Source of the DNA: an uncultured Acidobacteriota bacterium
Lineage (GTDB): Bacteria > Acidobacteriota > JAQAZP01
Assembly (NCBI GenBank): GCA_963836075.1
Contig: CAWIIB010000001.1
Span: forward strand, 225,002 to 289,001
Length of the DNA: 64,000 nt
Direction: 5' to 3'
Shown: positions 1-64,000 of the stretch, in pieces
Numbering within the stretch: position 1 is the first letter of the stretch
How the letters are laid out: each line of letters begins with the position of its first letter
Translations under genes and position numbers: made by a program
The notes under the pieces: generated by a model
The model's input: the letters and a program-made list of their open reading frames with translations, nothing else
Databases searched by the model: none
Told to the model about the DNA's origin: nothing

Positions 1-300
1 CGCTCGCTGCAGACCGTGCCGGTGATCCAGGCGCTGCTGGCCAAGATGGAGGGGATCCGCCGGGAGGAGATGGACAGCTTCGGCGGCACCCTCGATCCCG
101 CTCAGCGGGACCGGGTGGAACGGTTCAGCCGCCGGCTGGTCAGCCGGATGATCCACGAACCGCTGAGCCGGATCAAGGTCTGTGACCGCAGCACCCGCAT
201 CGGCATGCTCAAGCTGGACACGGTGCTCGACATCTTTGCCCTGGCCGAAGAGGACCGTCTGGACCTGGAGCGCGAAGACCGGCAGGAGGTGAGCCGATGA
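1..300 (+). CDS. hemA: glutamyl-tRNA reductase HemA, C-terminal fragment (gene starts upstream of window)
   Basis: The ORF is in frame from base 1. Its C-terminal segment (…IHEPLSRIKVCDRSTRIGMLKLDTV…) resembles the HemA dimerisation domain, and its stop overlaps the next gene's start (ATGA). Confidence 0.6.
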   Translation, partial: RSLQTVPVIQALLAKMEGIRREEMDSFGGTLDPAQRDRVERFSRRLVSRMIHEPLSRIKVCDRSTRIGMLKLDTVLDIFALAEEDRLDLEREDRQEVSR

Positions 301-1847
301 CCGGGAGGGCCAGGGGAGAGGTGGTGCTGGTGGGTGGCGGACCTGGCGACCCCGGCCTGATCACCCGGAGGGGACTCGAATGCCTGCGCCGGGCCGAGGT
401 GGTGATCTACGACCACCTGGTGGCCGAGGACCTGTTGCGCGAAGCCCCGGAGGGGGCCGAATTGATCTTTGCCGGCAAGCAGGCCGGTGGGCCCTCCATG
501 GACCAGGAGCAGATCAATCGCCTGCTGCTGGAGCACGCCGGGCGGGGGGCCTACGTGGTGCGCCTGAAGGGCGGCGATCCCTTCGTCTTCGGCAGGGGAG
601 GGGAGGAGGCCCTGGCGCTCCATGAGGCCGGCATCGCCTTCTCGGTGGTTCCCGGTGTCACCTCCGCCGTGGCCGCGGCGGCCTATGCCGGAATCCCGGT
701 GACCCATCGCGGCCTGTCCACCTCCTTCGAAGTGGTCACCGGCCACCCGGCAAAGGGCGCCGTGGCCATGGTGGACTGGGTGCGGGTGGCCAACGGGGCC
801 GACACCCTGGCGGTGTACATGGGTGTGGGCCGGATGGCCGAGATCACCCGGATGCTGGTTGACGGCGGGCGTCCGGCGGAGATTCCGGCCGCTGTGGTGC
901 AGTCCGGGACCACCCCGGCCCAGGTGACGGTCAGCGGCACTCTCGGGGACATCGCCCAACGGGCGAAGGATGCCGGTATCCGGCCTCCGGCGGTGCTGCT
1001 GGTGGGACTGGTCACCGGCCTGCACCAGCAGCTTGCCTGGTACGAGAAGCTGCCGCTCTTTGGCCGGCGGCTGGCCGTGCTGCGCCCGGAGGCCCAGGCG
1101 GACGAACTGGCCGGCCCGCTCACCGCCCTCGGGGCCCAGGTGGTCCGCTTTCCGGTGATGACGCTGGCCGGTCCGGAGAACAGTGAGCCGCTGTCCGGGG
1201 CCATCGCCGATCTGCAGCAGTTCCACTGGCTGCTCTTCAGCAGCCCCAACGGCGTGCGGTCGTTTTTCCGCTGTCTCTGCGAGCAGGGGAAGGACGCCCG
1301 GGACCTGGGGGGGCTGCGCGTCGGCGTGGTCGGTCCGGGAACAGCGGACGAACTGCGGCGCCACGGCCTGCGGGCCGACCTGGTTCCCACCCGTTCCGTG
1401 GCCGAACAGTTTGCCGAGGAACTTGTCAACAGCGGTGAGATGGCCGGTCGGCGGGTCCTGCTGCCCCAGGCCCGGGACGCCCGGCCGGTGCTGGCGGCAC
1501 GACTGTCCCGGGCCGGCGCCGACGTGCATGCGGTGGAGGCCTACCGCATGGTCCCCACGAAAACCGACGGCCAGTGGCTGCTGGAAGAGATCGAGCAGAA
1601 AAAGGTTCACGGACTGCTTTTCACCAGTTCCTCCACCGTGACCTACCTGCTCAGCTCCCTGGGCCTCGAAGATTTCAGCGGCATCCCCGCCAGCTGTCCG
1701 CTGATCAGTATCGGACCGATAACCACCGAGACCATCACCAGAGCCGGCGGGACGCCGGCCTTTGAAGCCGACCCGCACACCATGTCCGGGTTGGTGGATG
1801 GGGCCGCCAATTTCCTGGGCCGACCCACAAACAGAAAAAAACAGTAA
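297..1847 (+). CDS. cobA/hemD: uroporphyrinogen-III C-methyltransferase / uroporphyrinogen-III synthase fusion (CobA/HemD)
   Basis: The N-terminus has the SAM-dependent tetrapyrrole methylase motifs (VVLVGGGPGDPGLIT, GGDPFVFGRGGEE). The C-terminal half is HemD-like. This fusion is typical of sulfate reducers. Confidence 0.85.
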   Translation: MTGRARGEVVLVGGGPGDPGLITRRGLECLRRAEVVIYDHLVAEDLLREAPEGAELIFAGKQAGGPSMDQEQINRLLLEHAGRGAYVVRLKGGDPFVFGRGGEEALALHEAGIAFSVVPGVTSAVAAAAYAGIPVTHRGLSTSFEVVTGHPAKGAVAMVDWVRVANGADTLAVYMGVGRMAEITRMLVDGGRPAEIPAAVVQSGTTPAQVTVSGTLGDIAQRAKDAGIRPPAVLLVGLVTGLHQQLAWYEKLPLFGRRLAVLRPEAQADELAGPLTALGAQVVRFPVMTLAGPENSEPLSGAIADLQQFHWLLFSSPNGVRSFFRCLCEQGKDARDLGGLRVGVVGPGTADELRRHGLRADLVPTRSVAEQFAEELVNSGEMAGRRVLLPQARDARPVLAARLSRAGADVHAVEAYRMVPTKTDGQWLLEEIEQKKVHGLLFTSSSTVTYLLSSLGLEDFSGIPASCPLISIGPITTETITRAGGTPAFEADPHTMSGLVDGAANFLGRPTNRKKQ

Positions 1848-1859
1848 GGAGTAGGAGCC

Positions 1860-2834
1860 ATGGCTTTTCCTGATATTCGTATGAGAAGGATGAGAAGAAC
1901 CGAACGGCTGCGCGGGTTGGCCTGCGAGACCGTTCTGCACCCGGCTGACTTCATCTACCCCCTTTTCGTCTGTCCCGGAAAAGGCGTGAAGAACGAGATC
2001 TCCTCCATGCCCGGGTGCTACCAGATGTCGGCGGACATGATCGCCAGGGAGTGCGAGGAGATCGACGAGCTGGGTATCTCCGGGGTGATTCTTTTTGGTA
2101 TCCCCAGCAAGAAGGACGCGGTGGGCTCGGAGGGCTACGCCGCCGATGGCGTGGTGCCCACGGCCATCCGGCAGATCCGCGACCGGGTTCCCGGCCTGCT
2201 GATCGTGGCCGATGTCTGCATGTGCGAGTACACCGACCACGGGCACTGCGGGATCATCAAGGACGGGGGAGTGGACAACGACTCCACCCTGGACCTGCTG
2301 GCCCGGGCTTCGCTCTGCTATGCCGAGGCCGGGGCCGACGTGGTGGCCCCTTCGGACATGATGGACGGCCGGGTGGCGCGTATCCGGAAGGTGCTGGACG
2401 AATCGGGGAAAGAGGAGACGGTGATCCTCTCCTACGCCGTGAAATACGCATCGGCTTTCTACGGCCCGTTCCGCGAGGCCGCCGAATCGGCGCCGCAGTT
2501 CGGCGACCGCCGGGCCTACCAGATGGACCCGCCAAACGTGCGGGAAGCCCTGCGCGAGGCGGCGCTGGATGTTGATGAGGGGGCGGACATGATTATGGTC
2601 AAGCCGGCGCTGCCCTATCTCGACGTGCTGCAGCGGGTGAAGCAGGAATCTCCGGTTCCGGTGGGCGCCTACAATGTCTCCGGAGAGTTCTCCATGATCC
2701 ATGCCGCGGCGGAGCGGGGCTGGCTCGACCTGAAGAAGACCTCCCAGGAGAGCCTGATTTCGATCAAGCGGGCCGGTGCTGACTTCATTCTGACCTATTT
2801 TGCCAAGGACGTGGCGCGGGACCTGCGATCCTAG
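1860..2834 (+). CDS. hemB: porphobilinogen synthase (delta-aminolevulinate dehydratase)
   Basis: 324 aa with conserved HemB motifs ([20 protein letters not shown], active-site Lys region [15 protein letters not shown]). Confidence 0.9.
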
Positions 2835-2863
2835 TGCACGCAGGGACAACAGGGGGTGGACCG

Positions 2864-4171
2864 ATGTCCGGATTGAACCTCGAAAAGAGCCGGCGGCTCT
2901 TCGAACAGAGCGGAAAACGGATCCCCGGCGGGGTCGAATTCTCCGGTTCGCGCTTTCCGTTCGGTGGGCGGTACGCCGCCATTCATCAGCCGGGGCAGCG
3001 GTGCCCGGATCTGGGACGTGGACGGCAACGAGTATGTGGACCATGTCTGTTCCTGGGGGCCGCTGCTCTTTGGTCACGCCCACCCGGCAATCCTCGAGGC
3101 GGTGAACCGCGCCGCCGCTCGGGGCACGACCTTCGGCGCCCCCACCGAGGCGCGAGTTCAGGCTGGCCGAGGCGATCCACCGCTTTGTTCCTTCGATGGA
3201 AATGGTGCGTCTGGTCAGTTCGGGCACCGAAGCCACCATGAGCGCGGTGCGGCTGGCCCGCGGGTTCACCGGCCGCGAGGCGGTGATCAAGTTCAACGGC
3301 TGTTACCACGGGCATTCGGACGGCTTTCTGGTGCAGGCCGGATCCGGGGCCACCACCCTGGGCAGTCCGGACAGCCCGGGGGTGATACCGGGAACGGTGG
3401 CTGCCACGCTCCAGGTTCCGTTCAACGACCTGGAGGCGGTGGAGGAGGTGGCGCACGAGCACAGCGACCGGCTGGCCGCGGTGATCGTGGAACCGGTGGC
3501 CGGGAATATGGGAGTGATCCCCCCGAGCCCCGGCTTTCTCGCCGGTTTGCGGAAGCTGTGCGACCGCCACGGTGCCCTGCTGATCTTTGACGAGGTGATC
3601 ACCGGGTTCCGCCTGGCCCGGGGCGGGGCCCAGGAACTGTTCGGCATCCGGCCCGACCTGACCACCCTGGGCAAGATCCTCGGCGGCGGCCTGCCCCTGG
3701 GAGCCTTTGGCGGCCGTGCGGAGGTGATGGATGCCCTGGCCCCCACCGGGCCGGTGTACCAGGCCGGGACCCTGTCCGGCAACCCGGTGGCCGTGGCTGC
3801 CGGTCTGGCCGCCCTGGGTTTGATCGAGGACGATCCGGACCTCTACCACCGCCTGGAGCGCACCACCGGCCGCGCTGGTGGAGGAACTGCAGCGGCTGGC
3901 CGCCGAAAAGGGTGTTCCCATCCGTTACCAGAGGGTGGGATCGATGTTTACCCATTTTTTCACCGGCGAGGAGCGGGTGGCCAATTACGAGGACGCCACC
4001 GCCTGCGACACCGGCGCCTTCCGGCGCTACTTCGGCGCCATGCTGGAACGGGGTGTCTACCTCGCCCCGTCGGCCTTCGAAGCCGCCTTTGTCTCGGCGG
4101 TCCACCTGGACAGCGACCTGGAGCAGACCGTCGAAGCTCACCGGGCCGTCCTGGACCTGCTGCCGGACTGA
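2864..4171 (+). pseudogene. hemL: glutamate-1-semialdehyde 2,1-aminomutase, disrupted by three +1 single-base insertions
   Basis: The HemL protein is readable across three frames: 2864→~2936, ~2937→~3162, ~3163→~3874, ~3875→4171. Each break is a single extra G (gtcGaattc, cagGctgg, cgcGctgg). Removing each G restores a full-length aminotransferase class-III protein (…[14 protein letters not shown]…, …[28 protein letters not shown]…, …[15 protein letters not shown]…). Confidence 0.8.
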
Positions 4172-4224
4172 ACCGCGACCGGCGCCGGCAGGCGCCCGCC
4201 GCACGCATTGGTGGAGGAACTGAC

Positions 4225-4710
4225 ATGGATCTCCAGGCCCGGGACCTGATGGTCAGCGAATTCGATACTGTCTCTCCGGACGCGCCGCTGGCCGATGCGG
4301 TGCGATTGATGCGCAACCCGGTGAAGGGCGGCGCCGTGCGGCGGGTGTTCGGACTGATGGTGGTGGACGAAAATGACGCGCTGGTGGGCATGATCTCCAT
4401 GTTTGACGTGCTGTTCCACTTCGACATGATGTTTCACCTGGAGGAGACTCCGGACGGGGGGCCGGCCGGGGAGGCTCAATTGGAAGAGGCATTCCACCGC
4501 GCCTGCGAAAAGGCCGGACCGATGAAGGTGGAGGACCTGATGACCAGGACCCTGGTCAAGGTTGACGAACAGGCCCACATCACTGATATCATCGACATCC
4601 TGATCAAGACCCGGCACCGCCGCCTGCCGGTCTGTCGGGGAAACACCATTTGCGGTGTGATTTACATCTCCGACGTCTTTTACGAAATCTACAAGAACCT
4701 GCTTGGCTGA
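4225..4710 (+). CDS. CBS-domain pair protein (paralog 1)
   Basis: 161 aa with two CBS motifs (ARDLMV…, [10 protein letters not shown]…). A GGAGG RBS lies 7 nt upstream. It is a paralog of the ORF at 30682..31179. Confidence 0.75.
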
Positions 4711-4967
4711 TCTGGCAGCCATTGGCAGGGTGGATCAATCCTTCTCGCCTTAAAAAACTACTGAAAAGATGGAGCTTACCGGCCCTGTCATGGGACGGTG
4801 CGGATTACCCGGTCCCTTTGCGCGTCTCTTGACAGCGGCGGAGGCGATGTGGCATAAACTGATGCATTCGATGTTGCGTTTTGTGTTGGATCGGATGAAT
4901 GGAATGTCGGCCGCCATCTTGAGGATTGAATGAACGTCTCCGTGGCAGGGGGAGGACGCAACAGACA

Positions 4968-5558
4968 ATGCTGACTGAACTCCTGCGCAGGAAGCGGTCA
5001 CGGATCCTTGCCGACTGGACCGAGATCATCTTCCGCAACTACCCCGAGCAGACCGCCACCTTTATGCGTGAACAGAAAGACCGGTTCAACAATCCGGTGG
5101 GCTATGCCGTTTCCCGCGAGGTGCCCCGGTTCCTCGACCTGCTCATCGAAGGCGCCGAACCCGGGGAGTCGGCCGCCGCCATCGACCGTTTTCTCCAGAT
5201 CAGGTCAGTGCAGGAATCCCGGGCTTCCCTGGCGCTTTCCTTCATTTTCGAGCTCAAGCAGGTGATCCGGGCGCAGACGGCCGGGGATCCCCGCTATCTC
5301 GAGGAGTTGGACAGACTGGACACCGCAATTGATCGCATCGGTCTTGCGGCCTGCGACATCTACCAGGGATACCGGGAAAAAATTCTGGAAATCAAGGCCA
5401 ACGAGATCCGCAACCGCTCGAAACTGCTGCTGGAGCGGATGAACATGTCTTACGGAGATGAACCGGGCGGAGCGGGTTGCTGCGCACCGGAGGATATTCC
5501 CGTCGAACCAGCGACCGACAAAGACGCTGGCGAACTCAAGGGAGGAAACGATAGATGA
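4968..5558 (+). CDS. RsbRD-N-like/DsrT-like conserved protein, translationally coupled to dsrM
   Basis: The ORF's stop overlaps the dsrM start (ATGA at 5555-5558). The start is uncertain, with a TTG at 4926 as the alternative. The N-terminus (MLTELLRRKRSRILADWTEI) resembles the RsbR N-terminal-like domain often found upstream of dsrMKJOP. Confidence 0.5.
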   Translation: MLTELLRRKRSRILADWTEIIFRNYPEQTATFMREQKDRFNNPVGYAVSREVPRFLDLLIEGAEPGESAAAIDRFLQIRSVQESRASLALSFIFELKQVIRAQTAGDPRYLEELDRLDTAIDRIGLAACDIYQGYREKILEIKANEIRNRSKLLLERMNMSYGDEPGGAGCCAPEDIPVEPATDKDAGELKGGNDR

Positions 5559-6556
5559 ACGTCTTGTACCCCCTTATCGCAATCATCCTGCTGGTCGTGA
5601 TTGCCACGGTGGGGGCGGGAACCGCCGGCCTGGACACGCTGTTCGGGGTCTATATCCCGTACCTGGCACTGGCGGTATTTCTGGTCGGGGTGACCTGGCG
5701 GGTCGTGCGCTGGGCCCGGGCGCCGGTGCCGTTCCGCATCACCACCACCTGCGGTCAGGCCAAGTCACTCCCCTGGCTGAAGAACAACCCGCTGGACTGC
5801 CCGGACAACGGCTGGGGCGTGGTGGGGCGGATGCTGCTGGAGGTGCTCTTCTTCCGCAGCCTCTTCCGCAACACCAAGGCCGAGCTGCGCCGTGAGCCGA
5901 AAACACGGCTGCTCTACGGGTCGGACAAGTTTCTCTGGGCCGGGTCGCTGGCCTTCCACTGGGCTTTCCTGATCATACTCCTGCGGCACTTCCGATTTTT
6001 TACCGAACCCACGCCCGCCTTTGTCGGCTGGCTGCAGATGTTTGACGGGTTCTTCCAGATTGGTGCGCCGGTGTTCCTGATGACCGACATGGTGATCCTG
6101 GCCGCGCTGTCCTATCTTTTCTTCCGCCGAATCCTCGACCCGAAGCTGCGCTACATCTCACTGCCCGCCGATTACTTCGCGCTCTTTCTCATCGCCGGGA
6201 TAGCCATCACCGGCGTGCTGATGCGCTACACCGTGGCCAAGGGCGACCTGCTGGCGGTGAAGCAGCTGGCTCTGGGTCTGTTCAGCTTCAGCCCGGTGGT
6301 CCCCCCGGGGATCAGCACCGTCTTCTTCGTCCACTTCTTCCTGGTCTGTGTACTGCTGGTCTACTTCCCGGCCAGCAAACTGATGCACATGGGCGGCGTT
6401 TTCCTCAGCCCCACCAGGAACCTGGCCAACAACAACCGGGCGAAACGGCATATCAACCCCTGGAACCCCGAGGTCAAGGTCCACACCTACGAGGAGTGGG
6501 AGGACGATTTCCGGGAGAAGATGAAGGGCTGCGGACTGCCTTTGGAGAGGGAGTGA
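5555..6556 (+). CDS. dsrM: DsrM, membrane di-heme cytochrome b subunit (NarI/HdrE-like) of the DsrMKJOP complex
   Basis: 333 aa polytopic membrane protein with NarI-like His ligands, followed immediately by dsrK. Confidence 0.9.
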   Translation: MNVLYPLIAIILLVVIATVGAGTAGLDTLFGVYIPYLALAVFLVGVTWRVVRWARAPVPFRITTTCGQAKSLPWLKNNPLDCPDNGWGVVGRMLLEVLFFRSLFRNTKAELRREPKTRLLYGSDKFLWAGSLAFHWAFLIILLRHFRFFTEPTPAFVGWLQMFDGFFQIGAPVFLMTDMVILAALSYLFFRRILDPKLRYISLPADYFALFLIAGIAITGVLMRYTVAKGDLLAVKQLALGLFSFSPVVPPGISTVFFVHFFLVCVLLVYFPASKLMHMGGVFLSPTRNLANNNRAKRHINPWNPEVKVHTYEEWEDDFREKMKGCGLPLERE

Positions 6557-6558
6557 CG

Positions 6559-8193
6559 ATGTCAGAACCTGAATACAAAATCGAAGACATAGCCCGTATC
6601 GACTACCGCCCGCCGAAGAAGGGCTGGATGGAGTCCGGCGCCGATTTCCGGGTAGGCACCTGGTGTTACAGCGCCAACGAGGAGAAGTGCCGCTATCTCG
6701 ACCTGCCCTTCCCGCACACCTGGTCGCCGTCCGACGAGGACTGGAAGCTGCCCCCGAACTGGAAGGAAATCATCCTCACCGCCCTGAGGGAGCGCAAGGA
6801 GAAATACCGTTCCTTCCAGCTGTTCATGGAGATCTGCGTCAGGTGCGGGGCCTGTGCCGACAAGTGCCACTACTTCATCGGCAGCGGCGACCCGAAGAAC
6901 ATGCCGGTGCTCCGCGGCGAGCTGCTGCGCTCGGTCTACCGCAAGGAGTTCACCACCTCGGGCAAACTGCTGGGCAAATTCGCCGGCGCCCGAGAGCTCA
7001 CCGAGGACGTAATCAAGGAGTGGTTCTACTACTTCTACCAGTGCACCGAGTGCCGGCGCTGTTCAGTCTTCTGCCCCTACGGCATCGACACCGCAGAGGT
7101 GACCATGCAGGGGCGGGAGCTGCTGGCCGAGATCGGGCTGGGGATAAACTGGATCAACGAGCCGGCGGCCAACTGCTTCCGCACCGGCAACCACCTGGGG
7201 ATCCAGCCCCACGCCTTTGTGGACAGCTTCGAGTTTGCGGTGGAAGACCTTGAGGACGTCACCGGGGTCAAGGTCGAGGCGCCGATCAACCGCAAGGGCG
7301 CCGAGATCCTGGTGGTGCCGCCCTCGGCCGACTACTTCGCTCACCCGCACTACTTCACCTTCCTCGGCTACCTGGCGCTGTTCCACGAGATCGGCCTGGA
7401 CTACACCTGGAGCGCTTACACCTCCGAGGGCGGGAACTTCGGCCTCTTCCACTCGCGGGAGATGATCAAGCGGCTCAATGCCAAGGTCTACGCCGAAGCC
7501 AAACGGCTGGGGGTCAAGTGGATTCTGGGCTGCGAGTGCGGCCACATGTGGCGGGTGATGCACCAGTACATGAACACGATGAACGGCCCGGCCGACTTCC
7601 TCGAGCAGCCGGTGTCGCCGATCACCGGGACCCGCTTCGGCAATGCCGCCTCGACCAAGATGGTGCACATCACCGAATTCACCGCGGACCTGATCCGCCA
7701 CAACAAGATCAAGCTGGACAAGAGCCGCAACGACCACATCCGGGCCACCTTCCACGACTCCTGCAACCCGGCCCGGGCCATGGGGCTGATCGATGAGCCG
7801 CGCTACGTGATCAACAACGTGTGCAACAACTTTTTCGAGATGCCGGACAACACCATCCGCGAGCAGACGTTCTGCTGCGGGTCGGGGGCCGGTCTGGGCA
7901 CCGACGAAAACATGGAGATGCGGCTGCGCGGCGGCATGCCGCGGGCCAACGCGGTGGAGTTCGTCAGGGACAAACACGGCGTGAACCACCTGCTCTGCAT
8001 CTGCGCCATCGACAAGGCCACCCTGCCGCCGCTGCTCGATTTCTGGGTGCCGGGGATCGAGGTGGCCGGAGTTCACGAGATGGTGGGCAACGCCCTGATC
8101 ATGGAGGGCTCCAATGACCGGAGCACCGACCTCCGCGGGGAGCCGTTGCCCCAGCTGGCCGCCACGGCGGAAGACAAGGGGGGTGACGACTAA
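6559..8193 (+). CDS. dsrK: DsrK, HdrD-like catalytic subunit (CCG domains, Fe-S) of DsrMKJOP
   Basis: ATG at 6559, 3 nt after the dsrM stop, with a GGAGAGGGAG RBS. The protein has CxxCxxC ferredoxin and CCG cysteine motifs (CNPARAMG…CCGSGAG). Confidence 0.9.
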   Translation: MSEPEYKIEDIARIDYRPPKKGWMESGADFRVGTWCYSANEEKCRYLDLPFPHTWSPSDEDWKLPPNWKEIILTALRERKEKYRSFQLFMEICVRCGACADKCHYFIGSGDPKNMPVLRGELLRSVYRKEFTTSGKLLGKFAGARELTEDVIKEWFYYFYQCTECRRCSVFCPYGIDTAEVTMQGRELLAEIGLGINWINEPAANCFRTGNHLGIQPHAFVDSFEFAVEDLEDVTGVKVEAPINRKGAEILVVPPSADYFAHPHYFTFLGYLALFHEIGLDYTWSAYTSEGGNFGLFHSREMIKRLNAKVYAEAKRLGVKWILGCECGHMWRVMHQYMNTMNGPADFLEQPVSPITGTRFGNAASTKMVHITEFTADLIRHNKIKLDKSRNDHIRATFHDSCNPARAMGLIDEPRYVINNVCNNFFEMPDNTIREQTFCCGSGAGLGTDENMEMRLRGGMPRANAVEFVRDKHGVNHLLCICAIDKATLPPLLDFWVPGIEVAGVHEMVGNALIMEGSNDRSTDLRGEPLPQLAATAEDKGGDD

Positions 8194-8576
8194 TGTACGA
8201 CGCTGGGAAAATCATCACCGGTCTGGTTGTCTTTCTGCTGCTGGTCACCTCGCCTGTCTGGTACAACCTGGCCAGCGGCCACTCGGCCGACGTGCCCGAG
8301 CTGGCCAAACCGGCCAACGCCGAGAACTGCGTGGCCGAAACCAGCTACATGCGGGCGGCGCACATGAACCTGCTCAATGATTGGCGCGAACAGGTGGTGC
8401 GCAACGAGAAGCGGGTCTTCGTCAGCGAGGACGGCACCGAGCACGAGATGAGCCTGACCAACACCTGCCTCGACTGCCACAAGGACAAATCGGCGTTCTG
8501 CGACCGCTGTCACGACTACACCATGGTCGATCCCTACTGCTGGGGCTGCCATATCGTGCCGGGAGGGGACAACTGA
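8193..8576 (+). CDS. dsrJ: DsrJ, periplasmic tri-heme cytochrome c
   Basis: Three CxxCH motifs (CLDCH, CDRCH, CWGCH) and an N-terminal signal/anchor. Its start overlaps the dsrK stop (TAATG). Confidence 0.9.
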   Translation: MYDAGKIITGLVVFLLLVTSPVWYNLASGHSADVPELAKPANAENCVAETSYMRAAHMNLLNDWREQVVRNEKRVFVSEDGTEHEMSLTNTCLDCHKDKSAFCDRCHDYTMVDPYCWGCHIVPGGDN

Positions 8577-9346
8577 TGGCTGTAGACCGAAGAGACTTTA
8601 TTAAAATGGCCGGGATCGGTGCCGCCCTGGGGCTGGCAGCGAAGACTCAGGCCGGTACGCTGACCAGGGAGGTCGGCAGTTACCGGGCCGGCGCGAAGGA
8701 GCGTACCGCGAAACGCTGGGCCATGGTGGTCGACCTGCGAAAAATCAGCGAGGAGACCATCGACCGCTGTGCCCGGGCCTGCCACGCGGCGCACAACGTT
8801 CCCGATTTCGGCAATCCCAAGGACGAGGTCAAGTGGATCTGGGGCGAGCCGTATCACAATGCCTTCCCGGCCCAGGAGAACCACCACACCAAGGAAGATC
8901 TGGCGCACATCATGGTCCCGGTGCTCTGCAACCACTGCGACAACCCGCCCTGTGTGCGGGTCTGCCCCACGCAGGCCACCTGGCGCCGCGAGGACGGGAT
9001 CGTGATGATGGACTGGCACCGCTGTATCGGCTGTCGCTACTGCATCACCGCCTGCCCCTACGGGTCGCGGAGCTTCAACTGGCGTGACCCCCGGCCGCAT
9101 ATCGAGAACATTGACCAGTCGTTTCCCACCCGTACCAGGGGTGTGGTGGAGAAGTGCACCTTCTGCAACGAGCGGCTGGCTCGCGGCGAGCAACCGGCAT
9201 GCGTCGAGGCCTGCGAACAGCGGGAGCTGGTGTTCGGCGACCTCGAGGACCCGCATTCCGAGGTGCGTGAGCTGCTGGCGGAGAACTTCACCATCAGGCG
9301 CAAGACGGGCCTTGGAACGCAACCCGAAATTTACTATATCGTGTAG
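8576..9346 (+). CDS. dsrO: DsrO, periplasmic ferredoxin-like Fe-S subunit (Tat signal)
   Basis: Starts at a TGATG overlap with dsrJ. The signal MAVDRRDFIKMAG is twin-arginine, and four Cys clusters of the HmcB/NrfC type are present. Confidence 0.85.
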   Translation: MAVDRRDFIKMAGIGAALGLAAKTQAGTLTREVGSYRAGAKERTAKRWAMVVDLRKISEETIDRCARACHAAHNVPDFGNPKDEVKWIWGEPYHNAFPAQENHHTKEDLAHIMVPVLCNHCDNPPCVRVCPTQATWRREDGIVMMDWHRCIGCRYCITACPYGSRSFNWRDPRPHIENIDQSFPTRTRGVVEKCTFCNERLARGEQPACVEACEQRELVFGDLEDPHSEVRELLAENFTIRRKTGLGTQPEIYYIV

Positions 9347-9355
9347 GGGCAGCAC

Positions 9356-10513
9356 ATGTTAGAAAATGCACTCTATGGTAGCCGGAAGTACTGGGGATGG
9401 ATCTTTGGCCTCCTCACGGTGATGGCGGTGGGGGCCGTCTGCTACATCTGGCAGTACAACGTGGGCCTGGGCATCACCGGGCTGAGCCGGGACGTCTCCT
9501 GGGGCTTTTACATCGCCCAGTTCACCTTCCTGGTGGGTGTCGCCGCCTCGGCGGTGATGGTGGTCCTGCCATACTATCTCCACAACTACAAGGCCTTTGC
9601 CAAGATCACCATCCTTGGCGAATTCCTCGCCATATCCGCGGTGAGCATGTGTGTCATGTTCATCTTCGTCGACATGGGTCAGCCGTTCCGGCTGATCAAC
9701 ATGTTCCTCCATCCCAGCCCGAAATCGATGATGCTCTGGGACACGGTGGCGCTCAACGGCTACCTGCTGCTCAACGTGCTCATTTCCTATGTCACCCTGC
9801 GGGCCGAGCGCAAATCGGTTGCCCCGCCCGGCTGGATCAAACCGGTGATCATCCTCTCCATTCCCTGGGCGGTGAGCATCCACACCGTCACCGCGTTCCT
9901 TTACAGCGGTCTGGGCGGGCGGCCCTTCTGGTTCACCGCCATCCTGGCCCCGCGCTTTCTGGCCTCGGCCTTTGCCTCCGGTCCTGCCCTGCTGATCATT
10001 GTCTGCCTGCTGCTCAAGCGGTTGACCCGTTTCGATGCCGGAAAGGAGCCGATCCAGAAACTGGCGATCATCGCCGCCTATGCCATGTCACTCAATGTTT
10101 TCTTCATCGCCCTGGAGTTCTTCACCGCATTCTACAGCGGCAACCCCGAGCACACCGTTCACCTGCGCTATCTCTACTTCGGGGTGGGCGGCGGCTCCAA
10201 CCTGGTGCTTTTCATGTGGGTCTCCACGGCGCTGGCCCTGGTGGCACTGGTGCTGCTGCTGGTGCCCGAGTTGCGGAAGAACGAAAAGATCCTCACCTGG
10301 GCCTGCATCGGCGTGTTCATCTCCATCTGGATCGACAAGGGGATGGGGATGGTGGTGGGCGGCTTCGTGCCCAACCCGTTGGGCAAGGTCATCGAATATA
10401 CCCCCACGCTGCCCGAGCTGCTGATCTCGGCTTCGATTTACGCCACCGGGATGCTGATCATCACCGTGCTGTACAAGATTGCGCTCTCGGTGCGCGGGCA
10501 ACTGAAATACTGA
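9356..10513 (+). CDS. dsrP: DsrP, NrfD/PsrC-like integral membrane quinone-interacting subunit
   Basis: 385 aa with about 10 predicted transmembrane segments. It is the last gene of the dsrMKJOP order. Confidence 0.9.
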   Translation: MLENALYGSRKYWGWIFGLLTVMAVGAVCYIWQYNVGLGITGLSRDVSWGFYIAQFTFLVGVAASAVMVVLPYYLHNYKAFAKITILGEFLAISAVSMCVMFIFVDMGQPFRLINMFLHPSPKSMMLWDTVALNGYLLLNVLISYVTLRAERKSVAPPGWIKPVIILSIPWAVSIHTVTAFLYSGLGGRPFWFTAILAPRFLASAFASGPALLIIVCLLLKRLTRFDAGKEPIQKLAIIAAYAMSLNVFFIALEFFTAFYSGNPEHTVHLRYLYFGVGGGSNLVLFMWVSTALALVALVLLLVPELRKNEKILTWACIGVFISIWIDKGMGMVVGGFVPNPLGKVIEYTPTLPELLISASIYATGMLIITVLYKIALSVRGQLKY

Positions 10514-10525
10514 CCGCTGGGGGAG

Positions 10526-10556
10526 GGGAGGGGCCGGTCCGGCCGCCCCCCTTTCG
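10526..10556 (+). terminator. GC-rich hairpin plus CCCTTTC after dsrP; candidate intrinsic terminator
   Basis: GGGGCCGG-T-CCGGCC(G)CCCC stem followed by ctttcg. Confidence 0.45.
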
Positions 10557-10659
10557 CAGTTCGGGTTTCCCCCTATTCACGCAGGGAATCCCTAGATATG
10601 TTATCTATTATGTGCGAACAGTAAACACTGGAACGGCAGTACTGGAGGACAGGGAAAAC

Positions 10660-11609
10660 ATGGGTATTGTTCTGATCGTCACCTGCCTGTCGCTGGTTGT
10701 CTTCGTCGCCAGCGTGCTGACCCGGTTCATCCGGCTCTCCCGGTTGCCGGTTCACCTGCGCTGGGAAGTCTACCCCGTGCCGCACGAGAAGGGGAAAGGC
10801 AAATACGGCGGTTCATATCTCGAGGAGTACGAGTGGTGGACCAAGCCGCGGCAGACGTCGAAGCTGGCCGAATTGAAGGTGATGATCCCGGAGATCATCC
10901 TGCTGGCCGGTGTCTGGGAACACAACAGGAAGCACTGGTTCCGCACCTTCCCCTTCCACTTCGGCCTCTACCTCCTGGCCGGGCTGATCGCCCTCCTCGC
11001 CGTTGGCGGCGTGGCCACGGCGGCCGGCGTCCAGGTGACGGCGGACGGGGGCCTGTTCGGTGCGCTGGTCTACTACCTGACCATGGTGCTGGGCTATGCC
11101 GGCATGGGCCTGGCCCTCTATCGGGGCGTTGGCCCTGCTGCTGCGGCGGACCTTCAACGCCGACTACCGCGAATACACCACCGGCGCCGACTTCTTCAAC
11201 CTCGCTCTTCTTCATTGCCGCCCTGGTGGTGGCCCTGGTCACCCACTTCACGGTGGACCGGCACTTCGCCAACCTGCGGGGCTTTTTCCAGGGGCTGCTG
11301 ACCTTCGACGGTTCGGCGATCCCGCAGCTGTCAGCGCTGCAAAGCCTGGAGATCGTACTGGCCTCGCTGCTGGTGGCCTATATCCCGCTGACCCACATGT
11401 CGCACTTCTTCACCAAGTGGTTCACGTACCACGACGTGCGCTGGAGCGACGAACCGAACCTCGAGGGCAGCGGGTTCGACGAGAAGATTGCCAAGCAACT
11501 TGAAGTCCACGGTGAGTTGGTCCGCCCCGCACATCCGCGGCGACGGCAAGAAGAAAAACTGGATCGACGTGGTCACGTCTTCGGGGCGGGAGGAATAGCA
11601 AGTGCATGA
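10660..11609 (+). pseudogene. second NarI/DsrM-like membrane cytochrome b (HmeC/HdrE-type, 'DsrM2'), disrupted by two +1 insertions
   Basis: Start MGIVLIVTCLSLVV with a GGAGG RBS. Frame breaks lie at ~11123-11127 (an extra G in cggggcg) and ~11212-11217 (an extra base in cttctt). The reconstructed protein keeps TM helices and a C-terminal THMSHFFTKWFTYH heme-ligand motif like the DsrM and QmoC C-termini. Its stop overlaps the next start (ATGA). Confidence 0.65.
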
Positions 11610-13224
11610 CAAAAAAACGCGTAAAATTCAGAGATATTTCGAAACCAACGGCCAGGCTGTCCGAGGAGCTGCGCAAGGAGGACTTCATGCCGCTCCCCGC
11701 GCCGCTGGACGATGCCGGAGGCTCTGCCGGACTTCCCGCCGTTGAAAGAGACAGTGGAAGAAAAGTACGAGTGCTCACTGGACGACACGGTGGCCCTCAA
11801 TCTGCCAAAGCCCGAGACCAAGGAAGAGGAGGACGAGCTGGTCGCCAAGTTCCTCTCCGGGCTGCAGAAGCTCTTCACCAAGGAGAACAACTGGACCTTT
11901 CTCCAGCCGCTGCTGCTCTCCATGGACCACTGCGCCTCCTGCCACACCTGCTCCGACTCCTGCCACATCTACGAGGGCAGCGGCAAGAACCCGATCTACC
12001 GGCCGGCCTACCGCTCGGAGGTTTTCCGCCGGCTCTACAAGAACCATGTCAAGGGTAACGGCGGCGGGATTCTGGCCGCCTGGCGCAACGGCGAGATCGA
12101 GCTCAACTGGACCACCGTGGCCCGGCTGGCCGAGCTCTCCTACCGCTGCAACCTCTGCCGGCGCTGCGCCCAGACCTGTCCCATCGGCGTGGACAACGGC
12201 CTGATCGGCCACGAGATCCGCAAGCTGTTCAGCCAGGAGATGGGCATCGCGGCCAAGGAAATCCACGAGACCGGCTCGGTGCTGCAGCTCAAGGTGGGCT
12301 CCTCCACCGGGATGAACGACCTGGTGGTCAAGGACAACATGGAGTTCATCGACGAGGACGTCACCGAGAAGACCGGGATCACCGTGGAGACGCCCTGGGA
12401 CAAGGAAGGGGCCGACATCCTGCTGATCCACAACGCCGGCGAGATCATGGCCTGGCCGCTGAACCCCGGGGCCTTCGGCGTGATCTTCGAGTCGGCCGGG
12501 CTGAGCTGGACCATGTCCAGCGAGATCGCCGGTTACGACAGCATCAACTACGGCCTCTGGTACGACGATGCCCAGTTCGCCCGGGTGGCGATCAAGCACG
12601 CCGAGGCGGCGAAGAAGCTGGGCGTGAAGAAGATCGTCCTCGGCGAGTGCGGGCACGCCCACAAGGCACTGACCGTGATCGCCGACCGGGTGCTCACCGG
12701 CGACCTGAACATCCCCCGGGAAAGCTGCCTGGTGACCCTGGAGGAGATCGTCATGTCCGGCCGGCTGAAGGTCGACCCGGAGCGCAACGACTTCCCGGTG
12801 ACCCTGCACGACCCCTGCAACCTGGTGCGACTGATGGGCATCGTCGAGCCGCAGCGCCGCATCCTGCGCAAGATCGCCCCGCGGTTCCGCGAGATGACGC
12901 CCCACGGCGTCGACAACTACTGCTGCGGCGGCGGCAGCGGGTTCGCCATCATGAGCGGCAACAACTTCGCCGACTGGCGGATCCAGGTCTCCGGGCCGCA
13001 AGAAGCTCGAGCAGGTGCTCAACGCCTTCGAGGGCGAGCTGGACCCGTCGATCAAGAAGTATGTCTGCGCCCCCTGCTCCAACTGCAAGGGCCAGCTGCG
13101 GGACATCTTCGCCTACTACGATCTGTGGGAGAAGCACTCCATCATGTATGACGGGCTGGTGGAACTGATCGTCAACTGCATGGTGGACGCCAACCCGGGC
13201 TTCATCGAGTGGGAGCAGCACTGA
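11606..13224 (+). pseudogene. second HdrD/DsrK-like CCG-domain Fe-S protein ('DsrK2'/HmeD-like), disrupted by two +1 insertions
   Basis: The N-terminus MTKKRVKFRDISKP… runs in frame 2 up to ~11716, where an extra G sits in ccggagg. The long middle ORF 11712..13151 has CxxCxxCxxxC plus CCG motifs (CNLVRLMG, CCGGGSGF). An extra C at ~12998 shifts to the C-terminal ORF ending at 13224 (…CAPCSNCKGQ…). Confidence 0.65.
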
Positions 13225-13435
13225 CCCGGACTCCGTGCCGTGACGCCGGAAGCGGACGCCCCGCGGCCCCCGATTCAGGGGGCCGGAGGTTTCCTCTCCG
13301 GCGTCACGCTGTACAGCGGAGAAGCCGCCATTCGGACAACGATACGTTGCGACAGCTGGGCCGGGTGGGGCGATTGGCTCTAAGTGCATATGGTTCAGAT
13401 GAATAGGGCTTCGCTGTCGGATTCCTTCCGATCCA

Positions 13436-13455
13436 ATGCAACAATATATGCAACA
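13436..13455 (+). promoter_or_regulatory. tandem direct repeat ATGCAACA-atat-ATGCAACA immediately upstream of the aprB promoter; candidate activator site
   Basis: An exact 8-bp direct repeat with a 4-bp spacer, ending 15 bp upstream of the -35 box. Confidence 0.4.
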
Positions 13456-13470
13456 TTTTCCCGAAACCCC

Positions 13471-13499
13471 TTGACAACCAAAATCGCTCTTGGTAGAGT
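13471..13499 (+). promoter_or_regulatory. sigma70-type promoter for aprBA (TTGACA-17-TAGAGT)
   Basis: Consensus -35 at 13471-13476, a 17-bp spacer, and -10 TAGAGT at 13494-13499. This implies a ~265-nt 5' leader. Confidence 0.5.
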
Positions 13500-13766
13500 T
13501 GGCGCTGATTTGTGTCGTGAATGATACTCGTACCAGTTCCCTCGGCTGACCGCCAGGGGAACCGGAGGATTTTCAGAGAGCTTCATTTCATATACAAGGT
13601 GTCAATCAATCGGGACGAGATTTCAGGAAAACTATGGGGCTTTTTCCCAAGGAATTCCACATTCAGGCTGAAAAGATAGCCCTGGGGAAGGGGGTGGCGC
13701 CAAAGTAGAAAAGGGTGTTTTCAGTCCATCGAATCGTTAGACTTGCAATTAAAGGAGACGCTGATA

Positions 13767-14198
13767 ATGCCAAGTTATGTCATTCCCGATAAGTGCGATG
13801 GCTGCAAGGCTCTGGACAAGACGGCCTGCCAGTATATCTGCCCCAACGACCTGATGAAGCTGGACAAGGCCACTGAGAAGGCCTACAACCAGGATCCGGA
13901 CATGTGCTGGGAGTGCCAGTGCTGTGTCAAGATCTGCCCCACCCAGGCCATCGACGTGCGCGGCTATGCCGACTTCATGCCCCTGGGCGCCAGCGTTGTG
14001 CCCATGCGGAGCACCGACTCCATCATGTGGACGATCAAGTTCCGTGACGGAAGTCTGAAGCGGTTCAAGTTCCCCATCCGCACCACCGAGGAAGGCAAAG
14101 CCGTTCCCGATGGCGGATTCGAGACGCACAGCGATCTCAACAGCCCCGAACTCTACACCGAGCCGGCCTCCGCCGGCGGGCCCATTGCCAAGCTGTAG
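13767..14198 (+). CDS. aprB: adenylylsulfate (APS) reductase beta subunit
   Basis: MPSYVIPDKCDGCK… with two [4Fe-4S] ferredoxin motifs. An AAGGAG RBS lies 10 nt upstream of the ATG at 13767, and aprA follows directly. Confidence 0.9.
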   Translation: MPSYVIPDKCDGCKALDKTACQYICPNDLMKLDKATEKAYNQDPDMCWECQCCVKICPTQAIDVRGYADFMPLGASVVPMRSTDSIMWTIKFRDGSLKRFKFPIRTTEEGKAVPDGGFETHSDLNSPELYTEPASAGGPIAKL

Positions 14199-14218
14199 CA
14201 GCAGGAGGTTACAGACCA

Positions 14219-16120
14219 ATGAATAACTGGGAAACTGTTGTTGTCGAAACCGACCTGCTCATCGCCGGCGGCGGAATGTCCGCCTGCGGAGCGGCCACCG
14301 AGGCCGCGTACTGGGCCAAGGCCAACGGCCTGAAGATCACCCTGGTGGACAAGGCCGCCATGGACCGTTCCGGCGCCGTGGCCATGGGTCTCTCCGCCAT
14401 CAACCAGTATGTGGGCATCGCCGCCGGTGACAACACCGCCAATGACTACATCAAGTATGTCCGCCAGGACCTGATGGGCGTCTGCCGCGAGGATCTGGTC
14501 TACGACATCGCCCGCCACGTCGACTCCTCGGTGCACCTCTTCGAGAAATGGGGCCTGCCCATCTGGAAGGACGACGAGGGCAACTACGTGCACGAAGGCC
14601 GCTGGCAGCTGATGATCAACGGTGAGTCGTACAAGATCATCGTGGCCGAGGCGGCCAAGAACGCCATGGCCGAGCTGGGCGACAGCGGCGAGATCTACGA
14701 ACGCGTCTTCATCACCGGCCCCCTGCTTCAGGACGGCAAATGTGTCGGCGCCGTGGGTTTCTCCACCCGTGAAGAGAAGTTCTACGTTTTTAAAGCCAAA
14801 ACCACCATCTGTGCCATGGGCGGTGCGGTGCACGTGTTCAAGCCCCGGTCCACCGGTGAAGGTTTCGGCCGTTCCTGGTATCCCCCGTTCAACACCGGTT
14901 CCAGCGCCTACTTCACCCTGGCCGCCGGCGCCGAAATGACCTGCCAGGAAGTCCGCTTCATCCCCATCCGCTTCAAGGATGCCTACGGTCCGGTGGGTGC
15001 GTGGTTCCTGCTCTTCAAGTCCCGGGCCACCAACGCCTTCGACGGCGAGTACATGGTGGAGCGGCGCCCCGAGCTGGAAAAGTGGCTCCCCTACGGCAAG
15101 GTCAAGCCCATCCCCGCCAACCTGCGGAACTGGCTCGGCATGCTGGACATCTTCGAAGGCAAGGGTCCGATCTACATGAGGACCGAAGAGGCGATGCAGC
15201 GGATCGCCGACGAGTACAAGGACGATCCCAAGGCCTTCAAGAAGAAGTCCAAGGAACTGGAGAGCGAAGCCTGGGAAGACTTCCTCGACATGACCATCTC
15301 CCAGGCCATGCTCTGGGCGGCCACCAACGTCAACCCTGAAGAGAAACCCTCCGAGATCGCTGCCTGCGAGCCGTATTTCATCGGTTCCCACTCCGGCGCC
15401 TCCGGTGCCTGGATCTCCGGTTCCGAGGATCTGCAGACCGCCGAGACCAAGGGTGAATATTTCTGGGGCGGCTACGGCCTGACCACCACTCCCGGCCTCT
15501 TCGCCATTGGCGACGCGTCCGGCGCTTCGAGCCACAAATTCTCCTCCGGCTCCCACGCCGAGGGTCGTATCGCCGGCAAGGCCGCGATCAAGTACATCCT
15601 CGAGAACAACACGGCTCCGGTGGTGGACGACGCCACCATCCAGCAGCTCCGTGAGACGGTGTTCAAGCCGATGGTGACCTTCGAAGAGCACAAGGGCGCC
15701 ACCACCGATCCCAACGTCAACCCCAACTACATTCGGCCCCGGCAGTTCATGTATCGTCTGCAGAAGATCATGGACGAGTACGCCGGCGGCGTTTCCGCGG
15801 CTTTCTCCACCAACAACAAAATGCTCGACCGGGCGATGGAGCTGCTGACCTTCCTCAAGGAAGACTCCGAGAAGCTCGCCGCCGAGGACAACTACGAGCT
15901 GGAACGTTGCTGGGAAAACCTGCACCGCGCCATGCAGGCCGAGTCTCACGTGCGGACCCTGATGTTCCGTGAAGAGACCCGCTGGCCCGGATACTATTTC
16001 CGCGCCGACATGCCGACCATGGACGAGGAAAACTGGAAGCTGTTCGTCAACTGCAAGATGGATCCGGCGTCCGGTGAGTGGGAGATGATCAAGCGGCCCA
16101 TCTACTCGATCATCGACTAG
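14219..16120 (+). CDS. aprA: adenylylsulfate (APS) reductase alpha subunit (FAD flavoprotein)
   Basis: 633 aa with an N-terminal FAD fold (DLLIAGGGMSACGAA) and an AGGAGG RBS. The length and motifs match AprA. Confidence 0.9.
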   Translation: MNNWETVVVETDLLIAGGGMSACGAATEAAYWAKANGLKITLVDKAAMDRSGAVAMGLSAINQYVGIAAGDNTANDYIKYVRQDLMGVCREDLVYDIARHVDSSVHLFEKWGLPIWKDDEGNYVHEGRWQLMINGESYKIIVAEAAKNAMAELGDSGEIYERVFITGPLLQDGKCVGAVGFSTREEKFYVFKAKTTICAMGGAVHVFKPRSTGEGFGRSWYPPFNTGSSAYFTLAAGAEMTCQEVRFIPIRFKDAYGPVGAWFLLFKSRATNAFDGEYMVERRPELEKWLPYGKVKPIPANLRNWLGMLDIFEGKGPIYMRTEEAMQRIADEYKDDPKAFKKKSKELESEAWEDFLDMTISQAMLWAATNVNPEEKPSEIAACEPYFIGSHSGASGAWISGSEDLQTAETKGEYFWGGYGLTTTPGLFAIGDASGASSHKFSSGSHAEGRIAGKAAIKYILENNTAPVVDDATIQQLRETVFKPMVTFEEHKGATTDPNVNPNYIRPRQFMYRLQKIMDEYAGGVSAAFSTNNKMLDRAMELLTFLKEDSEKLAAEDNYELERCWENLHRAMQAESHVRTLMFREETRWPGYYFRADMPTMDEENWKLFVNCKMDPASGEWEMIKRPIYSIID

Positions 16121-16142
16121 CCACACGGCCATTGCTTTTCAG

Positions 16143-16181
16143 CCCCCCGGGCGCGCCCTGCGTGCCCGGGGGGTTCTCTTT
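16143..16181 (+). terminator. intrinsic terminator after aprA (CCCCCCGGGC-N11-GCCCGGGGGG + TTCTCTTT)
   Basis: A perfect 10-bp GC stem followed by a T-rich tract. A second 7-bp inverted repeat (ACACGGCtcgGCCGTGT) lies at 16183-16199. Confidence 0.75.
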
Positions 16182-16333
16182 AACACGGCTCGGCCGTGTC
16201 CGCGGCGGTTGCGGGTGGACATCGGTGCTTCTGGCCCCGGCCAGGAGCATCGATGTTTGTTCACAACTGACCCGGACGGTGCCCAACCAGGTTCCCTGAT
16301 CCGTACCGGCGTCAGTCTGATTTCGGGTGAAGA

Positions 16334-16627
16334 ATGACAGAACAGACACCCCAGACCTGCCCCCACTGCCAATCGGCCCTGTTGCCGTTTCGCACGCCGC
16401 CCAACACTTCGTGGGGCGGCAACATCCACCTGGCCTGCTTCAACGACGAATGTCCCTACTTCGTCCGCGGCTGGAAGTGGATGGCCGAAAAATACGAAGC
16501 CCACGCCTCGTACCGTTTCATGGTCGACCCGGTGAACGGGACCACCGGACCCCTGCCGGTCTGGTCGGCCCAGGCGCTGCGCGACTTGATTCTGCAAGAG
16601 GGCGAAGAGTGGGATTCCGAGGAGTGA
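16334..16627 (+). CDS. small zinc-ribbon-like hypothetical protein (CPHC…CFNDECPYF)
   Basis: 97-aa ORF with four Cys in a CxxC…CxxxC arrangement. It lies 4 nt upstream of the next ORF, in the same operon as qmoABC. Confidence 0.55.
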   Translation: MTEQTPQTCPHCQSALLPFRTPPNTSWGGNIHLACFNDECPYFVRGWKWMAEKYEAHASYRFMVDPVNGTTGPLPVWSAQALRDLILQEGEEWDSEE

Positions 16628-16631
16628 CTGG

Positions 16632-17454
16632 ATGAACGAGGCCAGCGATTTCAAGAAAAAGATCATGTCGGATGCGCCCCGCCTGAACTACGGCGACCGT
16701 TTCCGCTTTTCCTGCAACCCCGGCGTGCCCTGCTTCAATGCCTGCTGCGCCGACATCAACATCGTCTTGACCCCCTACGACATCCTGCGGCTGAAAAACC
16801 GCCTGGGCATCAGCTCCAGCGAATTCCTCGACAGATACGCCGTGGTGCCCTTCAACAAGGAAGTCAAGCAGCCGGTGCCGCTGCTCAAGATGTCGGACCA
16901 CGAGGACAAGCGCTGCCAGTTCGTTGGCCAACAGGGCTGCACGGTTTACGAGGACCGGCCCTGGGCCTGCCGGATGTACCCCCTGGGGCTGGCCGCACCG
17001 CGTGACGAAGCCGAGCAGGGCAAGCGGTTCTACTTCCTGCTGGAAGAGTCACACTGCAAGGGCTTCGAGGAAGACAACGAATTCTCGGTGGCCGGCTGGA
17101 TCGAAGACCAGGGGATCCGCGAGTACCGATGAGGCGGGGGAACTGTTCAAGGACATTTCGCTGCACCCCTATTTTGAAAAAGGCGACCTCTCGCCGGCCA
17201 AGATGGACATGTTCTTCAACGCCTCCTATGACCTGGACCGCTTCCGCCGGTTTGTCTTCGGATCGAGTTTTCTCGAAAAGTTCGACGTGGAGCAGGAGAC
17301 GGTGGACAAGATCAGGACCGATGACGTGGCGATGATGAAATTCAGCTTCAACTTCCTGCGCTACGCGCTGTTTTACGAACCGACGATGAAGTTGAAACCG
17401 GAGTTCGAAGAGATGAAGAAACGGGAGAAGGAGTTCTTCGAGGAGAAGGACTGA
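16632..17454 (+). CDS. YkgJ/UPF0153-family putative Fe-S/zinc-chelating protein with a C-terminal charged extension (one +1 frameshift)
   Basis: Has the CxxxxCxxCC…C family signature (SCNPGVPCFNACCADINIVLTPYD…CQFVGQQGCTVYEDRPWACRMYP). The reading frame shifts at ~17126 (an extra C in tacc), after which the protein continues as …DEAGELFKDISLHPYFEKGD… to 17454. Confidence 0.6.
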
Positions 17455-17498
17455 TCCCCGAAAGGTAAGAGGCAACCCCTAACGGGAGGAACTGCGAG

Positions 17499-18767
17499 GT
17501 GAACAATCAGACGGCAGGCAACGGCAATGGCGCCATCCTGGTCATCGGGGGCGGCATCGCCGGCATCACCGCTGCGGTGGAAGCGGCGGAGGTGGGCTAC
17601 AAGGTCATCCTGGTGGAGAGGGAAGCCTCCCTCGGAGGCCGGGTGATGAGGCTTCATCAGTATTTTCCCAAACTCTGCCCGCCGACGTGCGGCATGGAAG
17701 TGAACTTCCGCCGGATCCGGAACAACCCCCGAATCGAAGTCCTGACCCTGGCCGAGGTGAACAGCATTGCCGGCAGCCGCGGGTCCTATGACGTTTCGAT
17801 CACGGTCAATCCGCGGTATGTCACCGGCAAGCAGCCGGTGAGTTCGGCCCACCTGGACGCGGTGAGCAGCGAAGTGCCCGACAGTTTCAACCTCGGCCTG
17901 CAGAAGGTCAAGGCGCTGCGCCTGCCCCACGACATGGCCTATCCGCCGCTGCACGTCCTGGACAGGGACACGCTGAGCGCCGATGAGCTGGCGGCGCTGG
18001 GAGCCGCCGAACCACAGGGTGCCGTCGACCTCGACGAGCAGCCCCGGACCGTGGAACTCAAGGTGGGGGCGGTGATCATCGCCACCGGCTGGCGGCCCTA
18101 TGACGCCTCGAACCTCGATATTCTCGGCTACAACGAGAGTCCGGATGTTATCGCCAACGTGGAAATGGAACGGCTGGCCTCGTTCACCGGACCCACCGGC
18201 GGCAAGATCCAGCGGCCCTCCGACGGCGCCGAGCCGAAAAGCGTGGCCTTTGTCCAGTGCGCCGGGTCGCGGGATGTGAACAACCTGCCGTACTGTTCCG
18301 CGGTCTGCTGTATGGGATCGCTGAAGCAGGCGCGCTACGTCCGCGAACAACTGCCTGACGCCGAGGTAACCATTTTCTACATCGATATCAGGACCATCGG
18401 CCGTCACGAGGAGTTCTACTACGACCTGCTGCAGGACGACAAGGTCCGCTTCGTCAAGGGCAAGGTGGCCAAGGTGAACGTGGAAGGGGAGAGGCTGGAA
18501 CTGCTGGTGGAAGACACCGTGGGCGGCAAGCTGCTCAAGGAGTCCTTTGACCTGGTGGTCCTGGCCACCGGCGTGGTGCCCAACAACGCCGATGCCCCGG
18601 TCCCCGGCGCCGACGTGGAAACCGATGATTACGGGTTCATCGTTCCCGGCGCCGAGCGCAACGGGATCTACGCCGTGGGCTGCGCCCGGCAGCCCACCGA
18701 GGTTTCCCGTTCGGTAAAGGATGCCACTGCGGCCGTACTGAAGGCCATCCAGGACGTGAGGAGATAG
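17499..18767 (+). CDS. qmoA: QmoA, HdrA-like flavoprotein of the quinone-interacting membrane-bound oxidoreductase complex
   Basis: GTG start with a GGGAGG RBS. The FAD fold (ILVIGGGIAGITAAVEAAE) and HdrA-like Cys residues are present, in aprBA-qmoABC synteny. Confidence 0.9.
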   Translation: MNNQTAGNGNGAILVIGGGIAGITAAVEAAEVGYKVILVEREASLGGRVMRLHQYFPKLCPPTCGMEVNFRRIRNNPRIEVLTLAEVNSIAGSRGSYDVSITVNPRYVTGKQPVSSAHLDAVSSEVPDSFNLGLQKVKALRLPHDMAYPPLHVLDRDTLSADELAALGAAEPQGAVDLDEQPRTVELKVGAVIIATGWRPYDASNLDILGYNESPDVIANVEMERLASFTGPTGGKIQRPSDGAEPKSVAFVQCAGSRDVNNLPYCSAVCCMGSLKQARYVREQLPDAEVTIFYIDIRTIGRHEEFYYDLLQDDKVRFVKGKVAKVNVEGERLELLVEDTVGGKLLKESFDLVVLATGVVPNNADAPVPGADVETDDYGFIVPGAERNGIYAVGCARQPTEVSRSVKDATAAVLKAIQDVRR

Positions 18768-18769
18768 CC

Positions 18770-21019
18770 GTGGAAGAGAAACTCGGAGTATTCATCTGCA
18801 CCGGATACGGCATCGGCGAAGCGCTGGATGTGGAGGCGCTGCAGAAGGTGGCCACCGGTGAGTACAAGGCAGCCGTCTGTGAAACCATCGATTCCTGTGC
18901 CGCGGAGGACCTGCAGAAGCTGCGGGCCGCCGCCGTTGAGCAGCAGCTGACCCATGTGGTGCTGGCCGGACGCTCCGGCCGGTCCTACGCTGCCGGCGAC
19001 CTGCCCGACGGTATCGCGGTGGAAACAGTCAACCTGCTGGAGTGGGTTGTGCTGACCCATCCCGCCGGCGACGAGGACACCCAGGCCATGGCGGAGGACT
19101 ACCTCCGCATGGGAATCGTCCGTGTGAAAAAGACCAGCCCCGCCGCGCTATTCGAGGAGCATGACCGCCTGTGCAGGACCATCATGGTGGTGGGCGGCGG
19201 CATCGCCGGCCTCACCGCGGCGCGGGAGGCCGCCGATGCCGGCTACCAGGTGGTGCTGGTGGAGAAGGAAAAGGAACTTGGCGGCTACATGAAAAAGCTG
19301 CACCGCTCCATCCCCACCCGCCCGCCGTACCGCGAGCTGGAGGAAACCGGCATCGAGGCCCTGGTGCAGGCGGTCACCGCCCACCAGAACATCACCGTGC
19401 ACAGCGGAACCACGATCAAGGAGACCCTTGGCGCCCCGGGCCTGTTCACGGTGACCCTCGACGGTGACGGCGCCGGAACGCTGGAGGTGGGCACCTTTGT
19501 CCAGGCCACCGGGTTCCGCCCGGCCGAGCCGGAAAATTTCGAGCACCTGGGGTACGGAAAACTGGCCAACGTGATCACCAACCACCAGCTGGAGGAGATG
19601 GCGGCCAACGGGGGCATCAAGCGTCCGTCGGACGGCGCCGCGGTGAAGAACGTGGCTTTTGTTCAGTGCGGCGATTCCCGAAATCCCGAGACCTTCTCCT
19701 ACGCCTCGGCGATCATGTCGCTCAACGCACTGAAGCAGGCGCTATACGTGCGCGAACAGGGCGAGGACGCCAAGGCCTACGTCTTCTTCGAGCACCTGCG
19801 CACACCCGGCCAGCTCGAAGATTTCTATCGCCGGGTCCAGGAGGACCCCGGTGTCTTCCTCACCCGCGGATCGGTGGATTCGGTGGCCGAGAGTGGCGGT
19901 GGCCTGACCCTGCAGGTCAAGGACACGATGATCGGCGAGGAGATCTCCGTCGAGGTGGACATGCTGGTCCTCAACTCCGGCATGGTCCCTGTGGCCGCCG
20001 ACGGCGAGGCGATCCGCAAGCTGGAAGACTCCAAGGCCATCGTGGCCAAGGGGCCGGAAGATGCCAAGTACAAGGACTCGGTGAAGCGGGTGGAAGAGCT
20101 GGCCAGCCACGAAGGCACGGCTATTCTCAATCTCAACTACCGCCAGGGTCCGGACATGCCGGCGCTGAAGCACGGCTACCCCGACTCGCATTTCATCTGC
20201 TTCCCCTACGAGACCCGGCGCACCGGCGTTTACGCCGCCGGGGCGGTCCGCTCGCCGATGAACGGCAACAGCGCCGCCGAGGATGGCATGGGCGCCGCGC
20301 TGAAAGCGATCCAGGCCGTGGAGATGCTCTCCCGCGGCGAGACGGTGCACCCCCGGGCCGGCGATGTGTCCTTCCCGCACTTCTCCCTCGAGCGTTGCAC
20401 ACAGTGCAAGCGTTGCACCGAGGAGTGCCCCTTCGGCGCCATCAACGAGGACGCCAAGGGAACGCCGGAATACAACGTCACCCGCTGCCGTCGCTGCGGC
20501 ATCTGTCTCGGCGCCTGCCCGGAACGGATCATCAATTTCCCCGACTACGGCGTGGCGCCGGTGGCCGAGATGATCAAGGCCGTGGAGGTGCCCGACGAGT
20601 ACGAGGAGAAGCCCCGGGTGCTGGTGCTGGCCTGCGAGAACGACGCCCTGCCGGCCCTGGAGCGGGCGGCAAACCACGGCCTGTCCTACAGCGGTTTCGT
20701 GCGGGTGATCCCGGTGCGCTGCCTCGGCAGCTGCAACGTGGTCTGGATCAAGGAAGCCATCTCGGTGGGTTTTGACGGTGTGCTGCTGCTGGGCTGCAAG
20801 TGGGGTGACGATTACCAGTGCCACTACATCAAGGGCAGCGAGCTGATGAACACCCGCGGTGACAACATCAAGGAAACCCTGCAGCAGATGTCCATGGAGA
20901 ACGAGCGCGTCCAGCTGCACCAGGTGGAAATCACCGACTACCGGAAGGTGGTCACCCTGATCGAGGAGTTCATGGAAATGATCGAAGAGATCGGCATGAA
21001 CCCCTTCAAGGGCATGTAG
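18770..21019 (+). CDS. qmoB: QmoB, HdrA-like flavoprotein with C-terminal MvhD-like/ferredoxin domains
   Basis: 749 aa with a second FAD fold (IMVVGGGIAGLTAAREAAD), 2x[4Fe-4S] (CTQCKRCTEECP, CRRCGICLGACP) and an MvhD-like C-terminus. Confidence 0.9.
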   Translation: MEEKLGVFICTGYGIGEALDVEALQKVATGEYKAAVCETIDSCAAEDLQKLRAAAVEQQLTHVVLAGRSGRSYAAGDLPDGIAVETVNLLEWVVLTHPAGDEDTQAMAEDYLRMGIVRVKKTSPAALFEEHDRLCRTIMVVGGGIAGLTAAREAADAGYQVVLVEKEKELGGYMKKLHRSIPTRPPYRELEETGIEALVQAVTAHQNITVHSGTTIKETLGAPGLFTVTLDGDGAGTLEVGTFVQATGFRPAEPENFEHLGYGKLANVITNHQLEEMAANGGIKRPSDGAAVKNVAFVQCGDSRNPETFSYASAIMSLNALKQALYVREQGEDAKAYVFFEHLRTPGQLEDFYRRVQEDPGVFLTRGSVDSVAESGGGLTLQVKDTMIGEEISVEVDMLVLNSGMVPVAADGEAIRKLEDSKAIVAKGPEDAKYKDSVKRVEELASHEGTAILNLNYRQGPDMPALKHGYPDSHFICFPYETRRTGVYAAGAVRSPMNGNSAAEDGMGAALKAIQAVEMLSRGETVHPRAGDVSFPHFSLERCTQCKRCTEECPFGAINEDAKGTPEYNVTRCRRCGICLGACPERIINFPDYGVAPVAEMIKAVEVPDEYEEKPRVLVLACENDALPALERAANHGLSYSGFVRVIPVRCLGSCNVVWIKEAISVGFDGVLLLGCKWGDDYQCHYIKGSELMNTRGDNIKETLQQMSMENERVQLHQVEITDYRKVVTLIEEFMEMIEEIGMNPFKGM

Positions 21020-21029
21020 GGCAGGGACA

Positions 21030-22145
21030 ATGAGTACCACAGCAGATCTCCAGTTCGCCAACGACGTGATCCGCGCCGGCGGGTCGGAGGTGATGAAATG
21101 CTACCAGTGCGCCACCTGCTCGGCGGTGTGCGAACTGGCGCCGGTGGACAAGCCGTTTCCGCGCAAGGAGATGATCTGGGCCCAGTGGGGGCTGCAGGAG
21201 CGGCTGATCGGCGATCCCGACGTCTGGCTCTGCCACCAGTGCAACGACTGCACCGTGCACTGCCCGCGAGGCGCCAAGCCGGCGGACGTGATGTCGGCGG
21301 TACGGCAGCTGAGCATCGAGCATTACGCGGTACCCCGGGCCCTGGCCCGGATGGTCAACAAACCCGGCATGCTGCCGCTGCTGCTGGCCATCCCGTCGCT
21401 GGTCATCGGGCTTATATTGATTCTGCTGTACGCCGGCGGGGTGATCGAGCTGGGCGGCCACGAGGTGGAATATGCCAAGATGTTTCCCCACGCCTGGCTC
21501 AACGGCAGCTTCACCATCTTCTTCTTTGTCGCCTGCGGGGCGCTGTTCGTCGGTTTGCGCCGCTTCTGGAACGACATGGACCGGCTGGCCCCGGCAACCG
21601 GGGCGGATCGCAAACCGCTGATCGGCTCGCTGATCGGGCTGCTGCTGGAGTTCATTGCGCACAGCCGTTTCGGCAAGTGCACCGACGACCACTATCGCAA
21701 ACTGTCCCACCTGGGGGTGGTTTTCGGTTTCGCCGGCCTGCTGCTGGTCACCGCCGTGGCCATCGTTTACATCCTGCTGCACCTGCCCTATCCCATGGCC
21801 CAGACCAACCCGTTCAAGATCCTCGGCAACCTCAGTGCCCTGGCCATGCTCAGCGGCCTGCTGGTGCTGATCTTCAAGCGTTTCGAAAAACGTGACACCG
21901 CCCGGGGCAGCACCTACTTTGACTGGTCCTTCCTCGTGCTGCTGCTGCTGGTGGTGGTCACAGGTCTGCTCACCGAGGCGGCCCGGCTGGTGGGCGTGGC
22001 TGCCGTGGCCTATCCGGTCTACTATGTGCACCTGGTTATCATCTGGTCACTCTTCGTCTATGCGCCCTATTCCAAAATGGCCCACCTGGCCTACCGGCTC
22101 ACCGCGCTGCTGCACGCCCGGGTCAATGGCAGGGAGGAGGTCTGA
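21030..22145 (+). CDS. qmoC: QmoC, HdrC/HdrE-fusion membrane subunit (Fe-S plus heme b)
   Basis: N-terminal 2x[4Fe-4S] (CYQCATCSAVC, CHQCNDCTVHCP) followed by a NarI-like membrane domain. Confidence 0.9.
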   Translation: MSTTADLQFANDVIRAGGSEVMKCYQCATCSAVCELAPVDKPFPRKEMIWAQWGLQERLIGDPDVWLCHQCNDCTVHCPRGAKPADVMSAVRQLSIEHYAVPRALARMVNKPGMLPLLLAIPSLVIGLILILLYAGGVIELGGHEVEYAKMFPHAWLNGSFTIFFFVACGALFVGLRRFWNDMDRLAPATGADRKPLIGSLIGLLLEFIAHSRFGKCTDDHYRKLSHLGVVFGFAGLLLVTAVAIVYILLHLPYPMAQTNPFKILGNLSALAMLSGLLVLIFKRFEKRDTARGSTYFDWSFLVLLLLVVVTGLLTEAARLVGVAAVAYPVYYVHLVIIWSLFVYAPYSKMAHLAYRLTALLHARVNGREEV

Positions 22146-22160
22146 GGACCTGAAACACCG

Positions 22161-23915
22161 ATGAAGAACAGCATCCAAGTGGAACAGCTCCGCAGCCTGG
22201 AGAAAAAACTGCGCGATTCCTTTCCTTCCCGCTCCCTCTGGGACGGCCTGGCCGACGTGATCCCCGACGCCATGTTCGTCATGGACGAGGACCGCCGGAT
22301 CATTTACTGGAGCGGAAGGGCGGAGGAGATGACCGGGTTCACCCCCGGGGACGTGCTGGGCAAGAACTGCTGTGCCGACGAGCGGTGCAACAACTGCCCC
22401 AAGGGTTGCCCGTTGTTCCAGGAGGGTTCGATGAACAACCTGGAAGGCATTTTTGCCACCAAGGACGGGCGGGTGATCCCGGTGCTGAAGAACGGTCTGC
22501 TGTTCCGCAACCGCCGGGGGCGGATCCTCGGCGCGGTGGAAACCATCCGCGACATCTCCATCGAGGAGCAGACCAGCCAGAGTCTGGCCCGGGAGCAGGT
22601 GCGTTTCGATTCGCAGAAACGTCTGTTGGAGTCGGTGATCGGCGCGGTGTCCGAAGGGGCGGTGGCCATCGACCGTGACCTGCAGATCATCAGCTTCTCC
22701 CGTCAGGCCTCGGAGATCAGCGGGGTAGCGGTGGAGGATGCCATCGGCGCCAAGTGCTGCGACATCCTGCGCAACCCGCTCTGCGAGGAGCAGTGCCCGA
22801 TGCAGCACCTGGCCGATCACCGGACCAGGCAGCCCGGGCTGCCCACCCGGATCAGCGGCGCCGGCGGCGACAGCATTCCGGTCACCGAGTCGGTGGTGCC
22901 GATCTTCATGGAGGGCAAGCTCAGCGGCGGGATCATCATCCTGCGCGACATGCGGGCCGAGGAAAAGCTGGCCCTGGAACAGATGCGCAGCGGGCAGCTG
23001 GACGAGATGATCGGCCGTTCCAGCGCGATGCAGAACATCTTCTATCTCATCGACCGGCTGGCCGAAATCGACACTCCGGTCTGTCTGGTGGGGGAGGCCG
23101 GAACCGGGCGGGATATCGTCGCCCGGACCCTGCACCGCAAGAGTGTTCGGTCCGAGGGCCAGCTGCGCAGCATCGACTGCGGCCTGCTTCCCGAGCACCT
23201 GCTGGAGAGCGAGTTTTTCGGGCATCTCAAGGGCGCCCTGCCCGGGGCGGTGCGCGACAAGGTCGGGCAGCTGGAACTGGCCCACCGGGGTACGCTGTAC
23301 GTGGCCCAGGTGGAAAAGCTGCCCCGGCCGCTGCAGAAGAAGCTCGTGCGGTTTCTCGAGACCGGGGAATTCACCAAGGTGGGCGGCAAGAACAGTATCG
23401 AAAGCGACGTGCGGATGATCTGCGCCTTCAACGAGGATTTCGAATCCCTGGTGCAAGAGGGACGCATCGGCAAGGACCTCTATGACGCCGTGTGCGGAAT
23501 CGTGATCAACATCCCGCCGCTGCGCGACCGCCGACTGGACATCGAACTGCTGGTGGTCCACTTTCTCAAGAGCCAGGACGTCTCGGGGATCGGTGAAACC
23601 CAGGCGAAGAAGATATCCGCCGGCGCCCTGCGGGCCCTGGTCCGCTACCCCTGGCCCGGCAACGTTCGAGAACTGCGTAACGTCCTCGACTACGCGGTAT
23701 CGGTCTGCTCGGGAACGACGATCAACCTCAACGATTTGCCACCGGAGATCATCAGCTCGCTGGTTCCCAGCGACGATTCCGGTGAGGACGATGAACGGAC
23801 CCGGATCCTCCGCGCCCTGGAGGAAACCCACTGGCGCCGTTCGGAAGCGGCCCAGGCCCTGGGAATGGACCGTTCCACCCTCTGGAGAAAGATGAAATCC
23901 TTCGGTCTCTGCTGA
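22161..23915 (+). CDS. sigma54-dependent Fis-family transcriptional regulator with two Cys-rich PAS-like sensor domains
   Basis: AAA+ sigma54-interaction domain (GEAGTGRD…GAFTGA-like region, ESEFFGH) and a C-terminal Fis HTH (RSEAAQALGMDRSTLWRKM). The N-terminal PAS-like region carries the Cys-rich motifs CCADERCNNCPKGCP and CCDILRNPLCEEQCP. The gene starts 16 nt after qmoC. Confidence 0.8.
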   Translation: MKNSIQVEQLRSLEKKLRDSFPSRSLWDGLADVIPDAMFVMDEDRRIIYWSGRAEEMTGFTPGDVLGKNCCADERCNNCPKGCPLFQEGSMNNLEGIFATKDGRVIPVLKNGLLFRNRRGRILGAVETIRDISIEEQTSQSLAREQVRFDSQKRLLESVIGAVSEGAVAIDRDLQIISFSRQASEISGVAVEDAIGAKCCDILRNPLCEEQCPMQHLADHRTRQPGLPTRISGAGGDSIPVTESVVPIFMEGKLSGGIIILRDMRAEEKLALEQMRSGQLDEMIGRSSAMQNIFYLIDRLAEIDTPVCLVGEAGTGRDIVARTLHRKSVRSEGQLRSIDCGLLPEHLLESEFFGHLKGALPGAVRDKVGQLELAHRGTLYVAQVEKLPRPLQKKLVRFLETGEFTKVGGKNSIESDVRMICAFNEDFESLVQEGRIGKDLYDAVCGIVINIPPLRDRRLDIELLVVHFLKSQDVSGIGETQAKKISAGALRALVRYPWPGNVRELRNVLDYAVSVCSGTTINLNDLPPEIISSLVPSDDSGEDDERTRILRALEETHWRRSEAAQALGMDRSTLWRKMKSFGLC

Positions 23916-24148
23916 AACCGGGACCGTTTCGCCCGCTGCCGGGGGACAATACCCTGCCTCTGGCCCGATTCCGGGCCACAATCAGGTCACAAGCAACGCG
24001 ATGTTGCACTTCCCTGACCCGGGCATGACTTTTTGATATAAAGCTGTAAAGTGTTACAAGTAATATTATTAAACCTCATGCCACATTGCTGCCTTTTGTG
24101 ATAACAACATATTTTGCAACAGAATATTCACCGCGTTGGTCGAAATGC

Positions 24149-24177
24149 TTGACAGGTGGTCACGCTTGGAGTATAAA
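24149..24177 (+). promoter_or_regulatory. near-consensus sigma70 promoter for dsrC (TTGACA-17-TATAAA)
   Basis: TTGACA at 24149-24154, a 17-bp spacer, and TATAAA at 24172-24177, in a locally AT-rich 360-bp intergenic region. It leaves a ~95-nt leader carrying a small hairpin (GGCGCCtcgGGCGC) before the AAAGGAG RBS. Confidence 0.6.
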
Positions 24178-24278
24178 CGGTCTCCATAGAGTTGGATTTT
24201 CATGTACCGTGTTTTGAATCGGGCATTATTTCAATCTTGGATTTGGCGCCTCGGGCGCTCATCAAAAGGAGTTTATAG

Positions 24279-24596
24279 ATGCCAGTTTTTGAATTCGATG
24301 GACAGGAGATCGAGGTCGACGAGGACGGGTTCATCCAGAATCCCGATGTCTGGAACGACGACATCGCCGCGGCGCTGGCCAAGACCGAGGGTGTCGACGA
24401 ACTGACCGAAGACCACTGGAAGCTGGTCCGCTACCTCCGGGACTACTACCTGCAGTTCGGTATCGCCCCCATGATCCGCAAGCTCTGCAAGGCCACCGGC
24501 TTCTCGCTGAAGACCGTTTACGAACTGTTCCCCAGCGGCCCGGCAAAGGGTGCCTGCAAGGTGGCTGGTCTGCCCAAGCCCACCGGCTGTGTGTAA
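24279..24596 (+). CDS. dsrC: DsrC, dissimilatory sulfite reductase-associated sulfur-carrier protein (TusE/DsrC family)
   Basis: 105 aa ending …KGACKVAGLPKPTGCV, with the two conserved C-terminal arm cysteines. An AAAGGAG RBS lies 7 nt upstream. Confidence 0.9.
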   Translation: MPVFEFDGQEIEVDEDGFIQNPDVWNDDIAAALAKTEGVDELTEDHWKLVRYLRDYYLQFGIAPMIRKLCKATGFSLKTVYELFPSGPAKGACKVAGLPKPTGCV

Positions 24597-24656
24597 ACGG
24601 CATTCAGGTATTTGACGTATTCCCGAAGATGAGAGAAAACCGAGAAGGGAGTTGTG

Positions 24657-25886
24657 ATGGCTGAACCGAAGAAATACGACACCCCCTTGCTGGACGAGCT
24701 TGAAAAGGGTGCCTTTCCCAGCTTCGTGACCGAGATCAAGCGGATGGCCGAGCGCAAGCCGATGGCCGCCGACCTGCTGGGCCAGCTGGAGAAATCGTAT
24801 CGCGACAAGATCGGCTACTGGAAGCATGGCGGCCTGGTTGGCGTGATGGGTTACGGCGGCGGCGTGATCGGCCGCTATTCCGCCCAGAACGAAGAGTTCC
24901 CTGAGGTGTCCCACTTCCACACCATCCGGGTCAACCAGCCCTCCGGCTGGTTCTACAGCACCGAGAAACTGCGCCTGCTCTGCGACATCTGGGACCGCCA
25001 CGGTTCCGGCCTGACCAACATGCACGGCTCCACCGGCGACATCGTCTTCCTCGGCACGCGCACCGAAGAGCTGGAGCCGATCTTCTCCGAGCTGACCGAG
25101 AACGGGTTCGACCTCGGCGGTTCCGGGTCCTGCATGCGGACTCCCAGCTGCTGCGTGGGACCGGGCCGCTGCGAGTGGGCGCTCTACGACACCCTGGCCC
25201 TGACCTACCAGCTGACCATGGACTTCCAGGACGAGATGCACCGTCCGCCGTTCCCCTACAAGTTCAAGTTCAAGATGGCCGGCTGCCCCAACGACTGCGT
25301 GGCCTCCATCGCCCGCGCCGACATGTCGATCATCGGCACCTGGCGGGACGAGATCAAGATCGATGCCGCCGCCCTGAAGAGCGAGTATATCGACAAGGGC
25401 AAAGACATCCAGTCCGACGTGGTCGACATGTGTCCCACCGGCTGCATGAAGTTCGACGGCGAAACCCTGGACATCGACAACGCCAACTGCACCAAGTGCA
25501 TGCACTGCATCAACGTGCTGCACCACGCACTGGCTCCCGGCGATGATCGCGGCGCCTGTATCCTGGTCGGTTCCAAGGCCCCCATCGTCGAGGGCGCGCT
25601 GCTCTCCTCGGTGATCGTGCCCTTCATCAAGCTGGAAACGCCCAAGGAGGGTGAGGATCCCTATCCCGAACTGATGGACCTCGTCGAGAGGATGTGGGAC
25701 TTCTGGGGTGAGAACGGCAAGAACCGTGAGCGGATCGGCGAGATGATCCAGCGGATCGGCCTGGGGAACTTCCTCGACGAGATCGAGGTGGACCCGATTC
25801 CGGAGATGATCGTGCATCCCCGGACCAACCCCTACATCTTCTTCGAAGAGTATTACGAGGACGATGACGAGGACGACGAGGAATAG
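24657..25886 (+). CDS. dsrA: dissimilatory sulfite reductase alpha subunit
   Basis: Siroheme/[4Fe-4S] binding Cys clusters ([31 protein letters not shown]) and an AAGGGAG RBS. Confidence 0.9.
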
Positions 25887-25955
25887 ATCGTCGCTCCACC
25901 AGGATCGACTTACGTAGGAGATTTCAGTTTAAGATAGAGCAAATGGAGGTTTTCC

Positions 25956-27041
25956 ATGGCTGACGAACCCGCCAAAAGAATTACCGATATCGGACCGCCG
26001 CACTACAGCGAGATGCTGCCGCCGATGATCAAAGAGAACCTGGGCAAGTGGAAGGATCACGAGATCGTCACCCCGGGCATCATGTATCACGTGGCCGAAT
26101 CCGGGGACAAGCTGTACACCGTGCGCGTGGCCTCTCCGCGGATCCTCTCCGTGGACCGGATCACGGACATCTGCGACCTGGCCGACAAGCACTGCGAAGG
26201 CTATCTGCGCTTCACCAGCCGCAACAATGTGGAATTCCTGGTCAGCGACGAATCGAAACTGCAGCCGCTGATCGACGACCTGAACAAGGATCCGTTCTTT
26301 GTCATCGGCGGCATGGGCAACGGTATTTCCAACATCGTCCACACCCAGGGCTGGGTGCACTGCCACTCCTCGGCCACCGATGCCTCGGGCATCGTCAAGT
26401 GCGTGATGGACGAGCTGCACGAGTACTTCAGCGAAACCAGGCTGCCGGGCAAGATCCGTATCGCCCTGGCCTGCTGTCTCAACATGTGCGGTGCGGTGCA
26501 CTGCTCGGACATCGCCATTCTCGGTGTGCACCGCCGCCCGCCGAGGATCGACAATGACAACCTGGACAAGATCTGCGAGATCCCCACAACCGTGGCCTCC
26601 TGTCCCACCGGCGCCATCCGGCCGGCCACCGTGGACGGCAAGGAGACGGTGGAGGTGGACGAGGACGCCTGCATGTTCTGCGCGAACTGCTACACCGTCT
26701 GCCCCTCGATGCCGCTCAATGACCCGCTGAACGACGGTATCTCCATCTGGGTTGGCGGCAAGGTGTCCAACGCCCGGTCCGAGCCGAAGTTCTCCAAGCT
26801 GGCCATTCCCTTCATTCCCAACAATCCGCCGCGCTGGCCCGAAGTGACCGAAGCGGTGAAGAATATCATCCAGGTCTACATCGACAACGCCAAACCCTAC
26901 GAGCGGATGGGCGAGATGATCGAGCGGATCGGCTGGCCGAAGTTCTTCGACCTCACCGGCATCGAGTTCACCAAGTATCACATCGATGACTTCAAACATG
27001 CAGGGACGACCTACAAGACGTCCACGCACCTGAGATACTAG
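25956..27041 (+). CDS. dsrB: dissimilatory sulfite reductase beta subunit
   Basis: 361 aa with ferredoxin-like ([17 protein letters not shown]) and siroheme-region motifs. It sits directly downstream of dsrA. Confidence 0.9.
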
Positions 27042-27052
27042 GGGGCAAGACC

Positions 27053-27295
27053 ATGGCTGATGTCAGCATCGAGCAGATTGCGGACGAGATGTTCAAGATG
27101 GTCGAAGACGCCTCCGGCAAGCGGAACTACAAGCCGGGCGACCTGGTCAAGGCCATGATGGCCAAGTTCGACGCGGACAAGAAGACCTGCAAGACTGCTC
27201 TGCGGACGCTGATGGACTCCGGCCGCTGTGTCTACGGATACTTCGGCGGAACTTCGGTCCAGTTGCCGCACAAGGAAGGCGCTGCGAACGACTAG
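27053..27295 (+). CDS. dsrD: DsrD (small winged-helix protein, marker of reductive-type Dsr)
   Basis: 80 aa in the conserved position after dsrB, with a lysine-rich winged-helix-like sequence (…KPGDLVKAMMAKFDADKKTCKTALRTLMDSGRCVYGYFGG…). Confidence 0.8.
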   Translation: MADVSIEQIADEMFKMVEDASGKRNYKPGDLVKAMMAKFDADKKTCKTALRTLMDSGRCVYGYFGGTSVQLPHKEGAAND

Positions 27296-27304
27296 CGTAT
27301 GCTG

Positions 27305-27346
27305 GCCGGCGGGGCTCCCGCGGGGGTCCCGCCGGCTGATTTTCCC
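27305..27346 (+). terminator. GC-rich hairpin followed by TGATTTTCC after dsrD; candidate intrinsic terminator
   Basis: GCCGGCGGG…CCCGCCGGC stem with a nested CCCGCGGG palindrome, then a T-run. Confidence 0.5.
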
Positions 27347-27438
27347 TCCGCTCCTGCAGGGGTGTGGGCCCACCTTCGCCGTTGCCCGCGCGGGTTTGCG
27401 GAGGGCCCGGGACCACGGGCCCGGCGCCGGAGCCGGAG

Positions 27439-28848
27439 ATGCGAGAACACTGCCCACGAGTTATGATCGCCGGAATGGGCGGTGATTCGGGTAAGACACT
27501 TCTCTCCCTCGGCCTTCTTTCCTCCTGGCGCCGTGACGGCCTGCGCATCGCTCCGTTTAAAAAAGGTCCCGACTATATCGACGCGGCATGGCTGGCCCGG
27601 CTGTCCGGTGCGGCCTGTCGCAATCTCGATACGTTCCTGATGGGTGACGCTGAGGTGCGTTCCGCCTTTTTCACCCATTCCCGGGGCGTGGATGCGGCCC
27701 TGGTGGAAGGAAACAGGGGACTGTTCGACGGGATCGACGCCGGCGGGCGGCACAGCAGCGCCGAACTGGCCAAGCTGCTGGACACGCCGGTGCTGCTGGT
27801 GGTTGGTGTGCGGAAGGTGACCCGTACCGTGGCCGCCTGGCTGCTGGGGTGCCGGGCGCTGGATCCCGAGCTGAAGATCGCCGGGGTGGTGCTCAACCGG
27901 GTGGCCGGGACGCGTCACGAAAGGGTGGTCAGGGAATCGATCGAATCGATATGTGACCTGCCGGTTGTGGGGGCACTGCCGGTTTTGCCCGAGGGCAGCC
28001 TGCTCCCCGATCGTCATCTGGGGCTGGTCACCCCGGCGGAAAACGACCGTGTTGTGGAGATGGAGGAGCGGCTGGCCGGCATCATCGGCCGCTATGTCGA
28101 TTGCGCCGCCGCCCTGGACCTGGCCCGCCAGGCGCTTCCGCTGGACCTGCCGGAGCGATCAGGGCCTGGAGAGACGACGAGCAGTGGGGAAGGGGTCCGG
28201 ATTGCCTACTTCAGCGATTCGGCCTTCACCTTCTACTACCCGGAGAACCTCGAAGCCCTGGAGAAGCTGGGGGCGGAACTGCTGCCGCTGTCGAGCCTGG
28301 AGTCCACCCGGCTACCCCGGTCCGTGGATGCGCTCTATATCGGCGGAGGGTTTCCGGAGACCCACGCTTCACGCATCGCCGGCAACCGGGGGCTGTTCCA
28401 GTCCCTGGAGCAAGAGGTCGGGCTGGGGCTGCCGGTCTATGCCGAGTGCGGCGGGCTGATTTACCTCGCCCGTGCACTGCGCTGGCAGGGCCGGGAGTAT
28501 CCCATGGCCGGTGTGCTGCCGGTGACCGTGGAACTGGAGCAGCGACCGGCCGGGCACGGATATTGCCGGGTGGGGGTGGACCGCGACAACCCGTTCTTCC
28601 CGGTGGGCACCGAGCTCACCGGACACGAGTTTCACTACTCTCGCGTAGTGGAACAGGGAGTCGACCCCCGGACGGTGTTCAAGGTGCTTCGAGGCTCCGG
28701 AGCGGTGAGCGGGCGGGACGGGCTGGTCAGGGACAACGTGCTGGCCACCTATCTTCACCTGCACGCCCGGGGCACGCCGGCCTGGGCGGCGGGACTGGTT
28801 GGCGCTGCCCGGCGGTTCAGAAAAGAGAGTACGGTGATTAACGAGTAG
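27439..28848 (+). CDS. dsrN: DsrN, cobyrinic acid a,c-diamide synthase homolog (putative siroheme amidase)
   Basis: CbiA/CobB family: an N-terminal P-loop (IAGMGGDSGKT) and a C-terminal glutamine amidotransferase domain (YAECGGLIYL). It sits after dsrABD, as in other sulfate reducers. The start is uncertain, with alternatives at 27364 and 27463. Confidence 0.75.
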   Translation: MREHCPRVMIAGMGGDSGKTLLSLGLLSSWRRDGLRIAPFKKGPDYIDAAWLARLSGAACRNLDTFLMGDAEVRSAFFTHSRGVDAALVEGNRGLFDGIDAGGRHSSAELAKLLDTPVLLVVGVRKVTRTVAAWLLGCRALDPELKIAGVVLNRVAGTRHERVVRESIESICDLPVVGALPVLPEGSLLPDRHLGLVTPAENDRVVEMEERLAGIIGRYVDCAAALDLARQALPLDLPERSGPGETTSSGEGVRIAYFSDSAFTFYYPENLEALEKLGAELLPLSSLESTRLPRSVDALYIGGGFPETHASRIAGNRGLFQSLEQEVGLGLPVYAECGGLIYLARALRWQGREYPMAGVLPVTVELEQRPAGHGYCRVGVDRDNPFFPVGTELTGHEFHYSRVVEQGVDPRTVFKVLRGSGAVSGRDGLVRDNVLATYLHLHARGTPAWAAGLVGAARRFRKESTVINE

Positions 28849-28929
28849 CGAGTTGTTGACCGAGCAGGGCCGGGGCGGGCGCTACCCGCTGCCGGCGCTT
28901 ACACGAACAGAAACTGAGGTGACCTGCAA

Positions 28930-30639
28930 ATGGCGAAGATGGTCAAGAAAAAGAAAAAGAAGAAGTACGGCGCATCGAGATTCGGCGGCGGTTCGGCCGG
29001 CGGATCGGGGGGCGGCAAATCCGACCTCAGGCCCAAATTCGTGGAGAAGACCCCGCCCTGTACCGACAAGTGCCCGAACAACAACAATATCCGCGAAGCG
29101 CTGCGGGTGGTCGCCTCGTCAGAAAAGCAGGGCCGCACCTACGAGCAGTCGCTGGAAGCCGCCTGGTTCACCTTCACCGAGACCTCGCCCTTTCCCTCCG
29201 TCTGCGGACGGGTCTGTCCCCACCCCTGTGAGGGTGCCTGCAACCGCACCGAAGTTGACGGTGCAGTGGGGATCAACGCCTTCGAGCGCGCCGTGGGCGA
29301 CTACGGCATCGAGCAGGGTCTGAAACTGACCCGGCTCACCGAAGAAAAGAGGGAGGAGAAGGTTGCAGTGGTGGGTGCCGGTCCGGCCGGCATGTCCTGT
29401 GCGTTCCACCTGGCGCGACGCGGATACCCGGTGACCGTCTTCGAGGGTTTTCCCCGGGCCGGCGGCATGCTGCGCTACGGCATCCCTCCCTACCGGCTGC
29501 CCCGCAACATCATCGACGCTGAAGTGGCGAAGATCCTCGAACTGGGGGTCGATTTGAAGTGCGACACCGCGGTGGGCACCGATATCAGCTACGATGAGCT
29601 GAAGAACGATTACAAGGCCGTGTTCATGGGCATCGGGGCCCACAAGGGCCGGCAGCTGCGGGTGGAAGGGGAGGAGGCGGCAAATGTCTGGACGGGCGCC
29701 GACTTCCTGCACCGCCTGAACTCCGGGGAGAAGGTCGAGGTGGGGGACAAGGTGATCGTCATCGGCGGCGGCGACAGCGCCATCGATGCCGCCCGGGCTT
29801 CCAGGCGCCTCGGTGCAGATGTCCGGATCATCTACCGGCGGACCATCGAGGAGATGCCGGCCATATCCCACGAGGTGACCGCGGCCCAGGACGAGGGGAT
29901 CCAGATCGATTTCCTCGCCGCACCCGCGGGCATCCAGCTGGACGACAACGGCAAGGCCGTGGCCATGACCTGCATCCGCATGGAGCTGGGCGAGCCTGAC
30001 GAATCGGGCCGCCGCCGCCCGGTGCCGCAGGAGGGGTCGGAGTTTTCAGTGGAGACCACCACCATCATCGCCGCCATCAGCCAGGAACCGGACTTTGACA
30101 ATCTGGAGTTCCTGCGCGAAGGCCGCGACTGGCTCAAGGTGGACCAGCACCAGAAAATGCTCAAATTCGACGACATCTATGCCGGTGGCGATGCCCTGGA
30201 CCTGGCCACGGTGATCCAGGCCATCGCTCACGGCAAGGAGGCGGCGATCACCATCGACGCCAACCTGCGCGCTGAGGAGCGGCCCCGCGGACCGTGGGCC
30301 GACTATGCGGTGATCAAGCACGAGAAGATGAAACTCAGTTTTTACGAGAAGCTGGAGCGTCACGAAGTGCCTGAGCTGCCGGTGGCGGAGCGGTTCGAAA
30401 ACGGGATGGAGAAGGAGGTGGCGCTGGGGCTGAGCCGCGAGGACGGCATCGAGGAGGCCAAGCGCTGTATGAGCTGCGGCCATTGCATGGACTGTGAGAG
30501 CTGCTGGATGTACTGCACCCCGGCGGCGGTGGTCAAACCGGACCAGCCCGGCGGTGACTACGCCTTCAAGCTGGAACTGTGCGACGGCTGCAAGAAGTGC
30601 GCCGAGGAATGTCCCTGTGGCTACATCGAGATGTTCTGA
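28930..30639 (+). CDS. DsrL-like NAD(P)H oxidoreductase (GltD family plus C-terminal 2x[4Fe-4S] ferredoxin domain)
   Basis: GltD-type N-terminal Fe-S motifs (CTDKCP, CGRVCPHPCEGAC), FAD and NAD(P) Rossmann folds (VAVVGAGPAGMSCA; VIVIGGGDSAIDAA) and an extra C-terminal ferredoxin domain (CMSCGHCMDCESC…CDGCKKCAEEC). The N-terminus has a K8 tract. Confidence 0.65.
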   Translation: MAKMVKKKKKKKYGASRFGGGSAGGSGGGKSDLRPKFVEKTPPCTDKCPNNNNIREALRVVASSEKQGRTYEQSLEAAWFTFTETSPFPSVCGRVCPHPCEGACNRTEVDGAVGINAFERAVGDYGIEQGLKLTRLTEEKREEKVAVVGAGPAGMSCAFHLARRGYPVTVFEGFPRAGGMLRYGIPPYRLPRNIIDAEVAKILELGVDLKCDTAVGTDISYDELKNDYKAVFMGIGAHKGRQLRVEGEEAANVWTGADFLHRLNSGEKVEVGDKVIVIGGGDSAIDAARASRRLGADVRIIYRRTIEEMPAISHEVTAAQDEGIQIDFLAAPAGIQLDDNGKAVAMTCIRMELGEPDESGRRRPVPQEGSEFSVETTTIIAAISQEPDFDNLEFLREGRDWLKVDQHQKMLKFDDIYAGGDALDLATVIQAIAHGKEAAITIDANLRAEERPRGPWADYAVIKHEKMKLSFYEKLERHEVPELPVAERFENGMEKEVALGLSREDGIEEAKRCMSCGHCMDCESCWMYCTPAAVVKPDQPGGDYAFKLELCDGCKKCAEECPCGYIEMF

Positions 30640-30681
30640 CCACGGGTCCCTGAACCCGCAGCCCTGGTGGAGATCTGAGCG

Positions 30682-31179
30682 ATGACCATGCTGGCCAGAG
30701 ACCTGATGGTGGATGAGTACGAGACCATCCGCCCCGAGGCCACCGTTCAGGAAGCGATCCGACTGATGCGTTTCACCCGCCACGGGCAGCAGGGGCGGCG
30801 AATTTTCGGCCTGCTGGTTCTGGACGCCCGGGACAAGCTGGCCGGGATGATCTCGATGAGCGACATCCTGCACCATGTCCGGCCCCCGTTCAAGAAAATG
30901 TGGGCCGACACGGTGGGGCTGGCCTGGAGCGGCCAGTTCCAGGCCGCTTGCGAGCGGGCGAAAAAGATGCAGGTCAAGGAGATCATGAACCCCGCGGTAA
31001 TCACCGTGGAGCCGGAGAGCAACATTGCTGAAATAATCGACCTGATGACCAAGCACCACATTCGCCGGATACCGGTGATCTGCGGTCAGCGGGTCTGCGG
31101 AATGGTCTATATATCCGATGTCTTTCACCGTCTTCACCCGTGCCTGCTGGGCACCACCGGCAAGGCCCGTCAGGGCTGA
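30682..31179 (+). CDS. CBS-domain pair protein (paralog 2)
   Basis: Paralogous to 4225..4710 (ARDLMV…GMISMSDIL…VYISDVFHRL). It lies between the dsrL-like gene and sat. Confidence 0.75.
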   Translation: MTMLARDLMVDEYETIRPEATVQEAIRLMRFTRHGQQGRRIFGLLVLDARDKLAGMISMSDILHHVRPPFKKMWADTVGLAWSGQFQAACERAKKMQVKEIMNPAVITVEPESNIAEIIDLMTKHHIRRIPVICGQRVCGMVYISDVFHRLHPCLLGTTGKARQG

Positions 31180-31303
31180 CCGGGGGCGCCGGCACGGGCG
31201 CTGACATGTCTATCTGTCGAGGATTTCAAGGTCTCTGGGAACGCTGCCTGTGATACGCACAGGCAACACGTGAGTTATTTACTCATCAGTGAGGAGCAAG
31301 TGC

Positions 31304-32488
31304 ATGATCAAGCCCCATGGTTCGGAAAAGCTCAACCCGTTGTACGTGGCGGATGACGCCAAAAGAGCGGAACTGCTGGCCGAAGCTGAAGGACTCCCAA
31401 CGGTGGTGGTCTGTTCGGCCGCGGCGGCCAACGCCGTGATGCTGGGCGGTGGCTACTTCAACCCGCTCACCGGCTACATGAACGCCGCCGATGCGCTGGC
31501 GGTGGCGGACAAGATGGTTACCACCGGCGGCCTCTTCTTCCCGGTGCCGGTGCTCAACATGCTGGAGGACGTCTCGGCCATCCAGGGCGCCAAGCGGATC
31601 GCCCTGCGCGACCCCAACGTTGACGGCAACCCGGTGATCGCCATCCAGGACGTGGAAGCCATCGAGGAGTTCACCGACCAGCAGATGGCGCAGATGACCG
31701 AGAAGATTTTCCGCACCGACGATATGGAGCACCCCGGCGTGGCCGCTTTCAACAGCGTGGGCAAGTTCGCCGTATCCGGTCCGATCCAGGTGCTCAGCTT
31801 CTCCTATTTCGCCACCGAGTTCCCCGAAACATTCCGCACCGCCGTCCAGATCCGCGAGGAGATGGCGGCCCTGGGCTGGGAAAAGATTGTCGCCTTCCAG
31901 ACCCGCAACCCGATGCACCGGGCCCATGAAGAACTGTGCCGGATGGCTTACGAGCAGCTGGACGCCGACGGCATCCTGATCCACATGCTGCTGGGCAAGC
32001 TGAAGAAGGGCGACATTCCCGCCGACGTCCGTGACGCTGCCATCCGCAAGATGGTGGAGATCTACTTCCCGCCCAACACCGTTCTGGTCACCGGCTACGG
32101 GTACGACATGCTCTATGCCGGCCCCCGGGAGGCGGTGCTCCACGCCGTGTTCCGCCAGAACTGCGGCTGCACCCATCTCATCGTCGGCCGGGACCACGCC
32201 GGTGTTGGTTCTTACTACGGCGGTTTCGACGCCCAGGCCATCTTCCACGACGAGGTTCCCGAGGGGGCCCTGGAGCTGCAGGTCTTCGAGGCCGACCACA
32301 CCGCCTACTCCAAGAAACTGAACAAGGTGGTGATGATGCGGGACCATCCGGACCACACCAAGGAAGACTACGTTTTCCTCTCCGGCACCAAGGTCCGCGA
32401 GATGCTTTCCAATGGCGAGGACCTGCCGGGTGAGTTCTCACGTCCCGAAGTGGCCAAGATCCTGATGGCCCATTACATGTCGGAGTAG
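31304..32488 (+). CDS. sat: sulfate adenylyltransferase (ATP sulfurylase)
   Basis: Carries the QTRNPMHRAHEEL and GRDHAGVG ATP-sulfurylase motifs, with a GAGGAG RBS 7 nt upstream of the ATG at 31304. Confidence 0.9.
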   Translation: MIKPHGSEKLNPLYVADDAKRAELLAEAEGLPTVVVCSAAAANAVMLGGGYFNPLTGYMNAADALAVADKMVTTGGLFFPVPVLNMLEDVSAIQGAKRIALRDPNVDGNPVIAIQDVEAIEEFTDQQMAQMTEKIFRTDDMEHPGVAAFNSVGKFAVSGPIQVLSFSYFATEFPETFRTAVQIREEMAALGWEKIVAFQTRNPMHRAHEELCRMAYEQLDADGILIHMLLGKLKKGDIPADVRDAAIRKMVEIYFPPNTVLVTGYGYDMLYAGPREAVLHAVFRQNCGCTHLIVGRDHAGVGSYYGGFDAQAIFHDEVPEGALELQVFEADHTAYSKKLNKVVMMRDHPDHTKEDYVFLSGTKVREMLSNGEDLPGEFSRPEVAKILMAHYMSE

Positions 32489-32520
32489 CAAGGCCGCCAG
32501 GCCTGCGCTTGAGACCCATC

Positions 32521-32562
32521 GAGGGCCCTTCCCCGGAGACCGGGGAAGGGCCCTCGTTTTTA
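32521..32562. terminator. strong bidirectional intrinsic terminator between convergent sat and lpxB
   Basis: 16-bp stem GAGGGCCCTTCCCCGG-aga-CCGGGGAAGGGCCCTC followed by GTTTTTA on the + strand and an A-run on the other side. Confidence 0.8.
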
Positions 32563-33744
32563 TGTACCCGGGGCGCCGGGAGCGGGAGGATTTGACAGCA
32601 GGTCCAGCACCTGCTCCGCGCAGCGGCGGTAGGCCCCGGGGGAGCCGAGGCGCTGGCGCACGTCACGCAGGTCGGAACGGATACCGGCGGCGGTGGCCGG
32701 GTCCAGCAGTCGTGAAAGTTCGGACTCCAGCCGTCGGGGTGTGAGGTCGCCCTGGATCAGTTCCACGGCCACCTGGCGCCGGGCGATAAGGTTGACCATG
32801 GCGAAGTGCTCCAGGCGGACCAGGGCCCGGCCCAGGAGGTAGGTCAGCGGGCTCACCCGGTAGACCACGGTCAGCGGTACCAGGTGGAGCGCCGTTTCCA
32901 GGGTCACGGTGCCCGAGGCCACCAGCGCCGCGTCGGCCGCCCGGAGCACCGTGTAGAGCTCACCTTCACTGCGCAACATCAGCCCGGGAACCGAGCGGTG
33001 AGCCAACAGGCGGTCCATGGCCTGGTCATCCTTCAGGTGCTCGGCCCGCACCAGTACCGGACGCAGGCGGCGCTGGGCCGCAGCCATGGTGACCGCCTCG
33101 AGGATGGTGGGCAGGATGCGGCGCACCTCGTTCTTCCGGCTGCCGGGGAGCAGGGCCACCACCGTGTCACCGGGATCCAGTCCCAGGTCCATCCGGGCCT
33201 GCCGGCGTTCCGCGTCGGTCGGTTCGCTACCCACCACATCCAGCAGCGGGTGGCCGACAAAGACGGTATCGATGCCGCCGGCCCGGAACAGTTCCTCCTC
33301 GAAGGGGAAGATCACCATCATCCGGTCCACCATCCTGGCCAGGGTCTTGATTCTCCCCCGGCGCCAGGCCCAGACCTGGGGACTGATGAAGTAGACCACC
33401 GGTATGCCCAGGCGCCGGGCCTCGCGGCAGAGACGGAAATTGAAATCGGGGAAATCCACGGCGATGAACAGTTGCGGAGGGTCGTCGCGCATGGCGCTCT
33501 TCAACGCCCGGAGGCAGGAAAACACGTCACCGAGGCGGGAGAGCACTTCCACCAGTCCGGCGGTGCCGAAGACTCCCGCACCGGAATGGCTGGGCTGGAG
33601 CCCGGCCTCCACCATGCGGCGGCCGCCCATGCCGCTGAAGCGCACACCGGGGGCGAGGCGGCTGAGCTGGCGCAGCAGGCCGGCGCCGTGCAGGTCACCG
33701 GACGATTCGCCGGCTACGATCATGATGCTGGGCTGCTGGACCAT
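32560..33744 (-). CDS. lpxB: lipid-A-disaccharide synthase
   Basis: N-terminal IMIVAGESSGDLHGA motif. The length and overall similarity match LpxB. Confidence 0.85.
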   Translation of the reverse strand: MVQQPSIMIVAGESSGDLHGAGLLRQLSRLAPGVRFSGMGGRRMVEAGLQPSHSGAGVFGTAGLVEVLSRLGDVFSCLRALKSAMRDDPPQLFIAVDFPDFNFRLCREARRLGIPVVYFISPQVWAWRRGRIKTLARMVDRMMVIFPFEEELFRAGGIDTVFVGHPLLDVVGSEPTDAERRQARMDLGLDPGDTVVALLPGSRKNEVRRILPTILEAVTMAAAQRRLRPVLVRAEHLKDDQAMDRLLAHRSVPGLMLRSEGELYTVLRAADAALVASGTVTLETALHLVPLTVVYRVSPLTYLLGRALVRLEHFAMVNLIARRQVAVELIQGDLTPRRLESELSRLLDPATAAGIRSDLRDVRQRLGSPGAYRRCAEQVLDLLSNPPAPGAPGT

Positions 33745-33767
33745 CGATGCTCCCGTTCCCCGGGCGG

Positions 33768-36173
33768 TCAGGTGCGCAGGGTCAGTATCAGGTAGCCTCC
33801 GCCGATGCCGAAGAATATATTCGGCGCCCAGGCCGCCAGCAGGGGTGGCAGGGCGCCGAGATCACCCAACTGCTGGCTGAAGGCGATAAAGATCCAGTAG
33901 AGGATGCCGAGGCTGATGCTGAGTCCGATGCCGTAGAGGCTGCCCCTCTTTCCCATGTTGAAGGCGAAGGCGATGCCCAACAGGGCCATGACCAGCGGCA
34001 CAACCGGCATGGCCAGCTTGGAGTGCAAATCCACCAGCAGTTCCGGTTCCACCTGGTAGCCGCTGGCCTTCAATTCTTCGATATAGGAACGCAGTTCGCC
34101 CCAGCTCATCTGCTCCGTTTCCTTCCACTCCTTCTTGAAGTAGAGCGGTGGCTCGTGGAAGGGAAAGGACTGGGATTTGAAGGCTTCGTAGGACACCTCC
34201 TCACCCCGGGAAAACTCCTTGGACCAGCCATTCTTCATCACCCAGCAGTCATCGCTGTACACGGCGTGGCGGGCATAGGTCCAGCGCTTGAGCGAGAAAT
34301 CTTCCGGCGAGAACTCAAAGACCGAGAGGCCGGCGATCACCTCGCGGTCGAAGTTGATGTTCTCATAGTTGTAGATCCTGTTCTCTTCCTCGCCGAACAT
34401 CCATTTGCGGATGCGGTAGCGGGAACTCACCGGCCGGCCCTTGATCACGTCCCTCAACCGGTCGTATTCGGCGTTGGAGGTGGGCAGTATCCGCTCCTCG
34501 AGGTAGAAGTTGAAGACCGAGGTGAGGGCCGCCACCATGAATACGGAGAGCGATATGCGGTAGAGGCTGATCCCGCCGCCCTTGATCGCCGTCACCTCGT
34601 TGTGTTTGGAGAAGATGCCGAAGGTGACCAGCGTGCTCACCAGGTTGATGATCAGCAGGACAAAGAAAATGATCTGCGGCAGGTAAAACTGGTAGTAGCC
34701 CAGCACCGTGCCCAGGGGGATCTCGTTCTTGACGATGTGGTCGAACATCTGGAAGAAGTCGACGATGATAAACAGGGAGAGAAAGCCGATGAAGACCATG
34801 AAGAAGACGCGGAAATACTGGGAGAGGATGTAGCGGTCCAGCAGGTTGGGGAAGGGGATGTGGATGCGGTGCGAGTTGTGCTGCCGGCGGTCCGTATCGC
34901 GGAAGGGCAGTGGGAGCTGGCCGGTATCGGGGGTGTCCCGGCGCTCCGGGAGGGCCGTGGTGCCGACCGGGGGCCGGGTTTTGGGGGAGAGCCGCAGCAC
35001 CAGCCACTGCCACAGCTTGATCATCAGTGCCGAGAGGTCGAAGTTGACGTTGCGGCTGCGCAGGTTGAGCAGCAGCAGCCCGGCACAGCCCAGCAAAATG
35101 TTGGGCAACCACATGCCCAGCAGTGGTGGAAGTTTCTCCTGGATCGCCATCGCTTCTCCGGTATCGATCATGATCCAGTAGATGATGATCACACCGATGG
35201 CCATGGCGAATCCCGAGGACTTTCCTCCGCGGGAGTTGGTGATGCCCAGACTGATGCCGATGATCGCCAGGACGATGCAGCTGAAGGGAATGGAAAATTT
35301 CTTGTGGATATTGATCCAGGCGAGGTTGTATCTCGATCGCAACTCCGGGGTGCGGCTCTGCCTGGCAATCTCCAGCAGTTCCATGCTGGTTTTGGCCCGC
35401 AGTTTCGGGTCGTGGACCTGGTCCCGCCGGGTTTTCAAGCGGTTTTCCCGCAGCAGGCCGTCCTTGAGCAGCACCCGCATCTCTCCGAACTTGCTGAACT
35501 GGAACTTTTCCGGATCCTTGGGGTCACTGGAATTTATGGTGCCGTTGAAGAATTTGAGCCACAGCCGGTCCGCCTGGTCGTCGTAGCGCAGCTGGGCCCG
35601 GCGAGCATTGATCAGCCGCCGGCCTTCCTCCACCGACGATTCAGCTAGAAACACACCCTCCCAGTCATGTCCTTCAGTGGTGTAATCGTTGAAATATATG
35701 ACCTTATTAGGAAACTCCTCATAGAATGTGCGTGGTTCAACGGTGCTCGACATGGCCAGTGAGAATATTTCCTCCTCCAGGCGGAGCAGTGTCTTGTTGC
35801 CCCAGGGGAGGAAAAATACCATCAGGTAGAGGGTGAGCAGAAACGCGCCGGTGGCAAAAACCAGGGTGGGGCCCAGAAGCCTCTGCAGGCTGATCCCGGC
35901 GGAGCGGAAAGCGATGATCTCACTGTCGGCGGAGAGCCGGCTGAAGGCAACAATAATCCCCAGCAGCACGGACATGGGAATGGTGAGCACGATGATGTGG
36001 GGCAGATTGAGCAGAAAAAGCTTTGTTACCAGCACCAGGCCCAGATTCCTTTTCAGGGCCAGTTCGGCGATATCAAAGATGATATCCATCACCATGACAA
36101 AGGTGAAAATGAGCAGGCTGATCAGCGTGGGGGGGAACATCTCGCGGATCAGATATTTTCGAATGGTTTTCAT
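33768..36173 (-). CDS. lptFG: LPS export ABC permease, LptF-LptG fusion (two YjgP/YjgQ permease modules in one polypeptide)
   Basis: ~800-aa ORF. Both halves start with the family signature (MKTIRKYLIREMF…; …LDRYILSQYFRVFF…) and each has 6 TM segments plus a periplasmic beta-jellyroll region. Confidence 0.75.
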   Translation of the reverse strand: MKTIRKYLIREMFPPTLISLLIFTFVMVMDIIFDIAELALKRNLGLVLVTKLFLLNLPHIIVLTIPMSVLLGIIVAFSRLSADSEIIAFRSAGISLQRLLGPTLVFATGAFLLTLYLMVFFLPWGNKTLLRLEEEIFSLAMSSTVEPRTFYEEFPNKVIYFNDYTTEGHDWEGVFLAESSVEEGRRLINARRAQLRYDDQADRLWLKFFNGTINSSDPKDPEKFQFSKFGEMRVLLKDGLLRENRLKTRRDQVHDPKLRAKTSMELLEIARQSRTPELRSRYNLAWINIHKKFSIPFSCIVLAIIGISLGITNSRGGKSSGFAMAIGVIIIYWIMIDTGEAMAIQEKLPPLLGMWLPNILLGCAGLLLLNLRSRNVNFDLSALMIKLWQWLVLRLSPKTRPPVGTTALPERRDTPDTGQLPLPFRDTDRRQHNSHRIHIPFPNLLDRYILSQYFRVFFMVFIGFLSLFIIVDFFQMFDHIVKNEIPLGTVLGYYQFYLPQIIFFVLLIINLVSTLVTFGIFSKHNEVTAIKGGGISLYRISLSVFMVAALTSVFNFYLEERILPTSNAEYDRLRDVIKGRPVSSRYRIRKWMFGEEENRIYNYENINFDREVIAGLSVFEFSPEDFSLKRWTYARHAVYSDDCWVMKNGWSKEFSRGEEVSYEAFKSQSFPFHEPPLYFKKEWKETEQMSWGELRSYIEELKASGYQVEPELLVDLHSKLAMPVVPLVMALLGIAFAFNMGKRGSLYGIGLSISLGILYWIFIAFSQQLGDLGALPPLLAAWAPNIFFGIGGGYLILTLRT

Positions 36174-36580
36174 CTGGGATCTGGACCGCAAAACGCTGTT
36201 GCTGGGATTCTGGGACAGCCAGCTGTAATAAGGGAATTCATTTACCTCGAAAAGATAGCACAGTTGACGGACGCCTTCAAGAAGTCAGTTCTACGGAAGT
36301 CCTGTTTTTCCAAAGGGATTGGATTGCTCAATGGGGGGGGGAAGGCCGGCGGCGGGGGATCGCCCGCGGAATCCTTGAGCTTCCGGTCAACTCAAAATAC
36401 ATTACGTCCGATAAGATATATTATGTAAACTAATACGCGCGGCAGTGTACAGTCGTAGAGCCAGACAGCTTACTGCAAGCCCCTATATTTTAGATGGTTG
36501 TCCTTCTTTTGGTGCCCCCAAAAGCGGTTTCGTGGTAGTGACCCGATGCGGTCAGGACCATTGATGAGTTGGGGTGTCGA

Positions 36581-37486
36581 TCAACTGAGGGGCGCTGAAT
36601 CCAATTCGGATGGCAGCGCAGCCGGAAGCGATGCTGCAGCCGAACCGCTATCTTCTTCGCCGTTACCGACCTGGGTTCGCAGTTCCCTGATGATCTCCTC
36701 CAGGCTGTTGATGATCTCTCGGGGATCAACGTCCTTTTTTCTGAAAGACATGTTCAGGGTGAAGGATTTGTTTTGCGGTTGGAACTTGAATGAGAAGTTT
36801 CTCGGGCGTCCGGCCTTTTTTTTGTCCCGGTCGGACTTCAGGCTGTCCCTCTTGGAACCGCCCTTAAGTATTTGTTCAAAGATTTCCCACATATTTTCCG
36901 GTGTTCCGCCTCTAACTATTTGCAATAACAGTCTTTTAGAGGAAATGTCGGCGCTCCGACATGCCGTTCTCAGATCATCGGGCATTTCAGAGATGTTTAT
37001 GGCCTCGGTGATGGTTGAGCGGGACTTTGAAATCATCATGGCCAATTGTTCATGTGAATGGTCATATTTTCGAGCAAGTTCGCGCAGGGCATCACCCTCT
37101 TCAAAGGGGTGCAGATCCTTACGCTGGAGGTTTTCGATCAGGGAGATTTCGACGATCTCGTGATCCTTGAGCTTCATCTCGATACAGGGGATTTCGGTCA
37201 GTCCGGCCAGAATGGATGCTCGGTAGCGCCTCTCCCCCGCTATGATCCTGAACCGTTCTCCAACCGGCTTGACCAGTATTGGTTCCAGCACGCCCTTCTG
37301 CTTGATCGATTTGGAGAGTTCCGCAAGATCACCGAAGTCCTTGCGTGGCTGCTTTGGATTTGGCTCGATAAGATCGGCCTTGATCAGCCGGCCCACAGAT
37401 TTCCCCTTGCCCGTCAACTCCTCCACAAGGTGGGCTGAAGTCCGGATCCGGGTCTTGCTAGGCAGGCCTTTTTTTCTTTTTTCCAC
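36581..37486 (-). CDS. parB: chromosome partitioning protein ParB
   Basis: ParB boxes (IEPNPKQPRKDF; ILVKPVGERFRIIAGERRYRAS) and an HTH. The start is uncertain: a GTG at 37486 overlaps parA by 29 nt. Confidence 0.7.
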   Translation of the reverse strand: MEKRKKGLPSKTRIRTSAHLVEELTGKGKSVGRLIKADLIEPNPKQPRKDFGDLAELSKSIKQKGVLEPILVKPVGERFRIIAGERRYRASILAGLTEIPCIEMKLKDHEIVEISLIENLQRKDLHPFEEGDALRELARKYDHSHEQLAMMISKSRSTITEAINISEMPDDLRTACRSADISSKRLLLQIVRGGTPENMWEIFEQILKGGSKRDSLKSDRDKKKAGRPRNFSFKFQPQNKSFTLNMSFRKKDVDPREIINSLEEIIRELRTQVGNGEEDSGSAAASLPAALPSELDSAPLS

Positions 37487-38234
37487 GCTTGATAACCTCC
37501 TCGCAGAGTTTGCTGTATTCAGCCGCTCCACTTGAGCGCGGGGCGAAGGTGAAAATGGGTTCCTTGTAGGCCGGGCTCTCCTCAAGTCGCACGCTCTTGC
37601 TGATGCAGGTGGCGAACACCTTGTCTCCGAACACCTGTTCAACCTGCTCCTTGATATCCCGGGCCAACAGGGTCCGTTTGTCGTGAATGGTGATCAGAAC
37701 GCCGAGAACTTCGAGGTCGGGGTTCGGCCGGTCCTTGATCTTTCCCAGGGTCTCAAGCAGATCCTCGGTGCCCTCCAGGGCAAAATAGGAGGACTGAATC
37801 GGGATGAGCACGTGGGTCGCCGCCACCAGCCCGTTGACCGTGATGATACCCAGTGTGGGCGGTGTGTCGATGATGATGTATTCGAACTGGTCGGCAATCT
37901 CCTCCAGCCGATCCTTTAGGCGGAAGATGGAATCGAGTTCGCCGATCAGGCGGCTTTCCAGTTTGGCCAGTGAAATCTTGGACGGGGCCAGGAAAAGGTG
38001 CTCAAAGGCCGTGGGGACGATGATGTTGGATAACGGCTCCCGGGCATTGGTCAGCACCTCGAAAACCGATTTCTCCAGTGGGTGGACATCCACAAAGGAG
38101 ACAGAACTGTTGGACTGGGGATCCATGTCCACCAGCAGAGTTTTGTGCCCCCTCATGGCCAGAGCGGCTGAAAGGTTGATGGCTGTGGTGGTCTTACCGA
38201 CGCCACCCTTTTGGTTGGTGACCGTAATAATCAA
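37458..38234 (-). CDS. parA: chromosome partitioning ATPase ParA/Soj
   Basis: Deviant Walker A motif (KGGVGKTTTAINLSAALA). Confidence 0.85.
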   Translation of the reverse strand: MIITVTNQKGGVGKTTTAINLSAALAMRGHKTLLVDMDPQSNSSVSFVDVHPLEKSVFEVLTNAREPLSNIIVPTAFEHLFLAPSKISLAKLESRLIGELDSIFRLKDRLEEIADQFEYIIIDTPPTLGIITVNGLVAATHVLIPIQSSYFALEGTEDLLETLGKIKDRPNPDLEVLGVLITIHDKRTLLARDIKEQVEQVFGDKVFATCISKSVRLEESPAYKEPIFTFAPRSSGAAEYSKLCEEVIKRGKKKKRPA

Positions 38235-38444
38235 CGTATTGCCCTTTCAGATAACGCGGTTCCGGTTCGGCTGTCCGCAAACTGCCACGAGGTCAGGATG
38301 GATCACACGATTCTTGATAATGAGAAATGATAAATCAGCATTGAACAGCCAGTCAAGCAGATGATGGCTTCCATGATGCTCCAGAGGTGGCCTGACGGGT
38401 AAGAAGAAAGGACATTCGATTGCAGGGCCTTACTTTTAAAGGAG

Positions 38445-38930
38445 TTACATTTCGTATTGCCCGAGATCATCGCCGGAGAGGTTTTCCAGAAGTTTTTTCA
38501 ATCGAACAGTCTCGCCGGTGTCACTGGTCAGGTCGATGCTTTTGGCCTGCTCCACCACCGACTCCTCAACGAAGATCGAGGCTTTGGTTCTCAGGGCCAG
38601 GGCGATGGCGTCGCTGGGACGGGAATCTATCTTGATCGTCTTGCCGTTCCGCTGGAGGTAGATATTGGCGTAGAACGTGCTGTCCTTCAACTCGCAAATC
38701 ACGACCTTCTGCAGGGTCGCGTCGAGATCGTCGAGAATCGACTTTATCAGGTCGTGGGTCATTGGCCGGGGAGTGCTGATGTTTTCCACCTGCAGTGCGA
38801 TGGCATTGGCTTCAAAAATGCCGACCCAGATGGGAAGCACACTCTCGCCGCTGATGTTCTTGAGGATGACGATCGGCATATTGGTTATGGGATCGATCAT
38901 CAAGCCCTTGATCTTCATTTCTATGGCCAT
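38445..38930 (-). CDS. bifunctional nuclease (BFN/DUF151) domain protein
   Basis: Conserved BFN-family core (…PIVILK…PIWVG…EAxAIAL…RPxTHDL…DAIALA). The start may be 38954. Confidence 0.6.
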   Translation of the reverse strand: MAIEMKIKGLMIDPITNMPIVILKNISGESVLPIWVGIFEANAIALQVENISTPRPMTHDLIKSILDDLDATLQKVVICELKDSTFYANIYLQRNGKTIKIDSRPSDAIALALRTKASIFVEESVVEQAKSIDLTSDTGETVRLKKLLENLSGDDLGQYEM

Positions 38931-39079
38931 GGATATACGTACCTCTCGTATCACACCGGGTGGCCGGCACGATCAGATCTGACGCAATGGAAGGGCTGAA
39001 TCTACCCTTCACGAACCTGCTGGTTGGTGAATACTGTTACAGCCTTCACTGAAATATATAAGGACTTACATGAACTCTG

Positions 39080-40447
39080 TCAAGGCATATCTTCAACACT
39101 CAGCAACTCACCGAACAAAGAGTTGGGATGGGGGCGGCTCACCTTCACCCGGACCAGCCGGCCGCGGGGATCGGCGGGCCGCATGGATGGTCCGGGGGAT
39201 GGAGAATAGTCAAAGTTCACCACACGGTTTCCGCTGTCCCGACCAAAAAACTGGCCCCCGCCCTTCCGGCTCTCCCCTTCCACCAGGACCTCCAGTTCCG
39301 TTCCCACCAGTGCCTGGTGGATTTCCATCTGGATCGATTTCTGCAGATCCTGGAGCCGGGCAAGGCGATGACGTTTAATTTCGTCGCTGACATCGTCCGG
39401 CAGGCGAAAGGCGCGGGTTCCCGGACGGGGATTGTAGATGAAGGAGAAGGTGGCGTCATAGCGCACCTGCTCCATGGCCGAAAGCGTCTGCTGAAAATCC
39501 TCTTCTGATTCCCCCGGAAAGCCGACGATCAGGTCGGTGGAAATGGCGATGTCCGGGATCAACGATTTCAGGAGTTCTGTTTTCTCCAGATACTCCTTCC
39601 TGGAATAGCCCCGGCCCATGGCCTTCAGGACCCTGTTGGAGCCGGACTGCAGGGGCAGATGCAGGTGGCGGCAGACCACACCCCGGTTTTCCGCCATCAA
39701 CCGGGCAAGACGGGGAGTGAAATCACGGGGGTGGGAGACGGTAAACCTCAGCCGGTCCAGCCCGGGACGTGCCGCCGTCTTTTTCAGCAGGGTGGAAAAG
39801 TCGTTACCGCCACTGTCAAGGTAGGAGTTTACATTCTGTCCCAGAAATTCGATTTCCCGCACTCCTCCGGCCAGCAGCAGATCCACCTCCTCGAGGATCT
39901 GTCCCAGCTCACGGCTTTTCTCTCGCCCCCTGACCAGCGGGACGATACAGTAGGCGCAGAAGTTGTCGCAGCCCTCGATTATGGTGACATAGGCTTTCCA
40001 GGGCGAGAGTCGATGAATCGGTTCGTCCACCCTCCCCGGACTCCCGCGGTCCAGGTCCGTGGAGACCAGCGGGCCCTCGCTGTTCCAGATCCGCTCCAGC
40101 AATGCACCGATCTCACCGGCCCTCCTCGTTCCCAAAACAAGGTCCACTGCGGGAATCCGTTCCAGGATCTCTTCCCCTTCCTGTTGGGCCACGCAGCCGG
40201 CAACGCAGATCAGGGGAGTGGCAACGGGTCCGGGCACCTTCAGAGCGGCCAGGCGGCCCAGCCGGGTAAAGACCTTCTGTGCGGCCTTGTCCCGCACGGA
40301 GCAGGTATTGAGGACGATGACCGAGGCCGATTCAGGCTCTGCCGCCCTGCGGTAGCCGCTGCGCTGAAGGCTGTCGGCCAACTGTTCAGAGTCGTGAACG
40401 TTCATCTGACAGCCCCAGGTTTCGATATGGTAGGTCAGCTCTCTCAT
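39080..40447 (-). CDS. miaB: tRNA-2-methylthio-N6-dimethylallyladenosine synthase (radical SAM methylthiotransferase)
   Basis: UPF0004 N-terminal Cys residues, the radical-SAM motif CDNFCAYC, and a TRAM domain. Confidence 0.85.
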   Translation of the reverse strand: MRELTYHIETWGCQMNVHDSEQLADSLQRSGYRRAAEPESASVIVLNTCSVRDKAAQKVFTRLGRLAALKVPGPVATPLICVAGCVAQQEGEEILERIPAVDLVLGTRRAGEIGALLERIWNSEGPLVSTDLDRGSPGRVDEPIHRLSPWKAYVTIIEGCDNFCAYCIVPLVRGREKSRELGQILEEVDLLLAGGVREIEFLGQNVNSYLDSGGNDFSTLLKKTAARPGLDRLRFTVSHPRDFTPRLARLMAENRGVVCRHLHLPLQSGSNRVLKAMGRGYSRKEYLEKTELLKSLIPDIAISTDLIVGFPGESEEDFQQTLSAMEQVRYDATFSFIYNPRPGTRAFRLPDDVSDEIKRHRLARLQDLQKSIQMEIHQALVGTELEVLVEGESRKGGGQFFGRDSGNRVVNFDYSPSPGPSMRPADPRGRLVRVKVSRPHPNSLFGELLSVEDMP

Positions 40448-40484
40448 CTTCCTGCATGGGGGATGTGGCGGCCCTGTGGTCGGC

Positions 40485-42242
40485 TCAGTGCAGCTGGCAG
40501 ATCAGGCCCTTGGGAAATTTGTAGATCATGGTCTCCAGAACATATTCCCTGATTTCCTGCTCGGTGGTAAATCCCATGATCTTGTTGACCAGCGACCGTG
40601 CTTCACGGATGCGGATTGAGCGGATGACGTTTTTGATGATCGGAATTGCCGTGGGGTGCATGCTCAACTCGCGAAGTCCCAGGCCCAGCAGGATCAAGGC
40701 GTGAAGCGGATCGGAAGCCATCTCACCGCACATGGAGACATCGATGTGACAGGCGTTGGCCGACTCCACCACGAACTTCAGCGTCCGCAGAATTGCCGGG
40801 TGAAGCGGAGTGTAGAGATGGGCGATGCTGTCGTTTCCCCGGTCCGTGGCCAGGCAATACTGAATCAGGTCATTGGTCCCGATACTGAAAAAATCGACTT
40901 CCCGGGCCAGCAGGTCGGCTATGGTGGCCGCAGAGGGAACCTCGATCATGATTCCCAGTTTCATCTGCTCGTCGAATGGCTGGCCTTCACGATGCAAGTC
41001 CTCCTTCACTCCATCGAGGACCATTTTAGCCACCCGCAGTTCCCGCACGCCGGATATCAGGGGGAACATCAGCCGCAGTTTGCCGTGCAATCCGGCTCGA
41101 AGAATTGCCCGCAGCTGTGTCCGGAAGAGATCCTTGCGCTTGAGGCAGAGGCGTATGGCACGCAGTCCCATAACCGGGTTCATCTCGTCGCTCTCCAGCA
41201 CCTCGTGGAAGAATTTCTCTCCACCCAGATCGAGGGTGCGGATCACGGCGAAGTGCGGCTTGCTCTTCTCGGCCAGTGAGCGGTAGACCTGAAAATGCTC
41301 CTCCTCGGTGGGCAGCTGGGGAGAGCACTTTAGAAAGAGGAATTCGGAGCGATAGAGCCCCACCCCCTCGGCCCCGGACATGCTGTTGTTCTCCATTTCT
41401 TCCACCAGCTCGATGTTGGCGCGCAGGTGGATCTGGTGCCCGTCCAGGGTTTCAGCCGGAACGTCCTTGAGACGCAACAGCTCCTCGGCATAGTCGCTGT
41501 ATTTCCGGGCCTTGTTGCGCGCTTCGCTGATCAGTGTGGCACTGGGGTTGATCAGTATGGTTCCCTCGTTCCCGTCCAGGACGATCATGTCACCGGTCTT
41601 GATCCGGCCCACAATATCCTGAAATCCGACAGCGGCAGGGATCCTGAGGGATTTGGCGATGATGGCGCTGTGTGAAGTGGGGCCGCCGACTTCCACGACA
41701 AAACCCACCACCGGCCTGTTTCTGAACGACACGGTCTGCGATGGCGACAGAGCGTGCGCCACCACGATGGTGTCCTCCTTGAGATCCGGCAGATGATCGG
41801 GTTTGAAGTCGGGATCGAGAAGGTGCCGCAGAATGCGGTCCCGAATGTCCTCAAGGTCGATGATCCGTTCCCGGAGGTAATGGTCACCAACACCGCTCAG
41901 AGCGATCACCGTTTCCTGGAAGACTTCCTGGACCGCCCATTCGGCCACCACCAGCTGTTTCCTGATATTGCTGCAGACCTGTTCGATAATGGTCCGGTCG
42001 TGGAGCAACAGAATGTGGGCCTCGAAGATACCGGCGTTATCGTCACCAACTGAACGGCGCACATCGCTTTTCAGATTTTTCAGGTCTCTGCTGGCATTTT
42101 TCAGGGCGGTGCGGAAACGGGAGATTTCAGCGGGCACATGGGATTTGGCTATGCTCTTCCTGGTCAGGACAAATTTCTGCGGATCGAGGACCAGTGCCCT
42201 GCCATAGGCTATCCCTGCTGAGACACCTAGACCTCTAAACAT
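40485..42242 (-). CDS. ptsI: phosphoenolpyruvate-protein phosphotransferase (PTS enzyme I)
   Basis: 585 aa with the active-site His region (GGPTSHSAIIAKSL) and a C-terminal PEP-utilising domain. Confidence 0.85.
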   Translation of the reverse strand: MFRGLGVSAGIAYGRALVLDPQKFVLTRKSIAKSHVPAEISRFRTALKNASRDLKNLKSDVRRSVGDDNAGIFEAHILLLHDRTIIEQVCSNIRKQLVVAEWAVQEVFQETVIALSGVGDHYLRERIIDLEDIRDRILRHLLDPDFKPDHLPDLKEDTIVVAHALSPSQTVSFRNRPVVGFVVEVGGPTSHSAIIAKSLRIPAAVGFQDIVGRIKTGDMIVLDGNEGTILINPSATLISEARNKARKYSDYAEELLRLKDVPAETLDGHQIHLRANIELVEEMENNSMSGAEGVGLYRSEFLFLKCSPQLPTEEEHFQVYRSLAEKSKPHFAVIRTLDLGGEKFFHEVLESDEMNPVMGLRAIRLCLKRKDLFRTQLRAILRAGLHGKLRLMFPLISGVRELRVAKMVLDGVKEDLHREGQPFDEQMKLGIMIEVPSAATIADLLAREVDFFSIGTNDLIQYCLATDRGNDSIAHLYTPLHPAILRTLKFVVESANACHIDVSMCGEMASDPLHALILLGLGLRELSMHPTAIPIIKNVIRSIRIREARSLVNKIMGFTTEQEIREYVLETMIYKFPKGLICQLH

Positions 42243-42254
42243 AAAATTATTACC

Positions 42255-42560
42255 CTATCCGGTAATCTGCTGTTGATGAGCCTCCGGCAGCTCGCCAAAA
42301 CCGTTGGCCACCAGAGCTTTCAACGTGTCCAGCGCGGTCTGCTGGTCCTCACCCGCTACCCGGATGATGATCCGGGTTCCGATGGAGGCCGCCAGGAGCA
42401 GCACACCAAGGATGCTCTTGCCGTCGACCTCGTCTCCCGGCTTGTCCTCCCGGCTCAGTTTGACCTGGCTCTGGAAACCGCTGGCGGTATTGACAAACTT
42501 GGAGGCCGCCCGGGCGTGAAGCCCCAGCTCGTTGATAATCTCGACAGTCTCCTCGATCAT
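42255..42560 (-). CDS. ptsH: phosphocarrier protein HPr
   Basis: …LGLHARAAS… active-site His15 region and the Ser46 region (GKSILGV). The start is taken at the internal Met. Confidence 0.75.
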   Translation of the reverse strand: MIEETVEIINELGLHARAASKFVNTASGFQSQVKLSREDKPGDEVDGKSILGVLLLAASIGTRIIIRVAGEDQQTALDTLKALVANGFGELPEAHQQQITG

Positions 42561-42678
42561 ACTGTCCTCGAGATCCGGGCGCGGCCCGGGGCCGCGGTCT
42601 GCTGCCATATTCTTCAGTACACTGTCGCAGAGTGAAGATGTCTTCTTTCAGCCGGTCGGCCGCTGAGAGAGCGGGACG

Positions 42679-43086
42679 TCAATTGCGGTTGAGAATGTCG
42701 CTGGCCACATGGATGCTCTTCTGCCCCTGGGCCCGGATTTTCTGCGCCGCTTCCACCAGATTCCACTTCTCTTTCCTGAGACTGAACAGCTTGATCAGCA
42801 TCGGCAAATTGACGCCGGTAATGATTTCCACCTTGTCGGCTTCCAGGAAGGAAAGGCTCAGATTGGTCGGCGTACCGCCGAACATATCGGTGAGGATCAG
42901 GACACCGTAGCCCTCGCTCACTGTTTCAATTCCCTCCAGGATCGCCCTGCGGGCCTTGCCCACCTCATCATTCCAACCGATGGAGATGGCCTGGATTCCC
43001 TGAAAGTCCTCGCCGATGATCATTCGAGCGGCTTTCACCAGCTCGTCGGCCAGGTTGCCGTGGGTCACAACAAGAATTCCAAACAT
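42679..43086 (-). CDS. PTS EIIA component (mannose/fructose-family IIA domain)
   Basis: 135 aa with the EIIA-Man fold signature (ILVVTHGNLA…LILTDMFGGTP). Confidence 0.7.
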   Translation of the reverse strand: MFGILVVTHGNLADELVKAARMIIGEDFQGIQAISIGWNDEVGKARRAILEGIETVSEGYGVLILTDMFGGTPTNLSLSFLEADKVEIITGVNLPMLIKLFSLRKEKWNLVEAAQKIRAQGQKSIHVASDILNRN

Positions 43087-43225
43087 GATCTTACATCCCC
43101 GGCCTGCCGCCCGGCGGCGCGGACCGTTCTTGACTCTGCCTGTCGGGGAGCTATTCTACCGTCTTCAGGCGGGATGCCGCAAATCATTTCATGCCGCGGT
43201 TCCATCCGCAGAACGGCTTGGCGTC

Positions 43226-44197
43226 TCAACTCCTTTGTCCCCGGCGCAACAGGTTCTCGTCCAGGCGGTCCACAAGTTCACGGGCCCGGTTCACGCCCTT
43301 GAGCTTGAGCAGATGGTTGCGCACCCCCACCTCGATGAGATTGGAGATGTTGCGTCCTGGTGCCACCGGCATCAGCAGCACCGGGATGTCGACGCCCATG
43401 ATCTCCCGGCGAAACTCCTCGACGCCCAGCCGGTCGTAGGCCTGCCCGGCTTTCCATTTGTCCAGGGAAACCATCAGCTCCACCGTCTTGGAACGGCGCA
43501 CCGAGGTCACGCCGAACAGTTCCTCGATGTTGATCACCCCCATCCCCCGGACCTCCATCAGGTGGCGCAGCGGTGCAGGGCTGGTGCCTTCCAGCACGGA
43601 ATCAGGCCTCCGCTTGATCAGGATGATGTCGTCGGCGATCAGGCGGTGGCCACGGGAGATCAGGTCCAGTGCGCTCTCGCTCTTGCCGATGCCGCTCTCC
43701 CCCACCAGCAACACTCCCAGGCCGAATATTTCCAGCAGCACGCCGTGGATCTGGGCCGTGGGCGCCAGACGGTCTTCGAGGAAATCGGTGAGCCGCCTGA
43801 TACACACCGAACTGACCAGGCGGCTCTTGATCACCGGCACGTTGTGCTCGTCGGCAAGGCGGAGAAACAGGTCGCAGGCCCGGGAACGGTGGGTCAGGAC
43901 AAAGACGGTGATCTCTTCCGAAAAGACCTGGCGCAGCGTCTCCTCCCAGACCTCGCTCCGCTCTTCCAGGGTCTGCAGGAATTCGGACTCGCTGCGGGCC
44001 AGGATCTGGACCCGGCCCTTGCGGATGTAATCCTGCTTCCCGGCAAAGGAGAGGCCCGGCTTTTGAATCCGGCTGTCGGTGATCAGGTTGGACAGCCCGC
44101 CGCGGCCGGCCAGCAAGCTGGCCTCGATGCCCGGTCGCCCTTCGTCGAGGAGGGCCTGGACCGGGATGCTCTTTTTTTCCAGCGTGTTGTCGGTCAT
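43226..44197 (-). CDS. hprK: HPr kinase/phosphorylase
   Basis: Walker A motif GESGIGKSE and the HprK C-terminal signature (MEVRGMGVINI). Confidence 0.85.
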   Translation of the reverse strand: MTDNTLEKKSIPVQALLDEGRPGIEASLLAGRGGLSNLITDSRIQKPGLSFAGKQDYIRKGRVQILARSESEFLQTLEERSEVWEETLRQVFSEEITVFVLTHRSRACDLFLRLADEHNVPVIKSRLVSSVCIRRLTDFLEDRLAPTAQIHGVLLEIFGLGVLLVGESGIGKSESALDLISRGHRLIADDIILIKRRPDSVLEGTSPAPLRHLMEVRGMGVINIEELFGVTSVRRSKTVELMVSLDKWKAGQAYDRLGVEEFRREIMGVDIPVLLMPVAPGRNISNLIEVGVRNHLLKLKGVNRARELVDRLDENLLRRGQRS

Positions 44198-44214
44198 CTG
44201 TGGGGCGCCACGAG

Positions 44215-44829
44215 TTACCGGTCGGGATCGATGAGCCCGAAGTTTCCGTCACTGGACTTGTACATCACATTGATGCGCGAGGAGTCCGCGTCGCGATAGA
44301 CGATGAAGGACATGGGCGAATCGGACAGCCGCAGGGCCGCCTCTTCAACGGTGAGCGGCTTGGCCTCATAGCTGCTGGAGCGGACCACCCGCGGTTGTGT
44401 TTCCGCCTCCCCGTCCAGGTCTCCCCCCTCCTCGTCGCTTGAACCGTCGGCCTCCGCGCCTTCGCCGCCTTCCTCTCCGGCCGCATAGGCGTTCATTTTC
44501 TCCAGCATGGCTTCCTTGCCGCCGCGCATTTTCTTGCGGTCCCGGACCTTTTCTTTCTGCTTCTTGGCCTGCCGTTCAAGTTTTTCCACCACCGCGCCAA
44601 CCGAGGCGTACATGTCGCTGGTCACTTCCTCGCCGTTGAGGGAGAACGGTTTGCCGGTGACGCCGATTTCGGCGATGTGCCGGTATTTTTCAACGCTGAG
44701 CGTGACATTGATGTCCTGGATCGATGTCCAGTACTTGGTGATCTTCTCCAGTTTCTCAGTGACGAATTGCTTCATCGCGTTGCTGACGTCCATCTGCCTT
44801 CCGGTGAAATGGATTCGCACGTCTTTCAT
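44215..44829 (-). CDS. hpf: ribosome hibernation-promoting factor (long HPF/RaiA)
   Basis: N-terminal sigma54-modulation/S30EA domain, an acidic linker, and a C-terminal dimerisation domain. It sits downstream of rpoN. Confidence 0.8.
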   Translation of the reverse strand: MKDVRIHFTGRQMDVSNAMKQFVTEKLEKITKYWTSIQDINVTLSVEKYRHIAEIGVTGKPFSLNGEEVTSDMYASVGAVVEKLERQAKKQKEKVRDRKKMRGGKEAMLEKMNAYAAGEEGGEGAEADGSSDEEGGDLDGEAETQPRVVRSSSYEAKPLTVEEAALRLSDSPMSFIVYRDADSSRINVMYKSSDGNFGLIDPDR

Positions 44830-44950
44830 GTTTTCCCCCGTTGCCTGATCTTGGGACTCCCTGGGGCGTCCACAACAAAAAGGGGCACGTCATGCCGCTG
44901 CCAAACTCCGGCACTCCCTACCCCGCGGAAACAGGACCTGGATACACTGA

Positions 44951-46405
44951 TTACAAGAGCTGTCGACGATGAGTGGATGATGGTATTTTCATCTCCTCCC
45001 GATACTTGGCCACGGTTCTGCGGGCGATTTCAAGCCCTTCCTGTTTGAGCAGTTTGACGATCGCCGAATCGCTCAGCGGCTTTTCAGCGTTTTCCCCGCT
45101 GACAAAGTCCTTGATCTTCCCCTTGACGCTGAGCGACGACACATCACTGCCGCCATCCGAACTGATGCCGCTGTGGAAGAAGTAGCGCATCTCGAACACG
45201 CCGCGGGGCGTGTGCATATACTTGTTGGAGACCACCCGGCTCACCGTGGACTCGTGCATCTGGATGTCTTCGGCCACATCGCGCAGCACCAGGGGCTTCA
45301 TGTGGTGGATGCCGTGGTCCAGAAAGGCCCGCTGGTGCTTGACCACACTCTGGGCCACCTTGTAGATGGTGCGCTGCCGCTGTTCGAGACTCTTGATCAG
45401 CCACAGTGCCGAACGGAACTTGTCCCGGATGTAGTTCTTGGTGTCGGCACTGTTTTCCTTGCCCTTCTCCAGCATCTTCCGGTAGTAGGGGCTCAGTTTG
45501 AGCCGGGGCAGCCCGTCCTCGTTGAGCAGCACCACATACTCGTCGTCCACCTTGACCACGTGGATGTCGGGCACCACGTATTGCGAATTGACATTGTTGT
45601 ATTTCAGCCCCGGCCGCGGGTCCAGCTGCCGGATGATGTCGAGGTAGCGTCCCACCTCCTCCAGCGAACAGTCCAGCACGGTGGCGATCTCCTTGTAGCG
45701 CCGCTTCTGCAGCAGGTCCAGGTGGTCCCGGACGATCACCTCCACCTCGGTGCCCAGCGCGTCCACCGCCTTGAGTTGCAGCAGCAGGCACTCCTTGAGG
45801 TTCCGCGCAGCGACGCCGGCCGGGTCAAAGGACTGCACCAGGTCGATGGCCCGGGCGACGGTTTCCAGCCCATACCCGCCCATGGTCTGCAACTCATCGT
45901 CGCTGGCCATCAACATTCCGTCTTCGTTGAGATTGCCGATCACCGCTTCGGCAGCCTCGCGCAGGGATTCGTCGGACTGGGACACTCCAAGCTGCCACTG
46001 CAGGTGGTCGGTGAGGTTGGGCGGTTTCTGCAGAAAGTTCTCATACGAAGGCAGTTCACGGACTTCGGACATTCCCTGGAAGGTGCGCGGTCCGATGGCC
46101 GGGTCGAGGTATTCCTGAAAATAGGAATCCATGTCGATTTCGCTGAATGAATCCTCCTTGACCTCCGGCTCGGTCTTTTCCACGGGAGGGCTTTCGGCTT
46201 CCGGCTGCTCCGCGGCGCCCGGTTCGGTGGGCGGCTCCACCGCGGTCTCCTCCAGCACCGGGTTCTCCACCAGTTCCTGGGTCAGCACGTCCTGCAGTTC
46301 CAGGCGGTTCAACTGCAGCAGTTTGATCGCCTGCTGCAGCGACGGAGTCATGATCAGCTTCTGGGTCAGCTTGAGGGACAAGCTGAGTCGTTGGTCGAAC
46401 GCCAT
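44951..46405 (-). CDS. rpoN: RNA polymerase sigma-54 factor
   Basis: N-terminus MAFDQRLSLSLKLTQKL, the RpoN box (ARRTVAKYRE) and an HTH. It is flanked by lptB and hpf, as is canonical. Confidence 0.9.
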   Translation of the reverse strand: MAFDQRLSLSLKLTQKLIMTPSLQQAIKLLQLNRLELQDVLTQELVENPVLEETAVEPPTEPGAAEQPEAESPPVEKTEPEVKEDSFSEIDMDSYFQEYLDPAIGPRTFQGMSEVRELPSYENFLQKPPNLTDHLQWQLGVSQSDESLREAAEAVIGNLNEDGMLMASDDELQTMGGYGLETVARAIDLVQSFDPAGVAARNLKECLLLQLKAVDALGTEVEVIVRDHLDLLQKRRYKEIATVLDCSLEEVGRYLDIIRQLDPRPGLKYNNVNSQYVVPDIHVVKVDDEYVVLLNEDGLPRLKLSPYYRKMLEKGKENSADTKNYIRDKFRSALWLIKSLEQRQRTIYKVAQSVVKHQRAFLDHGIHHMKPLVLRDVAEDIQMHESTVSRVVSNKYMHTPRGVFEMRYFFHSGISSDGGSDVSSLSVKGKIKDFVSGENAEKPLSDSAIVKLLKQEGLEIARRTVAKYREEMKIPSSTHRRQLL

Positions 46406-46528
46406 CTGGTATCGCCTCAAAAACCTTTCATGGTCTGGTCAACACTTCTGCTCGGGGCACCGGCTTCCGCTGTAATCCGTTTCGGCCGATTGGGCCCCGA
46501 GGATTACCCCCGGTTGCCGTTTGGGCTG

Positions 46529-47272
46529 TCAGTTCAAGCGAAAATGTTCGCCGAGATAGATTCTCCGGACCTCTTCGTCCTCCGCCAGATCGGACGGGGA
46601 CCCGGTGCGGAAAATCTCGCCCTCCTTGATGATGTAGGCCCGATCGGTAATCTGCAGGGTTTCCCGCACGTTGTGGTCGGTGATCAGAATCCCGATGCCC
46701 TTGTCACGCAGATGAAGTATCAGCTTTTGAATCTCCAGCACGGCCTTGGGGTCGATGCCGGCGAAAGGTTCGTCGAGCAGGATGAAAAAGGGGGAGATCA
46801 CCAGTGAACGGCTGATTTCCACCCGACGCCGCTCACCGCCGGAGAGCGAATAGGCCTTGTGCTTGGCCAGGTGCTCCACACCGAGTTCCCGCAGCAGTTC
46901 TCCCAGCCGCCTGGTCCGCTCGGCTGAGGTCATGCGCATCGACTCCAGGATCGCCAGCAGGTTCTCCTCCACGGTCAATTTGCGGAAGATCGACGCCTCC
47001 TGGGGCAGGTAGCTGATGCCGCTCTTGGCCCGGAGATACATCGGCAGGGTGGTGATGTCCCGGCCATCCAGGAACACCTGCCCGCTGTTCGGTCTGATCA
47101 GGCCGAGGATCATGTAGAAGGTGGTGGTCTTCCCGGCGCCGTTGGGCCCCAGCAGGCCGACGATCTCGCCTTTGCGCACTTCCACCGAGACGCGGTTCAC
47201 CACCTGGCGGCCCCGGTAGGACTTGACCAGCTTGTCCGTACTCAGGCAATGCTCGGAACCGTTGGTGGACAT
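46529..47272 (-). CDS. lptB: LPS export ABC transporter ATP-binding protein
   Basis: Walker A motif GPNGAGKTT, the [11 protein letters not shown] signature and Walker B. It sits immediately upstream of rpoN. Confidence 0.85.
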
Positions 47273-49876
47273 CTACCGGGTACTGCTCCTGCCGACAGAA
47301 CCGCTCCCCGCGGTCCCGCTGGAACGGGCACTGCCGCCACGGCTCACGCCGTTTGCAGCATCACCGCCGCCGGCAATCACCGGTGGGGGCGCGCCGGAAT
47401 GCAACAGAATAAGGGTCACTTCGTTATCGTTTGCGCGATTCAAAATTTTACCATCGGCCAGATAGTAAGTCAAAGATGTGCCTTGTGCTGAGCCACTTCG
47501 CGGGTCAACGATGGTGGCGATGGTATCGATGCCCACCAGTACCGCCACCTGTTCCCCGGGGTAGTAGAGGACCCGCTCGCCGGTGGCCGTCCGGCCCCCC
47601 GGCTGGCTCAGCGTCACCTGGGGCACCTGAGGACGCCGGGATGGGCCGGCCGTTTCCTGTTCCGCCCCCCCGCCGGAGAGGCTTTTTGCACCGCTCTCCG
47701 CCCCTGCGGAAGGGGAGGAACTGCCCGGGGCCGCGGTCCGGTCGTCAATGCCGGCGGCAACGGTTTCGGTGCCGCGCTGGCGGCTGGCCTGCCGGTCAAA
47801 ACCGGTCACCAGCAGATCCTGGCCGGCGAGCTCCGGAGGGACCGGATCCAGCGTCTTCGCAGCGGCGGCGGAGGCAATAATGTGCAGGATCCGGTTGTCC
47901 GCCCGGGCCAGCTGCACCTCCATGTGGTCGGCGGCAAGCCTGGTCCTGTGTTTGCGGACGGTGACCTTGTCGTTGAGGATGATGTAGCGTGCCAGGTCAT
48001 CATAGACCAGCTCCCGGCAGGTGATCTGCAGCGGCGCCGACATGTCAAGCGCTTCGGGCTCCGTCGCCGATTCTTCAGCGGGCCCCAGATCGTCCGCAAT
48101 TCTGCCGAGCGGCGCCACCTCACCGCTGGAGAGACCTTCGGCCAGCTGCTCCACGGCGGGAAGGACCTCTTCCGCCTCGTCCGCCACCCGGGCCTCCTCG
48201 CCCCTGGCCGGGGGGTGGATGACCAGCAGGACGCTTTCCAGAGCCTCCATGCGCCGGTCCTCGTGGTGCAGCCACAGGTTGCGCGCCGAGAGGACGTTTT
48301 CACCGTTGAGCACGCGAACCGTTCCCCGGAAGCTGGAGACACCCGCTTCCAGGTCGCTCTCCAGGCGGTCGGCATGGATATAGACCGGTTCGTTGCCGCT
48401 CCCCTGGCTGAACAGGGCCACGTCGAGACCCGTCTCTTCCCCACCCTCTCCCTCGACCTTGACCCAGACGTCCTGCTCCGCCACCAGCAGTTGGCCATCC
48501 ACCGAGTAGGTGAGGTGCACGGCTTCCATCTGCACTTTGTCGTTCCACATCCGGGGCAGCCGACCGTTCTCTTCTCCTGATATATGGAGCAGCCCTTTGG
48601 CGGCATCGAAGGTCGCTTGCCGGCCCCGTATTCGATCCTCTCCGCGGCTGAAGAGGATACCCCCGGCCACTTCGGCGGCCTCCAGTTCCTGGGCTTGTCC
48701 ATCGAAACGTGCGGTCAGTGTCTCTCCGCTGAGCCGGGCTTCTTCAGGCCCGCCGTCAGCCATGCGCAGCAGGCAGCCGCCCTCGGCGTGGAAACTGTCC
48801 AGCCGGTTCGCCGGACCGTCGGGACGAAAACGGAAGATCAGCCGCTGGCCTTCCAGCTGCCGGAGCTCACTCCCCGTTGCGCCCTCCCCGGGTGCGGGAA
48901 AAACCCTGATGACCGCCTTTTCCGCTACGCTGCCCCGGGCCACCAGATACTGCAGGCGGGCCGTTTCATCGGCCTCCTGGTCAAAGAAGATTTCCAGCTG
49001 GCTTGCGCGGAGCGTCTTGCGGCCCGGATCGGAGCCCAGGCTGTCCAGCCCCTGCCCCTCTTCGCCGGGCTCCACCTCTTCGGCTCCGTTCCCCTCGGCC
49101 AGCTCCAGGACCACGTCGCCGAAAGCGGAGACGTGGCGGATCCGGCGATTCGCTTCGTCAAACTCGATGCGCAGGGTCCGGCTGCTGAGGCTCAGCCGGT
49201 CCTGCTCCAGGCGGACGCCCCGGGCCAGGTAGGCGATACCCGATTCCTTGATCAACTTGAGAAAACCGGCGCGCACCGAGACCGGCTCGTCCACGGAGCC
49301 TTCACTGTTGTGGATGGTCAGGTCCACCTGGGCCGGGAGCTGGAGTTCGCGGGTCTCGATGTCGTAGATCACGCCGTGGGAACTGCCGGAGAGCCGGGGG
49401 TCGAAAAACTCCACCAGGCTGTCGCTGACCACCATTGACGACTCCCGTCCCTGCTCATCCAGCTCCGTGTGGTGCAGGGCGGCTGCCGTACGGATGGTCA
49501 TCCCCTGCCCGTCACTGATGATGACGTTGTCCCAGAGAAAGGAATCGCCACTCTCCTGGTCGTGGCGGCCGAAGTCGCTGCGGACATCCATCCCGTCGGC
49601 CCCGCGGGTGAAGTGGAAGTCCTCCAGGATAATGCCCCCGTCCTGGTAGTTGACCATCTCCCGGGCCCGGATCTCGCTTTCCAGCTGCTCTTTCTGGTAG
49701 TTTTTCTGGCTGAATTCCTTCTGGATGACCTTTTCACCGTCCACCAGTTTGCGGAGATCCTCGTCGGCGGTGGAATCGGAGATGGTTTTGCCGGTGCGGT
49801 AACTGGTGATCACCACCCCGGAAAAAATCACCAGAGTGAGAAGCATCAGTATTCGCAGCAATTTGACTCGTTGCAT
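47273..49876 (-). CDS. large LptC/LptA (OstA-like) family protein with an N-terminal TM anchor and Gly/Ser/Glu-rich low-complexity segments; possible LptC-LptA fusion
   Basis: 867-aa ORF abutting lptB. It has an N-terminal membrane anchor and several OstA-like beta-jellyroll stretches, with low-complexity linker and tail (…GGGDAANGVSRGGSARSSGTAGSGSVGRSSTR). Confidence 0.55.
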   Translation of the reverse strand: MQRVKLLRILMLLTLVIFSGVVITSYRTGKTISDSTADEDLRKLVDGEKVIQKEFSQKNYQKEQLESEIRAREMVNYQDGGIILEDFHFTRGADGMDVRSDFGRHDQESGDSFLWDNVIISDGQGMTIRTAAALHHTELDEQGRESSMVVSDSLVEFFDPRLSGSSHGVIYDIETRELQLPAQVDLTIHNSEGSVDEPVSVRAGFLKLIKESGIAYLARGVRLEQDRLSLSSRTLRIEFDEANRRIRHVSAFGDVVLELAEGNGAEEVEPGEEGQGLDSLGSDPGRKTLRASQLEIFFDQEADETARLQYLVARGSVAEKAVIRVFPAPGEGATGSELRQLEGQRLIFRFRPDGPANRLDSFHAEGGCLLRMADGGPEEARLSGETLTARFDGQAQELEAAEVAGGILFSRGEDRIRGRQATFDAAKGLLHISGEENGRLPRMWNDKVQMEAVHLTYSVDGQLLVAEQDVWVKVEGEGGEETGLDVALFSQGSGNEPVYIHADRLESDLEAGVSSFRGTVRVLNGENVLSARNLWLHHEDRRMEALESVLLVIHPPARGEEARVADEAEEVLPAVEQLAEGLSSGEVAPLGRIADDLGPAEESATEPEALDMSAPLQITCRELVYDDLARYIILNDKVTVRKHRTRLAADHMEVQLARADNRILHIIASAAAAKTLDPVPPELAGQDLLVTGFDRQASRQRGTETVAAGIDDRTAAPGSSSPSAGAESGAKSLSGGGAEQETAGPSRRPQVPQVTLSQPGGRTATGERVLYYPGEQVAVLVGIDTIATIVDPRSGSAQGTSLTYYLADGKILNRANDNEVTLILLHSGAPPPVIAGGGDAANGVSRGGSARSSGTAGSGSVGRSSTR

Positions 49877-50002
49877 GGAGCGTATCCGCCACCGGGGCCG
49901 CCAGAACGGCCAGGTTGATTCAAAACCCGTACCACTTTCGCTATTGTACTATTATTGATTCACCGGGGGCTGTCAATCTTTAATAAAAAGCAGCGGTCAC
50001 CG

Positions 50003-51745
50003 TCAATTGCGGTCCGTTGTGGACTGACGGATATCGGCGATGCTCAGCCGTACGGTTTCCCTTCCGCCCCAGCGGTTCAGTTCCAGACGGCCCAGCACGT
50101 CCACGGTGCCGGTGCTGTCCAGCCGCATATTTCCGGACCTCCACCAGACAGCCTCCATGGTCAGTCCGCCACCCCGCAGCATCATTTTGAGGTGCTTGCC
50201 CTTGAGTGGCACCGGCGCGCCGTCCAGCTGCAGGCCGCGGACCAGGAACAGTGGCCGGGGATTGCCCATGCCGAACGGTTCCAGGCGCTCCAGCTGGTCC
50301 AGCAGCTGCCGGTCCAGCTGGTCCAGGCTCGCCTCGACGTCGGCGCGGGCCCGGGGGACCAGCAGGTCGTGGTCCAGCTCCCGGCGGCAATGGCGGTACA
50401 GGCTGTCCCGCAGCTGGTCCACCTTGCCGGTTTCAAGGCTGAGACCGGCGGCCATGGCGTGCCCGCCGAAACGACGGAGGATACCGCCGCCGGCCTGTTC
50501 CAGGGCGGCAGTGATGTTGAACCCCGAAACCGAGCGGCACGACCCGTGGGCCTCCTCGCCGTCATGGGAAATGACCACTGCTGGACGACCAAAGGTCTCC
50601 ACCAGCCTTGAGGCGGCGATGCCGATGACCCCCCGGGGCCACCCGGCACCGTCCAGCACCAGGATCCGCTCCTCCAGCATCCGCGGTGCGGATTCCACCC
50701 TGCTCAACAACAGCTCCACCAGCTCGCTTTCCTGATGGCGGCGGCGACTGTTCAGCAGATCGAGCTGTCTGGCGATCTGCCGCGCTTCGTCATCGTCGCT
50801 GGTCAGAAAGAGCCGCGCCGCCAGCTCCGCCGATCCCAGACGTCCGGCGGCATTGATTCGGGGCCCCAGGTGAAAGGCCACCTGGCCGGCAGTGGGCGCC
50901 TGGCCGTCTTCGATCCCGCTGACCCGCAAAAGTTCGCGCATCCCCGGGCTGGCCGGCAAACTGAGGTGCGGCAACCCCAGCCGTACCAGCAGCCGGTTCT
51001 CATCGCGGAGCGGCACCAGGTCGGCCACCGTGCCCAACGCCGCCATGGAGGCATAGGCGGCAGCGTTGAAGCGGCGGCCCAGACTGAGGTGCAGGGCCTG
51101 GGAGAGCTTGAACGCCAGTCCGGCGCTGCACAACTCCTTGAACGGGTAGTCGCATCCCTGCTGTTTGGGGTTGACCATGGCATGGGCCGCGGGCAGTTCA
51201 GAGCCCGGCAGGTGGTGGTCCAGAATCAACACGTCCACGCCACTCTCGTTGAGCAGGCGCACCGCCTCGATGTCGCTGGTGCCGCAGTCCACCGCGATAA
51301 GCAGACCGTACCCCTCCTCCACCGCTCGCCGGGCCGTGGTGCTGGTCAGGCCGTAGCCGTCATCGATCCGGTGCGGGATGAAAATGCTGACGTTGATGAA
51401 TCCGGTCAGGTCGAGGCTCCGTTTGGTCAGCACGGCGGCGGTCACCCCGTCCACGTCGTAATCCCCGTGAACGAGAATCCTCTCCCCCGTTTCCCGCGCC
51501 CGGAGCAGCCGCTGCACCGCCCGCTCCATTCCGGCCAGAAACCACGGGTCATACAGGTCGCCGGGGAGCGGCTCGGCCAGAACGTCGAGGATCGACGCTT
51601 CGGTGAGAAAGCCCCGAGCCTGGAGTATGGAGGCCAGCAGAGGGTGGAGCCCGGTGCCACGGGCCAGCAGGGCGGCATCACCGCTTCCCGCCGTGGTCCG
51701 AACCTGCCATAATTTTCCGGTGAGCGATAGGGTCTGGTCGCACAT
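50003..51745 (-). CDS. recJ: single-stranded-DNA-specific exonuclease RecJ
   Basis: DHH and DHHA1 motifs (ILVHGDYDVDGVTAA; DHH…). Confidence 0.85.
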   Translation of the reverse strand: MCDQTLSLTGKLWQVRTTAGSGDAALLARGTGLHPLLASILQARGFLTEASILDVLAEPLPGDLYDPWFLAGMERAVQRLLRARETGERILVHGDYDVDGVTAAVLTKRSLDLTGFINVSIFIPHRIDDGYGLTSTTARRAVEEGYGLLIAVDCGTSDIEAVRLLNESGVDVLILDHHLPGSELPAAHAMVNPKQQGCDYPFKELCSAGLAFKLSQALHLSLGRRFNAAAYASMAALGTVADLVPLRDENRLLVRLGLPHLSLPASPGMRELLRVSGIEDGQAPTAGQVAFHLGPRINAAGRLGSAELAARLFLTSDDDEARQIARQLDLLNSRRRHQESELVELLLSRVESAPRMLEERILVLDGAGWPRGVIGIAASRLVETFGRPAVVISHDGEEAHGSCRSVSGFNITAALEQAGGGILRRFGGHAMAAGLSLETGKVDQLRDSLYRHCRRELDHDLLVPRARADVEASLDQLDRQLLDQLERLEPFGMGNPRPLFLVRGLQLDGAPVPLKGKHLKMMLRGGGLTMEAVWWRSGNMRLDSTGTVDVLGRLELNRWGGRETVRLSIADIRQSTTDRN

Positions 51746-51832
51746 CTCAGATGATCCTCTCCGCCGGCCGGGTGCGGCGAACCGGAGTTCTGCGGGGGGC
51801 GGGTTCAGGGAGGGAGGCCGCGGCGCGGTTGG

Positions 51833-52783
51833 TCACTCCATGTTCAGGAAGGCGCCCATCTGCCGGAACTTCTCGTAGCGCTGCTGGAGAAGCTCTTCGG
51901 GCGGCAGTCCGTCCAGGCGGAGGAGATCCTCTTCCAGCTGGTGCCGCAGAGTGGCGCCCATCAGGCTCGGATCGGCGTGGGCGCCGCCCGACGGTTCGGG
52001 AATCACGGTATCCACAATACCCAAACCCTTGAGGTCGGATGAGGTGAACCGCAGGTTCTCGGCCGCTTCCTGGGTCTTGGTCTGGTCCGACCAGAGGATG
52101 GCGGCGCACCCTTCCGGGGAGATCACCGAGTAGATGGCAAAGTCTAGAATGTTCACCACGTTGCCCACACCCAGGCCCAGCGCCCCACCGCTGCCGCCTT
52201 CGCCGGTGACGGTGACGATGATCGGCACCTTGATCTCCGCCATTTCGCGGAGGTTGAAGGCGATGGCTTCTGCCTGTCCCCGCTCTTCGGCCCCGATTCC
52301 GGGATAGGCGCCGGGGGTGTCGATGAAGGTGAATATGGGACGACCGAACTTTTCGGCCATGCGCATGAGGCGCAGCGCCTTGCGGTAGCCCTCGGGGCAG
52401 GCCATGCCGAAGTTGCGGTGAATGTTCTCCTTGGTGCTCCGGCCCTTCTGGTGGCCCACTACGGCAACCGGACGGCCGTTGAAGGAGGCAAAACCCCCGA
52501 CGATGGCCGGGTCGTCGGCAAACCGCCGGTCACCGTGCAACTCCACAAAGTCGTCGAAGATCATCCCCACGTATTCCAGGGTGTTGGGCCGCATGGGATG
52601 GCGGGCCACCAGCGCCTTCTGCCAGCGGGTGAGCCGGCCGAAAACCTCCTCGCGGGTTTTCTTCAGCTTCTGCTGCAGCCGTTCCAGCTCCCGCGAACTC
52701 TCCTTGCCGGAAAAACTTGAATGCTCTTCGATCTCCCGGAGAATGTCCCGGATCGGCGCTTCAAAATCGATGGAGTCTTTCAT
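51833..52783 (-). CDS. accA: acetyl-CoA carboxylase carboxyltransferase alpha subunit
   Basis: Carries the FIDTPGAYPG and GEGGSGGALG motifs. Confidence 0.85.
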   Translation of the reverse strand: MKDSIDFEAPIRDILREIEEHSSFSGKESSRELERLQQKLKKTREEVFGRLTRWQKALVARHPMRPNTLEYVGMIFDDFVELHGDRRFADDPAIVGGFASFNGRPVAVVGHQKGRSTKENIHRNFGMACPEGYRKALRLMRMAEKFGRPIFTFIDTPGAYPGIGAEERGQAEAIAFNLREMAEIKVPIIVTVTGEGGSGGALGLGVGNVVNILDFAIYSVISPEGCAAILWSDQTKTQEAAENLRFTSSDLKGLGIVDTVIPEPSGGAHADPSLMGATLRHQLEEDLLRLDGLPPEELLQQRYEKFRQMGAFLNME

Positions 52784-52912
52784 CTTGACAACCGCTGCAC
52801 CGCACCGCATCCCGCAGTGGGCTGTTCAATACACTTTGTTTCAGACTGTTGAAGCAAAACCACTTGCGCGGCAGGAGGGTACTTGATGGTCCATGCTTTT
52901 GTCAAGGAAGGC

Positions 52913-55900
52913 TCAGCCCCAGTTATGTCCCCCGTTCTGTCCGAACCGTCCCCCGTTGCCCCGCGCGCCGCTGGTCTGTTGCCAGTCGCTGAGGCGAATC
53001 TGCCCCGGGTGGTAGTGCACCGAACCCTGCCCCAGGAGGGCCTCCAACTGCCTGGTGGCTTCGGCGGACGGCTTGAGGAAATAGCCGGTGGCCGGCCGCA
53101 GGGTCACCCGGACGCCGCCGGATCGCCGGAAGACGAACTGCAGCGGGACCTTGCCACTGTACCCGGCCAGCATCAACCGCAACCGTTCCAGCACGTTCTC
53201 GCTCAAACCGTCCAGATCGATGGAGACTGACACTGCTCCGGCCAGCTGTTCCGGGGAGGTTTCCAGGGGAAAGATCTTCACCGCCAGCAGCCGGATGTTC
53301 TCCTCCTCGGCGTCCTCCCGCACGGTTTCCCGGGGCGAAGCTGGCCTGCTCTCCGATCGTTCCAGCCGGGCCAGCACCATCACCGCTCGGTCCTTGACCA
53401 GGCTGGCCTTGCAGTCCTCGAACACTTTGGGGAAGACCACCACCTCGTTTCGGCCCTCCAGATCCTCGAGGACGAAGGTGGCCATGGTGTCCCCCTTGCG
53501 GGTTTTCTTCAAGCTCAGGGCGGAGACGATTCCGCCCATGGCCACGGCTTCTTCGGTATCGGCCACCGCCGGCAGGCGCCTGCTGTCGGCGGTGGCAAAA
53601 CGGGAGATGATGTCGGCAAAGTGGGTCAGCGGGTGCCCGGTGACAAAGTAGCCCAACAGCTCCTTCTCGTAGCCCAGCACTTCGGAATCGGGCCACTCCT
53701 CCACCTCGGGCATCTGTTCGGCTTCTTCGGGCCAGCCCGATTCCGGCTGGCCGGCGGTCTCGAACAGCGAGTCCTGTCCCTGTTGCCGGTCGGTCTGCCG
53801 GCGCTGCCCGGCCTCCATGGCCCGGTCGAGCACCGCCCACAACTGGGCCCGCCGGTAGCCGAAGGAATCGAACCCGCCGCAGCGGATCAGACTCTCCAGC
53901 ACCCGCCGGTTGTTCAGCCGCAGATCCACCACCTCGAAGAACTGGAAGAAGGAGCTGAACCGGCCGCCCTCCTGCCGGCGGGCCTCGAGGATCGATTCGA
54001 TGGCGCTCTCCCCCACATTCTTCACCGCGGAGAGGCCGAAGCGGATCTTGTCACCGGCCACCGAAAAGTTCATTCCGCTCTCGTTGATGTCCGGCGGCAG
54101 GATCTGGATCCCCATGTCGCGGCACTCGGCGAGATACTCCACCATCTTGTCCGGGGCGTTTCTCTCACTGGTCAGCAGGGCGGCCATGAAGGGCACCGCA
54201 TAGTGCGCCTTGAGGTAGGCCGTCTGGTAGGCCAGCAGCGCGTAAGCCGTGGAGTGCGACTTGTTGAAGCCGTATTCCCCGAATTTGGCGATCAGGTTCC
54301 AGATGGTCTGGGCCTTGGATCGGTTGATTTTCAGTTCGGCCGCGCCCTTTTGAAAATCGAGGGCGATCTTCTCCATTTTCGCCTGCCGCTTCTTCGACAT
54401 CGCCTTGCGCAGGTCGTCGGCCTCCCCCATGGAAAAACCGGCCACCGCCCGGGCGATACGCATCACCTGTTCCTGGTAGACCACGATGCCGTAAGTCTCC
54501 TGGAGGATCTCATCGATCTGGGGCAGCAACGACTTGCTGCGCTTGCCGTGGCGCCGTTCGATGAAGTCGTCCACCATGCCGCCCTGCAGCGGGCCGGGCC
54601 GGTTGAGCGCGTTCACCGCGATGAGATCCTCGAAGCAGTCGGGGCGCAGCCGGCGCAGAATGTCCTGGGCACCCCCCTTCTCGAACTGGAACACGCCGCC
54701 GGTGCGCGCCTCGCAGAGCAACTGGTAGGTCTCCGGGTCGTCGAGGGTCAGTGTGGAGAGGTCGGGGGGAGTCAGCCCGGCCAGCCGGATGTTGTCCAGG
54801 GTGTCCTCGATGACGGTCAGGGTGCGCAGGCCGAGAAAATCCATCTTGAGCAGGCCGATGGCCTCGGCATGGTTCATGGTGAACTGGGTCAGCACGTCTC
54901 CGTTGGTCATGCGGTAGAGCGGGCAGAACTCGGTGATCTCCCGCGGTGCGATAACCACGCCGGCAGCGTGTTTCGAGGCGTGGCGGGCCAGACCCTCCAG
55001 GCGTTGGGCCACGTCCACCAGCCGCTTCACCCGGTCGTCGCTGCGGTAGAGTTTCTTGAATTCCGGCTCGTCGAAACCGTCCTTCACCGTGGCCTTGAGG
55101 TCCAGCGGGATCATCTTGGCGATGCGGTCCACTTCCACGTAGGGGATCTCCAGCACGCGGCCCACGTCGCGGATGGTCTGCCGCGCCTTGAGGGTGCCGA
55201 AGGTGATGATCTGGGCCACGTTGGCGCTGCCGTACTTGGTGCGCACGTGCTCGATGGCCTCGTCGCGCCGCCGCTGGCAGAAGTCGATGTCGATGTCCGG
55301 CATGGAGACCCGTTCGGGGTTGAGGAACCGTTCGAACAGCAGGTTGTACTCCAGCGGATCGAGATCGGTGATCTCCAGGCAGTAGGAGACCAGGCTGCCC
55401 ACCGCCGACCCCCTGCCGGGGCCCACGGAGATGCCCTTGAGCCGCGCCTGGTGGATCACGTCCCAGGTGATCAGGAAGTAGCCCGAGAACCCCATCCGCT
55501 TGATCACGCCCACCTCGAGCTGCAGGCGTTCGCGGTATTCGTCGAGACCGTTGCCGTTCCCCACCCGTTTCAGCCGCGCCTCGATGGCAGGCAGGCGCCT
55601 CTGGAACCCCTCGCGCACCCGCTCCTCGAAGTGGCCGTCGATGTCCTGCCCTTCCGGAACGTCGAAGACCGGCAGGTGGTAGGTGTCGTAGTCGAAATCG
55701 AACCCGCAGCGCTCGGCGATCCGGCCGGTGTTCTCCAGGGCCTCGGGCATTTCGGCGAAGAGCAGTCGCATCTCCTCGGGAGACTTGAAATAGAATTCGG
55801 GACTGGGGAAGCGCAGCCGGTCCGTTTCGCTGGCCACCTTGCCGGTCTGGATACAGAGCAGGATGTCGTGAGCCTTGGCGTCGTCGCGGGTCAGGTAGTG

Positions 55901-56545
55901 GCAGTCGTTGGTGGCCACCAGGGGAATGTCCAGCTCGCGGGAAAGTTTGATGAGTCCGGGGTTGGACTCCGCCTCCTCGGGCATCCCATGGTCCTGCAGT
56001 TCGAGGAAGAAGCTGTCGGCGCCGAATATTTCGCGGTAGCGGCCGGCAATCTCCGCGGCCTTTTTCGGGTCGCCCTGGATGATGTGATTGGGCACTTCCC
56101 CGCCGATGCAGGCGCTGAGCGCGATCAGCCCGCCGGAATACTGCTGGAGCAGCTCGTGGTCCACTCGCGGGCGGTAGTGGAACCCCTCGAGGTAGGCCAG
56201 CGAGACCAGTTTGACCAGATTGCTGTAGCCCGCGGCGTTCTCCGCCAGCAGGATAAGGTGGTAAGCCCGCTCCCCGTGAATACGGATGCCGCGGGCGTCC
56301 TGCTTGTCCAGCCGGCTGTGCGGCGAGACGTAGACCTCGCAGCCGATGATCGGCTTCACGCCAGCCGCCGAGGCCGCCTTGTGGAACTCCACCGCGCCGA
56401 AGAGGTTGCCGTGGTCGGTGATCGCCACCGCCGGCTGGCCGAACTTCCGGGCGGTTTCCACCATTTCGTTGATCTTGCAGGCCCCGTCCAGCAAGGAATA
56501 CTGGGTGTGATTGTGGAGGTGGACGAAATTCGACTGCTGGCTCAT
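52913..56545 (-). CDS. dnaE: DNA polymerase III alpha subunit
   Basis: PHP domain (FVHLHNHTQYSLLDG) and polymerase core. ~1210 aa from the internal Met. Confidence 0.9.
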   Translation of the reverse strand: MSQQSNFVHLHNHTQYSLLDGACKINEMVETARKFGQPAVAITDHGNLFGAVEFHKAASAAGVKPIIGCEVYVSPHSRLDKQDARGIRIHGERAYHLILLAENAAGYSNLVKLVSLAYLEGFHYRPRVDHELLQQYSGGLIALSACIGGEVPNHIIQGDPKKAAEIAGRYREIFGADSFFLELQDHGMPEEAESNPGLIKLSRELDIPLVATNDCHYLTRDDAKAHDILLCIQTGKVASETDRLRFPSPEFYFKSPEEMRLLFAEMPEALENTGRIAERCGFDFDYDTYHLPVFDVPEGQDIDGHFEERVREGFQRRLPAIEARLKRVGNGNGLDEYRERLQLEVGVIKRMGFSGYFLITWDVIHQARLKGISVGPGRGSAVGSLVSYCLEITDLDPLEYNLLFERFLNPERVSMPDIDIDFCQRRRDEAIEHVRTKYGSANVAQIITFGTLKARQTIRDVGRVLEIPYVEVDRIAKMIPLDLKATVKDGFDEPEFKKLYRSDDRVKRLVDVAQRLEGLARHASKHAAGVVIAPREITEFCPLYRMTNGDVLTQFTMNHAEAIGLLKMDFLGLRTLTVIEDTLDNIRLAGLTPPDLSTLTLDDPETYQLLCEARTGGVFQFEKGGAQDILRRLRPDCFEDLIAVNALNRPGPLQGGMVDDFIERRHGKRSKSLLPQIDEILQETYGIVVYQEQVMRIARAVAGFSMGEADDLRKAMSKKRQAKMEKIALDFQKGAAELKINRSKAQTIWNLIAKFGEYGFNKSHSTAYALLAYQTAYLKAHYAVPFMAALLTSERNAPDKMVEYLAECRDMGIQILPPDINESGMNFSVAGDKIRFGLSAVKNVGESAIESILEARRQEGGRFSSFFQFFEVVDLRLNNRRVLESLIRCGGFDSFGYRRAQLWAVLDRAMEAGQRRQTDRQQGQDSLFETAGQPESGWPEEAEQMPEVEEWPDSEVLGYEKELLGYFVTGHPLTHFADIISRFATADSRRLPAVADTEEAVAMGGIVSALSLKKTRKGDTMATFVLEDLEGRNEVVVFPKVFEDCKASLVKDRAVMVLARLERSESRPASPRETVREDAEEENIRLLAVKIFPLETSPEQLAGAVSVSIDLDGLSENVLERLRLMLAGYSGKVPLQFVFRRSGGVRVTLRPATGYFLKPSAEATRQLEALLGQGSVHYHPGQIRLSDWQQTSGARGNGGRFGQNGGHNWG

Positions 56546-56645
56546 CGCGGCACTGCCCCGTGTCTGTTGCTGGTTGTCTGCTTTCAGGCTCGTTCCCACT
56601 TTACCGCAACGGGGCACGGGAAGTAAATCCACCGGCCGGGTCATC

Positions 56646-56674
56646 CTTGACATCACCGGGCGGGCATGGTGAAA
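56646..56674 (+). promoter_or_regulatory. candidate sigma70 promoter (TTGACA-17-TGAAAT) for the PQQ-repeat lipoprotein gene
   Basis: Seen in the divergent dnaE / lipoprotein intergenic region. Confidence 0.4.
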
Positions 56675-56725
56675 TCGCCGCCAGTTCGGTCACCCGAAAG
56701 AACCCGACCACCCGAGGAGTGGGAA

Positions 56726-58039
56726 ATGAGATTGGGATCCGCGGCCCTGCTGGTGCTCCTGTTGCTGTCCGGACTGACGTCCGGGTGCCGGCTGTTCATC
56801 CGCTTGCCTGACGAGATCACCGATCCCCGGATCCGCGAAATTCACGGGCTGGGGGAGATACCCGAAGAGGAGACCTGGTGGCAGACCCGCGATCGGCTGA
56901 AAAAAGAGCAGCAGAAGCTGCTCTTCCGCTTTCCCCTGGACCAGATCTGGAAGCATGAGTTCAACCCCGACCGGGCTCTCTCCTGCGCGCCATTGATCGA
57001 CGGCCGGCGGATCTACCTCACCGAGGCCAAAGAGGGGCTGGTGCTGCTTAACGAGAGGGACGGCATCCCGGTCTGGTCCTATGCCCCGCTCCCCGGTGAA
57101 TCCTGCGGCCCCCTGGTGGCCGCCGACAACCTGCTGGTCTTCGGCACCAGCACCGGCCGCGTCCTGGCCGTGGACCCGGCGGGCCCGCGGCTGGCCTGGG
57201 AATCGGTGCTGGATGAGCCGGCCCCCGGGGCACCGGCCGCGGCGGCAGGCACGGTCTTTTTTCCCACCCCGGGCGGCACACTGCTCGCCCTGCGGTCGTC
57301 CGACGGTTCGCTGCTCTGGCGCTACCGCACCGGCGAACCGATGACCGCCGCTCCCCTGGCCGACGAGACCGGCGGCCGGGTCTTCTGCGGTTCGCTGGAC
57401 GGCACCATGTTCTGTCTCGACGCCGGGAGCGGCGTGGTGCGCTGGCATTATGCGGCCGGCGCACCGATATACGGCGCACCGCTGCTCAGCGAGGGCCTGC
57501 TCTTCTTTGGCGACGACAACGGCCGTTTCCACTGCCTGAAAGCTGAAGACGGGGCGCCTCGCTGGGTCAAGCCCACCGGCGCCGCCATCCGCACCCCGCC
57601 GGCGGTTTTCGAGAAGCGGGTCATTTTCGGCTCGTGGAACGGGTTCCTCTACGTCCTGGACAGCCGCAACGGGCGCACGCGGTGGAAGGCCCAGCTGCCC
57701 AACCGGATCGATATCCCCCCGGTGTGCGTCGATGACCTGGTCCTCGCCGCCTGCCTCCGCTCCCCGGAACTGACCGCCCTCAACCTGAAGGACGGCCGGT
57801 CGGCGGGAAGCTTCAAACTGGAGCACCTGGACGCCTGGTTCACCACTCCGCCCGTGCTCTCCGACGACTACATCCTCTTTGCCGGCACCAGCCGGGGCAA
57901 GCTTCTTGCGCTGCAGGAAATCATCGAGGAGGAGATGTCCGAAGAGGAGGCGTCACGGGCCAGGTTCGAGGAACTGTTGGGGGGGCGGCGCGAGGAGGAA
58001 CAGGGCCCGGGCGATGGTCCCGCCGGGGGCGCCCGCTGA
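56726..58039 (+). CDS. PQQ-like beta-propeller repeat lipoprotein (BamB-like)
   Basis: Signal peptide with a lipobox (LLLLSGLTSGC) and repeated PQQ-type propeller blades (…DGSLLWRY…, …GVVRWHY…, …APRWV…, …RTRWK…). Confidence 0.7.
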   Translation: MRLGSAALLVLLLLSGLTSGCRLFIRLPDEITDPRIREIHGLGEIPEEETWWQTRDRLKKEQQKLLFRFPLDQIWKHEFNPDRALSCAPLIDGRRIYLTEAKEGLVLLNERDGIPVWSYAPLPGESCGPLVAADNLLVFGTSTGRVLAVDPAGPRLAWESVLDEPAPGAPAAAAGTVFFPTPGGTLLALRSSDGSLLWRYRTGEPMTAAPLADETGGRVFCGSLDGTMFCLDAGSGVVRWHYAAGAPIYGAPLLSEGLLFFGDDNGRFHCLKAEDGAPRWVKPTGAAIRTPPAVFEKRVIFGSWNGFLYVLDSRNGRTRWKAQLPNRIDIPPVCVDDLVLAACLRSPELTALNLKDGRSAGSFKLEHLDAWFTTPPVLSDDYILFAGTSRGKLLALQEIIEEEMSEEEASRARFEELLGGRREEEQGPGDGPAGGAR

Positions 58040-58056
58040 GCCCAATAAGATTCAGG

Positions 58057-58863
58057 TCAGTGGGCGAGGGGGCCGGCCAGCAACTGGTCGAGATCGGTCT
58101 GCCGCAGCAGGATCACATCGGGGTCGTCCGGCTCGAGGGCGATGTTTTCCGGTTGGCCGTCGTCGCGCACGAAGTGGAAGACCCACATCGATTCCGACTC
58201 GCTGTCCCCCTTGCGCCAGATTTTCTGACCCCGGTACGGCTCGGTCCCGGTCACCAGGTAGAGCTTCCGCGGAGTCATCATCATCTCCCGGGGAATGGGA
58301 TTCAGCAGCTGGAGGGCGAACACATCCCGCGGTGACACCTCGTCCAGGCAGAGCATATCCTCCCCCCGCTCCAGGCCGGGTATTTCGCCTTCCGCCGAGG
58401 TCACTTCACCTTCGGCGTCCACCATCTCGAACCAGCGGTCGCTCTCCAGATACCAGGTGATGGGAAAGGAATTGCCCACCAGCGGCCACTCGGCGCCATG
58501 CAGGTGGACATGCTCCCCTTCCAGCGTTGCCTGGGAAAGCATCTCCAGTATTCTGGCCACGTATACCAGCCCGGCCCGGTTGCCGCTGATCACCATTCCC
58601 AGTTCCGGCGTGTAGTCCATGTGGATCTTCTCGTCGCCGGACCCCGGCACCAGATCCCGCACCACCTCGGCGAAGACCATCTCCTGACCCAGGATGTTGG
58701 AGGCCCGGGAGATGAAGGCGTTACGGTCCAGCGACAGTTTGAGGTTGATGTCGGCGTAGTCGAGGCAGCACTGGTAGGCGTCCTTCCGCGCTGTCGGGTC
58801 CTCCAGGTCATACCCGGAAAGCAGGTCGTGGAGCAGCCCTTCAATATCGATGCGTTCTTCCAT
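58057..58863 (-). CDS. hypothetical acidic protein
   Basis: 268-aa ORF with a long intact frame and good codon usage. I recognise no family. Confidence 0.45.
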   Translation of the reverse strand: MEERIDIEGLLHDLLSGYDLEDPTARKDAYQCCLDYADINLKLSLDRNAFISRASNILGQEMVFAEVVRDLVPGSGDEKIHMDYTPELGMVISGNRAGLVYVARILEMLSQATLEGEHVHLHGAEWPLVGNSFPITWYLESDRWFEMVDAEGEVTSAEGEIPGLERGEDMLCLDEVSPRDVFALQLLNPIPREMMMTPRKLYLVTGTEPYRGQKIWRKGDSESESMWVFHFVRDDGQPENIALEPDDPDVILLRQTDLDQLLAGPLAH

Positions 58864-58969
58864 CTGGAACCCGTTTGATGAGATGGTGCGGTGGCCTGAT
58901 GACCGCCCGCTGTTGCCGATGCAGCGGAATCGCGCCCAATATAGACTCCAGCCCCGGGGCTGTCAACAA

Positions 58970-59743
58970 TCAGCTGCTCAGGCTGCGGTCTATTTCCCTG
59001 CGGTAATCCTGGCCGTCCATGCGGACGACGTGGCACATCTCGAAGAGCCGTGACCGGAGCCGGTAGCCGATCCTCTCGGCCAGGGTTTCGCCGCCGCCGG
59101 GCCCCGGTTCGTCGAGGTAGTTGGTGGTGATCAGCGTGGTCAGCCGGCGCAGGTAGCGCTGGTTGATGACGAAGTGCAGCGTGTCCAGGACCCAGGGCGA
59201 GGGTTTTTCCGCCCCGAGGTCGTCCAGTACCAGCAGGTCCACGCCCACCACAGGCTGGAGCAGGTCCATCTCCGACGTGCCGGATACCGGATTGTAGCTG
59301 TTCTTGATTTGCCGCAGAAGTTCATGGAAATCGCAGAACCTTCCCCGGGCTGCCTTGCGCAAGGCCAGCTCCTTGAGTAGCGCCACCGCCAGGTGGGTCT
59401 TGCCCACCCCGCAACGGCCCATGAAGAGCAGGCCTTGCTCGATGTCGGGATAGCTCTGGACGAAGCGGCTGGCAATGCCCTTCGCTATCTCCAGCGTCTC
59501 ATGGGTGTGGGTATGGAATCCACGTTCCGTGCGGTTTTCCTCGATGGCACAGTCATGGAACCGCGGCGGGATGCCGAGGGACCCCAGCCGGTCGTTGTTC
59601 GGCCGCAGCCGGCAGGAACAACGTGCCGCCCGCTCGAAGCCGTTCTCTTCCACGTAGATATAGCCGGTGCCGCCACAGCGGCTGCAGAGCCCCCCCCCGG
59701 GGGCGCCGCCGGCCCCGCCAACTGCATCCTGTTGATCGTTCAA
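58970..59743 (-). CDS. DnaC/IstB-family AAA+ ATPase with an N-terminal CxxC zinc-ribbon
   Basis: Walker A motif GRCGVGKTHLA, Walker B LLVLDDLG, and N-terminal CSRCGGTG…CSC. Its start overlaps the stop of the upstream sigma-factor gene (ATGA). Confidence 0.65.
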   Translation of the reverse strand: MNDQQDAVGGAGGAPGGGLCSRCGGTGYIYVEENGFERAARCSCRLRPNNDRLGSLGIPPRFHDCAIEENRTERGFHTHTHETLEIAKGIASRFVQSYPDIEQGLLFMGRCGVGKTHLAVALLKELALRKAARGRFCDFHELLRQIKNSYNPVSGTSEMDLLQPVVGVDLLVLDDLGAEKPSPWVLDTLHFVINQRYLRRLTTLITTNYLDEPGPGGGETLAERIGYRLRSRLFEMCHVVRMDGQDYRREIDRSLSS

Positions 59744-60597
59744 TTGAGAAATCCTCGCAAAATCTGGCAGCGATGTGACCGGCGCAGTTTCTCCATGGCC
59801 TTGAACTCGATCTGGCGGATCCGCTCACGGGACAGGTCGAGCTGCTGGCCGATCTCCTTCAGCGTCTGGGGCTCACCACCGCTGAGGCCGAACCTCAGGC
59901 GGATGACCATGGCTTCTTTTTCGCCCAGCTCGCCGAGAAGGCTGAGGATGTGCTGCTCGAGGGATGATTTTATCACCTGGAGGTGTGCGGAAGGAATGGT
60001 GTCCTGCTCGATGCGCTGCCAGAGCTGGAAATCGTGGTTCTCGTCGACGATGGTGTTCAAAGAGATGTTTTCGCGGGAGAAACTCTGGAGGAAGAGGACC
60101 TCGTCCTCGGTGATGTTCATGCGGTCGGCAATCTCGTCGGCGGTGGGTTTGCGCCGCAGTTTCAGGGCCAGGTCCGATACGTTCTTCCCCAGTTTGTAGA
60201 GCAGGTTTGCCTGTTTCTGGGGCAGACGGAACGAGCCGCCCTTTTCAGCGATGGCGGAGATGATCGACTGGCGGATCCACCACACGGCATAGGTGACGAA
60301 CTTGACCTTGCGGCCGGGGTCGAATCGTTTGGCCGCCTCGATCAGCCCCAGGTTGCCTTCGTTGATCAGATCGAGAAAAGAGAGGCCGGCGCCGCGGTAG
60401 CGCTTGGCAAAGCTGACCACGAACCGCAGGTTGGCTTCCACCATGTGGGTCAGCGCCTCTTCGTCACCCTGCTGGATCCGCAACCCCAGTTCAACTTCTT
60501 CTTCGGCGGTGAGTTTGGCAATGCGGGAAATTTCACGCAGGTAGCGCTTGAGGATCTCTGATTGCGAATCGTACTTCTTGACCTGCTTGTCGTTCAT
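59740..60597 (-). CDS. RNA polymerase sigma factor, sigma-70 family (regions 2-4)
   Basis: Region 2 (FLDLINEGNLGLIEAAKRFD, YAVWWIRQSI) and a region 4 HTH (LKEIGQQLDLSRERIRQIE). 285 aa. Confidence 0.8.
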   Translation of the reverse strand: MNDKQVKKYDSQSEILKRYLREISRIAKLTAEEEVELGLRIQQGDEEALTHMVEANLRFVVSFAKRYRGAGLSFLDLINEGNLGLIEAAKRFDPGRKVKFVTYAVWWIRQSIISAIAEKGGSFRLPQKQANLLYKLGKNVSDLALKLRRKPTADEIADRMNITEDEVLFLQSFSRENISLNTIVDENHDFQLWQRIEQDTIPSAHLQVIKSSLEQHILSLLGELGEKEAMVIRLRFGLSGGEPQTLKEIGQQLDLSRERIRQIEFKAMEKLRRSHRCQILRGFLN

Positions 60598-60645
60598 CTG
60601 GTCCCGTTCCGCACTGCTGCGCCGCCCGGGACGATACTCTCCGGG

Positions 60646-61038
60646 CTACCGTCCCGTCCGCCTGATCAGCTTCGCCGGAGGTACGCGTATCAAGGCGTTT
60701 TCGACTTTCTTTTCCAGACCCTCATACTTCCTTTCGAGTTCTGACTGGAGATACTTGAGCAGTTCAAGCATTTCACCCTGCAAAGACTCCATTTTTTCTT
60801 TCATGTTCAGGATAACATCAACCCCGGCGAGGTTGACCCCCATCTCCCTGGTCAAATTGAGGATCAGCTCCAGACGTTCCAGGTCGTCATCGGTGTAGAC
60901 CCGGGTGTTCCCCTCCGTGCGGGACGGTGTTATTAAACCTTCCCGTTCGTATAAGCGCAGGGTTTGCGGGTGTACATCGAATCGTTCGGCCACAGCGCTG
61001 ATGAGGTAGACGGTCTGCTTATGCTTTTTTCTGGGCAT
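60646..61038 (-). CDS. hspR: MerR-family heat-shock regulator HspR
   Basis: MerR HTH (YLISAVAERFDVHPQTLRLYEREGLI) and a position downstream of cbpA-dnaK. Confidence 0.75.
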   Translation of the reverse strand: MPRKKHKQTVYLISAVAERFDVHPQTLRLYEREGLITPSRTEGNTRVYTDDDLERLELILNLTREMGVNLAGVDVILNMKEKMESLQGEMLELLKYLQSELERKYEGLEKKVENALIRVPPAKLIRRTGR

Positions 61039-61119
61039 CGGACTCCACTCCGTACTCCGGCCCGTCGCCGCCAGGATGGAGGCTATCATACCGAGCGGTA
61101 GGATGGCCAGCCAGCCGGC

Positions 61120-62043
61120 TCAGGGGATGTCTTTCCGGATCCCGTCCTGGGGGTTGAGACGGGAAAATTCACGGACGATTTCCTTGGACCTCTCGTCGCT
61201 CAGTGCGGGGAGTACGATGCGCACCTCAACATACTGCTGCCCGCGGACACTGCCCCGCAGCGACGGCGCCCCCTTGCCGGCCAGTTTGAATTTCTGACCG
61301 GACTGGGTTCCCGGCGGCACCTTGAAGGTGGTCACACCGTCCACGGTGGGAACCTCCACCCGTGCCCCCAGCAGGGCTTCCTCCAGGGTGATGGGGAGGA
61401 CACAGTAAATATTGTCGCCCCGCCGTTCGAAGAACCGGTGTGCGGCCACCCTGGTGATGATGAACAGGTCTCCGGGCGGTCCGTTGTTCAGGCCGGGCTC
61501 ACCCTTGCCGGCCACCCGGACCTTCGAGCCGTCGCTGACCCCCGCCGGTATGCGCACCCGGATCTTTTCGCTGCTCGCGCCACGATTGAGGCTTACCTGG
61601 GAGGAGAGGCCCTTGATGGAATCCTCGAAGGTGATGCTCATGGTGTACTGCAGGTCACTGCCCCGGCGCGGTCCGGTGCGCGGACCGCCGCGGCCGGCCG
61701 CCGAACGGCCGCCGAAGAGCTCCTCGAAGATGTCGCCGAAGCCGCCCTCGCGACCCATGTTGGAAAAGTCGAAGTTGTCGAAAATGGTGCCGTCGAAATC
61801 GCCGCCCGGGGAAAAGCCGCCCTCGGCGAAACGAGGGCCCAGCGTGTCGTACTTCTTGCGCTTCTCGGGGTCGGAAAGAACGGCGTAGGCCGCGGATATC
61901 TTCTTGAACCGGCGTTCGGACTCCTTGTCCCCGGGGTTGAGGTCGGGATGGTGCTTGCGGGCCAGCTTGCGGTAGGCCTGCTTGATCTCCGAAGCCGGAG
62001 CGCCCTTTTTCACACCGAGAATGGTGTACAGATCTTCACTCAT
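61120..62043 (-). CDS. cbpA: DnaJ-family co-chaperone lacking the zinc-finger (CbpA-like)
   Basis: J-domain (DLYTILGV…HPD), a G/F region and C-terminal substrate-binding domains, with no CxxCxGxG repeats. Confidence 0.8.
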   Translation of the reverse strand: MSEDLYTILGVKKGAPASEIKQAYRKLARKHHPDLNPGDKESERRFKKISAAYAVLSDPEKRKKYDTLGPRFAEGGFSPGGDFDGTIFDNFDFSNMGREGGFGDIFEELFGGRSAAGRGGPRTGPRRGSDLQYTMSITFEDSIKGLSSQVSLNRGASSEKIRVRIPAGVSDGSKVRVAGKGEPGLNNGPPGDLFIITRVAAHRFFERRGDNIYCVLPITLEEALLGARVEVPTVDGVTTFKVPPGTQSGQKFKLAGKGAPSLRGSVRGQQYVEVRIVLPALSDERSKEIVREFSRLNPQDGIRKDIP

Positions 62044-62077
62044 TCCGCTTCCCCACCTGCCACCCCGGTCCGGGCAA

Positions 62078-63997
62078 TCAGTTGGACCCCTGTTTGTTGT
62101 CCATGTCCTCGTACTCGGCGTCGATCACGTCCTCCTCAGACGGTGCGCTATCCGCCTGCTGGCCCGCCGCTGAGCCGGCCTGGTCAGCAGCACCGGCATC
62201 GGTGCTGGCCTGCTGATACATCACTTCGGCCAGCTTGTGCGAAGCGGCGGTGAGCTGCTCGATGCCCTGTTCCATGGCCGTGGTGTCACCGGCCTCGACG
62301 GCCTTTTTCAGCGATTCAACGGCGTCATCGATATTCCTGGCCTCAGCCTCATCCACCTTGTCACGGTGCTCCTTGAGCGTCTTCTCCGTGCTGTAGATCA
62401 GGGTGTCGGCGCGGTTCTTCAGTTCCACCTCGTGCTGTTTGGCCTTGTCCTCATCAGCATGCATTTCGGCTTCGTTGACCATGTTGTCGATCTCGTCCTT
62501 GCTCAGGCCCGAGGAAGAGGTGATGGTGATCTTCTGCTCCTTGCCGGTGCCCATGTCCTTGGCCGAGACATTGACGATGCCGTTGGCGTCGATATCAAAG
62601 GTCACCTCGATCTGCGGCACCCCGCGTGGCGCGGCCGGGATGCCAACCAGGTGGAACACGCCCAGGGTCCGGTTGCCTTCGGCCATGGGCCGCTCACCCT
62701 GGAGCACCCTGATTTCGACGCTGGTCTGGCTGTCCGCCGCGGTGGAGAAAATCTCGCTCTTCCGCGTGGGGATGGTGGTGTTCTTCTCGATCAGCCTGGT
62801 GCAGACACCGCCGAGGGTCTCGATCCCCAAAGAAAGCGGGGTGACGTCCAGCAGCAGCACGTCCTTGACGTCGCCGGAAAGCACGCCGGCCTGGACGGCG
62901 GCGCCGATGGCCACCACCTCGTCGGGGTTGACGCCCTTGTGCGGCTCCTTGCCGAAGAACTCCTGGACCAGCTCCTGAACCTTGGGGATCCGTGTGGACC
63001 CGCCCACCATCACCACCTCGTCAACCGACTGCATCCCCGCGTCCTTCATCGCCATGCGGCAGGGACCCATGGTCCGCTGGAGCAGGTCCTCCACCAAAGA
63101 TTCGAACTTGGCCCGGCTGAGCTTGAGCACCAGGTGTTTGGGGCCCGAAGCATCGGCGGTGATGAACGGCAGGTTGATCTCCGTCTCCATGGCCGAAGAG
63201 AGCTCGATCTTCGCCTTCTCCGCGGCTTCCTTCAGCCGCTGCAGGGCCATCTTGTCCTTGCTCAGGTCGATGCCCTGGTCCTTGACAAAGGAATCGACGA
63301 TCCAGTCAATGACCCGCTGGTCGATGTCATCGCCGCCCAGGTGGGTGTCGCCGTTGGTGGATTTCACCTCCACCACTCCATCGCCAACCTCGAGGATCGA
63401 AATGTCGAAGGTGCCACCGCCAAAGTCGTAGACGGCGATGGTCTCGTCTTTCTTCTTGTCCAGGCCGTAGGCCAGCGCCGCCGCGGTGGGCTCATTGACG
63501 ATCCGCTCCACGGTGAGGCCGGCGATCTGGCCGGCATCCTTGGTGGCCTGGCGCTGCGAATCGTTGAAGTAGGCCGGGACGGTGATCACCGCCCGTTCCA
63601 CCTTCTCACCGAGGTAGGCCTCGGCTGCAGACCGCATTTTCTGCAGGATCATCGCCGAAATCTCGGGCGGGGAATAGAGTTTGTCGTCAATCCGCACCCT
63701 GGCGTCACCGCTCTCCGATTTTTCCACCTTGTAGGGCACCAGCTTGATTTCCTCGCTCACCTCATTGTAGCGGCGGCCCATGAACCGTTTGATTGAAGAG
63801 ACCGTGTTCTCCGGGTTGGTGATCGCCTGCCGTTTGGCGGCCATGCCCACCAGTCGCTCGTCGTTCTTGGTGAACGCCACCACCGACGGCGTTGTCCGCC
63901 CACCCTCGGGGTTGACGATGACCGTTGGCGCGCTGCCTTCCATTACTGAAACCACGGAGTTGGTGGTTCCGAGGTCGATTCCAATGATTTTGCTCAT
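62078..63997 (-). CDS. dnaK: molecular chaperone DnaK (Hsp70)
   Basis: Starts [13 protein letters not shown] and carries the DLGGGTFD motif. The full 639 aa fits in the window, with the start codon 3 nt from the window end. Confidence 0.9.
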
Positions 63998-64000
63998 TAC

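Follow-up and report, generated by a model that had tools for sequence, protein, structure and literature searches.

The 64,000-nucleotide stretch analyzed here (the window) carries four interrupted genes, hemL, a DsrM2-like gene, a DsrK2-like gene, and a YkgJ-like gene, and the question is whether the interruptions belong to the DNA of this uncultured sulfate reducer or to its assembly. Three-frame translations showed that the breaks in the four genes are true +1 shifts; the eight breaks listed in the initial annotation, and a ninth that it suspected near the end of the DsrM2-like gene (11506), were all real. The positions of the insertions were refined by aligning the window to two relatives, L002 and L001, and to contigs of a second assembly (Logan). 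In these alignments, the window contained 11 uncompensated one-base insertions and no uncompensated deletions, in agreement with the earlier statement that deletions are lacking. Nine insertions were in coding sequence (three in hemL, three in the DsrM2-like gene, two in the DsrK2-like gene, and one in the YkgJ-like gene), and two were intergenic, at 4801 (C) and about 11600 (A), so that the insertions are not confined to the four genes as had been proposed (Table 1). Among the positions first given, 2936, 17126, 11718, and 12998 were at or near the refined sites (2936, 17126/17127, about 11716 to 11718, and about 12991 to 12997), whereas 3162, 3874, 11125, and 11215 were replaced by 3152/3153, 3867/3868, 11121, and 11204. 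The view that the extra base is mainly G also had to be given up: relative to Logan, the extra bases were G (3868), C (4801), T (11121), G (11204), T (11506), and A (11600). At the sites beyond the Logan comparison, the extra base was G at 2936 by alignment to L002, and C or ambiguous between G and C at the others.

TABLE 1 Interrupted genes and extra bases in the window
Feature	Position	Strand	Remarks
hemL (glutamate-1-semialdehyde 2,1-aminomutase)	2864..4171	+	Three 1-nt insertions; repaired, 434 aa
hemL insertions	2936 (G), 3152/3153 (G or C), 3867/3868 (G)	+	From alignments of relatives; 3868 also versus Logan
Extra C, spacer between CBS-domain gene (4225-4710) and RsbRD_N gene (4968-5558)	4801..4801	+	Window GGTG[C]GG versus L082 GGTGGG
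DsrM2-like (NarI/HmeC-type membrane cytochrome b, PF02665)	10660..11598	+	Insertions 11121 (T), 11204 (G), 11506 (T); repaired, 311 aa
Extra base, spacer between DsrM2-like stop and DsrK2-like ATG 11606	11600..11603	+	Exact position alignment-dependent; absent in L084, L002, and L001
DsrK2-like (HmeD-type Fe-S/CCG protein)	11606..13224	+	Insertions ~11716-11718 (C or G), ~12991-12997 (G or C); repaired, 538 aa
YkgJ-like (PF03692 CxxCxxCC zinc/iron-chelating protein)	16632..17454	+	Extra C at 17126/17127; repaired, 273 aa

The insertions were tightly clustered (median gap, P = 5e-5; span, P = 1e-5), and their common direction (11 of 11) departed from a 50:50 expectation (P = 5e-4). The remainder of the window was unbroken, as the initial annotation had reported for its coding sequence: the region from 17.5 to 64 kb was tiled by long ORFs, and the proteins scanned at 17.5 to 58.9 kb gave full-length Pfam matches wherever a family was found, with two ORFs having no match. 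The window yielded no match to an Rfam family and no tRNA. A candidate twelfth insertion, a G5/G4 difference from L002 at 4948, was rejected; the Logan contig L082 agrees with the window there, and it is a real between-species difference. This difference sits upstream of ATG 4968.

When one base was deleted at each of the nine coding sites, four complete ORFs of 434, 311, 538, and 273 aa without any stop codon were obtained, and a conserved full-length gene was restored in all four cases. The restored lengths agreed with those of the homologues. For the DsrK2-like gene, almost all homologues (best 120 of 4,389 at E <= 1e-100) were 520 to 540 aa long and matched 94 to 100% of the repaired protein, and the YkgJ-like homologues P0276 and P0281 had 273 aa each. 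The true start of the DsrK2-like gene was ATG 11606, not 11712, and the public source record lists the broken 479-aa ORF at 11712-13151, without any difference, as protein P0124. In L001 and L002 (86 to 89% nucleotide identity), the orthologues were single-frame, and so were more than 100 homologues. Against L002, the nearest relative, the four repaired genes showed dN/dS values of 0.07 to 0.18 (0.11 for hemL, whose orthologue there is in a single frame with 89.6% amino acid identity), and twelve intact neighbors showed values of 0.05 to 0.31. The repaired genes are intact and under purifying selection. Stops, deletions, and raised dN/dS were looked for as marks of pseudogenes in the four repaired genes, and none was found. 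Bacterial frameshift pseudogenes are similar in that conserved genes are interrupted in a deposited sequence, but here selection is unrelaxed, deletions and stops are absent, lesions of the same type are repeated within a gene, and the shifts are missing from a second assembly of the same population. These results uphold the earlier reasoning that neither ordinary pseudogenization nor uniform sequencing error fits the pattern.

The second assembly comprised six Logan contigs (18.4 kb) from a k-mer assembly of run ERR11523668, which may differ from the source sample. Identity to the window was 98.1% in the DsrM2-like patch and 99.86 to 100% elsewhere, which indicates the same population. The contigs covered six of the sites (3868, 4801, 11121, 11204, 11506, and 11600), with 2936, 3152, about 11717, about 12993, and 17126 lying outside, and the extra base was missing from Logan (L082 and L084) at six of six. 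No other indel was present in the 18.4 kb, and about 16 kb outside the two patches was free of indels. Over 3868 and 4801, L082 is essentially the window haplotype (2 SNPs in 2.85 kb), yet it has neither extra base, and the last 197 aa of HemL are in a single frame there. Contig L084 has none of the three DsrM2-like insertions and codes for an intact 311-aa protein (P0153). The initial annotation had named the absence of the extra bases as the outcome that would mean consensus errors, and this outcome is now favored, since an independent k-mer assembly lacks all six testable bases. At the repair sites, Logan reads TTAAL in HemL and Tyr154 in the DsrM2-like protein, where first-pass repairs had given TTGRL and Ile. 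A de Bruijn graph is expected to branch at polymorphic positions. Two Logan contigs end just before insertion sites: L083, identical to the window over 16076-17123, stops 3 nt short of the 17126 site, and L084 stops at 11711, 6 nt short of the first DsrK2-like site (about 11717). The source contig has 2,297,832 bp (NCBI and ENA), and Logan splits the same population into contigs of 1 to 7 kb.

An exact look-up of the repaired proteins gave no match, but its HemL and DsrM2-like queries were wrong at the repair sites, and for these two proteins the lack of a match carries no information. A chimeric short-segment protein search over 2936/3152, 11717, and 17126 found no match above 92% identity; its top match, P0273, was rejected as an unrelated tandem-duplicated HemL. 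The JGI proteins in the protein searches showed at most 92% identity, and the same population is therefore absent from the JGI metagenome set. No papers mentioning run ERR11523668 were found.

The Logan contigs also revealed where the population varies. There were 22 SNPs between L084 and the window over 10663-11681 (2.2%), compared with about 0.04% elsewhere; the other five contigs had 5 SNPs in 7,052 nt, 1 in 5,047, 2 in 2,852, 0 in 1,048, and 0 in 1,047. The L084 alleles included 11 synonymous and 10 nonsynonymous differences. Judged by its sequence, L084 is a real second haplotype, because its alleles are often the same as those of L001 and L002. The nonsynonymous differences were evenly divided between the L084 and window haplotypes, with no excess on the window lineage. 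Four of the six Logan-tested insertions fall in this DsrM2-like patch of about 1 kb, where L084 represents a different haplotype and not strictly the assembled strain. The extra bases thus co-locate with the SNP-dense patch. This bears on the earlier argument that uniform error would not have left dsrMKJOP, aprA, qmoB, and dnaE intact. Uniform error is indeed unsuitable, but the argument does not reach nonuniform error: the insertions coincide with polymorphism in the population (22 SNPs over the 1-kb DsrM2-like patch versus 0 to 5 SNPs per contig elsewhere).

The base context of the insertions was also unusual. Most sites were not homopolymer extensions, and four of the six Logan-verified insertions were unlike both flanking bases; duplication of a neighboring base occurred at two verified sites (3868 and 11600) and at 17126. 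For seven of the nine coding insertions, a reading as tandem synonymous alleles of a single codon position is possible, compared with an expected fraction of 0.32 to 0.35 for random insertions (P of about 0.006 to 0.012), a post hoc test of moderate significance. The sites at 11506 and 17126 do not match this form. L001 and L002 carry the two alternative bases at 12993, 11506, and 11204. A methylation or restriction motif was considered as a cause and rejected: three of the sites have GGATCC 13 to 19 nt upstream, yet after multiple testing no k-mer was enriched.

Taken together, these results suggest that the 11 extra bases are probably consensus artifacts at strain-polymorphic sites of a collapsed, and itself probably long-read, metagenome assembly; most likely, they are not features of the organism's DNA. 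In this explanation, a long-read metagenome assembly would have collapsed closely related, co-occurring strains into one sequence, with the platform deduced indirectly. The strains would differ in patches from hemL to the CBS spacer, in the DsrM2-like/DsrK2-like pair, and at one YkgJ-like site. There, the consensus or polishing step may have treated some single-nucleotide differences as an insertion and not a substitution, and both alleles would then be written in tandem, with a net gain of one base. Such a process would explain why only insertions are seen, why the sites are mostly nonhomopolymer, and why both coding and intergenic DNA are affected. It would likewise account for the clustering at dense SNPs and the untouched conserved neighbors. 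According to one report, Flye merges strains of 98.65% identity into consensus contigs (PMC8302730). The present case is similar in that two haplotypes about 2% apart over the DsrM2-like gene occur in the same run, yet the record holds one sequence. In contrast, the literature describes a chimeric or mosaic consensus and lower identity, and the tandem writing of alleles is our own proposal; we found general background on long-read indels and strain collapse but no publication describing such an SNP-to-insertion artifact.

A second reading, less probable but still to be taken seriously, also treats the extra bases as consensus errors but as unrelated to polymorphism, that is, as residual random long-read insertions in undercovered or unpolished stretches. 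Indels causing frameshifts are typical residual errors of long-read assemblies (PMC9262707; PMC8302730), and as with known Nanopore or PacBio errors, single-base consensus indels here split otherwise intact genes of a megabase contig (2.3 Mb) and are missing from accurate-read data of the same organism. In addition, 3868, 11600, and 17126 are plain duplications of the adjacent base. However, textbook long-read errors concern homopolymer length, occur in both directions with deletions at least as frequent as insertions, and depend on coverage, whereas the 11 events here are all insertions, mostly nonhomopolymer, and in SNP-dense patches. Insertion-only changes at nonhomopolymer sites point away from ordinary homopolymer error and toward an atypical cause, namely, polymorphic sites. 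Random error also leaves unexplained why the four DsrM2-like sites share the single 1-kb stretch that holds 22 SNPs, and it gives no account of the Logan contigs that end 3 to 6 nt from two sites or of the excess of synonymous-pair contexts. A second copy or repeat that blocked polishing was rejected as well, since the window holds no repeat or paralogue of the broken genes.

It is improbable that the insertions are genuine, with multiple +1 insertions having recently inactivated hemL, the YkgJ-like gene, and the DsrM2-like/DsrK2-like pair in one strain and Logan representing an intact sister strain. Such a sister strain certainly exists, since L084 carries another haplotype across the DsrM2-like gene (22 SNPs), and none of the contigs recovered combined the exact window haplotype with an intact gene. 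However, all 11 events are insertions, two of them intergenic, with no accompanying deletion, nonsense codon, or rise in dN/dS, and three independent lesions in a 1.3-kb gene without other damage are unlike normal gene decay. Most extra bases are not slippage-type duplications, the nonsynonymous differences are evenly split between the haplotypes, and the near-identical haplotype of L082 lacks the extra bases at 3868 and 4801. Moreover, by established pathway knowledge, siroheme and heme synthesis through the C5 pathway of a sulfate reducer depends on HemL. Real insertions in one strain from an insertion-only, nonslippage mutational process in short tracts, such as recombination-associated mutagenesis or error-prone repair synthesis across patches of imported DNA, are more doubtful still. 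If this were true, the process would have struck the YkgJ-like gene, the DsrM2-like/DsrK2-like pair, and hemL very recently, leaving an essential tetrapyrrole gene multiply broken in a living sulfate reducer. Finally, restoration of the frame by transcriptional slippage or programmed +1 ribosomal frameshifting of the prfB type, in which the full protein likewise needs a +1 shift, is scarcely credible even though all shifts have the same direction and the genes are otherwise pristine. No shared shift-site motif was found near the sites, homopolymer slippery runs are absent, and two events are intergenic. In L001, L002, and over 100 homologues, the genes are single-frame and retain no shift site, the same population in Logan lacks the shifts, and this lack of conservation in effect refutes the reading. 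With three to four shifts in one gene, expression would moreover be prohibitively inefficient.

The preferred explanation, collapse of strains at polymorphic sites, carries a caution on data quality: frameshifts in a megabase metagenome contig can concentrate in a few genes and need not be spread evenly, the probable reason being that patches in which strains vary mislead the consensus step. If this cause holds, several +1 frameshifts in an otherwise perfect gene are a sign of artifact rather than decay. Should reads bear out the tandem-allele signature, it could serve for the automatic flagging and repair of such errors. For the organism, hemL is most likely intact, and because the extra bases point to consensus errors, the concern over a loss of HemL function is probably moot. 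Thus, the hemL, DsrM2-like/DsrK2-like, and YkgJ-like genes should be regarded as intact in this uncultured sulfate reducer, and neither heme or siroheme auxotrophy nor the loss of a second DsrMK-type module should be inferred from the record.

Three-frame translations gave the frame orders 2, 0, 1, 2 for hemL; 1, 2, 0, 1 for the second DsrM-like (DsrM2-like) gene; 2, 0, 1 for the second DsrK-like (DsrK2-like) gene; and 0, 1 for the YkgJ-like gene. Each frame step was therefore +1, as the initial annotation had claimed. A reference-genome scan yielded two relatives, L002 (an uncultured MAG; 86% nucleotide identity across positions 1-18,789) and L001 (an Acidobacteriota MAG; 89% across 9,221-16,025). 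In blastn alignments, the window carried a single uncompensated extra base at every frame break and an additional one in the spacer that separates the DsrM2-like stop codon from the ATG of the DsrK2-like gene. Uncompensated deletions were absent from the window, in agreement with the earlier claim, and the suspected ninth break, at 11506 in the DsrM2-like gene, proved real. The breaks had been thought to be confined to four genes; however, an extra C at 4801 and an extra A at 11600 are intergenic. Because ATG 11606 is the start of the DsrK2-like gene, the break near 11717 is internal to it. Deletion of one base per site gave complete ORFs of 434, 311, 538, and 273 amino acids with zero stop codons. 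All 11 events were insertions (p=5e-4 even at a 50:50 expectation), were clustered with a median gap of 509 nt (p=5e-5), and were all contained in a 14.2-kb span of the 64-kb window (p=1e-5). The rest of the window was unbroken, as had been stated: long ORFs tile the sequence, and the scanned proteins at 17.5-58.9 kb match Pfam end to end, which covers the proteins with a family match (two ORFs had none).

Downstream of the third hemL frameshift, translation in the wrong frame meets no stop and continues into the CBS-domain gene, giving a spurious 504-aa fusion ORF (3196-4710) that joins the middle of HemL, through an out-of-frame linker, to the CBS protein; the CBS gene proper (4225-4710) was called separately on the independently assembled contig L082. 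The 479-aa database protein P0124, in the DsrK2-like protein cluster, is exactly the broken ORF at 11712-13151, out-of-frame tail included. Its database entry gives NCBI and ENA as sources and places it on a 2,297,832-bp contig, to which other window proteins also map.

Genes, independently assembled contigs, and extra bases in the window (coding-site alternatives in brackets)
Feature	Position	Strand	Detail
cobA/hemD	297-1847	+	
hemB	1860-2834	+	
hemL	2864-4171	+	
CBS-domain gene	4225-4710	+	
RsbRD_N gene	4968-5558	+	
dsrMKJOP	5555-10513	+	
Second DsrM-like gene	10660-11598	+	
Second DsrK-like gene	11606-13224	+	
aprB	13767-14198	+	
aprA	14219-16120	+	
Small zinc-finger ORF	16334-16627	+	
YkgJ-like gene	16632-17454	+	
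Contig L081	47,199-54,250		5 mismatches, 0 gaps
Contig L082	3,577-6,430		2 mismatches; extra window G at 3868, C at 4801
Contig L083	16,076-17,123		0 mismatches, identical; stops 3 nt before YkgJ-like insertion
Contig L084	10,316-11,711		22 mismatches; extra window T at 11121, G at 11204, T at 11506, A at 11600
Contig L085	38,594-43,640		1 mismatch, 0 gaps
Contig L086	7,906-8,952		0 mismatches, identical
Extra base	2936		GT[C/G]
Extra base	3152		GC[G/C]
Extra base	3868		AC[C/G]
Extra base	11121		TA[T/C]
Extra base	11204		CT[C/G]
Extra base	11717		GC[C/G]
Extra base	12993		GG[G/C]

Genes were annotated from Pfam matches and our own reading of the translations. On its + strand, the window (62% G+C) holds a compact island of sulfate-respiration genes, which continues downstream of the YkgJ-like gene with qmoABC, a sigma-54 activator, dsrC, dsrAB, dsrN, and sat. 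Nearly the entire dissimilatory sulfate-reduction gene set lies in one co-oriented 32-kb cluster (297-32488), which includes dsrMKJOP, a second DsrMK-type pair, aprBA, and the YkgJ-like gene as well as cobA/hemD-hemB-hemL for tetrapyrrole synthesis. The nearest relatives were one Acidobacteriota MAG and one unclassified MAG; the next-best matches of dsrP (62-71% amino acid identity) were in MAGs labelled Zixibacteria, Calditrichaeota, Ignavibacteriales, Elusimicrobiota, and Desulfobacterota. On the - strand, an 807-aa ORF with two LptF/LptG permease domains (33768-36191) is apparently a fused LptFG. In the adjoining stretch at 36-38 kb, the G+C content falls to 53%, about 0.8 kb (36284-37058) has no convincing ORF, and Rfam and tRNA searches gave no match.

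Four of the six verified extra bases differed from both neighbours (G[C]G, A[T]C, C[G]C, and G[T]C), a context that resembles neither replication slippage nor homopolymer miscalling. At seven of the nine coding sites (all except 11506 and 17126), the extra base and its neighbour were two synonymous alternatives for one codon position. The expectation for random insertions in these genes, from exhaustive enumeration, was 0.32-0.35 (p about 0.006-0.012, in a post hoc test devised with the data already seen). At 12993, 11506, and 11204, the two alternative bases are those found in the two relatives. These patterns suggest that between-strain single-nucleotide differences were resolved by inserting the other allele and not by substitution. 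No sequence motif was enriched around the insertion sites, and the window contained neither a repeat nor another copy of the broken genes. GGATCC (a BamHI site) occurs at 2919, 12979, and 17113, each time followed by an insertion site 13-19 nt downstream; as a cause it was rejected as probable coincidence (p=0.004 uncorrected among about 400 6-mers, not significant when corrected).

Some window proteins are also recorded in Logan, a set of k-mer assemblies of public sequencing runs. Look-ups led to six contigs, every one from run ERR11523668, which may differ from the assembly's own sample. All six testable insertions were absent from these contigs (five of the 11 sites lie outside their cover), and no further indel was found in the 18.4 kb compared. 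At 3868, the site of the third hemL break, L082 lacks the extra G, reads T-T-A-A-L-V-E, and carries the final 197 HemL residues in a single frame. The extra C at 4801, new relative to the initial annotation, was found by the same comparison. An intact 311-aa DsrM2-like protein (P0153) is encoded on L084. Three of the five differences from L081 (49948, 49951, and 49954) are exactly 3 nt apart, with T in the window at each, just upstream of the ATG (49876) of an 867-aa LptD_N-containing gene; they may mark a short variable tract or a further oddity of the consensus.

Over the DsrM2-like gene, L084 represents the other haplotype. All 22 of its mismatches fell within 10,663-11,681 (density, 2.2%), and the 347 nt upstream of this patch were identical to the window; the other five contigs differed by about 0.04% on average. 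The variants comprised 11 synonymous and 10 nonsynonymous changes. Many L084 alleles were those of L001 or L002, and derived changes were divided between the two haplotypes; this is therefore real strain variation and not noise. By this comparison, the population has at least two haplotypes over the patch, and insertions fall inside it. Two contigs ended within 3-6 nt of further insertion sites (L084, 6 nt before the site near 11717); branching of the read graph at these points would be expected to produce such ends. Contigs of the run were 5-7 kb long over the housekeeping part (38-54 kb) and at most 2.9 kb over the island (compared for 1-24000), and look-ups in Logan of the complete hemB, dsrP, aprB, aprA, dsrM, and qmoA products found none, which suggests greater strain- or species-level heterogeneity in the island, or shared near-identical sequence.

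The record does contain the frame breaks, which are very probably a consensus artefact of some kind. General literature confirms that frameshifts arise from indels in long-read consensus sequences and that strains about 98-99% identical are collapsed by strain-oblivious assemblers (PMC9262707; PMC8302730). Our preferred explanation, which we consider reasonably likely, is that SNPs in collapsed strain-variable patches, probably of a long-read metagenome assembly, were rendered as +1 insertions. Single-nucleotide differences between strains would have been written there as an extra base rather than a substitution, which would account for the direction, base context, intergenic events, clustering, and contig breaks. 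No description of a tandem-allele artefact of this kind was found in the literature. The main rival, that the extra bases are long-read errors of the ordinary residual kind left where polishing was poor, is rather unlikely and leaves the coincidence with SNP density unexplained.

The orthologues in L002 and L001 were single-frame. The repaired genes showed dN/dS values of 0.07-0.18 against L002, and 12 intact neighbours showed values of 0.05-0.31. Nearly all best-scoring homologues of the DsrK2-like protein were 520-540 aa long, and the majority of those of the DsrM2-like protein were 295-320 aa. At 4948, in a Shine-Dalgarno-like stretch that precedes the RsbRD_N gene, the window has a G5 run where L002 has G4; this difference was rejected as a further error because the Logan contig agrees with the window, and it is a genuine between-species difference. 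Real strain-specific pseudogenes are improbable, as they would require eleven insertions without other damage and with selection unchanged; they are also contradicted by the absence of the extra bases at 3868 and 4801 from a near-identical haplotype. Programmed frameshifting is extremely improbable and fails on conservation. On this comparative evidence, hemL and the DsrM2-like, DsrK2-like, and YkgJ-like genes are not decaying.

What the first reader, a model, noticed from the sequence alone, without database searches (positions are those of the whole stretch)
10660..13224. A second DsrM/DsrK-like pair next to dsrMKJOP is riddled with frameshifts
Immediately after dsrP there is another NarI-like membrane cytochrome b gene, translationally coupled (ATGA) to another HdrD/CCG-domain Fe-S protein gene. 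This is an HmeCD/HdrDE-type or 'DsrM2K2' module. Both genes are interrupted, by two single-base insertions each. The adjacent dsrMKJOP, aprBA and qmoABC (more than 13 kb) are intact. Either this paralogous module is decaying, or this stretch has localised sequence errors.
Basis: seen in the sequence. Interest (0 to 1): 0.6.

Follow-up and report, generated by a model that had tools for sequence, protein, structure and literature searches.

The report
Broken dsrMK paralog: probably assembly errors
A second, DsrMK-like membrane electron-transfer gene pair next to the sulfate-reduction genes really is broken by single extra bases. The same kind of lesion also breaks the haem-synthesis gene hemL and one more gene nearby, so this is most likely patchy sequencing or assembly error, not gene decay.

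Summary
Window 10660-13224 holds a NarI-like cytochrome b gene (M2, 311 aa once repaired) and a DsrK-like CCG/Fe-S gene (K2, 538 aa once repaired). Against two intact syntenic orthologs (about 88% nucleotide identity) the window carries six single-base insertions and no deletions. The reported ATGA coupling is an artefact of the missed third shift. M2 really stops at TAG 11596-98, 7 nt before the K2 ATG.

The damage is not confined to this pair. hemL (2864-4171) has three +1 insertions, and a 273-aa cysteine-cluster gene between aprA and qmoA has one (about 17126). That makes ten insertions and no deletions between 2.9 and 17.2 kb, and none detected between 17.5 and 64 kb.

The repaired M2 and K2 differ at none of the 299 alignment columns that are at least 97% conserved, and they keep every cluster-ligand cysteine. 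Pairwise dN/dS stays low. The window's proteins sit on a single 2.30-Mb contig, which implies a long-read assembly.

Patchy, insertion-type consensus error is the best explanation (about 0.85). Genuine recent decay is not excluded (about 0.1). The gene pair itself is an ordinary, widespread dsrMK paralog.

The parts
10660..11598 (+). M2: NarI-like dihaem cytochrome b gene, a DsrM paralog. It gives 311 aa after three inserted bases are removed. The true stop is TAG 11596-98.
   Evidence: Pfam PF02665 scores 33.3 bits against a cut-off of 22.9. Intact 311-aa orthologs lie at L001 5059-5994 and L002 1440-2375. Identity to the window's own DsrM is 23%. There are five hydrophobic segments, and His32/42/100/245/248/257/290 are conserved in 74-75 of 75 homologs.
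11119..11119 (+). Single-base insertion 1 in M2 (cccTC[T]ATCgg), shifting frame 1 to frame 2. It is not in a homopolymer.
   Evidence: It aligns to a gap in both L001 and L002. The codon-bias Viterbi path switches frame at 11132.
11204..11205 (+). Single-base insertion 2 in M2 (AACCTC[G/C]TCTTC), shifting frame 2 to frame 3.
11505..11506 (+). Single-base insertion 3 in M2 (GAAG[T/C]CACGG), shifting frame 3 to frame 1.
   Evidence: It restores the C-terminus shared with L001 and L002.
11603..11603 (+). Extra T in the 7-nt M2-K2 spacer, which is 6 nt in both orthologs. It is non-coding and could be natural.
11606..13224 (+). K2: DsrK-like Fe-S/CCG protein gene. It gives 538 aa after two inserted bases are removed.
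   Evidence: NCBIfam DsrK NF045796 scores 330 bits, below the cut-off of 400. Pfam Fer4_8 and CCG match. Identity to the window's own DsrK is 28%. A full-length single-frame match is found in 80 of 80 genome loci and 80 of 80 metagenome loci. All ligand cysteines are conserved.
11715..11718 (+). Single-base insertion 1 in K2 (GATG[C]CGGAGG), shifting frame 2 to frame 3, at about residue 38.
12993..12997 (+). Single-base insertion 2 in K2 (TCCGG[G]CCGC), shifting frame 3 to frame 1, at about residue 463. It lies between the CCG motif and the last CxxC ligands.
   Evidence: The database protein P0124 (479 aa) is this frame-shifted reading.
2864..4171 (+). hemL (glutamate-1-semialdehyde aminomutase) with three +1 single-base insertions, at about 2936, about 3150-3152 and about 3870-3872. 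It gives 434 aa when repaired.
   Evidence: The sequence reads GGV|NSPVRAF and APTE|..FRLAEAI across the shifts. The PDB HemL alignment of the uncorrected ORF stops at chain residue 340 of 435. The repaired protein aligns end to end, at 528 bits. Viterbi frame switches agree.
16632..17454 (+). CxxCxxCC-type cysteine-cluster gene (273 aa in relatives) split by one inserted C at 17126-17127.
   Evidence: There is a 1-base gap in L001. L001 has an intact 273-aa ORF at 11008-11829. The window has a 166-aa ORF plus a tail in the +1 frame. The other full-length members of its 90% cluster are 273 aa.
5555..10513 (+). dsrMKJOP, serving as an intact control.
   Evidence: There is no indel against L001 from the start of its coverage (window 5598) to 10513. 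dN/dS is 0.07-0.11.
13767..16120 (+). aprBA, serving as an intact control.
   Evidence: There is no indel against L001 or L002.

Best explanation
The locus encodes a normal, functional-by-design DsrMK-type module.

How the module most likely works:
- M2 is a NarI-like, probably dihaem, cytochrome b that exchanges electrons with the menaquinone pool.
- K2 is a cytoplasmic protein with two [4Fe-4S] ferredoxin motifs, one CCG motif for a noncubane [4Fe-4S] cluster, and the GECGH cysteine.
- By analogy with DsrMK and HdrED, the pair would carry out quinol-linked reduction or oxidation of a protein-bound disulfide or trisulfide, probably on DsrC. This function is inferred by homology, not shown.

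Why it looks broken:
The frame breaks are not biology. They are residual single-base insertion errors in the consensus of a long-read-derived 2.3-Mb contig. The errors occur in patches: hemL has 3, M2-K2 has 6, and the CxxCxxCC gene has 1. The cause of the patchiness is unknown. Locally poor or unpolished consensus, or mixed-strain pile-ups, are speculation.
For: 1. Against two intact syntenic orthologs, all indels inside coding sequence over 13 kb are single-base insertions in the window. There are no deletions, and dsrMKJOP and aprBA have none.
2. The same lesion type breaks hemL three times. The repaired protein aligns end to end with solved HemL structures at 528 bits, against 320 bits unrepaired. 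It also breaks a conserved 273-aa gene once. The total is ten insertions and no deletions.
3. Repaired K2 and M2 show no deviation at 239 and 60 columns that are at least 97% conserved across 80 and 75 homologs. The median homolog shows 1 and 0. Every Fe-S ligand cysteine and the GECGH motif are retained. There are no in-frame stops.
4. Codon bias continues undiminished in each shifted frame.
5. Pairwise dN/dS is 0.07-0.09 for K2, like dsrK and dsrP.
6. All window proteins are recorded on one contig of 2,297,832 bp. Among 160 related loci, the only other split M2 genes are in two MAGs (L052, L070) whose record names and contig sizes suggest long-read assemblies. K2 is intact in 160 of 160.
7. 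Nanopore-only MAGs are documented to retain indel errors that create false pseudogenes (PMC8103633).
Against: - Six of the ten events lie in the 2.56-kb M2-K2 pair, which is 4% of the window. A technical process must therefore be strongly patchy, and I cannot show why.
- The sites share no motif, and most are not homopolymer runs.
- An all-insertion spectrum is not the textbook residual error of any platform (my own knowledge).
- The window lineage shows a modest excess of nonsynonymous change in M2K2: N:S of 26:48 against 44:199 in the other two lineages, p = 0.004. Control genes show no such excess.
- No reads and no independent assembly of this population were available.
- I could not check whether a second hemL copy exists elsewhere in the genome.
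Confidence: 0.85

Rival explanations
1. Genuine, very recent pseudogenisation. With DsrMKJOP present, the redundant M2K2 paralog lost selection in this lineage and accumulated five frame-breaking insertions. The hemL and CxxCxxCC lesions would then be either also real or unrelated errors.
For: Lesions are densest in M2K2, with six of ten events in 2.56 kb. The window-lineage N:S ratio is raised about 2.4-fold in M2K2 but not in the control genes. The paralog is plausibly dispensable, because its genomic context varies among relatives.
Against: - No changes occur at 299 highly conserved residues. About 5 would be expected if the roughly 15 excess nonsynonymous changes were random (my arithmetic).
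- There are no stop codons or deletions, although bacterial pseudogenes are typically deletion-biased (my own knowledge).
- hemL is hit at a similar density, 3 events in 0.94 kb, by the same type of lesion.
- The pair is intact in all other relatives examined.
Confidence: 0.1
2. Mixed-population consensus artefact, a sub-case of the technical error explanation. Reads from co-occurring relatives that carry a similar sulfur-metabolism island were piled up on conserved genes, and the consensus step introduced spurious insertions there.
For: K2 is 81-86% identical in MAGs labelled as three different phyla, so near-identical islands are widespread. The errors fall in conserved genes.
Against: Equally or more conserved genes (aprA, dsrAB, dsrK) carry no lesion. 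No read data were available to test this.
Confidence: 0.3
3. Programmed +1 recoding, by ribosomal frameshifting or transcriptional slippage, restores the proteins in vivo.
For: All shifts are +1, and the downstream frames are perfectly preserved.
Against: The ten sites share no motif, slippery run, in-frame stop or homopolymer. All orthologs encode the same residues without any shift. One event is non-coding. Five recoding events in one operon would be unprecedented (my own knowledge).
Confidence: 0.01

Closest known systems
DsrMK module of DsrMKJOP (menaquinol:DsrC-trisulfide oxidoreductase; PMC10861901)
   Same: It has the same two-subunit architecture: a NarI-like cytochrome b plus a cytoplasmic Fe-S protein. 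K2 has two CX2CX2CX3C motifs, one CXnCCGXnCX2C motif and the GECGH cysteine. It lies directly beside dsrMKJOP in a dsr/apr/qmo/sat island.
   Different: K2 is only 28% identical to the window's DsrK and M2 only 23% identical to DsrM. Both score below the NCBIfam equivalog cut-offs, 330 against 400 and 22 against 300. There are no JOP partners of its own. The substrate is unknown.
dsrM2/dsrK2 paralogs reported in sulfate reducers and peatland Acidobacteria (Hausmann et al. 2018, PMC6018796)
   Same: It is a second dsrMK-like pair encoded in the dsr gene neighbourhood. Its close relatives are mostly Acidobacteriota MAGs.
   Different: That paper places the paralogs upstream of dsrAB. Here the pair sits between dsrP and aprB. 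I did not test orthology to the published dsrM2K2 sequences.
HdrED, TmcBC and HmcEF (HdrD-type membrane-linked disulfide reductase modules)
   Same: They share the CCG-domain catalytic subunit coupled to a membrane cytochrome b. NCBIfam gives weaker hits to TmcB (200 bits) and HmcF (179 bits).
   Different: HdrD has two CCG motifs, whereas K2 has one Pfam CCG match (PMC10861901). The scores are far below the cut-offs of 735-750 bits.
False pseudogenes from indel errors in long-read MAGs (e.g. PMC8103633, PMC12007338)
   Same: Single-base indels fragment otherwise conserved genes on a megabase-scale contig. Two other MAG loci that appear to be long-read assemblies show a split M2.
   Different: Here the errors are all insertions, mostly outside homopolymers, and strongly clustered. 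The sequencing platform of the source is not known to me.

Membership tests
DsrK (NCBIfam NF045796 equivalog) | Whole-protein HMM score at or above the curated cut-off of 400 bits | tested here: not met
   The repaired K2 scores 330.3 bits. It is a paralog, not DsrK proper.
DsrK/HdrD-like catalytic subunit (superfamily level) | Two ferredoxin-type CX2CX2CX3C motifs, a CXnCCGXnCX2C motif and the GECGH cysteine (features as listed in PMC10861901) | tested here: met
   C109/112/115/119, C181/184/187/191, C348 in LGECGH, C404, C439-C440-G and C487/C490 are all present. Each is conserved in 79-80 of 80 homologs. Pfam Fer4_8 and CCG match above their cut-offs.
HdrD (methanogen HdrED) | Two complete CCG motifs | tested here: not met
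   Pfam CCG matches a single stretch, residues 399-499.
DsrM (NCBIfam NF038037) and NarI (TIGR00351) equivalogs | Score at or above the cut-off (300 and 105.55 bits) | tested here: not met
   The scores are 22.4 and 35.1 bits.
NarI-like cytochrome b superfamily (Pfam PF02665) | Pfam gathering score, about five transmembrane helices, and conserved histidines for two b haems | tested here: met
   The score is 33.3 bits against 22.9. There are five hydrophobic segments and seven near-invariant histidines. The ligand assignment itself was not tested.
Genuine bacterial pseudogene | Frame-disrupting lesions present in the DNA of the organism | not testable with these tools
   The lesions are present in the deposited sequence. 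No reads or independent assembly were available.
Genuine bacterial pseudogene | Relaxed constraint: substitutions at conserved sites, stop codons, and dN/dS rising towards 1 | tested here: not met
   There are no changes at 299 conserved columns and no stops. Pairwise dN/dS is 0.07-0.22. Only a modest lineage-specific rise in N:S is seen.
Genuine bacterial pseudogene | Lesions specific to the dispensable gene, with neighbouring essential genes clean | tested here: not met
   hemL carries three identical-type insertions and the CxxCxxCC gene carries one.
Long-read assembly indel artefact | Source is a long-read assembly, with errors scattered over conserved genes and absent in reads | tested here: inconclusive
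   The 2,297,832-bp contig suggests long reads. Four genes in three separate places are affected.

The most novel reading that the evidence does not exclude
The insertions are real. A natural population that keeps DsrMKJOP has very recently inactivated its conserved DsrM2K2 module through an insertion-biased mutational process. That would show the paralog is dispensable and would date its loss.
Probability: 0.08. Interest if true: 0.35.

Novelty: not a real feature. Interest (0 to 1): 0.1.

Why it matters
The main value is cautionary. On this contig, single-base insertion errors make at least four conserved genes look like pseudogenes, so metabolic reconstructions from this MAG would under-call hemL and the DsrMK paralog. 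The database entry P0124 (479 aa) is the frame-shifted reading of K2.

The gene pair itself is an ordinary member of a widespread, strongly conserved DsrMK-like family whose substrate is still unknown. If the lesions were real, they would say only that the paralog is dispensable in one lineage.

Tried and rejected
- Exact-protein look-ups of DsrP, AprA, the 479-aa K2 fragment and P0124 returned no contig, so the source DNA and its context could not be fetched.
- Scans of the genome and metagenome collections found no relative closer than 96% amino-acid identity (about 88% nucleotide). No independent assembly of the same population exists in these collections.
- A k-mer search around the ten sites found no shared motif after allowing for multiple testing. 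That argues against a methylation-motif error or a recoding signal.
- Abutting same-frame ORFs at 47272/47273 were considered as a possible in-frame stop or selenocysteine codon. They are lptC/lptA-like and lptB genes with full domains.
- Rfam and tRNA scans of the window found nothing.
- The raised window-lineage N:S ratio was considered as evidence of decay. It was set aside as decisive evidence because none of the changes touches a conserved column.

Full report
**1. What is in the sequence**

An ORF listing and a direct read of 10400-13500 show a gene starting at ATG 10660, 147 nt after the dsrP stop. Its reading frame runs 1, then 2, then 3, then 1. It is followed by a gene from ATG 11606 whose frame runs 2, then 3, then 1, ending at 13224.

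After conceptual repair, the first product matches Pfam Nitrate_red_gam (33.3 bits, cut-off 22.9). The second matches Fer4_8 and CCG. NCBIfam gives DsrK at 330 bits, below its 400-bit cut-off, and weaker hits to TmcB and HmcF.

**2. Exact lesions**

A genome-collection scan found 80 loci with a full-length relative of the second gene. The two closest are L001 (an uncultured bacterium, 96% amino-acid identity in the best matched segment) and L002 (an Acidobacteriota MAG, 94%). Both have the same order, dsrP, NarI-like, DsrK-like, aprB, with intact ORFs of 311 and 538 aa.

DNA alignment shows six single-base insertions in the window relative to both orthologs, and no deletions:
- about 11119
- about 11204-5
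- about 11505-6
- 11603, in the spacer
- about 11715-18
- about 12993-97

With it, M2 ends ...TVSWSAPHIRGDGKKKNWIDVVTSSGREE at TAG 11596-98. GGGAGGAA (11588-95) then serves as the ribosome-binding site for the ATG at 11606. The reported ATGA overlap is a by-product of reading the wrong frame.

Removing one base per site gives 311-aa and 538-aa proteins without internal stops.

**3. Is the damage confined to this pair? No.**

- Over the 13.2 kb aligned to L001, dsrMKJOP and aprBA have no indel. A further 1-base insertion at about 17126 splits a gene that is a 273-aa ORF in L001. The resulting 166-aa fragment sits in a 90% cluster whose other full-length members are 273 aa.
- A codon-bias Viterbi scan of the whole window flagged stop-less frame switches only in M2K2 and in hemL.
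- Reading hemL directly shows GGV|NSPVRAF at about 2936, APTE|..FRLAEAI at about 3151, and ...RTTG|ALVEELQRL... at about 3871.
- The uncorrected hemL ORF aligns to solved HemL structures only up to residue 340 of 435. The repaired 434-aa protein aligns end to end, at 528 bits.
- All the other window ORFs I submitted to Pfam give full-length domain matches.

The total is ten single-base insertions and no deletions, all between 2.9 and 17.2 kb: three in hemL, three in M2, one in the spacer, two in K2, and one in the CxxCxxCC gene.

**4. Decay or error?**

Evidence against decay:
- Repaired K2 and M2 differ from the consensus at 0 of 239 and 0 of 60 columns that are at least 97% conserved among 80 and 75 homologs.
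- All Fe-S ligand cysteines, the GECGH cysteine and the near-invariant histidines are present.
- Codon bias persists in each shifted frame.
- Pairwise dN/dS for K2 (0.07-0.09) equals that of dsrK and dsrP.

Evidence that could favour decay:
- A three-taxon count shows a modest lineage-specific rise in nonsynonymous change in M2K2: 26:48 against 44:199, p = 0.004. Control genes show no rise.
- None of those changes touches a conserved column. About five would be expected if the changes were random, so they look like changes filtered by selection rather than neutral decay or random base errors.

Evidence for a technical origin:
- An all-insertion spectrum (10 to 0) runs opposite to the deletion bias usual in bacterial pseudogenes (my own knowledge).
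- hemL sits in a cobA-hemD/hemB/hemL cluster, in an organism that needs sirohaem and haem for its Dsr proteins. It is hit at the same density as M2K2.
- All the window proteins looked up are recorded on one contig of 2,297,832 bp, which implies a long-read assembly. P0124 in the database is the frame-shifted 479-aa reading of K2.
- Among 160 related loci, K2 is never broken. M2 is split only in two MAGs (L052, L070) whose record names and contig sizes suggest long-read assemblies.
- Residual indels that create false pseudogenes are documented for nanopore MAGs (PMC8103633).

**5. What remains unexplained**

- The errors are strongly clustered, with six of ten in 4% of the window.
- They are mostly outside homopolymers.
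- They share no motif.
- I could not obtain reads, the source record, or an independent assembly. Genuine recent decay keeps about a 0.1 probability.

**6. What the module is and how it should work**

The pair is a distant paralog of the adjacent DsrMK. K2 is 28% identical to DsrK and M2 is 23% identical to DsrM. It keeps the features that define the DsrK catalytic subunit as listed in PMC10861901.

By homology, M2 would exchange electrons with menaquinone, and K2 would reduce or oxidise a disulfide or trisulfide, probably on DsrC, at its noncubane cluster. This is inferred, not shown.

Second dsrMK copies (dsrM2K2) are already reported in sulfate reducers and Acidobacteria (PMC6018796). The M2-K2 pair is conserved in all 80 genome loci, in varying contexts.

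**7. Verdict**

The decaying-paralog reading is not supported. The localised-sequence-error reading is favoured, and the errors extend beyond the pair. Novelty and interest are low.

Noticed in passing
window 2864-4171: hemL (glutamate-1-semialdehyde aminomutase) is broken by three +1 single-base insertions, at about 2936, about 3151 and about 3871. The 504-aa ORF at 3196-4710 is a chimera of hemL, an out-of-frame stretch and the next gene (a CBS-domain protein).
   Followed up: yes
window 16632-17454: A 273-aa CxxCxxCC (YkgJ-like, 'Fe-S-cluster containing') gene between aprA and qmoA is split by one inserted C at 17126-27. It is preceded by a conserved 97-aa cysteine-rich ORF (16334-16627) that is also present in L001.
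   Followed up: yes
window 297-32488: The first half of the window is one large plus-strand sulfur and tetrapyrrole island. In order it holds cobA-hemD fusion, hemB, hemL, a CBS protein, an RsbRD_N (dsrT-like) protein, dsrMKJOP, M2K2, aprBA, qmoABC, a sigma-54 activator with PAS domains, dsrC, dsrAB, a small ORF, a dsrN-like gene, a dsrL-like gene, and sat.
   Followed up: partly
loci L003-L017 against the window: K2 is 81-86% identical in MAGs labelled Planctomycetota, Gemmatimonadota and Acidobacteriota, while the adjacent M2 is only 58-68% identical. This points to unusually strong constraint on K2, horizontal transfer of the pair, or unreliable bin labels.
   Followed up: no
L052 about 5567; L070 about 5400: Two MAG loci that appear to be long-read assemblies (MFD-named records, contigs of 0.3-0.5 Mb) each show M2 split across two frames. 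L052 shifts +1 and L070 shifts -1. No other genome locus or metagenome contig examined shows a split.
   Followed up: partly
window about 32500-39000: Gene orientation flips from plus to minus at about 32.5 kb. Cumulative GC skew peaks at about 38-39 kb. A low-GC stretch (0.50-0.56) holds parA (37458-38234) and parB (36581-37642). This may be a replication landmark or an island boundary.
   Followed up: no
window 13225-13766: A non-coding spacer of about 540 nt lies between K2 and aprB. It is retained, with many small indels, in L001 and L002. It has no Rfam match and is presumably the aprBA promoter and leader.
   Followed up: partly
L127, L131, L137, L146: Some metagenome contigs carry an extra partial K2-like fragment (C-terminal 30-170 aa) 0.7-5 kb downstream of the intact K2.
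   Followed up: no

Follow-up and report, generated by a model that had tools for sequence, protein, structure and literature searches.

A zinc-ribbon and long YkgJ-type gene pair conserved beside aprBA in many bacterial phyla

Introduction

The bioenergetics of sulfate respiration has long lacked an account of the electron source of APS reductase (AprBA). The Qmo complex binds AprBA and is indispensable; for the transfer of electrons from Qmo to Apr, Ramos et al. (2012) postulated a further partner, and among the organisms known at the time they saw no partner genes clustered with sat-aprBA-qmoABC (PMC3333476). Genes of unassigned function have been noted at comparable loci. Thiel et al. (2019) described the arrangement sat-aprBA-hyp-hyp-qmoC in Ca. 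Thermonerobacter thiotrophicus, with "two conserved hypothetical genes" directly after aprA and qmoAB at other sites (PMC6338057). Hausmann et al. (2018) mentioned "syntenic genes of unknown function" in acidobacterial sulfur gene clusters (PMC6018796), in which aprA is separated from qmoA by two to three locus tags and aprB is immediately preceded by dsrM2K2. Both papers noted these genes without family assignment, distribution or function, and their supplements contain no expression values for the intervening genes.

Another uncharacterised gene, DVU0851, is co-transcribed with aprBA-qmoABC in Desulfovibrio vulgaris, and its homologues are reportedly limited to Desulfovibrio (PMC3125180). 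It ends the qmo operon, after qmoC, whereas the genes described here follow aprA in many phyla; on account of this position and the reported restriction, it was set aside as their equivalent.

This study concerns two genes, ORF1 and ORF2, located between aprA and qmoA in the window, a 64,000-nucleotide stretch of DNA from an uncultured Acidobacteriota bacterium. They occupy the same position, directly after aprA, as the two hypothetical genes of Thiel et al., and dsrM2K2-like genes precede aprB as in the acidobacterial clusters; the published genes are equated with ORF1-ORF2 by position and taxon alone. ORF2 shares the model match and both Cys motifs of the YkgJ/UPF0153/COG0727 family (PF03692). 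No publication linking YkgJ, COG0727 or a "cysteine cluster protein" to sulfate reduction came up in literature searches. The nearest biochemical reference is FliB, the flagellin lysine-N-methyltransferase of Salmonella, which has eight conserved Cys residues and holds an oxygen-sensitive [4Fe-4S] cluster at a CX4CX3CC motif (PMC8598068).

Organization of the locus

The features of the locus are listed in Table 1. The coordinates of the two ORFs, their Cys-rich families and the short gaps given in the original prediction agreed with the ORF list and the Pfam matches. The ORF1 stop codon lies 4 nt before the ORF2 ATG, the Shine-Dalgarno sequence of ORF2 (GGAGGAG) falls within the end of ORF1, and 44 nt separate ORF2 from the GTG start of qmoA. 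The window also encodes a sigma-54 activator beside qmoC.

Table 1 Features of the apr-qmo region in the window
Feature	Coordinates	Strand	Description
dsrM2-like	10833..11609	+	Upstream of aprB; several frameshifts; assigned by position only
dsrK2-like	11712..13224	+	Upstream of aprB; one frameshift; Pfam Fer4_8 and CCG on 11712-13148
aprB (APS reductase beta subunit)	13764..14198	+	ORF; opens the conserved aprB-aprA-ORF1-ORF2 block
aprA (APS reductase alpha subunit, 633 aa)	14219..16120	+	ORF; 68-97% identical in related loci
Stem-loop	16141..16175	+	16-bp, GC-rich, 21 nt past the aprA stop; terminator-like or attenuator, weak U tail
ORF1	16334..16627	+	97 aa; four-Cys zinc-ribbon protein (C9, C12, C35, C40)
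ORF2	16632..17454	+	Long YkgJ/CxxCxxCC protein; 273 aa once the inserted C is removed; C-terminal helical domain
Single-base insertion	17126..17127	+	CC where homologues have C; source of the apparent ORF2 frameshift
qmoA (17499-18767), qmoB (18770-21019), qmoC (21030-22145)	17499..22145	+	Downstream neighbours here; association with the pair varies between loci

A strong intrinsic terminator had been proposed to close aprBA, with a new transcription unit beginning at ORF1. The hairpin itself is very stable: it sits inside an outer helix, and a folding energy of -51.2 kcal/mol was calculated for the surrounding 80-nt region (z = -6.7 against shuffled sequences). Its tail, CUCUUUAAC, is only moderately U-rich. 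Hairpins of differing sequence follow aprA in 66 of 68 loci (median -30.7 kcal/mol), and a canonical U-tract (five or more U among the 8 nt that follow) is present in only 10 of these 68. Neither a sigma-70-like promoter nor a sigma-54 -24/-12 site was found in the 213-nt gap between aprA and ORF1, window-wide matches to the latter being below chance. The start of a separate unit at ORF1 is thus not supported as proposed, and partial termination, or stabilisation of the 3' end with transcription continuing past it, explains the hairpin no less well than complete termination does.

ORF1, a small zinc-ribbon protein

ORF1 carries the motifs CPHC...CFNDEC within a conserved core, CFNDECPYFVRGWxWM...ASYRxxxDPxTGxTGPLPVWS. 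Its only Pfam match is Ogr_Delta (PF04606), which scores marginally (28.3 bits against a cut-off of 26.3), covers residues 8-51 only and is precomputed for most ORF1 homologues. CxxCxxCC is the only family matched by ORF2. Both genes are uncharacterised, as originally proposed. The AF2 model of ORF1 has a pLDDT of 83, and a search of the viral protein structures in BFVD returned nothing at E <= 0.001 (best 0.41). No NCBIfam model matched ORF1 or ORF2, no curated family spans the whole length of either, no solved structural neighbour was found for either predicted fold, and no paralogue of either is encoded elsewhere in the window.

The four-Cys zinc ribbon of ORF1 bears a resemblance to the Ogr/Delta activators of P2-like phages, at the marginal Pfam score given above. 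The conserved C-terminal half of ORF1 is missing from Ogr, and the surroundings of ORF1 are not those of a phage but those of aprBA (64 of 73 loci). If the pair were regulatory, apr/qmo expression would be tuned by ORF1 as a zinc-finger transcription factor of the Ogr/Delta type, together with ORF2 as an Fe-S partner that senses redox state or sulfite. We consider this quite improbable, even though the Ogr_Delta match recurs among homologues and distant YkgJ genes are divergent from aprBA (see below), an arrangement typical of regulators: the match is confined to the zinc ribbon, ORF2 lacks a DNA-binding domain, ORF1 is absent altogether beside the Desulfobacterales-type homologues, and a sigma-54 activator gene already stands beside qmoC.

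ORF2, a long YkgJ-type protein

The N-terminal part of ORF2 passes the gathering score of PF03692 (CxxCxxCC; 43.5 bits for the window fragment, cut-off 23), and the intact homologue P0001 scores 42.5 bits. An N-terminal CxnCxnCC motif is combined with a GCxVYxxRPxxCRxYP motif, and eight Cys residues (28, 34, 38, 39, 95, 103, 113 and 142) are invariant. Across 118 close homologues, the invariant positions comprise C28-x5-C34-x3-C38C39, C95, C103, R109-P110, C113-R114-x-Y116-P117 and C142. In the wider family, all eight Cys are kept in 104-108 of 108 full-length distant representatives.

In contrast to typical YkgJ proteins, ORF2 is tied genomically to aprBA and is a member of a long subfamily of about 240-290 aa, which has an additional helical C-terminal domain and comprises 181 clusters at 50% identity (E <= 1e-30). 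The structure model of P0001 has a pLDDT of 89.7, and residues ~150-250 form a conserved helical domain, mostly above 90, that is present throughout the long-YkgJ subfamily and covered by no Pfam or NCBIfam model. This region had been described as a charged extension of about 100 aa; charge and low model confidence are in fact confined to the last ~25 residues. Searches of NCBIfam with P0001, P0029, P0400 and the window fragments gave zero matches at E values up to 10, and no SAM-binding or methyltransferase fold was detected in ORF2. A relationship to HdrB/DsrK-type CCG proteins was tried and rejected, hhalign against 16 DsrK2-type proteins giving a probability of 0.1% and E = 0.67.

The Cx5Cx3CC motif of ORF2 resembles the CX4CX3CC motif of FliB, and each protein has eight conserved Cys residues. 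Based on the FliB biochemistry, ORF2 is predicted to bind metal, either as an Fe-S cluster or as zinc. The two proteins differ in size and in their C-terminal regions, FliB acts in a flagellar and ORF2 in a sulfur context, and no whole-protein relationship is detectable by comparison through curated models only.

FliB acts on another protein. In an alternative reading, ORF2 would be an Fe-S enzyme of the FliB kind and ORF1 its scaffold or substrate-recognition partner, the two maturing or post-translationally modifying APS reductase catalytically rather than serving as a stoichiometric redox partner. Methylation or other radical chemistry on AprA/AprB and cluster or flavin insertion are example chemistries. 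FliB modifies its target through its CX4CX3CC-bound [4Fe-4S] cluster and SAM, with eight Cys as in ORF2 (PMC8598068). A site behind a conserved stem-loop, or on a separate divergent transcript in the Desulfobacterales-type loci, would suit a low-abundance factor, and the occasional separation of the pair from aprBA is usual for maturation genes. An analogy also exists with the enzymes that modify methyl-coenzyme M reductase, whose genes adjoin mcr. We regard such a catalytic role as a serious possibility, albeit an unlikely one, given that ORF2 matched nothing in NCBIfam (a FliB model counted, if the library includes one) and showed no SAM-binding or methyltransferase fold. Furthermore, to our knowledge, no AprBA modification has been reported for the solved Archaeoglobus or Desulfovibrio enzymes, which come from organisms without the pair.

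Conservation and genomic partner

Conservation was assessed in 80 genome loci, with denominators differing by gene (79, 73 and 74). These loci are labelled Zixibacteria, Gemmatimonadota, Ignavibacteria, Planctomycetota, Myxococcota/Deltaproteobacteria, Elusimicrobia and Acidobacteria. AprB was recovered by tblastn at 65-96% identity in nearly all of them, its homologues carrying Pfam APS-reductase_C, and the order aprB-aprA-ORF1-ORF2 is likewise kept in nearly all. ORF1 lies immediately upstream of ORF2 in 75 of 79 loci, mostly with a spacing of at most 30 nt or an overlap. The original prediction allowed that neither ORF might recur near apr/qmo in any other genome; the pair was found there in many genomes, strongly conserved, and that objection therefore fails. 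ORF1-ORF2 is a real, strongly conserved pair across many bacterial phyla.

The conserved partner of this pair is aprBA, not qmoABC. Directly upstream (within 1.2 kb), aprA is found in 64 of 73 loci, or 66 of 73 when two loci with tandem ORF2 duplications are included, and the pair stands apart from aprBA in 5 of 73. Downstream, qmoA follows in only 29 of 74 loci; the gene after ORF2 is convergent in 16 loci, and elsewhere a dsrM2K2-type pair, qmoC alone or dsrA is found. In Zixibacteria, a dsrM2K2-like pair lies directly downstream of ORF2, whereas in the window it is upstream of aprB; dsrM2K2 homologues of 61-64% identity were located 1.1-2.1 kb downstream of ORF2 in six loci (L010, L012, L047, L050, L065 and L080). 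In the Ignavibacteria-labelled loci, ORF2 is followed by qmoC.

These distributions bear on the suggestion that the pair is accessory to either Qmo or APS reductase: the APS reductase side gains from the aprBA linkage, while the Qmo side is weakened by how seldom qmoA follows. A Qmo-specific extra subunit or assembly factor, encoded in the qmoABC transcription unit, accordingly appears very improbable, since Zixibacteria and Ignavibacteria keep aprBA-ORF1-ORF2 together with qmoAB elsewhere, and sat-aprBA-hyp-hyp-qmoC is likewise found with qmoAB at other chromosomal sites (PMC6338057). It would account for the short gaps to qmoA in the window and for the 29 loci in which the pair abuts this gene, for one Acidobacteria contig with exactly the order aprBA-ZnF-YkgJ-qmoABC and gaps of 2 and 12 nt, and for one distant homologue pair beside qmoAB-hdrCB, with aprBA not in view. 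The earlier view that neither ORF is part of the described Qmo complex holds: Pfam searches and tblastn cross-matches revealed no HdrA-like (QmoA/B) or HdrC/E-like (QmoC) homology in ORF1 or ORF2.

Distant relatives of ORF2

Eight distant members of the long-YkgJ family were sampled by exact look-up of their contigs. In four of the eight contigs, a long-YkgJ gene whose product is 41-46% identical to ORF2 is divergent from an adjoining aprBA-qmoAB run. The AprA encoded beside these four genes is only 47% identical to that of the window and belongs to another AprA lineage. ORF1 was not found near the distant long-YkgJ genes in these Desulfobacterales-type contigs. Their YkgJ-aprBA adjacency is a second, independent association; the four contigs have flanking genes common to all and may therefore represent a single evolutionary observation. 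A fifth contig carries two tandem long-YkgJ copies beside qmoAB-hdrCB-type genes, with no aprBA in view, and two of the eight distant members are not linked to sulfur genes.

Proposed role of the pair

The best reading of the locus is that ORF1-ORF2 may constitute a zinc-ribbon and Fe-S accessory module dedicated to APS reductase, acting as a redox partner or as a maturation or modification factor. More specifically, the two genes may form a translationally coupled, AprBA-dedicated module that stands outside Qmo and docks on AprBA as a redox-active helper, a proposal that we favour tentatively, at slightly less than an even chance. The invariance of the Cys residues, dN/dS values of 0.06-0.09 similar to that of AprA, and the maintenance of gene order while the downstream neighbour varies are all consistent with it. 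Counting against it are classical sulfate reducers such as Desulfovibrio (DVU0846-0850), which use aprBA-qmoABC and are not known to carry the pair in the operon, as well as the loci in which the pair stands apart from aprBA and the two distant family members unlinked to sulfur genes. In addition, the only biochemically studied protein with this Cys motif is a methyltransferase enzyme (PMC8598068), which argues against a redox carrier.

Under the proposed helper function, ORF2 would be a cytoplasmic, eight-Cys YkgJ-type protein whose Cx5Cx3CC motif most likely holds one or more [4Fe-4S] clusters, and ORF1, as a small zinc-ribbon protein, would be synthesised in concert with ORF2 and would probably be its partner. 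Because the genes lie behind a conserved stem-loop at the aprA 3' end, both are probably produced from read-through transcripts, at a level below that of AprBA. The preferred mechanism is that an ORF1-ORF2 complex docks on AprBA and passes electrons between AprB and the quinol-linked module of the host, which may be QmoABC, QmoC alone or DsrM2K2; the complex, its docking on AprBA, and what the redox step is and which way it runs are what we infer for this scheme. Alternatively, as a redox helper, ORF1-ORF2 may keep AprBA reduced and active.

A bolder version, in which the pair is the missing physiological partner of AprBA, either as a third component through which quinol-derived electrons from Qmo or DsrM2K2 reach AprBA or as a FliB-like radical Fe-S enzyme installing an unseen modification that this AprBA lineage requires, seems doubtful. 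If true, the core of the sulfate-reduction/sulfite-oxidation pathway would gain a further component in many sulfur-cycling phyla discovered recently, and Desulfobacterales would have a distant counterpart of it. Most of the lineages recently recognised to cycle sulfate or sulfite (Zixibacteria, Gemmatimonadota, Ignavibacteria, Acidobacteria, Planctomycetota and delta-type MAGs) carry the pair directly behind aprA. ORF1 and ORF2 are candidates for the long-sought helper of the APS-reductase step in sulfate respiration; they are concrete and clonable, may serve as an extra marker for annotating this AprBA lineage, and provide the first physiological context for a large YkgJ subfamily.

Frameshift and selection in ORF2

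The original prediction reported a single +1 frameshift in ORF2. It is present: the sequence as given reaches a stop codon (17130-17132) after 166 aa, and the +1 frame carries on to 17454. Protein and DNA alignments identify a 1-nt insertion as the cause, as 12 intact homologues align without gaps across the site (...WIEDQGIREY/DEAGELFK...) and the closest related locus (L001) differs by one extra C, GAGTA[C]CGATGAG. The shortened 166-aa protein is on record from a 2.30-Mb contig, and its 90% cluster includes intact 273-aa members. Relative to L001, dN/dS is 0.064 before and 0.088 after the frameshift, 0.086 for ORF1 and 0.066 for AprA; ORF1 and ORF2 are under purifying selection, including the part of ORF2 downstream of the frameshift. 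With five further single-base insertions in nearby genes of the window (at 11119, 11205, 11500, 11603 and 12993, also against L001), intact close relatives and selection past the site, the frameshift is probably an assembly error rather than biology.

The frameshift as it stands would also fit a pair that takes no part in APS reduction and was merely carried along when an aprBA cassette moved laterally, ORF2 decaying here as a pseudogene; AprA identities of 68-97% between very different phyla do suggest cassette transfer. Such passive carriage is nevertheless extremely unlikely, as purifying selection matches that on AprA even past the frameshift, gene order is kept across phyla while the flanks vary, a second independent association exists in another AprA lineage, and the other nearby insertions point to sequence error. 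The insertions in the dsrM2-like and dsrK2-like genes were likewise placed relative to L001.

Genomic context and sequence features

ORF1 and ORF2, the two genes lying between aprA and qmoA and hereafter called the pair, are located within one large dissimilatory sulfur gene island of the window (see table). The elements named in the original prediction (both ORFs, the gaps, a frameshift and a stem-loop) were all recovered. ORF1 and ORF2 are separated by 4 nt, with the Shine-Dalgarno sequence of ORF2 situated inside the 3′ end of ORF1, and ORF2 is followed by qmoA after 44 nt. The dsrM2-like and dsrK2-like genes (dsrM2K2) lie just 5′ of aprB, the same arrangement as in the acidobacterial clusters of Hausmann et al. 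(PMC6018796). The island also carries both dsrD and dsrL, and a CBS-domain gene is placed between dsrL and sat. This combination has been described as unusual for MAGs of Acidobacteria and of Ca. Thermonerobacter (PMC6338057, PMC6018796); it is compatible with sulfur metabolism running in either direction.

Coordinates of the sulfur gene island and associated elements in the window
Feature	Position	Remarks
dsrMKJOP-type genes	5555-10513	
dsrM2-like gene	10833-11609	Position-based assignment only; Pfam search negative; low GC3 (0.63)
dsrK2-like gene	11712-13224	
Sigma-70-like promoter match	13471-13499	TTGACA-17-TAGAGT with TG extension
aprB	13764-14198	
aprA	14219-16120	
Stem-loop	16141-16175	16-bp stem
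ORF1	16334-16627	Four-Cys zinc-ribbon protein (ZnF)
ORF2	16632-17454	Long YkgJ protein
qmoA, qmoB, qmoC	17499-22145	
Sigma-54-type activator	22161-23915	Directly after qmoC; PAS-like N-terminal regions, several Cys motifs
dsrC	24279-24596	
dsrA and dsrB	24654-27041	
dsrD	27053-27295	
dsrN		
dsrL	28930-30639	
CBS-domain gene	30682-31179	
sat	31289-32488	

ORF1 encodes 97 residues with a CPHC...CFNDEC motif and scores marginally against Pfam Ogr_Delta (28.3 bits versus a cut-off of 26.3, residues 8-51). Structure prediction (pLDDT 83) gives a zinc ribbon, after which come a helix and a small beta unit. Since this model gave only insignificant SH3/KOW-like structural matches and no match among viral predicted structures (best E = 0.41), the Ogr/Delta label is best taken as "generic zinc ribbon". 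The N-terminal part of ORF2 matches the Pfam CxxCxxCC/YkgJ family (43.5 bits versus a cut-off of 23), and its cysteines comprise a CX5CX3CC motif plus four further invariant residues. No NCBIfam model matches either protein.

Conservation and linkage to aprBA

ORF2 relatives number in the thousands and detectable ORF1 relatives exceed 100, nearly all of them unnamed. A scan at one genome per species yielded at least 579 ORF2 relatives; the closest 80 loci were retained with their flanks, and Apr, Qmo and DsrK2 homologs were placed in them by tblastn. The locus records are labeled Zixibacteria, Gemmatimonadota, Ignavibacteria, Planctomycetota, Myxococcota/Deltaproteobacteria and Elusimicrobia. 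ORF1 lies immediately 5′ of ORF2 in 75 of 79 loci, and aprA is found on the same strand within 1.2 kb upstream in 64 of 73, or 66 of 73 with two tandem-ORF2 loci included. One Acidobacteria contig carries aprB-aprA-ZnF-YkgJ-qmoABC, where the gaps measure 2 and 12 nt, and a complete Zixibacteria chromosome carries sat-aprBA-ZnF-YkgJ-dsrM2-dsrK2. The gene 3′ of ORF2 varies, being qmoA, a dsrM2K2-type pair, qmoC alone, dsrA or, in 16 loci, a convergent gene; the invariant block is thus aprB-aprA-ORF1-ORF2. In five loci the pair is separate from aprBA, and ORF1 and ORF2 still remain together. The original prediction thus finds partial support: the pair is conserved and relevant, but of the two partners proposed for it, it goes with APS reductase (AprBA) and not with the Qmo complex, qmoA directly following ORF2 in only 29 of 74 loci. 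A Qmo-specific role fits the data less well and is quite unlikely, and pure hitch-hiking, which also fits less well, is very improbable.

The convergent gene (about 225 aa, minus strand; median gap 78 nt) is an additional conserved unknown of this neighborhood, occurring mostly in Zixibacteria- or Ignavibacteria-labeled loci (L009, L016, L018, L019, L021, L027, L028, L037, L039, L040, L042, L045, L048, L062, L064 and L070); when an N-terminal fragment (120 aa) from one of these proteins was compared with Pfam, nothing matched. Tandem duplicates of the long-YkgJ gene follow aprA-ORF1 in loci L047 (3167-4859) and L080 (9073-10768).

Cluster representatives at 50% identity were searched exhaustively for more distant relatives. 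At E ≤ 1e-30, 181 clusters were obtained, spanning essentially full-length ORF2 at 30-56% identity with all eight cysteines kept. Among eight members sampled on long contigs, four lie divergently beside aprB-aprA-qmoA-qmoB, and ORF1 homologs are absent from these four contigs. Their AprA shares only 47% identity with that of the window and thus represents another AprA lineage. Another member, homolog P0407, lies in the syntenic region of these four but at the edge of its contig; as the four apr-adjacent contigs share flanking genes with it, they may represent one lineage. The named members of the P0407 cluster derive from Desulfobacterales MAGs. One further contig carries two tandem copies beside qmoAB and hdrC/hdrB-type genes (locus L086, 5237-6804, adjoining qmoAB-hdrCB), and the remaining two members have no link to sulfur genes. 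Even if the apr-adjacent contigs are a single lineage, they show a second gene arrangement linking the long-YkgJ family to aprBA. On Desulfobacterales-type contigs, another conserved YkgJ paralog (PF03692, 260-472 aa) is encoded 1-2 kb from the aprBA-adjacent one and adjoins an HD-domain gene (L087 8032-9450, L090 7566-8351, L092 1198-1980).

Putative function of the pair

Ramos et al. suggested that electron transfer from Qmo to Apr may require an additional partner, and reported no partner genes co-localized with sat-aprBA-qmoABC (PMC3333476). Thiel et al. described "two conserved hypothetical genes" in the order sat-aprBA-hyp-hyp-qmoC in an Ignavibacteria-related MAG (PMC6338057), and the acidobacterial clusters drawn by Hausmann et al. 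include [quoted passage not shown], the locus tags leaving room for two or three genes that separate aprA from qmoA (PMC6018796). None of the three studies assigned a family, distribution or function to these genes, and full-text literature searches found nothing linking YkgJ, COG0727 or PF03692 with sulfate reduction. The pair is a conserved, uncharacterized addition to a well-known operon; it supplies candidates that can be put to the test on a standing problem of sulfur bioenergetics and is for this reason of moderate-to-good interest.

The only available biochemistry for this cysteine signature comes from FliB, a protein with eight conserved cysteines that carries out a modification on a second protein; a [4Fe-4S] cluster, sensitive to oxygen, is bound at its CX4CX3CC motif (PMC8598068). 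ORF2 differs in its CX5CX3CC spacing and has four more invariant cysteines; by this analogy, we infer that it is an Fe-S protein. The tight coupling of the two genes suggests that ORF2 works with ORF1, and their linkage to aprBA points to AprBA as target or partner. We tentatively prefer a role in which the pair would serve in electron transfer with AprBA and in keeping it reduced. Enzymatic maturation or modification of AprBA is possible though less probable; the comparative data do not decide between these two roles. A regulatory role fits the data less well and is unlikely.

Stem-loop and transcription of the block

The stem-loop after aprA is a genuine, conserved element. In the window, the surrounding 80-nt region folds at -51.2 kcal/mol (z = -6.7), and across 68 loci the hairpin starts a median of 21 nt past the aprA stop with a median stability of -30.7 kcal/mol, exceeding every shuffle in 66. 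Stem sequences vary by lineage while the structure persists across phyla. The original prediction read it as a strong terminator opening a new transcription unit; the stable structure stands, but a full stop and a new unit are unproven, as at least five U residues within the next eight bases occur in only 10 of 68 loci (the window tail is CUCUUUAAC) and no sigma-70-like or sigma-54-like promoter was found between aprA and ORF1. The element fits a leaky terminator or 3′-end stabilizer that maintains abundant aprBA mRNA with less from the genes behind it, and may set the aprBA:downstream expression ratio or shield the aprBA 3′ end.

The sole good sigma-70-like match within 13.2-24.2 kb (10/12 matches) is located some 265 nt 5′ of aprB and fits one aprBA-led transcript that could reach through ORF1, ORF2 and qmoABC. 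No convincing -24/-12 promoter was detected near apr, qmo or dsr genes, and consensus matches across the window were below chance.

Frameshift in ORF2

As given, ORF2 encodes 166 aa and stops at 17130-17132, after which the +1 frame is open to 17454. Joining the frames (...GIREY|DEAGELF...) yields a 273-aa protein that aligns end to end with intact homologs at 54-92% identity without a gap at the junction. DNA alignment with L001, the locus closest to the window (88% identical), revealed one extra C at 17126/17127. The truncated product is on record from a 2.30-Mb contig, while its 90%-identity cluster has other members with the full 273 aa. Relative to L001, dN/dS amounts to 0.064 for the part of ORF2 preceding the frameshift and, in the corrected frame, to 0.088 for the part following it, compared with 0.066 for AprA. 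Five further single-base insertions occur in nearby coding DNA (11119, 11205, 11500, 11603 and 12993), four in the dsrM2-like gene and one in dsrK2; aprBA and qmoA have none in this alignment. The frameshift, although present in the sequence, is therefore probably an artifact, with an assembly or base-calling error as the most economical reading; a very recent mutation is possible. Together with that at 17126, six such insertions fall within about 6 kb, which looks like an indel-prone assembly of the source contig (2.30 Mb). They break the dsrM2-like gene and the dsrK2-like gene, whose frame resumes at 13015-13224.

What the first reader, a model, noticed from the sequence alone, without database searches (positions are those of the whole stretch)
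22161..23915. Sigma54-dependent regulator with two Cys-rich PAS-like domains between qmoC and dsrC
The regulator lacks a receiver domain and has two PAS-like modules. Each carries a CC-x4-6-C-x2-3-C cysteine cluster (CCADERCNNCPKGCP; CCDILRNPLCEEQCP), which suggests metal, Fe-S or redox/sulfide sensing. It starts 16 nt after qmoC with no intervening terminator, and rpoN lies about 21 kb downstream in the same window. I could not find a well-spaced TGGCAC-N5-TTGC promoter in the island's intergenic regions, so its target is unknown.
Basis: partly seen in the sequence, partly recalled or inferred. Interest (0 to 1): 0.55.

Follow-up and report, generated by a model that had tools for sequence, protein, structure and literature searches.

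The report
Dead-ATPase iron-sulfur regulator of sulfate respiration
The gene between qmoC and dsrC looks like a sigma-54 activator, but it has lost every motif needed to burn ATP or touch sigma-54; it most likely works as a redox-sensing DNA-binding switch at ordinary (sigma-70-type) promoters of the sulfate-respiration genes around it.

Summary
The ORF is real: 22161-23915 (+), 584 aa, PAS-PAS-AAA+-lid-HTH_8, no receiver domain, 15 nt after qmoC.

Both Cys clusters are conserved in all orthologues.
- PAS2 reads C199-x-D201-x6-C208-x3-C212, the same spacing as the [4Fe-4S] ligands published for OrpR.
- PAS1 has the same triad plus C76.

"Sigma54-dependent" is not supported. In all family members found:
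- Walker A Lys is Arg.
- Walker B DE is AQ, SQ, LR, IN or AN.
- GAFTGA is degenerate and variable.
- The Arg fingers are gone.

The next relatives (36% identity or less) are canonical. The gene is still under strong purifying selection: dN/dS about 0.1, and the HTH is 85% identical across lineages that are 53% identical overall.

The apr-qmo and dsrC-dsrAB operons have conserved TTGACA-17-TATAAA-like promoters. Each is preceded by a palindrome (G/A)CAAC-N5-GTTGC and by phased CAACA repeats. The dsrT-MKJOP promoter carries the repeats, and in the Schekmanbacteria locus the palindrome as well. Two canonical relatives carry the same palindrome upstream of genuine -24/-12 promoters.

Best reading: an atypical, sigma-54-independent EBP with OrpR-like Fe-S PAS sensors that controls the dissimilatory sulfate-reduction genes. 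This is a new variant of a known kind.

The parts
22161..23915 (+). Regulator ORF, 584 aa: PAS-PAS-degenerate AAA+-lid-HTH_8
   Evidence: orthologues P0001-P0010 at 54-94% identity; overall dN/dS 0.06-0.14
22251..22559 (+). PAS1 (residues 31-133)
   Evidence: Pfam PAS_9/PAS; AF2 PAS fold, sensor-construct model mean pLDDT 87.7
22368..22412 (+). Cys cluster 1: C70 C71 C76 C79 C83 P84. Core is C70-x8-C79-x3-C83-P, plus C76.
   Evidence: Invariant in the aligned full-length orthologues. The paralogue pattern is C-x5-C-x2-C-x3-C.
22650..22961 (+). PAS2 (residues 164-267)
   Evidence: Pfam PAS_4; AF2
22755..22799 (+). Cys cluster 2: C199-(C200)-D201-x6-C208-x3-C212-P213, the same spacing as OrpR C52/D-E54/C61/C65
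   Evidence: OrpR paper PMC8359166
23007..23498 (+). Degenerate AAA+ (Sigma54_activat) domain
   Evidence: Pfam score 163 bits; residue-by-residue alignment to NtrC-family protein 4l4u, ZraR and NifA; dN/dS 0.07-0.16
23091..23114 (+). Walker A GEAGTGRD: Lys replaced by R317
   Evidence: GTGR in all family members found, GTGK in all 23 next relatives
23232..23249 (+). L1 loop GALPGA in place of GAFTGA; variable among orthologues
23295..23312 (+). Walker B LYVAQV: D->A382, E->Q383
23466..23492 (+). Arg-finger region IGKDLYDAV in place of FRxDLYYRL: G437 and A443 replace the two Arg
23793..23900 (+). HTH_8 (Fis-type) DNA-binding domain
   Evidence: Pfam; dN/dS 0.01-0.03; 85% identical to the Schekmanbacteria orthologue
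23993..24007 (.). Distal palindrome GCAACGCGATGTTGC upstream of dsrC
   Evidence: Conserved in six orthologous loci. A related palindrome ACAACGGAACGTTGC lies in the same intergenic region of L081. The same palindrome type is the UAS of canonical relatives.
24105..24121 (+). Tandem CAACA-N7-CAACA array, centre about -71 from the predicted dsrC start
24149..24177 (+). Sigma-70-type promoter of dsrC-dsrAB: TTGACA-17-TATAAA
   Evidence: Read from the sequence; conserved in six loci
13336..13350 (.). Distal palindrome ACAACGATACGTTGC upstream of aprB
   Evidence: conserved in Schekmanbacteria locus L081 at 268-282
13439..13455 (+). Tandem CAACAATATATGCAACA array, 15 bp upstream of the apr -35
13471..13499 (+). 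Sigma-70-type promoter of aprBA-qmoABC-regulator: TTGACA-17-TAGAGT with TG
4829..4858 (+). Sigma-70-type promoter of dsrT-MKJOP: TTGACA-18-CATAAA
   Evidence: conserved in L092
4848..4888 (-). Four phased 12-bp repeats (CAACA, CAACA, CATCA, CCACA on the minus strand) covering -10 to about +24 of the dsrT promoter
   Evidence: the conserved stretch is also present in L092
44951..46420 (-). rpoN (context only): sigma-54 is present in the genome

Best explanation
This is an 'atypical' enhancer-binding protein. It descends from sulfur-associated sigma-54 activators but can no longer hydrolyse ATP or contact sigma-54.

**DNA binding (inferred).** Its highly conserved Fis-type HTH binds the palindrome (G/A)CAAC-N5-GTTGC and arrays of CAACA half-sites phased at 12 bp. 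These sites flank the sigma-70-type promoters of the three dissimilatory sulfate-reduction operons: aprBA-qmoABC-regulator (so it is autoregulated), dsrC-dsrAB, and dsrT-MKJOP.

**Sensing (inferred).** The two N-terminal PAS domains each hold an OrpR-like Cys set, most likely a [4Fe-4S] cluster. Cluster state, set by redox potential, O2 or a sulfur species, is passed through the long PAS-PAS and PAS-AAA+ helices to the AAA+ domain. That domain is catalytically dead but under selection, and now serves as an oligomerisation and signal-relay scaffold. It may still bind nucleotide through the retained GxxGxGR P-loop.

**Output (inferred).**
- Site geometry suggests activation at apr and dsrC, where the arrays are centred at about -59 and -71.
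- It suggests occlusion at dsrT, where the array lies over -10 to +24.
- The sign of regulation is not established.

**What is shown and what is inferred.** Shown: motif loss, conservation, synteny, the promoter and site architecture, and the shared palindrome in canonical relatives. Inferred: Fe-S binding, DNA binding to these sites, sigma-70 dependence, and the signal.
For: **Motif loss.**
- K317R, D339 for the Glu-switch Asn, GALPGA, A382/Q383, G437/A443, read against NtrC-family protein 4l4u, ZraR and NifA.
- The same losses occur in all ten orthologues.
- They also occur in the only other family members found in an exhaustive 1.84-billion-protein search (P0006 cluster, P0010, P0128). All 23 next relatives are canonical.

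**Not a relic.**
- dN/dS is 0.07-0.16 for the AAA+ domain and 0.01-0.03 for the HTH.
- The qmoC-regulator-dsrC order holds in all eight orthologous loci, including Ca. Schekmanbacteria.

**Sensor.**
- The Cys sets are invariant.
- PAS2 matches the OrpR ligand spacing.
- The AF2 tandem-PAS model has pLDDT 87.7. Its best structural matches are cofactor-bearing redox, O2 or light sensors: DosP, LOV-PAS, NifL, MmoS, FixL.

**Promoters.**
- TTGACA-17/18-TATAAA-like promoters are conserved.
- No sense-strand sigma-54 promoter lies in these regions.

**Sites.**
- CAACA-N7-CAACA occurs 4 times in the window against 0.06 expected. Three of the four lie in the three DSR promoters.
- All 10 hits in the orthologous loci are in the apr or dsrC promoters.
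- There are 0 hits in three related dsr loci that lack the regulator, and 0.44 per 100 kb in 80 control loci.
- The Schekmanbacteria dsrT promoter has the palindrome, then three phased repeats, then TTGACA 15 bp further on.

**Link between site and protein.** Canonical relatives P0011 and P0015 have a near-identical recognition helix. Both carry G(C/A)AAC-N5-GTT(G/T)C palindromes roughly 50-110 bp upstream of -24/-12 promoters (TGGCACCGGCGTTGC and TGGCACGCCCCCTGCT) of Pyr_redox_2-DsrC-DsrE operons.
Against: - There are no experimental data of any kind. Promoters and transcription starts are consensus predictions.
- Counts of the palindrome alone are only about twice background in the window. 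The argument rests on position and conservation.
- Site positions relative to the promoter differ between operons and between lineages. In L081 the apr array is downstream of -10, while the dsrT array is upstream of -35. A simple activator or repressor logic is therefore not evident.
- The OrpR sequence itself could not be aligned. Only the published residue numbers were compared.
- Arg in place of the Walker A Lys can still allow nucleotide binding, so some ATP dependence is not excluded.
- The close orthologues are not independent samples.
Confidence: 0.55

Rival explanations
1. The protein is a conventional sigma-54-dependent activator, and its -24/-12 target promoter lies elsewhere in the genome.
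For: It hits Pfam Sigma54_activat, AAA_lid_14 and HTH_8. rpoN is present in the window. Only 64 kb of a roughly 2.3 Mb contig could be searched.
Against: GAFTGA, Walker A Lys, Walker B DE, the Glu-switch Asn and both Arg fingers are replaced in all family members found. The L1 tip varies freely among orthologues. The ancestral UAS palindrome sits in front of sigma-70-type promoters, not -24/-12 promoters.
Confidence: 0.04
2. The protein is an atypical EBP as proposed, but the Cys clusters do not hold an Fe-S cluster. Instead they act as thiol, persulfide or Zn switches that sense sulfide or sulfane sulfur, or are structural Zn sites.
For: - The organism's pathway produces sulfide.
- Canonical relatives sit next to Pyr_redox_2-DsrC-DsrE sulfur-handling operons.
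- The family has added vicinal Cys pairs, C70-C71 and C199-C200.
- From my own knowledge, bEBPs that sense sulfane sulfur through Cys exist (FisR).
Against: PAS2 has exactly the OrpR [4Fe-4S] ligand spacing, including the acidic residue at +2. Both motifs end in C-P, and PAS1 has C-x2-C-x3-C-P, which resembles the ferredoxin cluster motif (my own knowledge). C200 is dispensable in P0010.
Confidence: 0.2
3. The conserved CAAC palindromes and arrays are bound by a different factor, for example the Ogr/Delta-like zinc-finger protein encoded next to aprA, or DsrT. On this view the regulator acts elsewhere, or only by protein-protein contacts, for example by poisoning hexamers of a canonical EBP.
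For: An Ogr_Delta-like ORF (16334-16627) is conserved in the locus. No binding data exist. A dead AAA+ subunit could in principle form mixed rings.
Against: - The same palindrome lies upstream of the targets of two canonical relatives that share the HTH recognition helix. No Ogr_Delta gene was called in those two short loci.
- The Latescibacteria locus L091 keeps Ogr_Delta and CxxCxxCC but has no regulator and no motif in the regions covered.
- The HTH is the most conserved part of the protein.
Confidence: 0.12
4. The gene is a decaying, non-functional remnant of a sigma-54 activator.
For: Many catalytic motifs are lost at once.
Against: The ORF is intact at 583-584 aa in seven sequenced loci. 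dN/dS is 0.06-0.14. The position is fixed across lineages that share only 53% identity. The replacement residues themselves are conserved, for example R317.
Confidence: 0.02

Closest known systems
OrpR of Desulfovibrio vulgaris Hildenborough (PMC8359166)
   Same: A bEBP-type protein from a sulfate reducer. Its PAS domain carries C-x-[D/E]-x6-C-x3-C, which was shown to bind a redox-sensitive [4Fe-4S] cluster and to gate activity. PAS2 here has the identical spacing, and PAS1 has the same triad.
   Different: OrpR has one PAS domain, an intact ATPase and GAFTGA, and activates sigma-54 promoters of the orp operons. This protein has two Cys-PAS domains, a dead AAA+ domain, and sits at sigma-70-type promoters of the apr, qmo and dsr genes.
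Atypical EBPs: VpsR, TyrR, PhhR, HupR, HsfA, NtrX, and NtrC of Rhodobacter and Caulobacter (PMC6158489; bioRxiv 10.1101/2023.06.06.543975)
   Same: They have bEBP architecture but lack GAFTGA. Some have non-consensus Walker motifs. They act at sigma-70 promoters as activators or repressors.
   Different: - None is orthologous. The best NCBIfam scores are far below the curated cut-offs, and VpsR is among the weakest PDB hits.
- Most of them are receiver- or ACT-gated.
- To my knowledge none has Fe-S-type PAS sensors or controls sulfate respiration.
- The loss here is more complete: Walker A Lys, Walker B DE, the Glu-switch Asn and both Arg fingers.
Canonical Cys-PAS bEBPs next to Pyr_redox_2-DsrC-DsrE operons (P0011, P0015; uncharacterised)
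   Same: They are among the closest sequence relatives outside the family (36-40% identity over the aligned region). They share the HTH recognition helix and the upstream palindrome G(C/A)AAC-N5-GTT(G/T)C. P0011 also shares the PAS1 Cys motif.
   Different: They keep GTGK, GAFTGA and DE, and have clear -24/-12 promoters.
NreB (Staphylococcus) Fe-S PAS oxygen sensor
   Same: A PAS domain with a Cys-ligated [4Fe-4S] cluster used as an O2/redox sensor (cited in PMC8359166).
   Different: It is a histidine kinase, with four Cys in a different spacing (my own knowledge). It was not compared here.
Rex and HcpR control of sulfate-reduction genes in Desulfovibrio
   Same: They are transcription factors proposed or shown to act on sat and aps genes (my own knowledge). 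A Rex-type gene (PF06971 + CoA_binding) lies near the dsr genes in regulator-less locus L089.
   Different: They belong to different protein families and bind different operators, of the TTGTGA/TCACAA type. They are not encoded inside the qmo-dsr cluster.

Membership tests
Bacterial enhancer-binding protein (sigma-54 activator) | AAA+ domain of the Sigma54_activat type plus a C-terminal HTH | tested here: met
   PF00158 at 7e-48, AAA_lid_14 and HTH_8
Bacterial enhancer-binding protein (sigma-54 activator) | GAFTGA loop that contacts sigma-54 | tested here: not met
   GALPGA here. Orthologues have GSLSGA, DSLSGA, GAMPGA, GAIAGA and ECVPGA.
Bacterial enhancer-binding protein (sigma-54 activator) | Walker A GxxxxGK and Walker B hhhhDE for ATP hydrolysis | tested here: not met
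   GEAGTGRD and LYVAQV. The same class of change occurs in all family members found.
Bacterial enhancer-binding protein (sigma-54 activator) | Arg fingers (FRxDLYYRL) and Glu-switch Asn | tested here: not met
   IGKDLYDAV, with D339 in place of the Asn
Bacterial enhancer-binding protein (sigma-54 activator) | Cognate -24/-12 promoter downstream of its binding sites | tested here: not met
   None in the sense-strand intergenic regions of the window or of six orthologous loci. The same approach finds -24/-12 promoters, one of them a perfect match, next to the canonical relatives.
Atypical (sigma-54-independent) EBP | bEBP architecture without a functional GAFTGA | tested here: met
Atypical (sigma-54-independent) EBP | Acts at sigma-70-dependent promoters | tested here: inconclusive
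   Conserved TTGACA-17/18-TATAAA-like promoters lie next to the candidate sites. There is no transcription-start or in vitro data.
OrpR-type Fe-S PAS sensor | PAS domain with conserved C-x-[D/E]-x6-C-x3-C | tested here: met
   PAS2 has C199, D201, C208 and C212. PAS1 has C70, C79 and C83 plus C76. This was compared with the residue numbers in PMC8359166. There was no direct alignment to OrpR.
OrpR-type Fe-S PAS sensor | Binds a redox-labile [4Fe-4S] cluster | not testable with these tools
   Needs anaerobic purification, UV-vis and EPR
Named bEBP equivalogs (PrdR, NtrC, NifA, AtoC, NorR, TyrR and others) | Score above the NCBIfam curated cut-off | tested here: not met
   The best hit is PrdR at 263 bits against a cut-off of 795. 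All equivalog models fall far below their cut-offs.

The most novel reading that the evidence does not exclude
The AAA+ domain is not merely a dead scaffold. Its strictly conserved GExGTGR P-loop, kept while every hydrolysis residue was lost, has been repurposed as a binding pocket for an adenylate or sulfur nucleotide of the pathway, such as ATP, AMP, APS or PPi. The protein would then integrate two inputs, Fe-S redox state and the energy or APS status of sulfate activation, to set transcription of the whole dissimilatory sulfate-reduction pathway from sigma-70 promoters. It would also be a natural, datable case of sigma-54-to-sigma-70 rewiring with the ancestral enhancer site retained.
Probability: 0.12. 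Interest if true: 0.8.

Novelty: new variant of a known kind. Interest (0 to 1): 0.62.

Why it matters
**A candidate regulator for a pathway that lacks one.** To my knowledge, no dedicated transcription factor has been established for the core genes of dissimilatory sulfate reduction (sat, aprBA, qmoABC, dsrAB, dsrC, dsrMKJOP). These genes are often treated as constitutive. Here a regulator is built into the gene cluster of an uncultured lineage and its Schekmanbacteria relatives, with a predicted operator at the promoter of each of three operons. This gives a concrete, testable model of how sulfate respiration could be tied to redox state.

**A clean evolutionary example.** Canonical relatives keep the same DNA site in front of sigma-54 promoters. 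This family keeps the site but has lost the ATPase and the sigma-54 contact, and its targets carry sigma-70-type promoters.

**An annotation warning.** The Pfam label 'Sigma-54 interaction domain' would wrongly place these genes in the RpoN regulon.

Tried and rejected
- **Genome-contig scan with the family alignment.** The back-translated patterns were generic bEBP motifs. It returned 80 unrelated canonical regulators and no orthologue. I reused these loci as negative controls for the motif counts.
- **Exact look-up of the window protein.** Nothing was found, although the cluster look-up shows it on a 2.3-Mb contig. The organism could not be named. The nearest named DnaK relatives are Acidobacteriota at about 75%. 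DsrB is 72-76% identical to a mix of uncultured phyla.
- **OrpR supplementary alignment.** It is not held, so OrpR was compared only through its published residue numbers.
- **Rfam.** No hits in the window.
- **dsrC leader fold.** Not better than shuffles (z = -0.09), so no leader-RNA claim is made.
- **The plain hexamer TGCAAC.** It is not enriched in the window (23 observed against 31 expected). Only the phased and palindromic arrangements are specific.
- **A weak sigma-54-like string in the dsrC upstream region (TGCCAC-N5-TGCC).** Rejected because it lacks the GG and is not conserved.
- **A recurrent sigma-54-like match at 22386-22401 on the minus strand.** It is the antisense of the codons for C-N-N-C-P, so it was rejected.
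- These had an indexing error in my script and should be ignored. One search is the valid scan.
- **Rex-type operator.** The conserved GAATATTCACC next to the dsrC array is not a good Rex palindrome, judged by inspection.
- **Metagenome scan with DsrT.** It gave only one extra locus, L092.
Full report
**1.

ORF 22161-23915 (+) encodes 584 aa. Pfam gives:
- PAS, residues 31-133
- PAS_4, residues 164-267
- Sigma54_activat, residues 283-446
- AAA_lid_14, residues 455-533
- HTH_8, residues 545-580
- no receiver domain

The gene starts 15 nt after a QmoC-like gene (21030-22145). A 363-bp spacer follows it, and then dsrC (24279-24596), dsrA, dsrB, an 80-aa DsrD-like ORF, dsrN, a DsrL-like gene, a CBS gene and sat. 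No plus-strand terminator-like site lies between qmoC and the strong hairpin at 27303-27338. rpoN is at 44951-46420 on the minus strand.

**2. The family is small and tightly linked to the locus**

A word-indexed search of 5.8 billion proteins found ten orthologue clusters at 54-94% identity, then a drop to 36%. An exhaustive profile search of 1.84 billion representatives added only one fragment, P0128.

The order qmoC-regulator-dsrC-dsrAB holds in all eight orthologous loci fetched. The loci that extend far enough upstream also show aprBA, a small Ogr/Delta-like ORF and a CxxCxxCC gene before qmoABC. This includes a Ca. Schekmanbacteria MAG. Three loci with the most similar DsrB but from other lineages have no such regulator.

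The organism could not be named. The nearest named DnaK relatives are Acidobacteriota at about 75%.

**3. The AAA+ domain is catalytically dead and cannot contact sigma-54**

Residue-by-residue alignments to NtrC-family protein 4l4u, ZraR and NifA and to paralogues show these replacements:

| Motif | Canonical | This protein |
|---|---|---|
| Walker A | GESGTGKE | GEAGTGRD (K317R) |
| Glu-switch | Asn | D339 |
| L1 loop | GAFTGA | GALPGA |
| Walker B | LFLDEI | LYVAQV (A382, Q383) |
| Arg fingers | FRxDLYYRL | IGKDLYDAV (G437, A443) |
| Sensor I | AATN | CAFN |

All family members found share GTGR and lack DE; their versions are AQ, SQ, LR, IN and AN. The L1 tip varies freely among them (GSLSGA, DSLSGA, GAMPGA, GAIAGA, ECVPGA). 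The sensor II Arg is lost in two of them. All 23 next-closest relatives keep GTGK, GAFTGA-like loops, DE and the Arg fingers.

From established knowledge of bEBPs, GAFTGA is required for sigma-54 contact, and Walker B Asp-Glu and the Arg finger are required for hydrolysis. So 'sigma54-dependent' is not tenable.

No NCBIfam equivalog comes near its cut-off.

**4. It is not a relic**

Nei-Gojobori dN/dS between orthologues is 0.06-0.14 overall. By domain it is 0.07-0.16 for the AAA+ domain, 0.04-0.10 for the lid and 0.01-0.03 for the HTH. The HTH is 85% identical between the window and the Schekmanbacteria protein, although the whole proteins share 53%. The P-loop residues G311, E312, G314, T315, G316 and R317 are invariant.

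**5. The sensor**

The invariant residues are C70, C71, C76, C79 and C83 in PAS1, and C199, C208, C212 and P213 in PAS2. C200 is lost only in P0010.
- PAS2 reads C199-x-D201-x6-C208-x3-C212.
- The OrpR paper identifies C52, C61 and C65, plus a conserved D/E54, in the single PAS domain of OrpR. It shows that these ligate a [4Fe-4S]2+ cluster that converts to [3Fe-4S]1+ on mild oxidation and switches the activator off (PMC8359166). The spacing is identical.
- PAS1 has the same C-x8-C-x3-C triad, with C76 as a possible fourth ligand. The pattern in paralogues is C-x5-C-x2-C-x3-C.

AlphaFold2 models give mean pLDDT 83 for the full length and 87.7 for residues 25-280. They show two PAS folds joined by a 30-residue helix. 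The Cys stretches fall in the helical region between the N-terminal strands and the C-terminal sheet, and confidence dips locally there. From general knowledge of PAS domains, this is the usual cofactor pocket.

The best structural matches are cofactor-bearing tandem-PAS sensors: DosP, Brucella LOV-PAS, NifL, MmoS and FixL.

This supports Fe-S or redox sensing but does not prove it. A thiol, persulfide or Zn switch remains possible.

**6. The promoters of the island are sigma-70-type and carry a shared operator architecture**

*dsrC.* The spacer upstream of dsrC was aligned across seven loci. The following blocks are conserved in the six close loci; in the Schekmanbacteria locus part of this region is masked:
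- the palindrome GCAACGCGATGTTGC (23993-24007)
- CAACA-N7-CAACA (24105-24121)
- TTGACA (24149-24154), a 17-nt spacer, then TATAAA (24172-24177)

*aprB*:
- ACAACGATACGTTGC (13336-13350)
- CAACAATATATGCAACA (13439-13455)
- TTGACA-17-TAGAGT (13471-13499)

*dsrT-MKJOP*:
- TTGACA-18-CATAAA (4829-4858)
- four 12-bp-phased repeats on the minus strand (4848-4888) lying over -10 to about +24
- the stretch is conserved in a 70%-identical relative, L092

*Statistics.*
- CAACA-N7-CAACA occurs four times in the window against 0.06 expected. The fourth hit is inside dsrK.
- All ten hits in the orthologous loci are in the apr or dsrC promoters.
- There are no hits in the three dsr loci that lack the regulator, and 0.44 per 100 kb in 80 unrelated loci.

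*Schekmanbacteria locus.* A palindrome precedes apr, dsrC and dsrT. The dsrT promoter reads palindrome, then CAACA-N7-CAACG-N7-CAACA, then 15 bp, then TTGACA.

*Sigma-54 scan.* No sense-strand GG-N10-GC promoter with 2 mismatches or fewer lies in these regions.

**7. What ties the sites to this protein**

Two canonical relatives with almost the same recognition helix, R(S/T)TLWRKM, were examined.

| Relative | Locus | Adjacent operon | Palindromes | Sigma-54 promoter |
|---|---|---|---|---|
| P0011 | L093 | divergent from Pyr_redox_2-HMP-DsrC-DsrE | GCAACGCAACGTTGC and GAAACGTGATGTTTC | perfect TGGCACCGGCGTTGC, about 107 bp from the first palindrome |
| P0015 | L094 | upstream of Pyr_redox_2-DsrC-DsrE | GAAACGTTTCGTTGC and GCAACGCGGCGTTTC | TGGCACGCCCCCTGCT, about 50-65 bp downstream |

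The relaxed palindrome occurs at 1.7 per 100 kb in the controls.

So the palindrome is the ancestral upstream activating site of this HTH clade. The window's family kept it but placed it before sigma-70-type promoters. This argues for the regulator, and against the Ogr/Delta-like protein, as the binder. No Ogr/Delta-like gene was called in L093 or L094. It is present in the regulator-less, motif-less locus L091.

**8. Most likely mechanism**

*Shown:*
- an EBP-derived protein that cannot hydrolyse ATP or engage sigma-54
- it is under purifying selection
- it is fixed inside the sulfate-reduction cluster
- conserved operator-like DNA lies at three sigma-70-type promoters

*Inferred:*
- It binds these sites as an oligomer. 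The distal palindrome and proximal arrays lie about 100-120 bp apart.
- Its twin PAS domains carry Fe-S clusters whose state controls assembly or RNAP contact.
- It activates apr-qmo (and therefore itself) and dsrC-dsrAB, and may occlude the dsrT promoter.

The sign of regulation is uncertain because site positions differ between operons and lineages. Arg in the P-loop may still allow nucleotide binding without hydrolysis, as in RecA K72R (my own knowledge).

**9. Comparison with what is known**

- It works like the atypical EBPs: TyrR, PhhR, HupR, HsfA, NtrX, VpsR, and Rhodobacter and Caulobacter NtrC (PMC6158489; bioRxiv 2023.06.06.543975).
- It senses like OrpR.
- It is orthologous to none of them.
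- It fails four defining tests for a sigma-54 activator.
- It is a new variant of a known kind.

**10. Verdict**

Interest is 0.62. It is a candidate master regulator of dissimilatory sulfate reduction and a clear natural case of sigma-54-to-sigma-70 rewiring. All of this rests on comparative sequence evidence only.

Noticed in passing
window 16632-17454 (extra C at 17126): The CxxCxxCC (PF03692) gene between aprA and qmoA is split by a single-base insertion, relative to the intact 273-aa gene in L082, L084 and L087. This is either a sequencing error or a real frameshift.
   Followed up: partly
window 13506-13766: aprBA appears to have a 5' leader of about 260 nt, with long blocks conserved across orthologous loci. 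There is no Rfam match. It could be a structured or regulatory leader.
   Followed up: no
window 24184-24278: The dsrC leader is conserved and has a GC hairpin (GGCGCC..GGCGC) next to the ribosome-binding site. The fold of the whole leader is no better than shuffles (z = -0.09).
   Followed up: partly
window 16334-16627: A 97-aa Ogr/Delta-like zinc-finger ORF is conserved between aprA and the CxxCxxCC gene. It is also present in a Latescibacteria locus that has no regulator. Its function is unknown.
   Followed up: partly
L093 1985-4724 and L094 6987-9099: The closest canonical relatives of the regulator sit next to Pyr_redox_2-(HMP)-DsrC-DsrE operons with sigma-54 promoters (one a perfect consensus match). 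This looks like an uncharacterised sigma-54-controlled sulfur-handling module.
   Followed up: partly
window 27053-27295: An 80-aa ORF directly after dsrB is in the DsrD position but gives no Pfam hit at E <= 0.001. It is conserved in all orthologous loci that extend past dsrB.
   Followed up: no
window 28930-30639: A DsrL-like gene (Fer4_20 + Pyr_redox_2, 569 aa) sits in a cluster that otherwise looks reductive (dsrD-like ORF, dsrT-MKJOP). It is relevant to whether the organism reduces sulfate, disproportionates or oxidises sulfur.
   Followed up: no
window 22386-22401 (minus strand): A sigma-54-like string, TGGGGCAGTTGTTGCA, recurs in all orthologues. It is simply the antisense of the codons for the conserved C-N-N-C-P motif.
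   Followed up: yes
window 7812-7828: A fourth exact CAACA-N7-CAACA match lies inside the dsrK coding region. It may be chance or an internal site.
   Followed up: no
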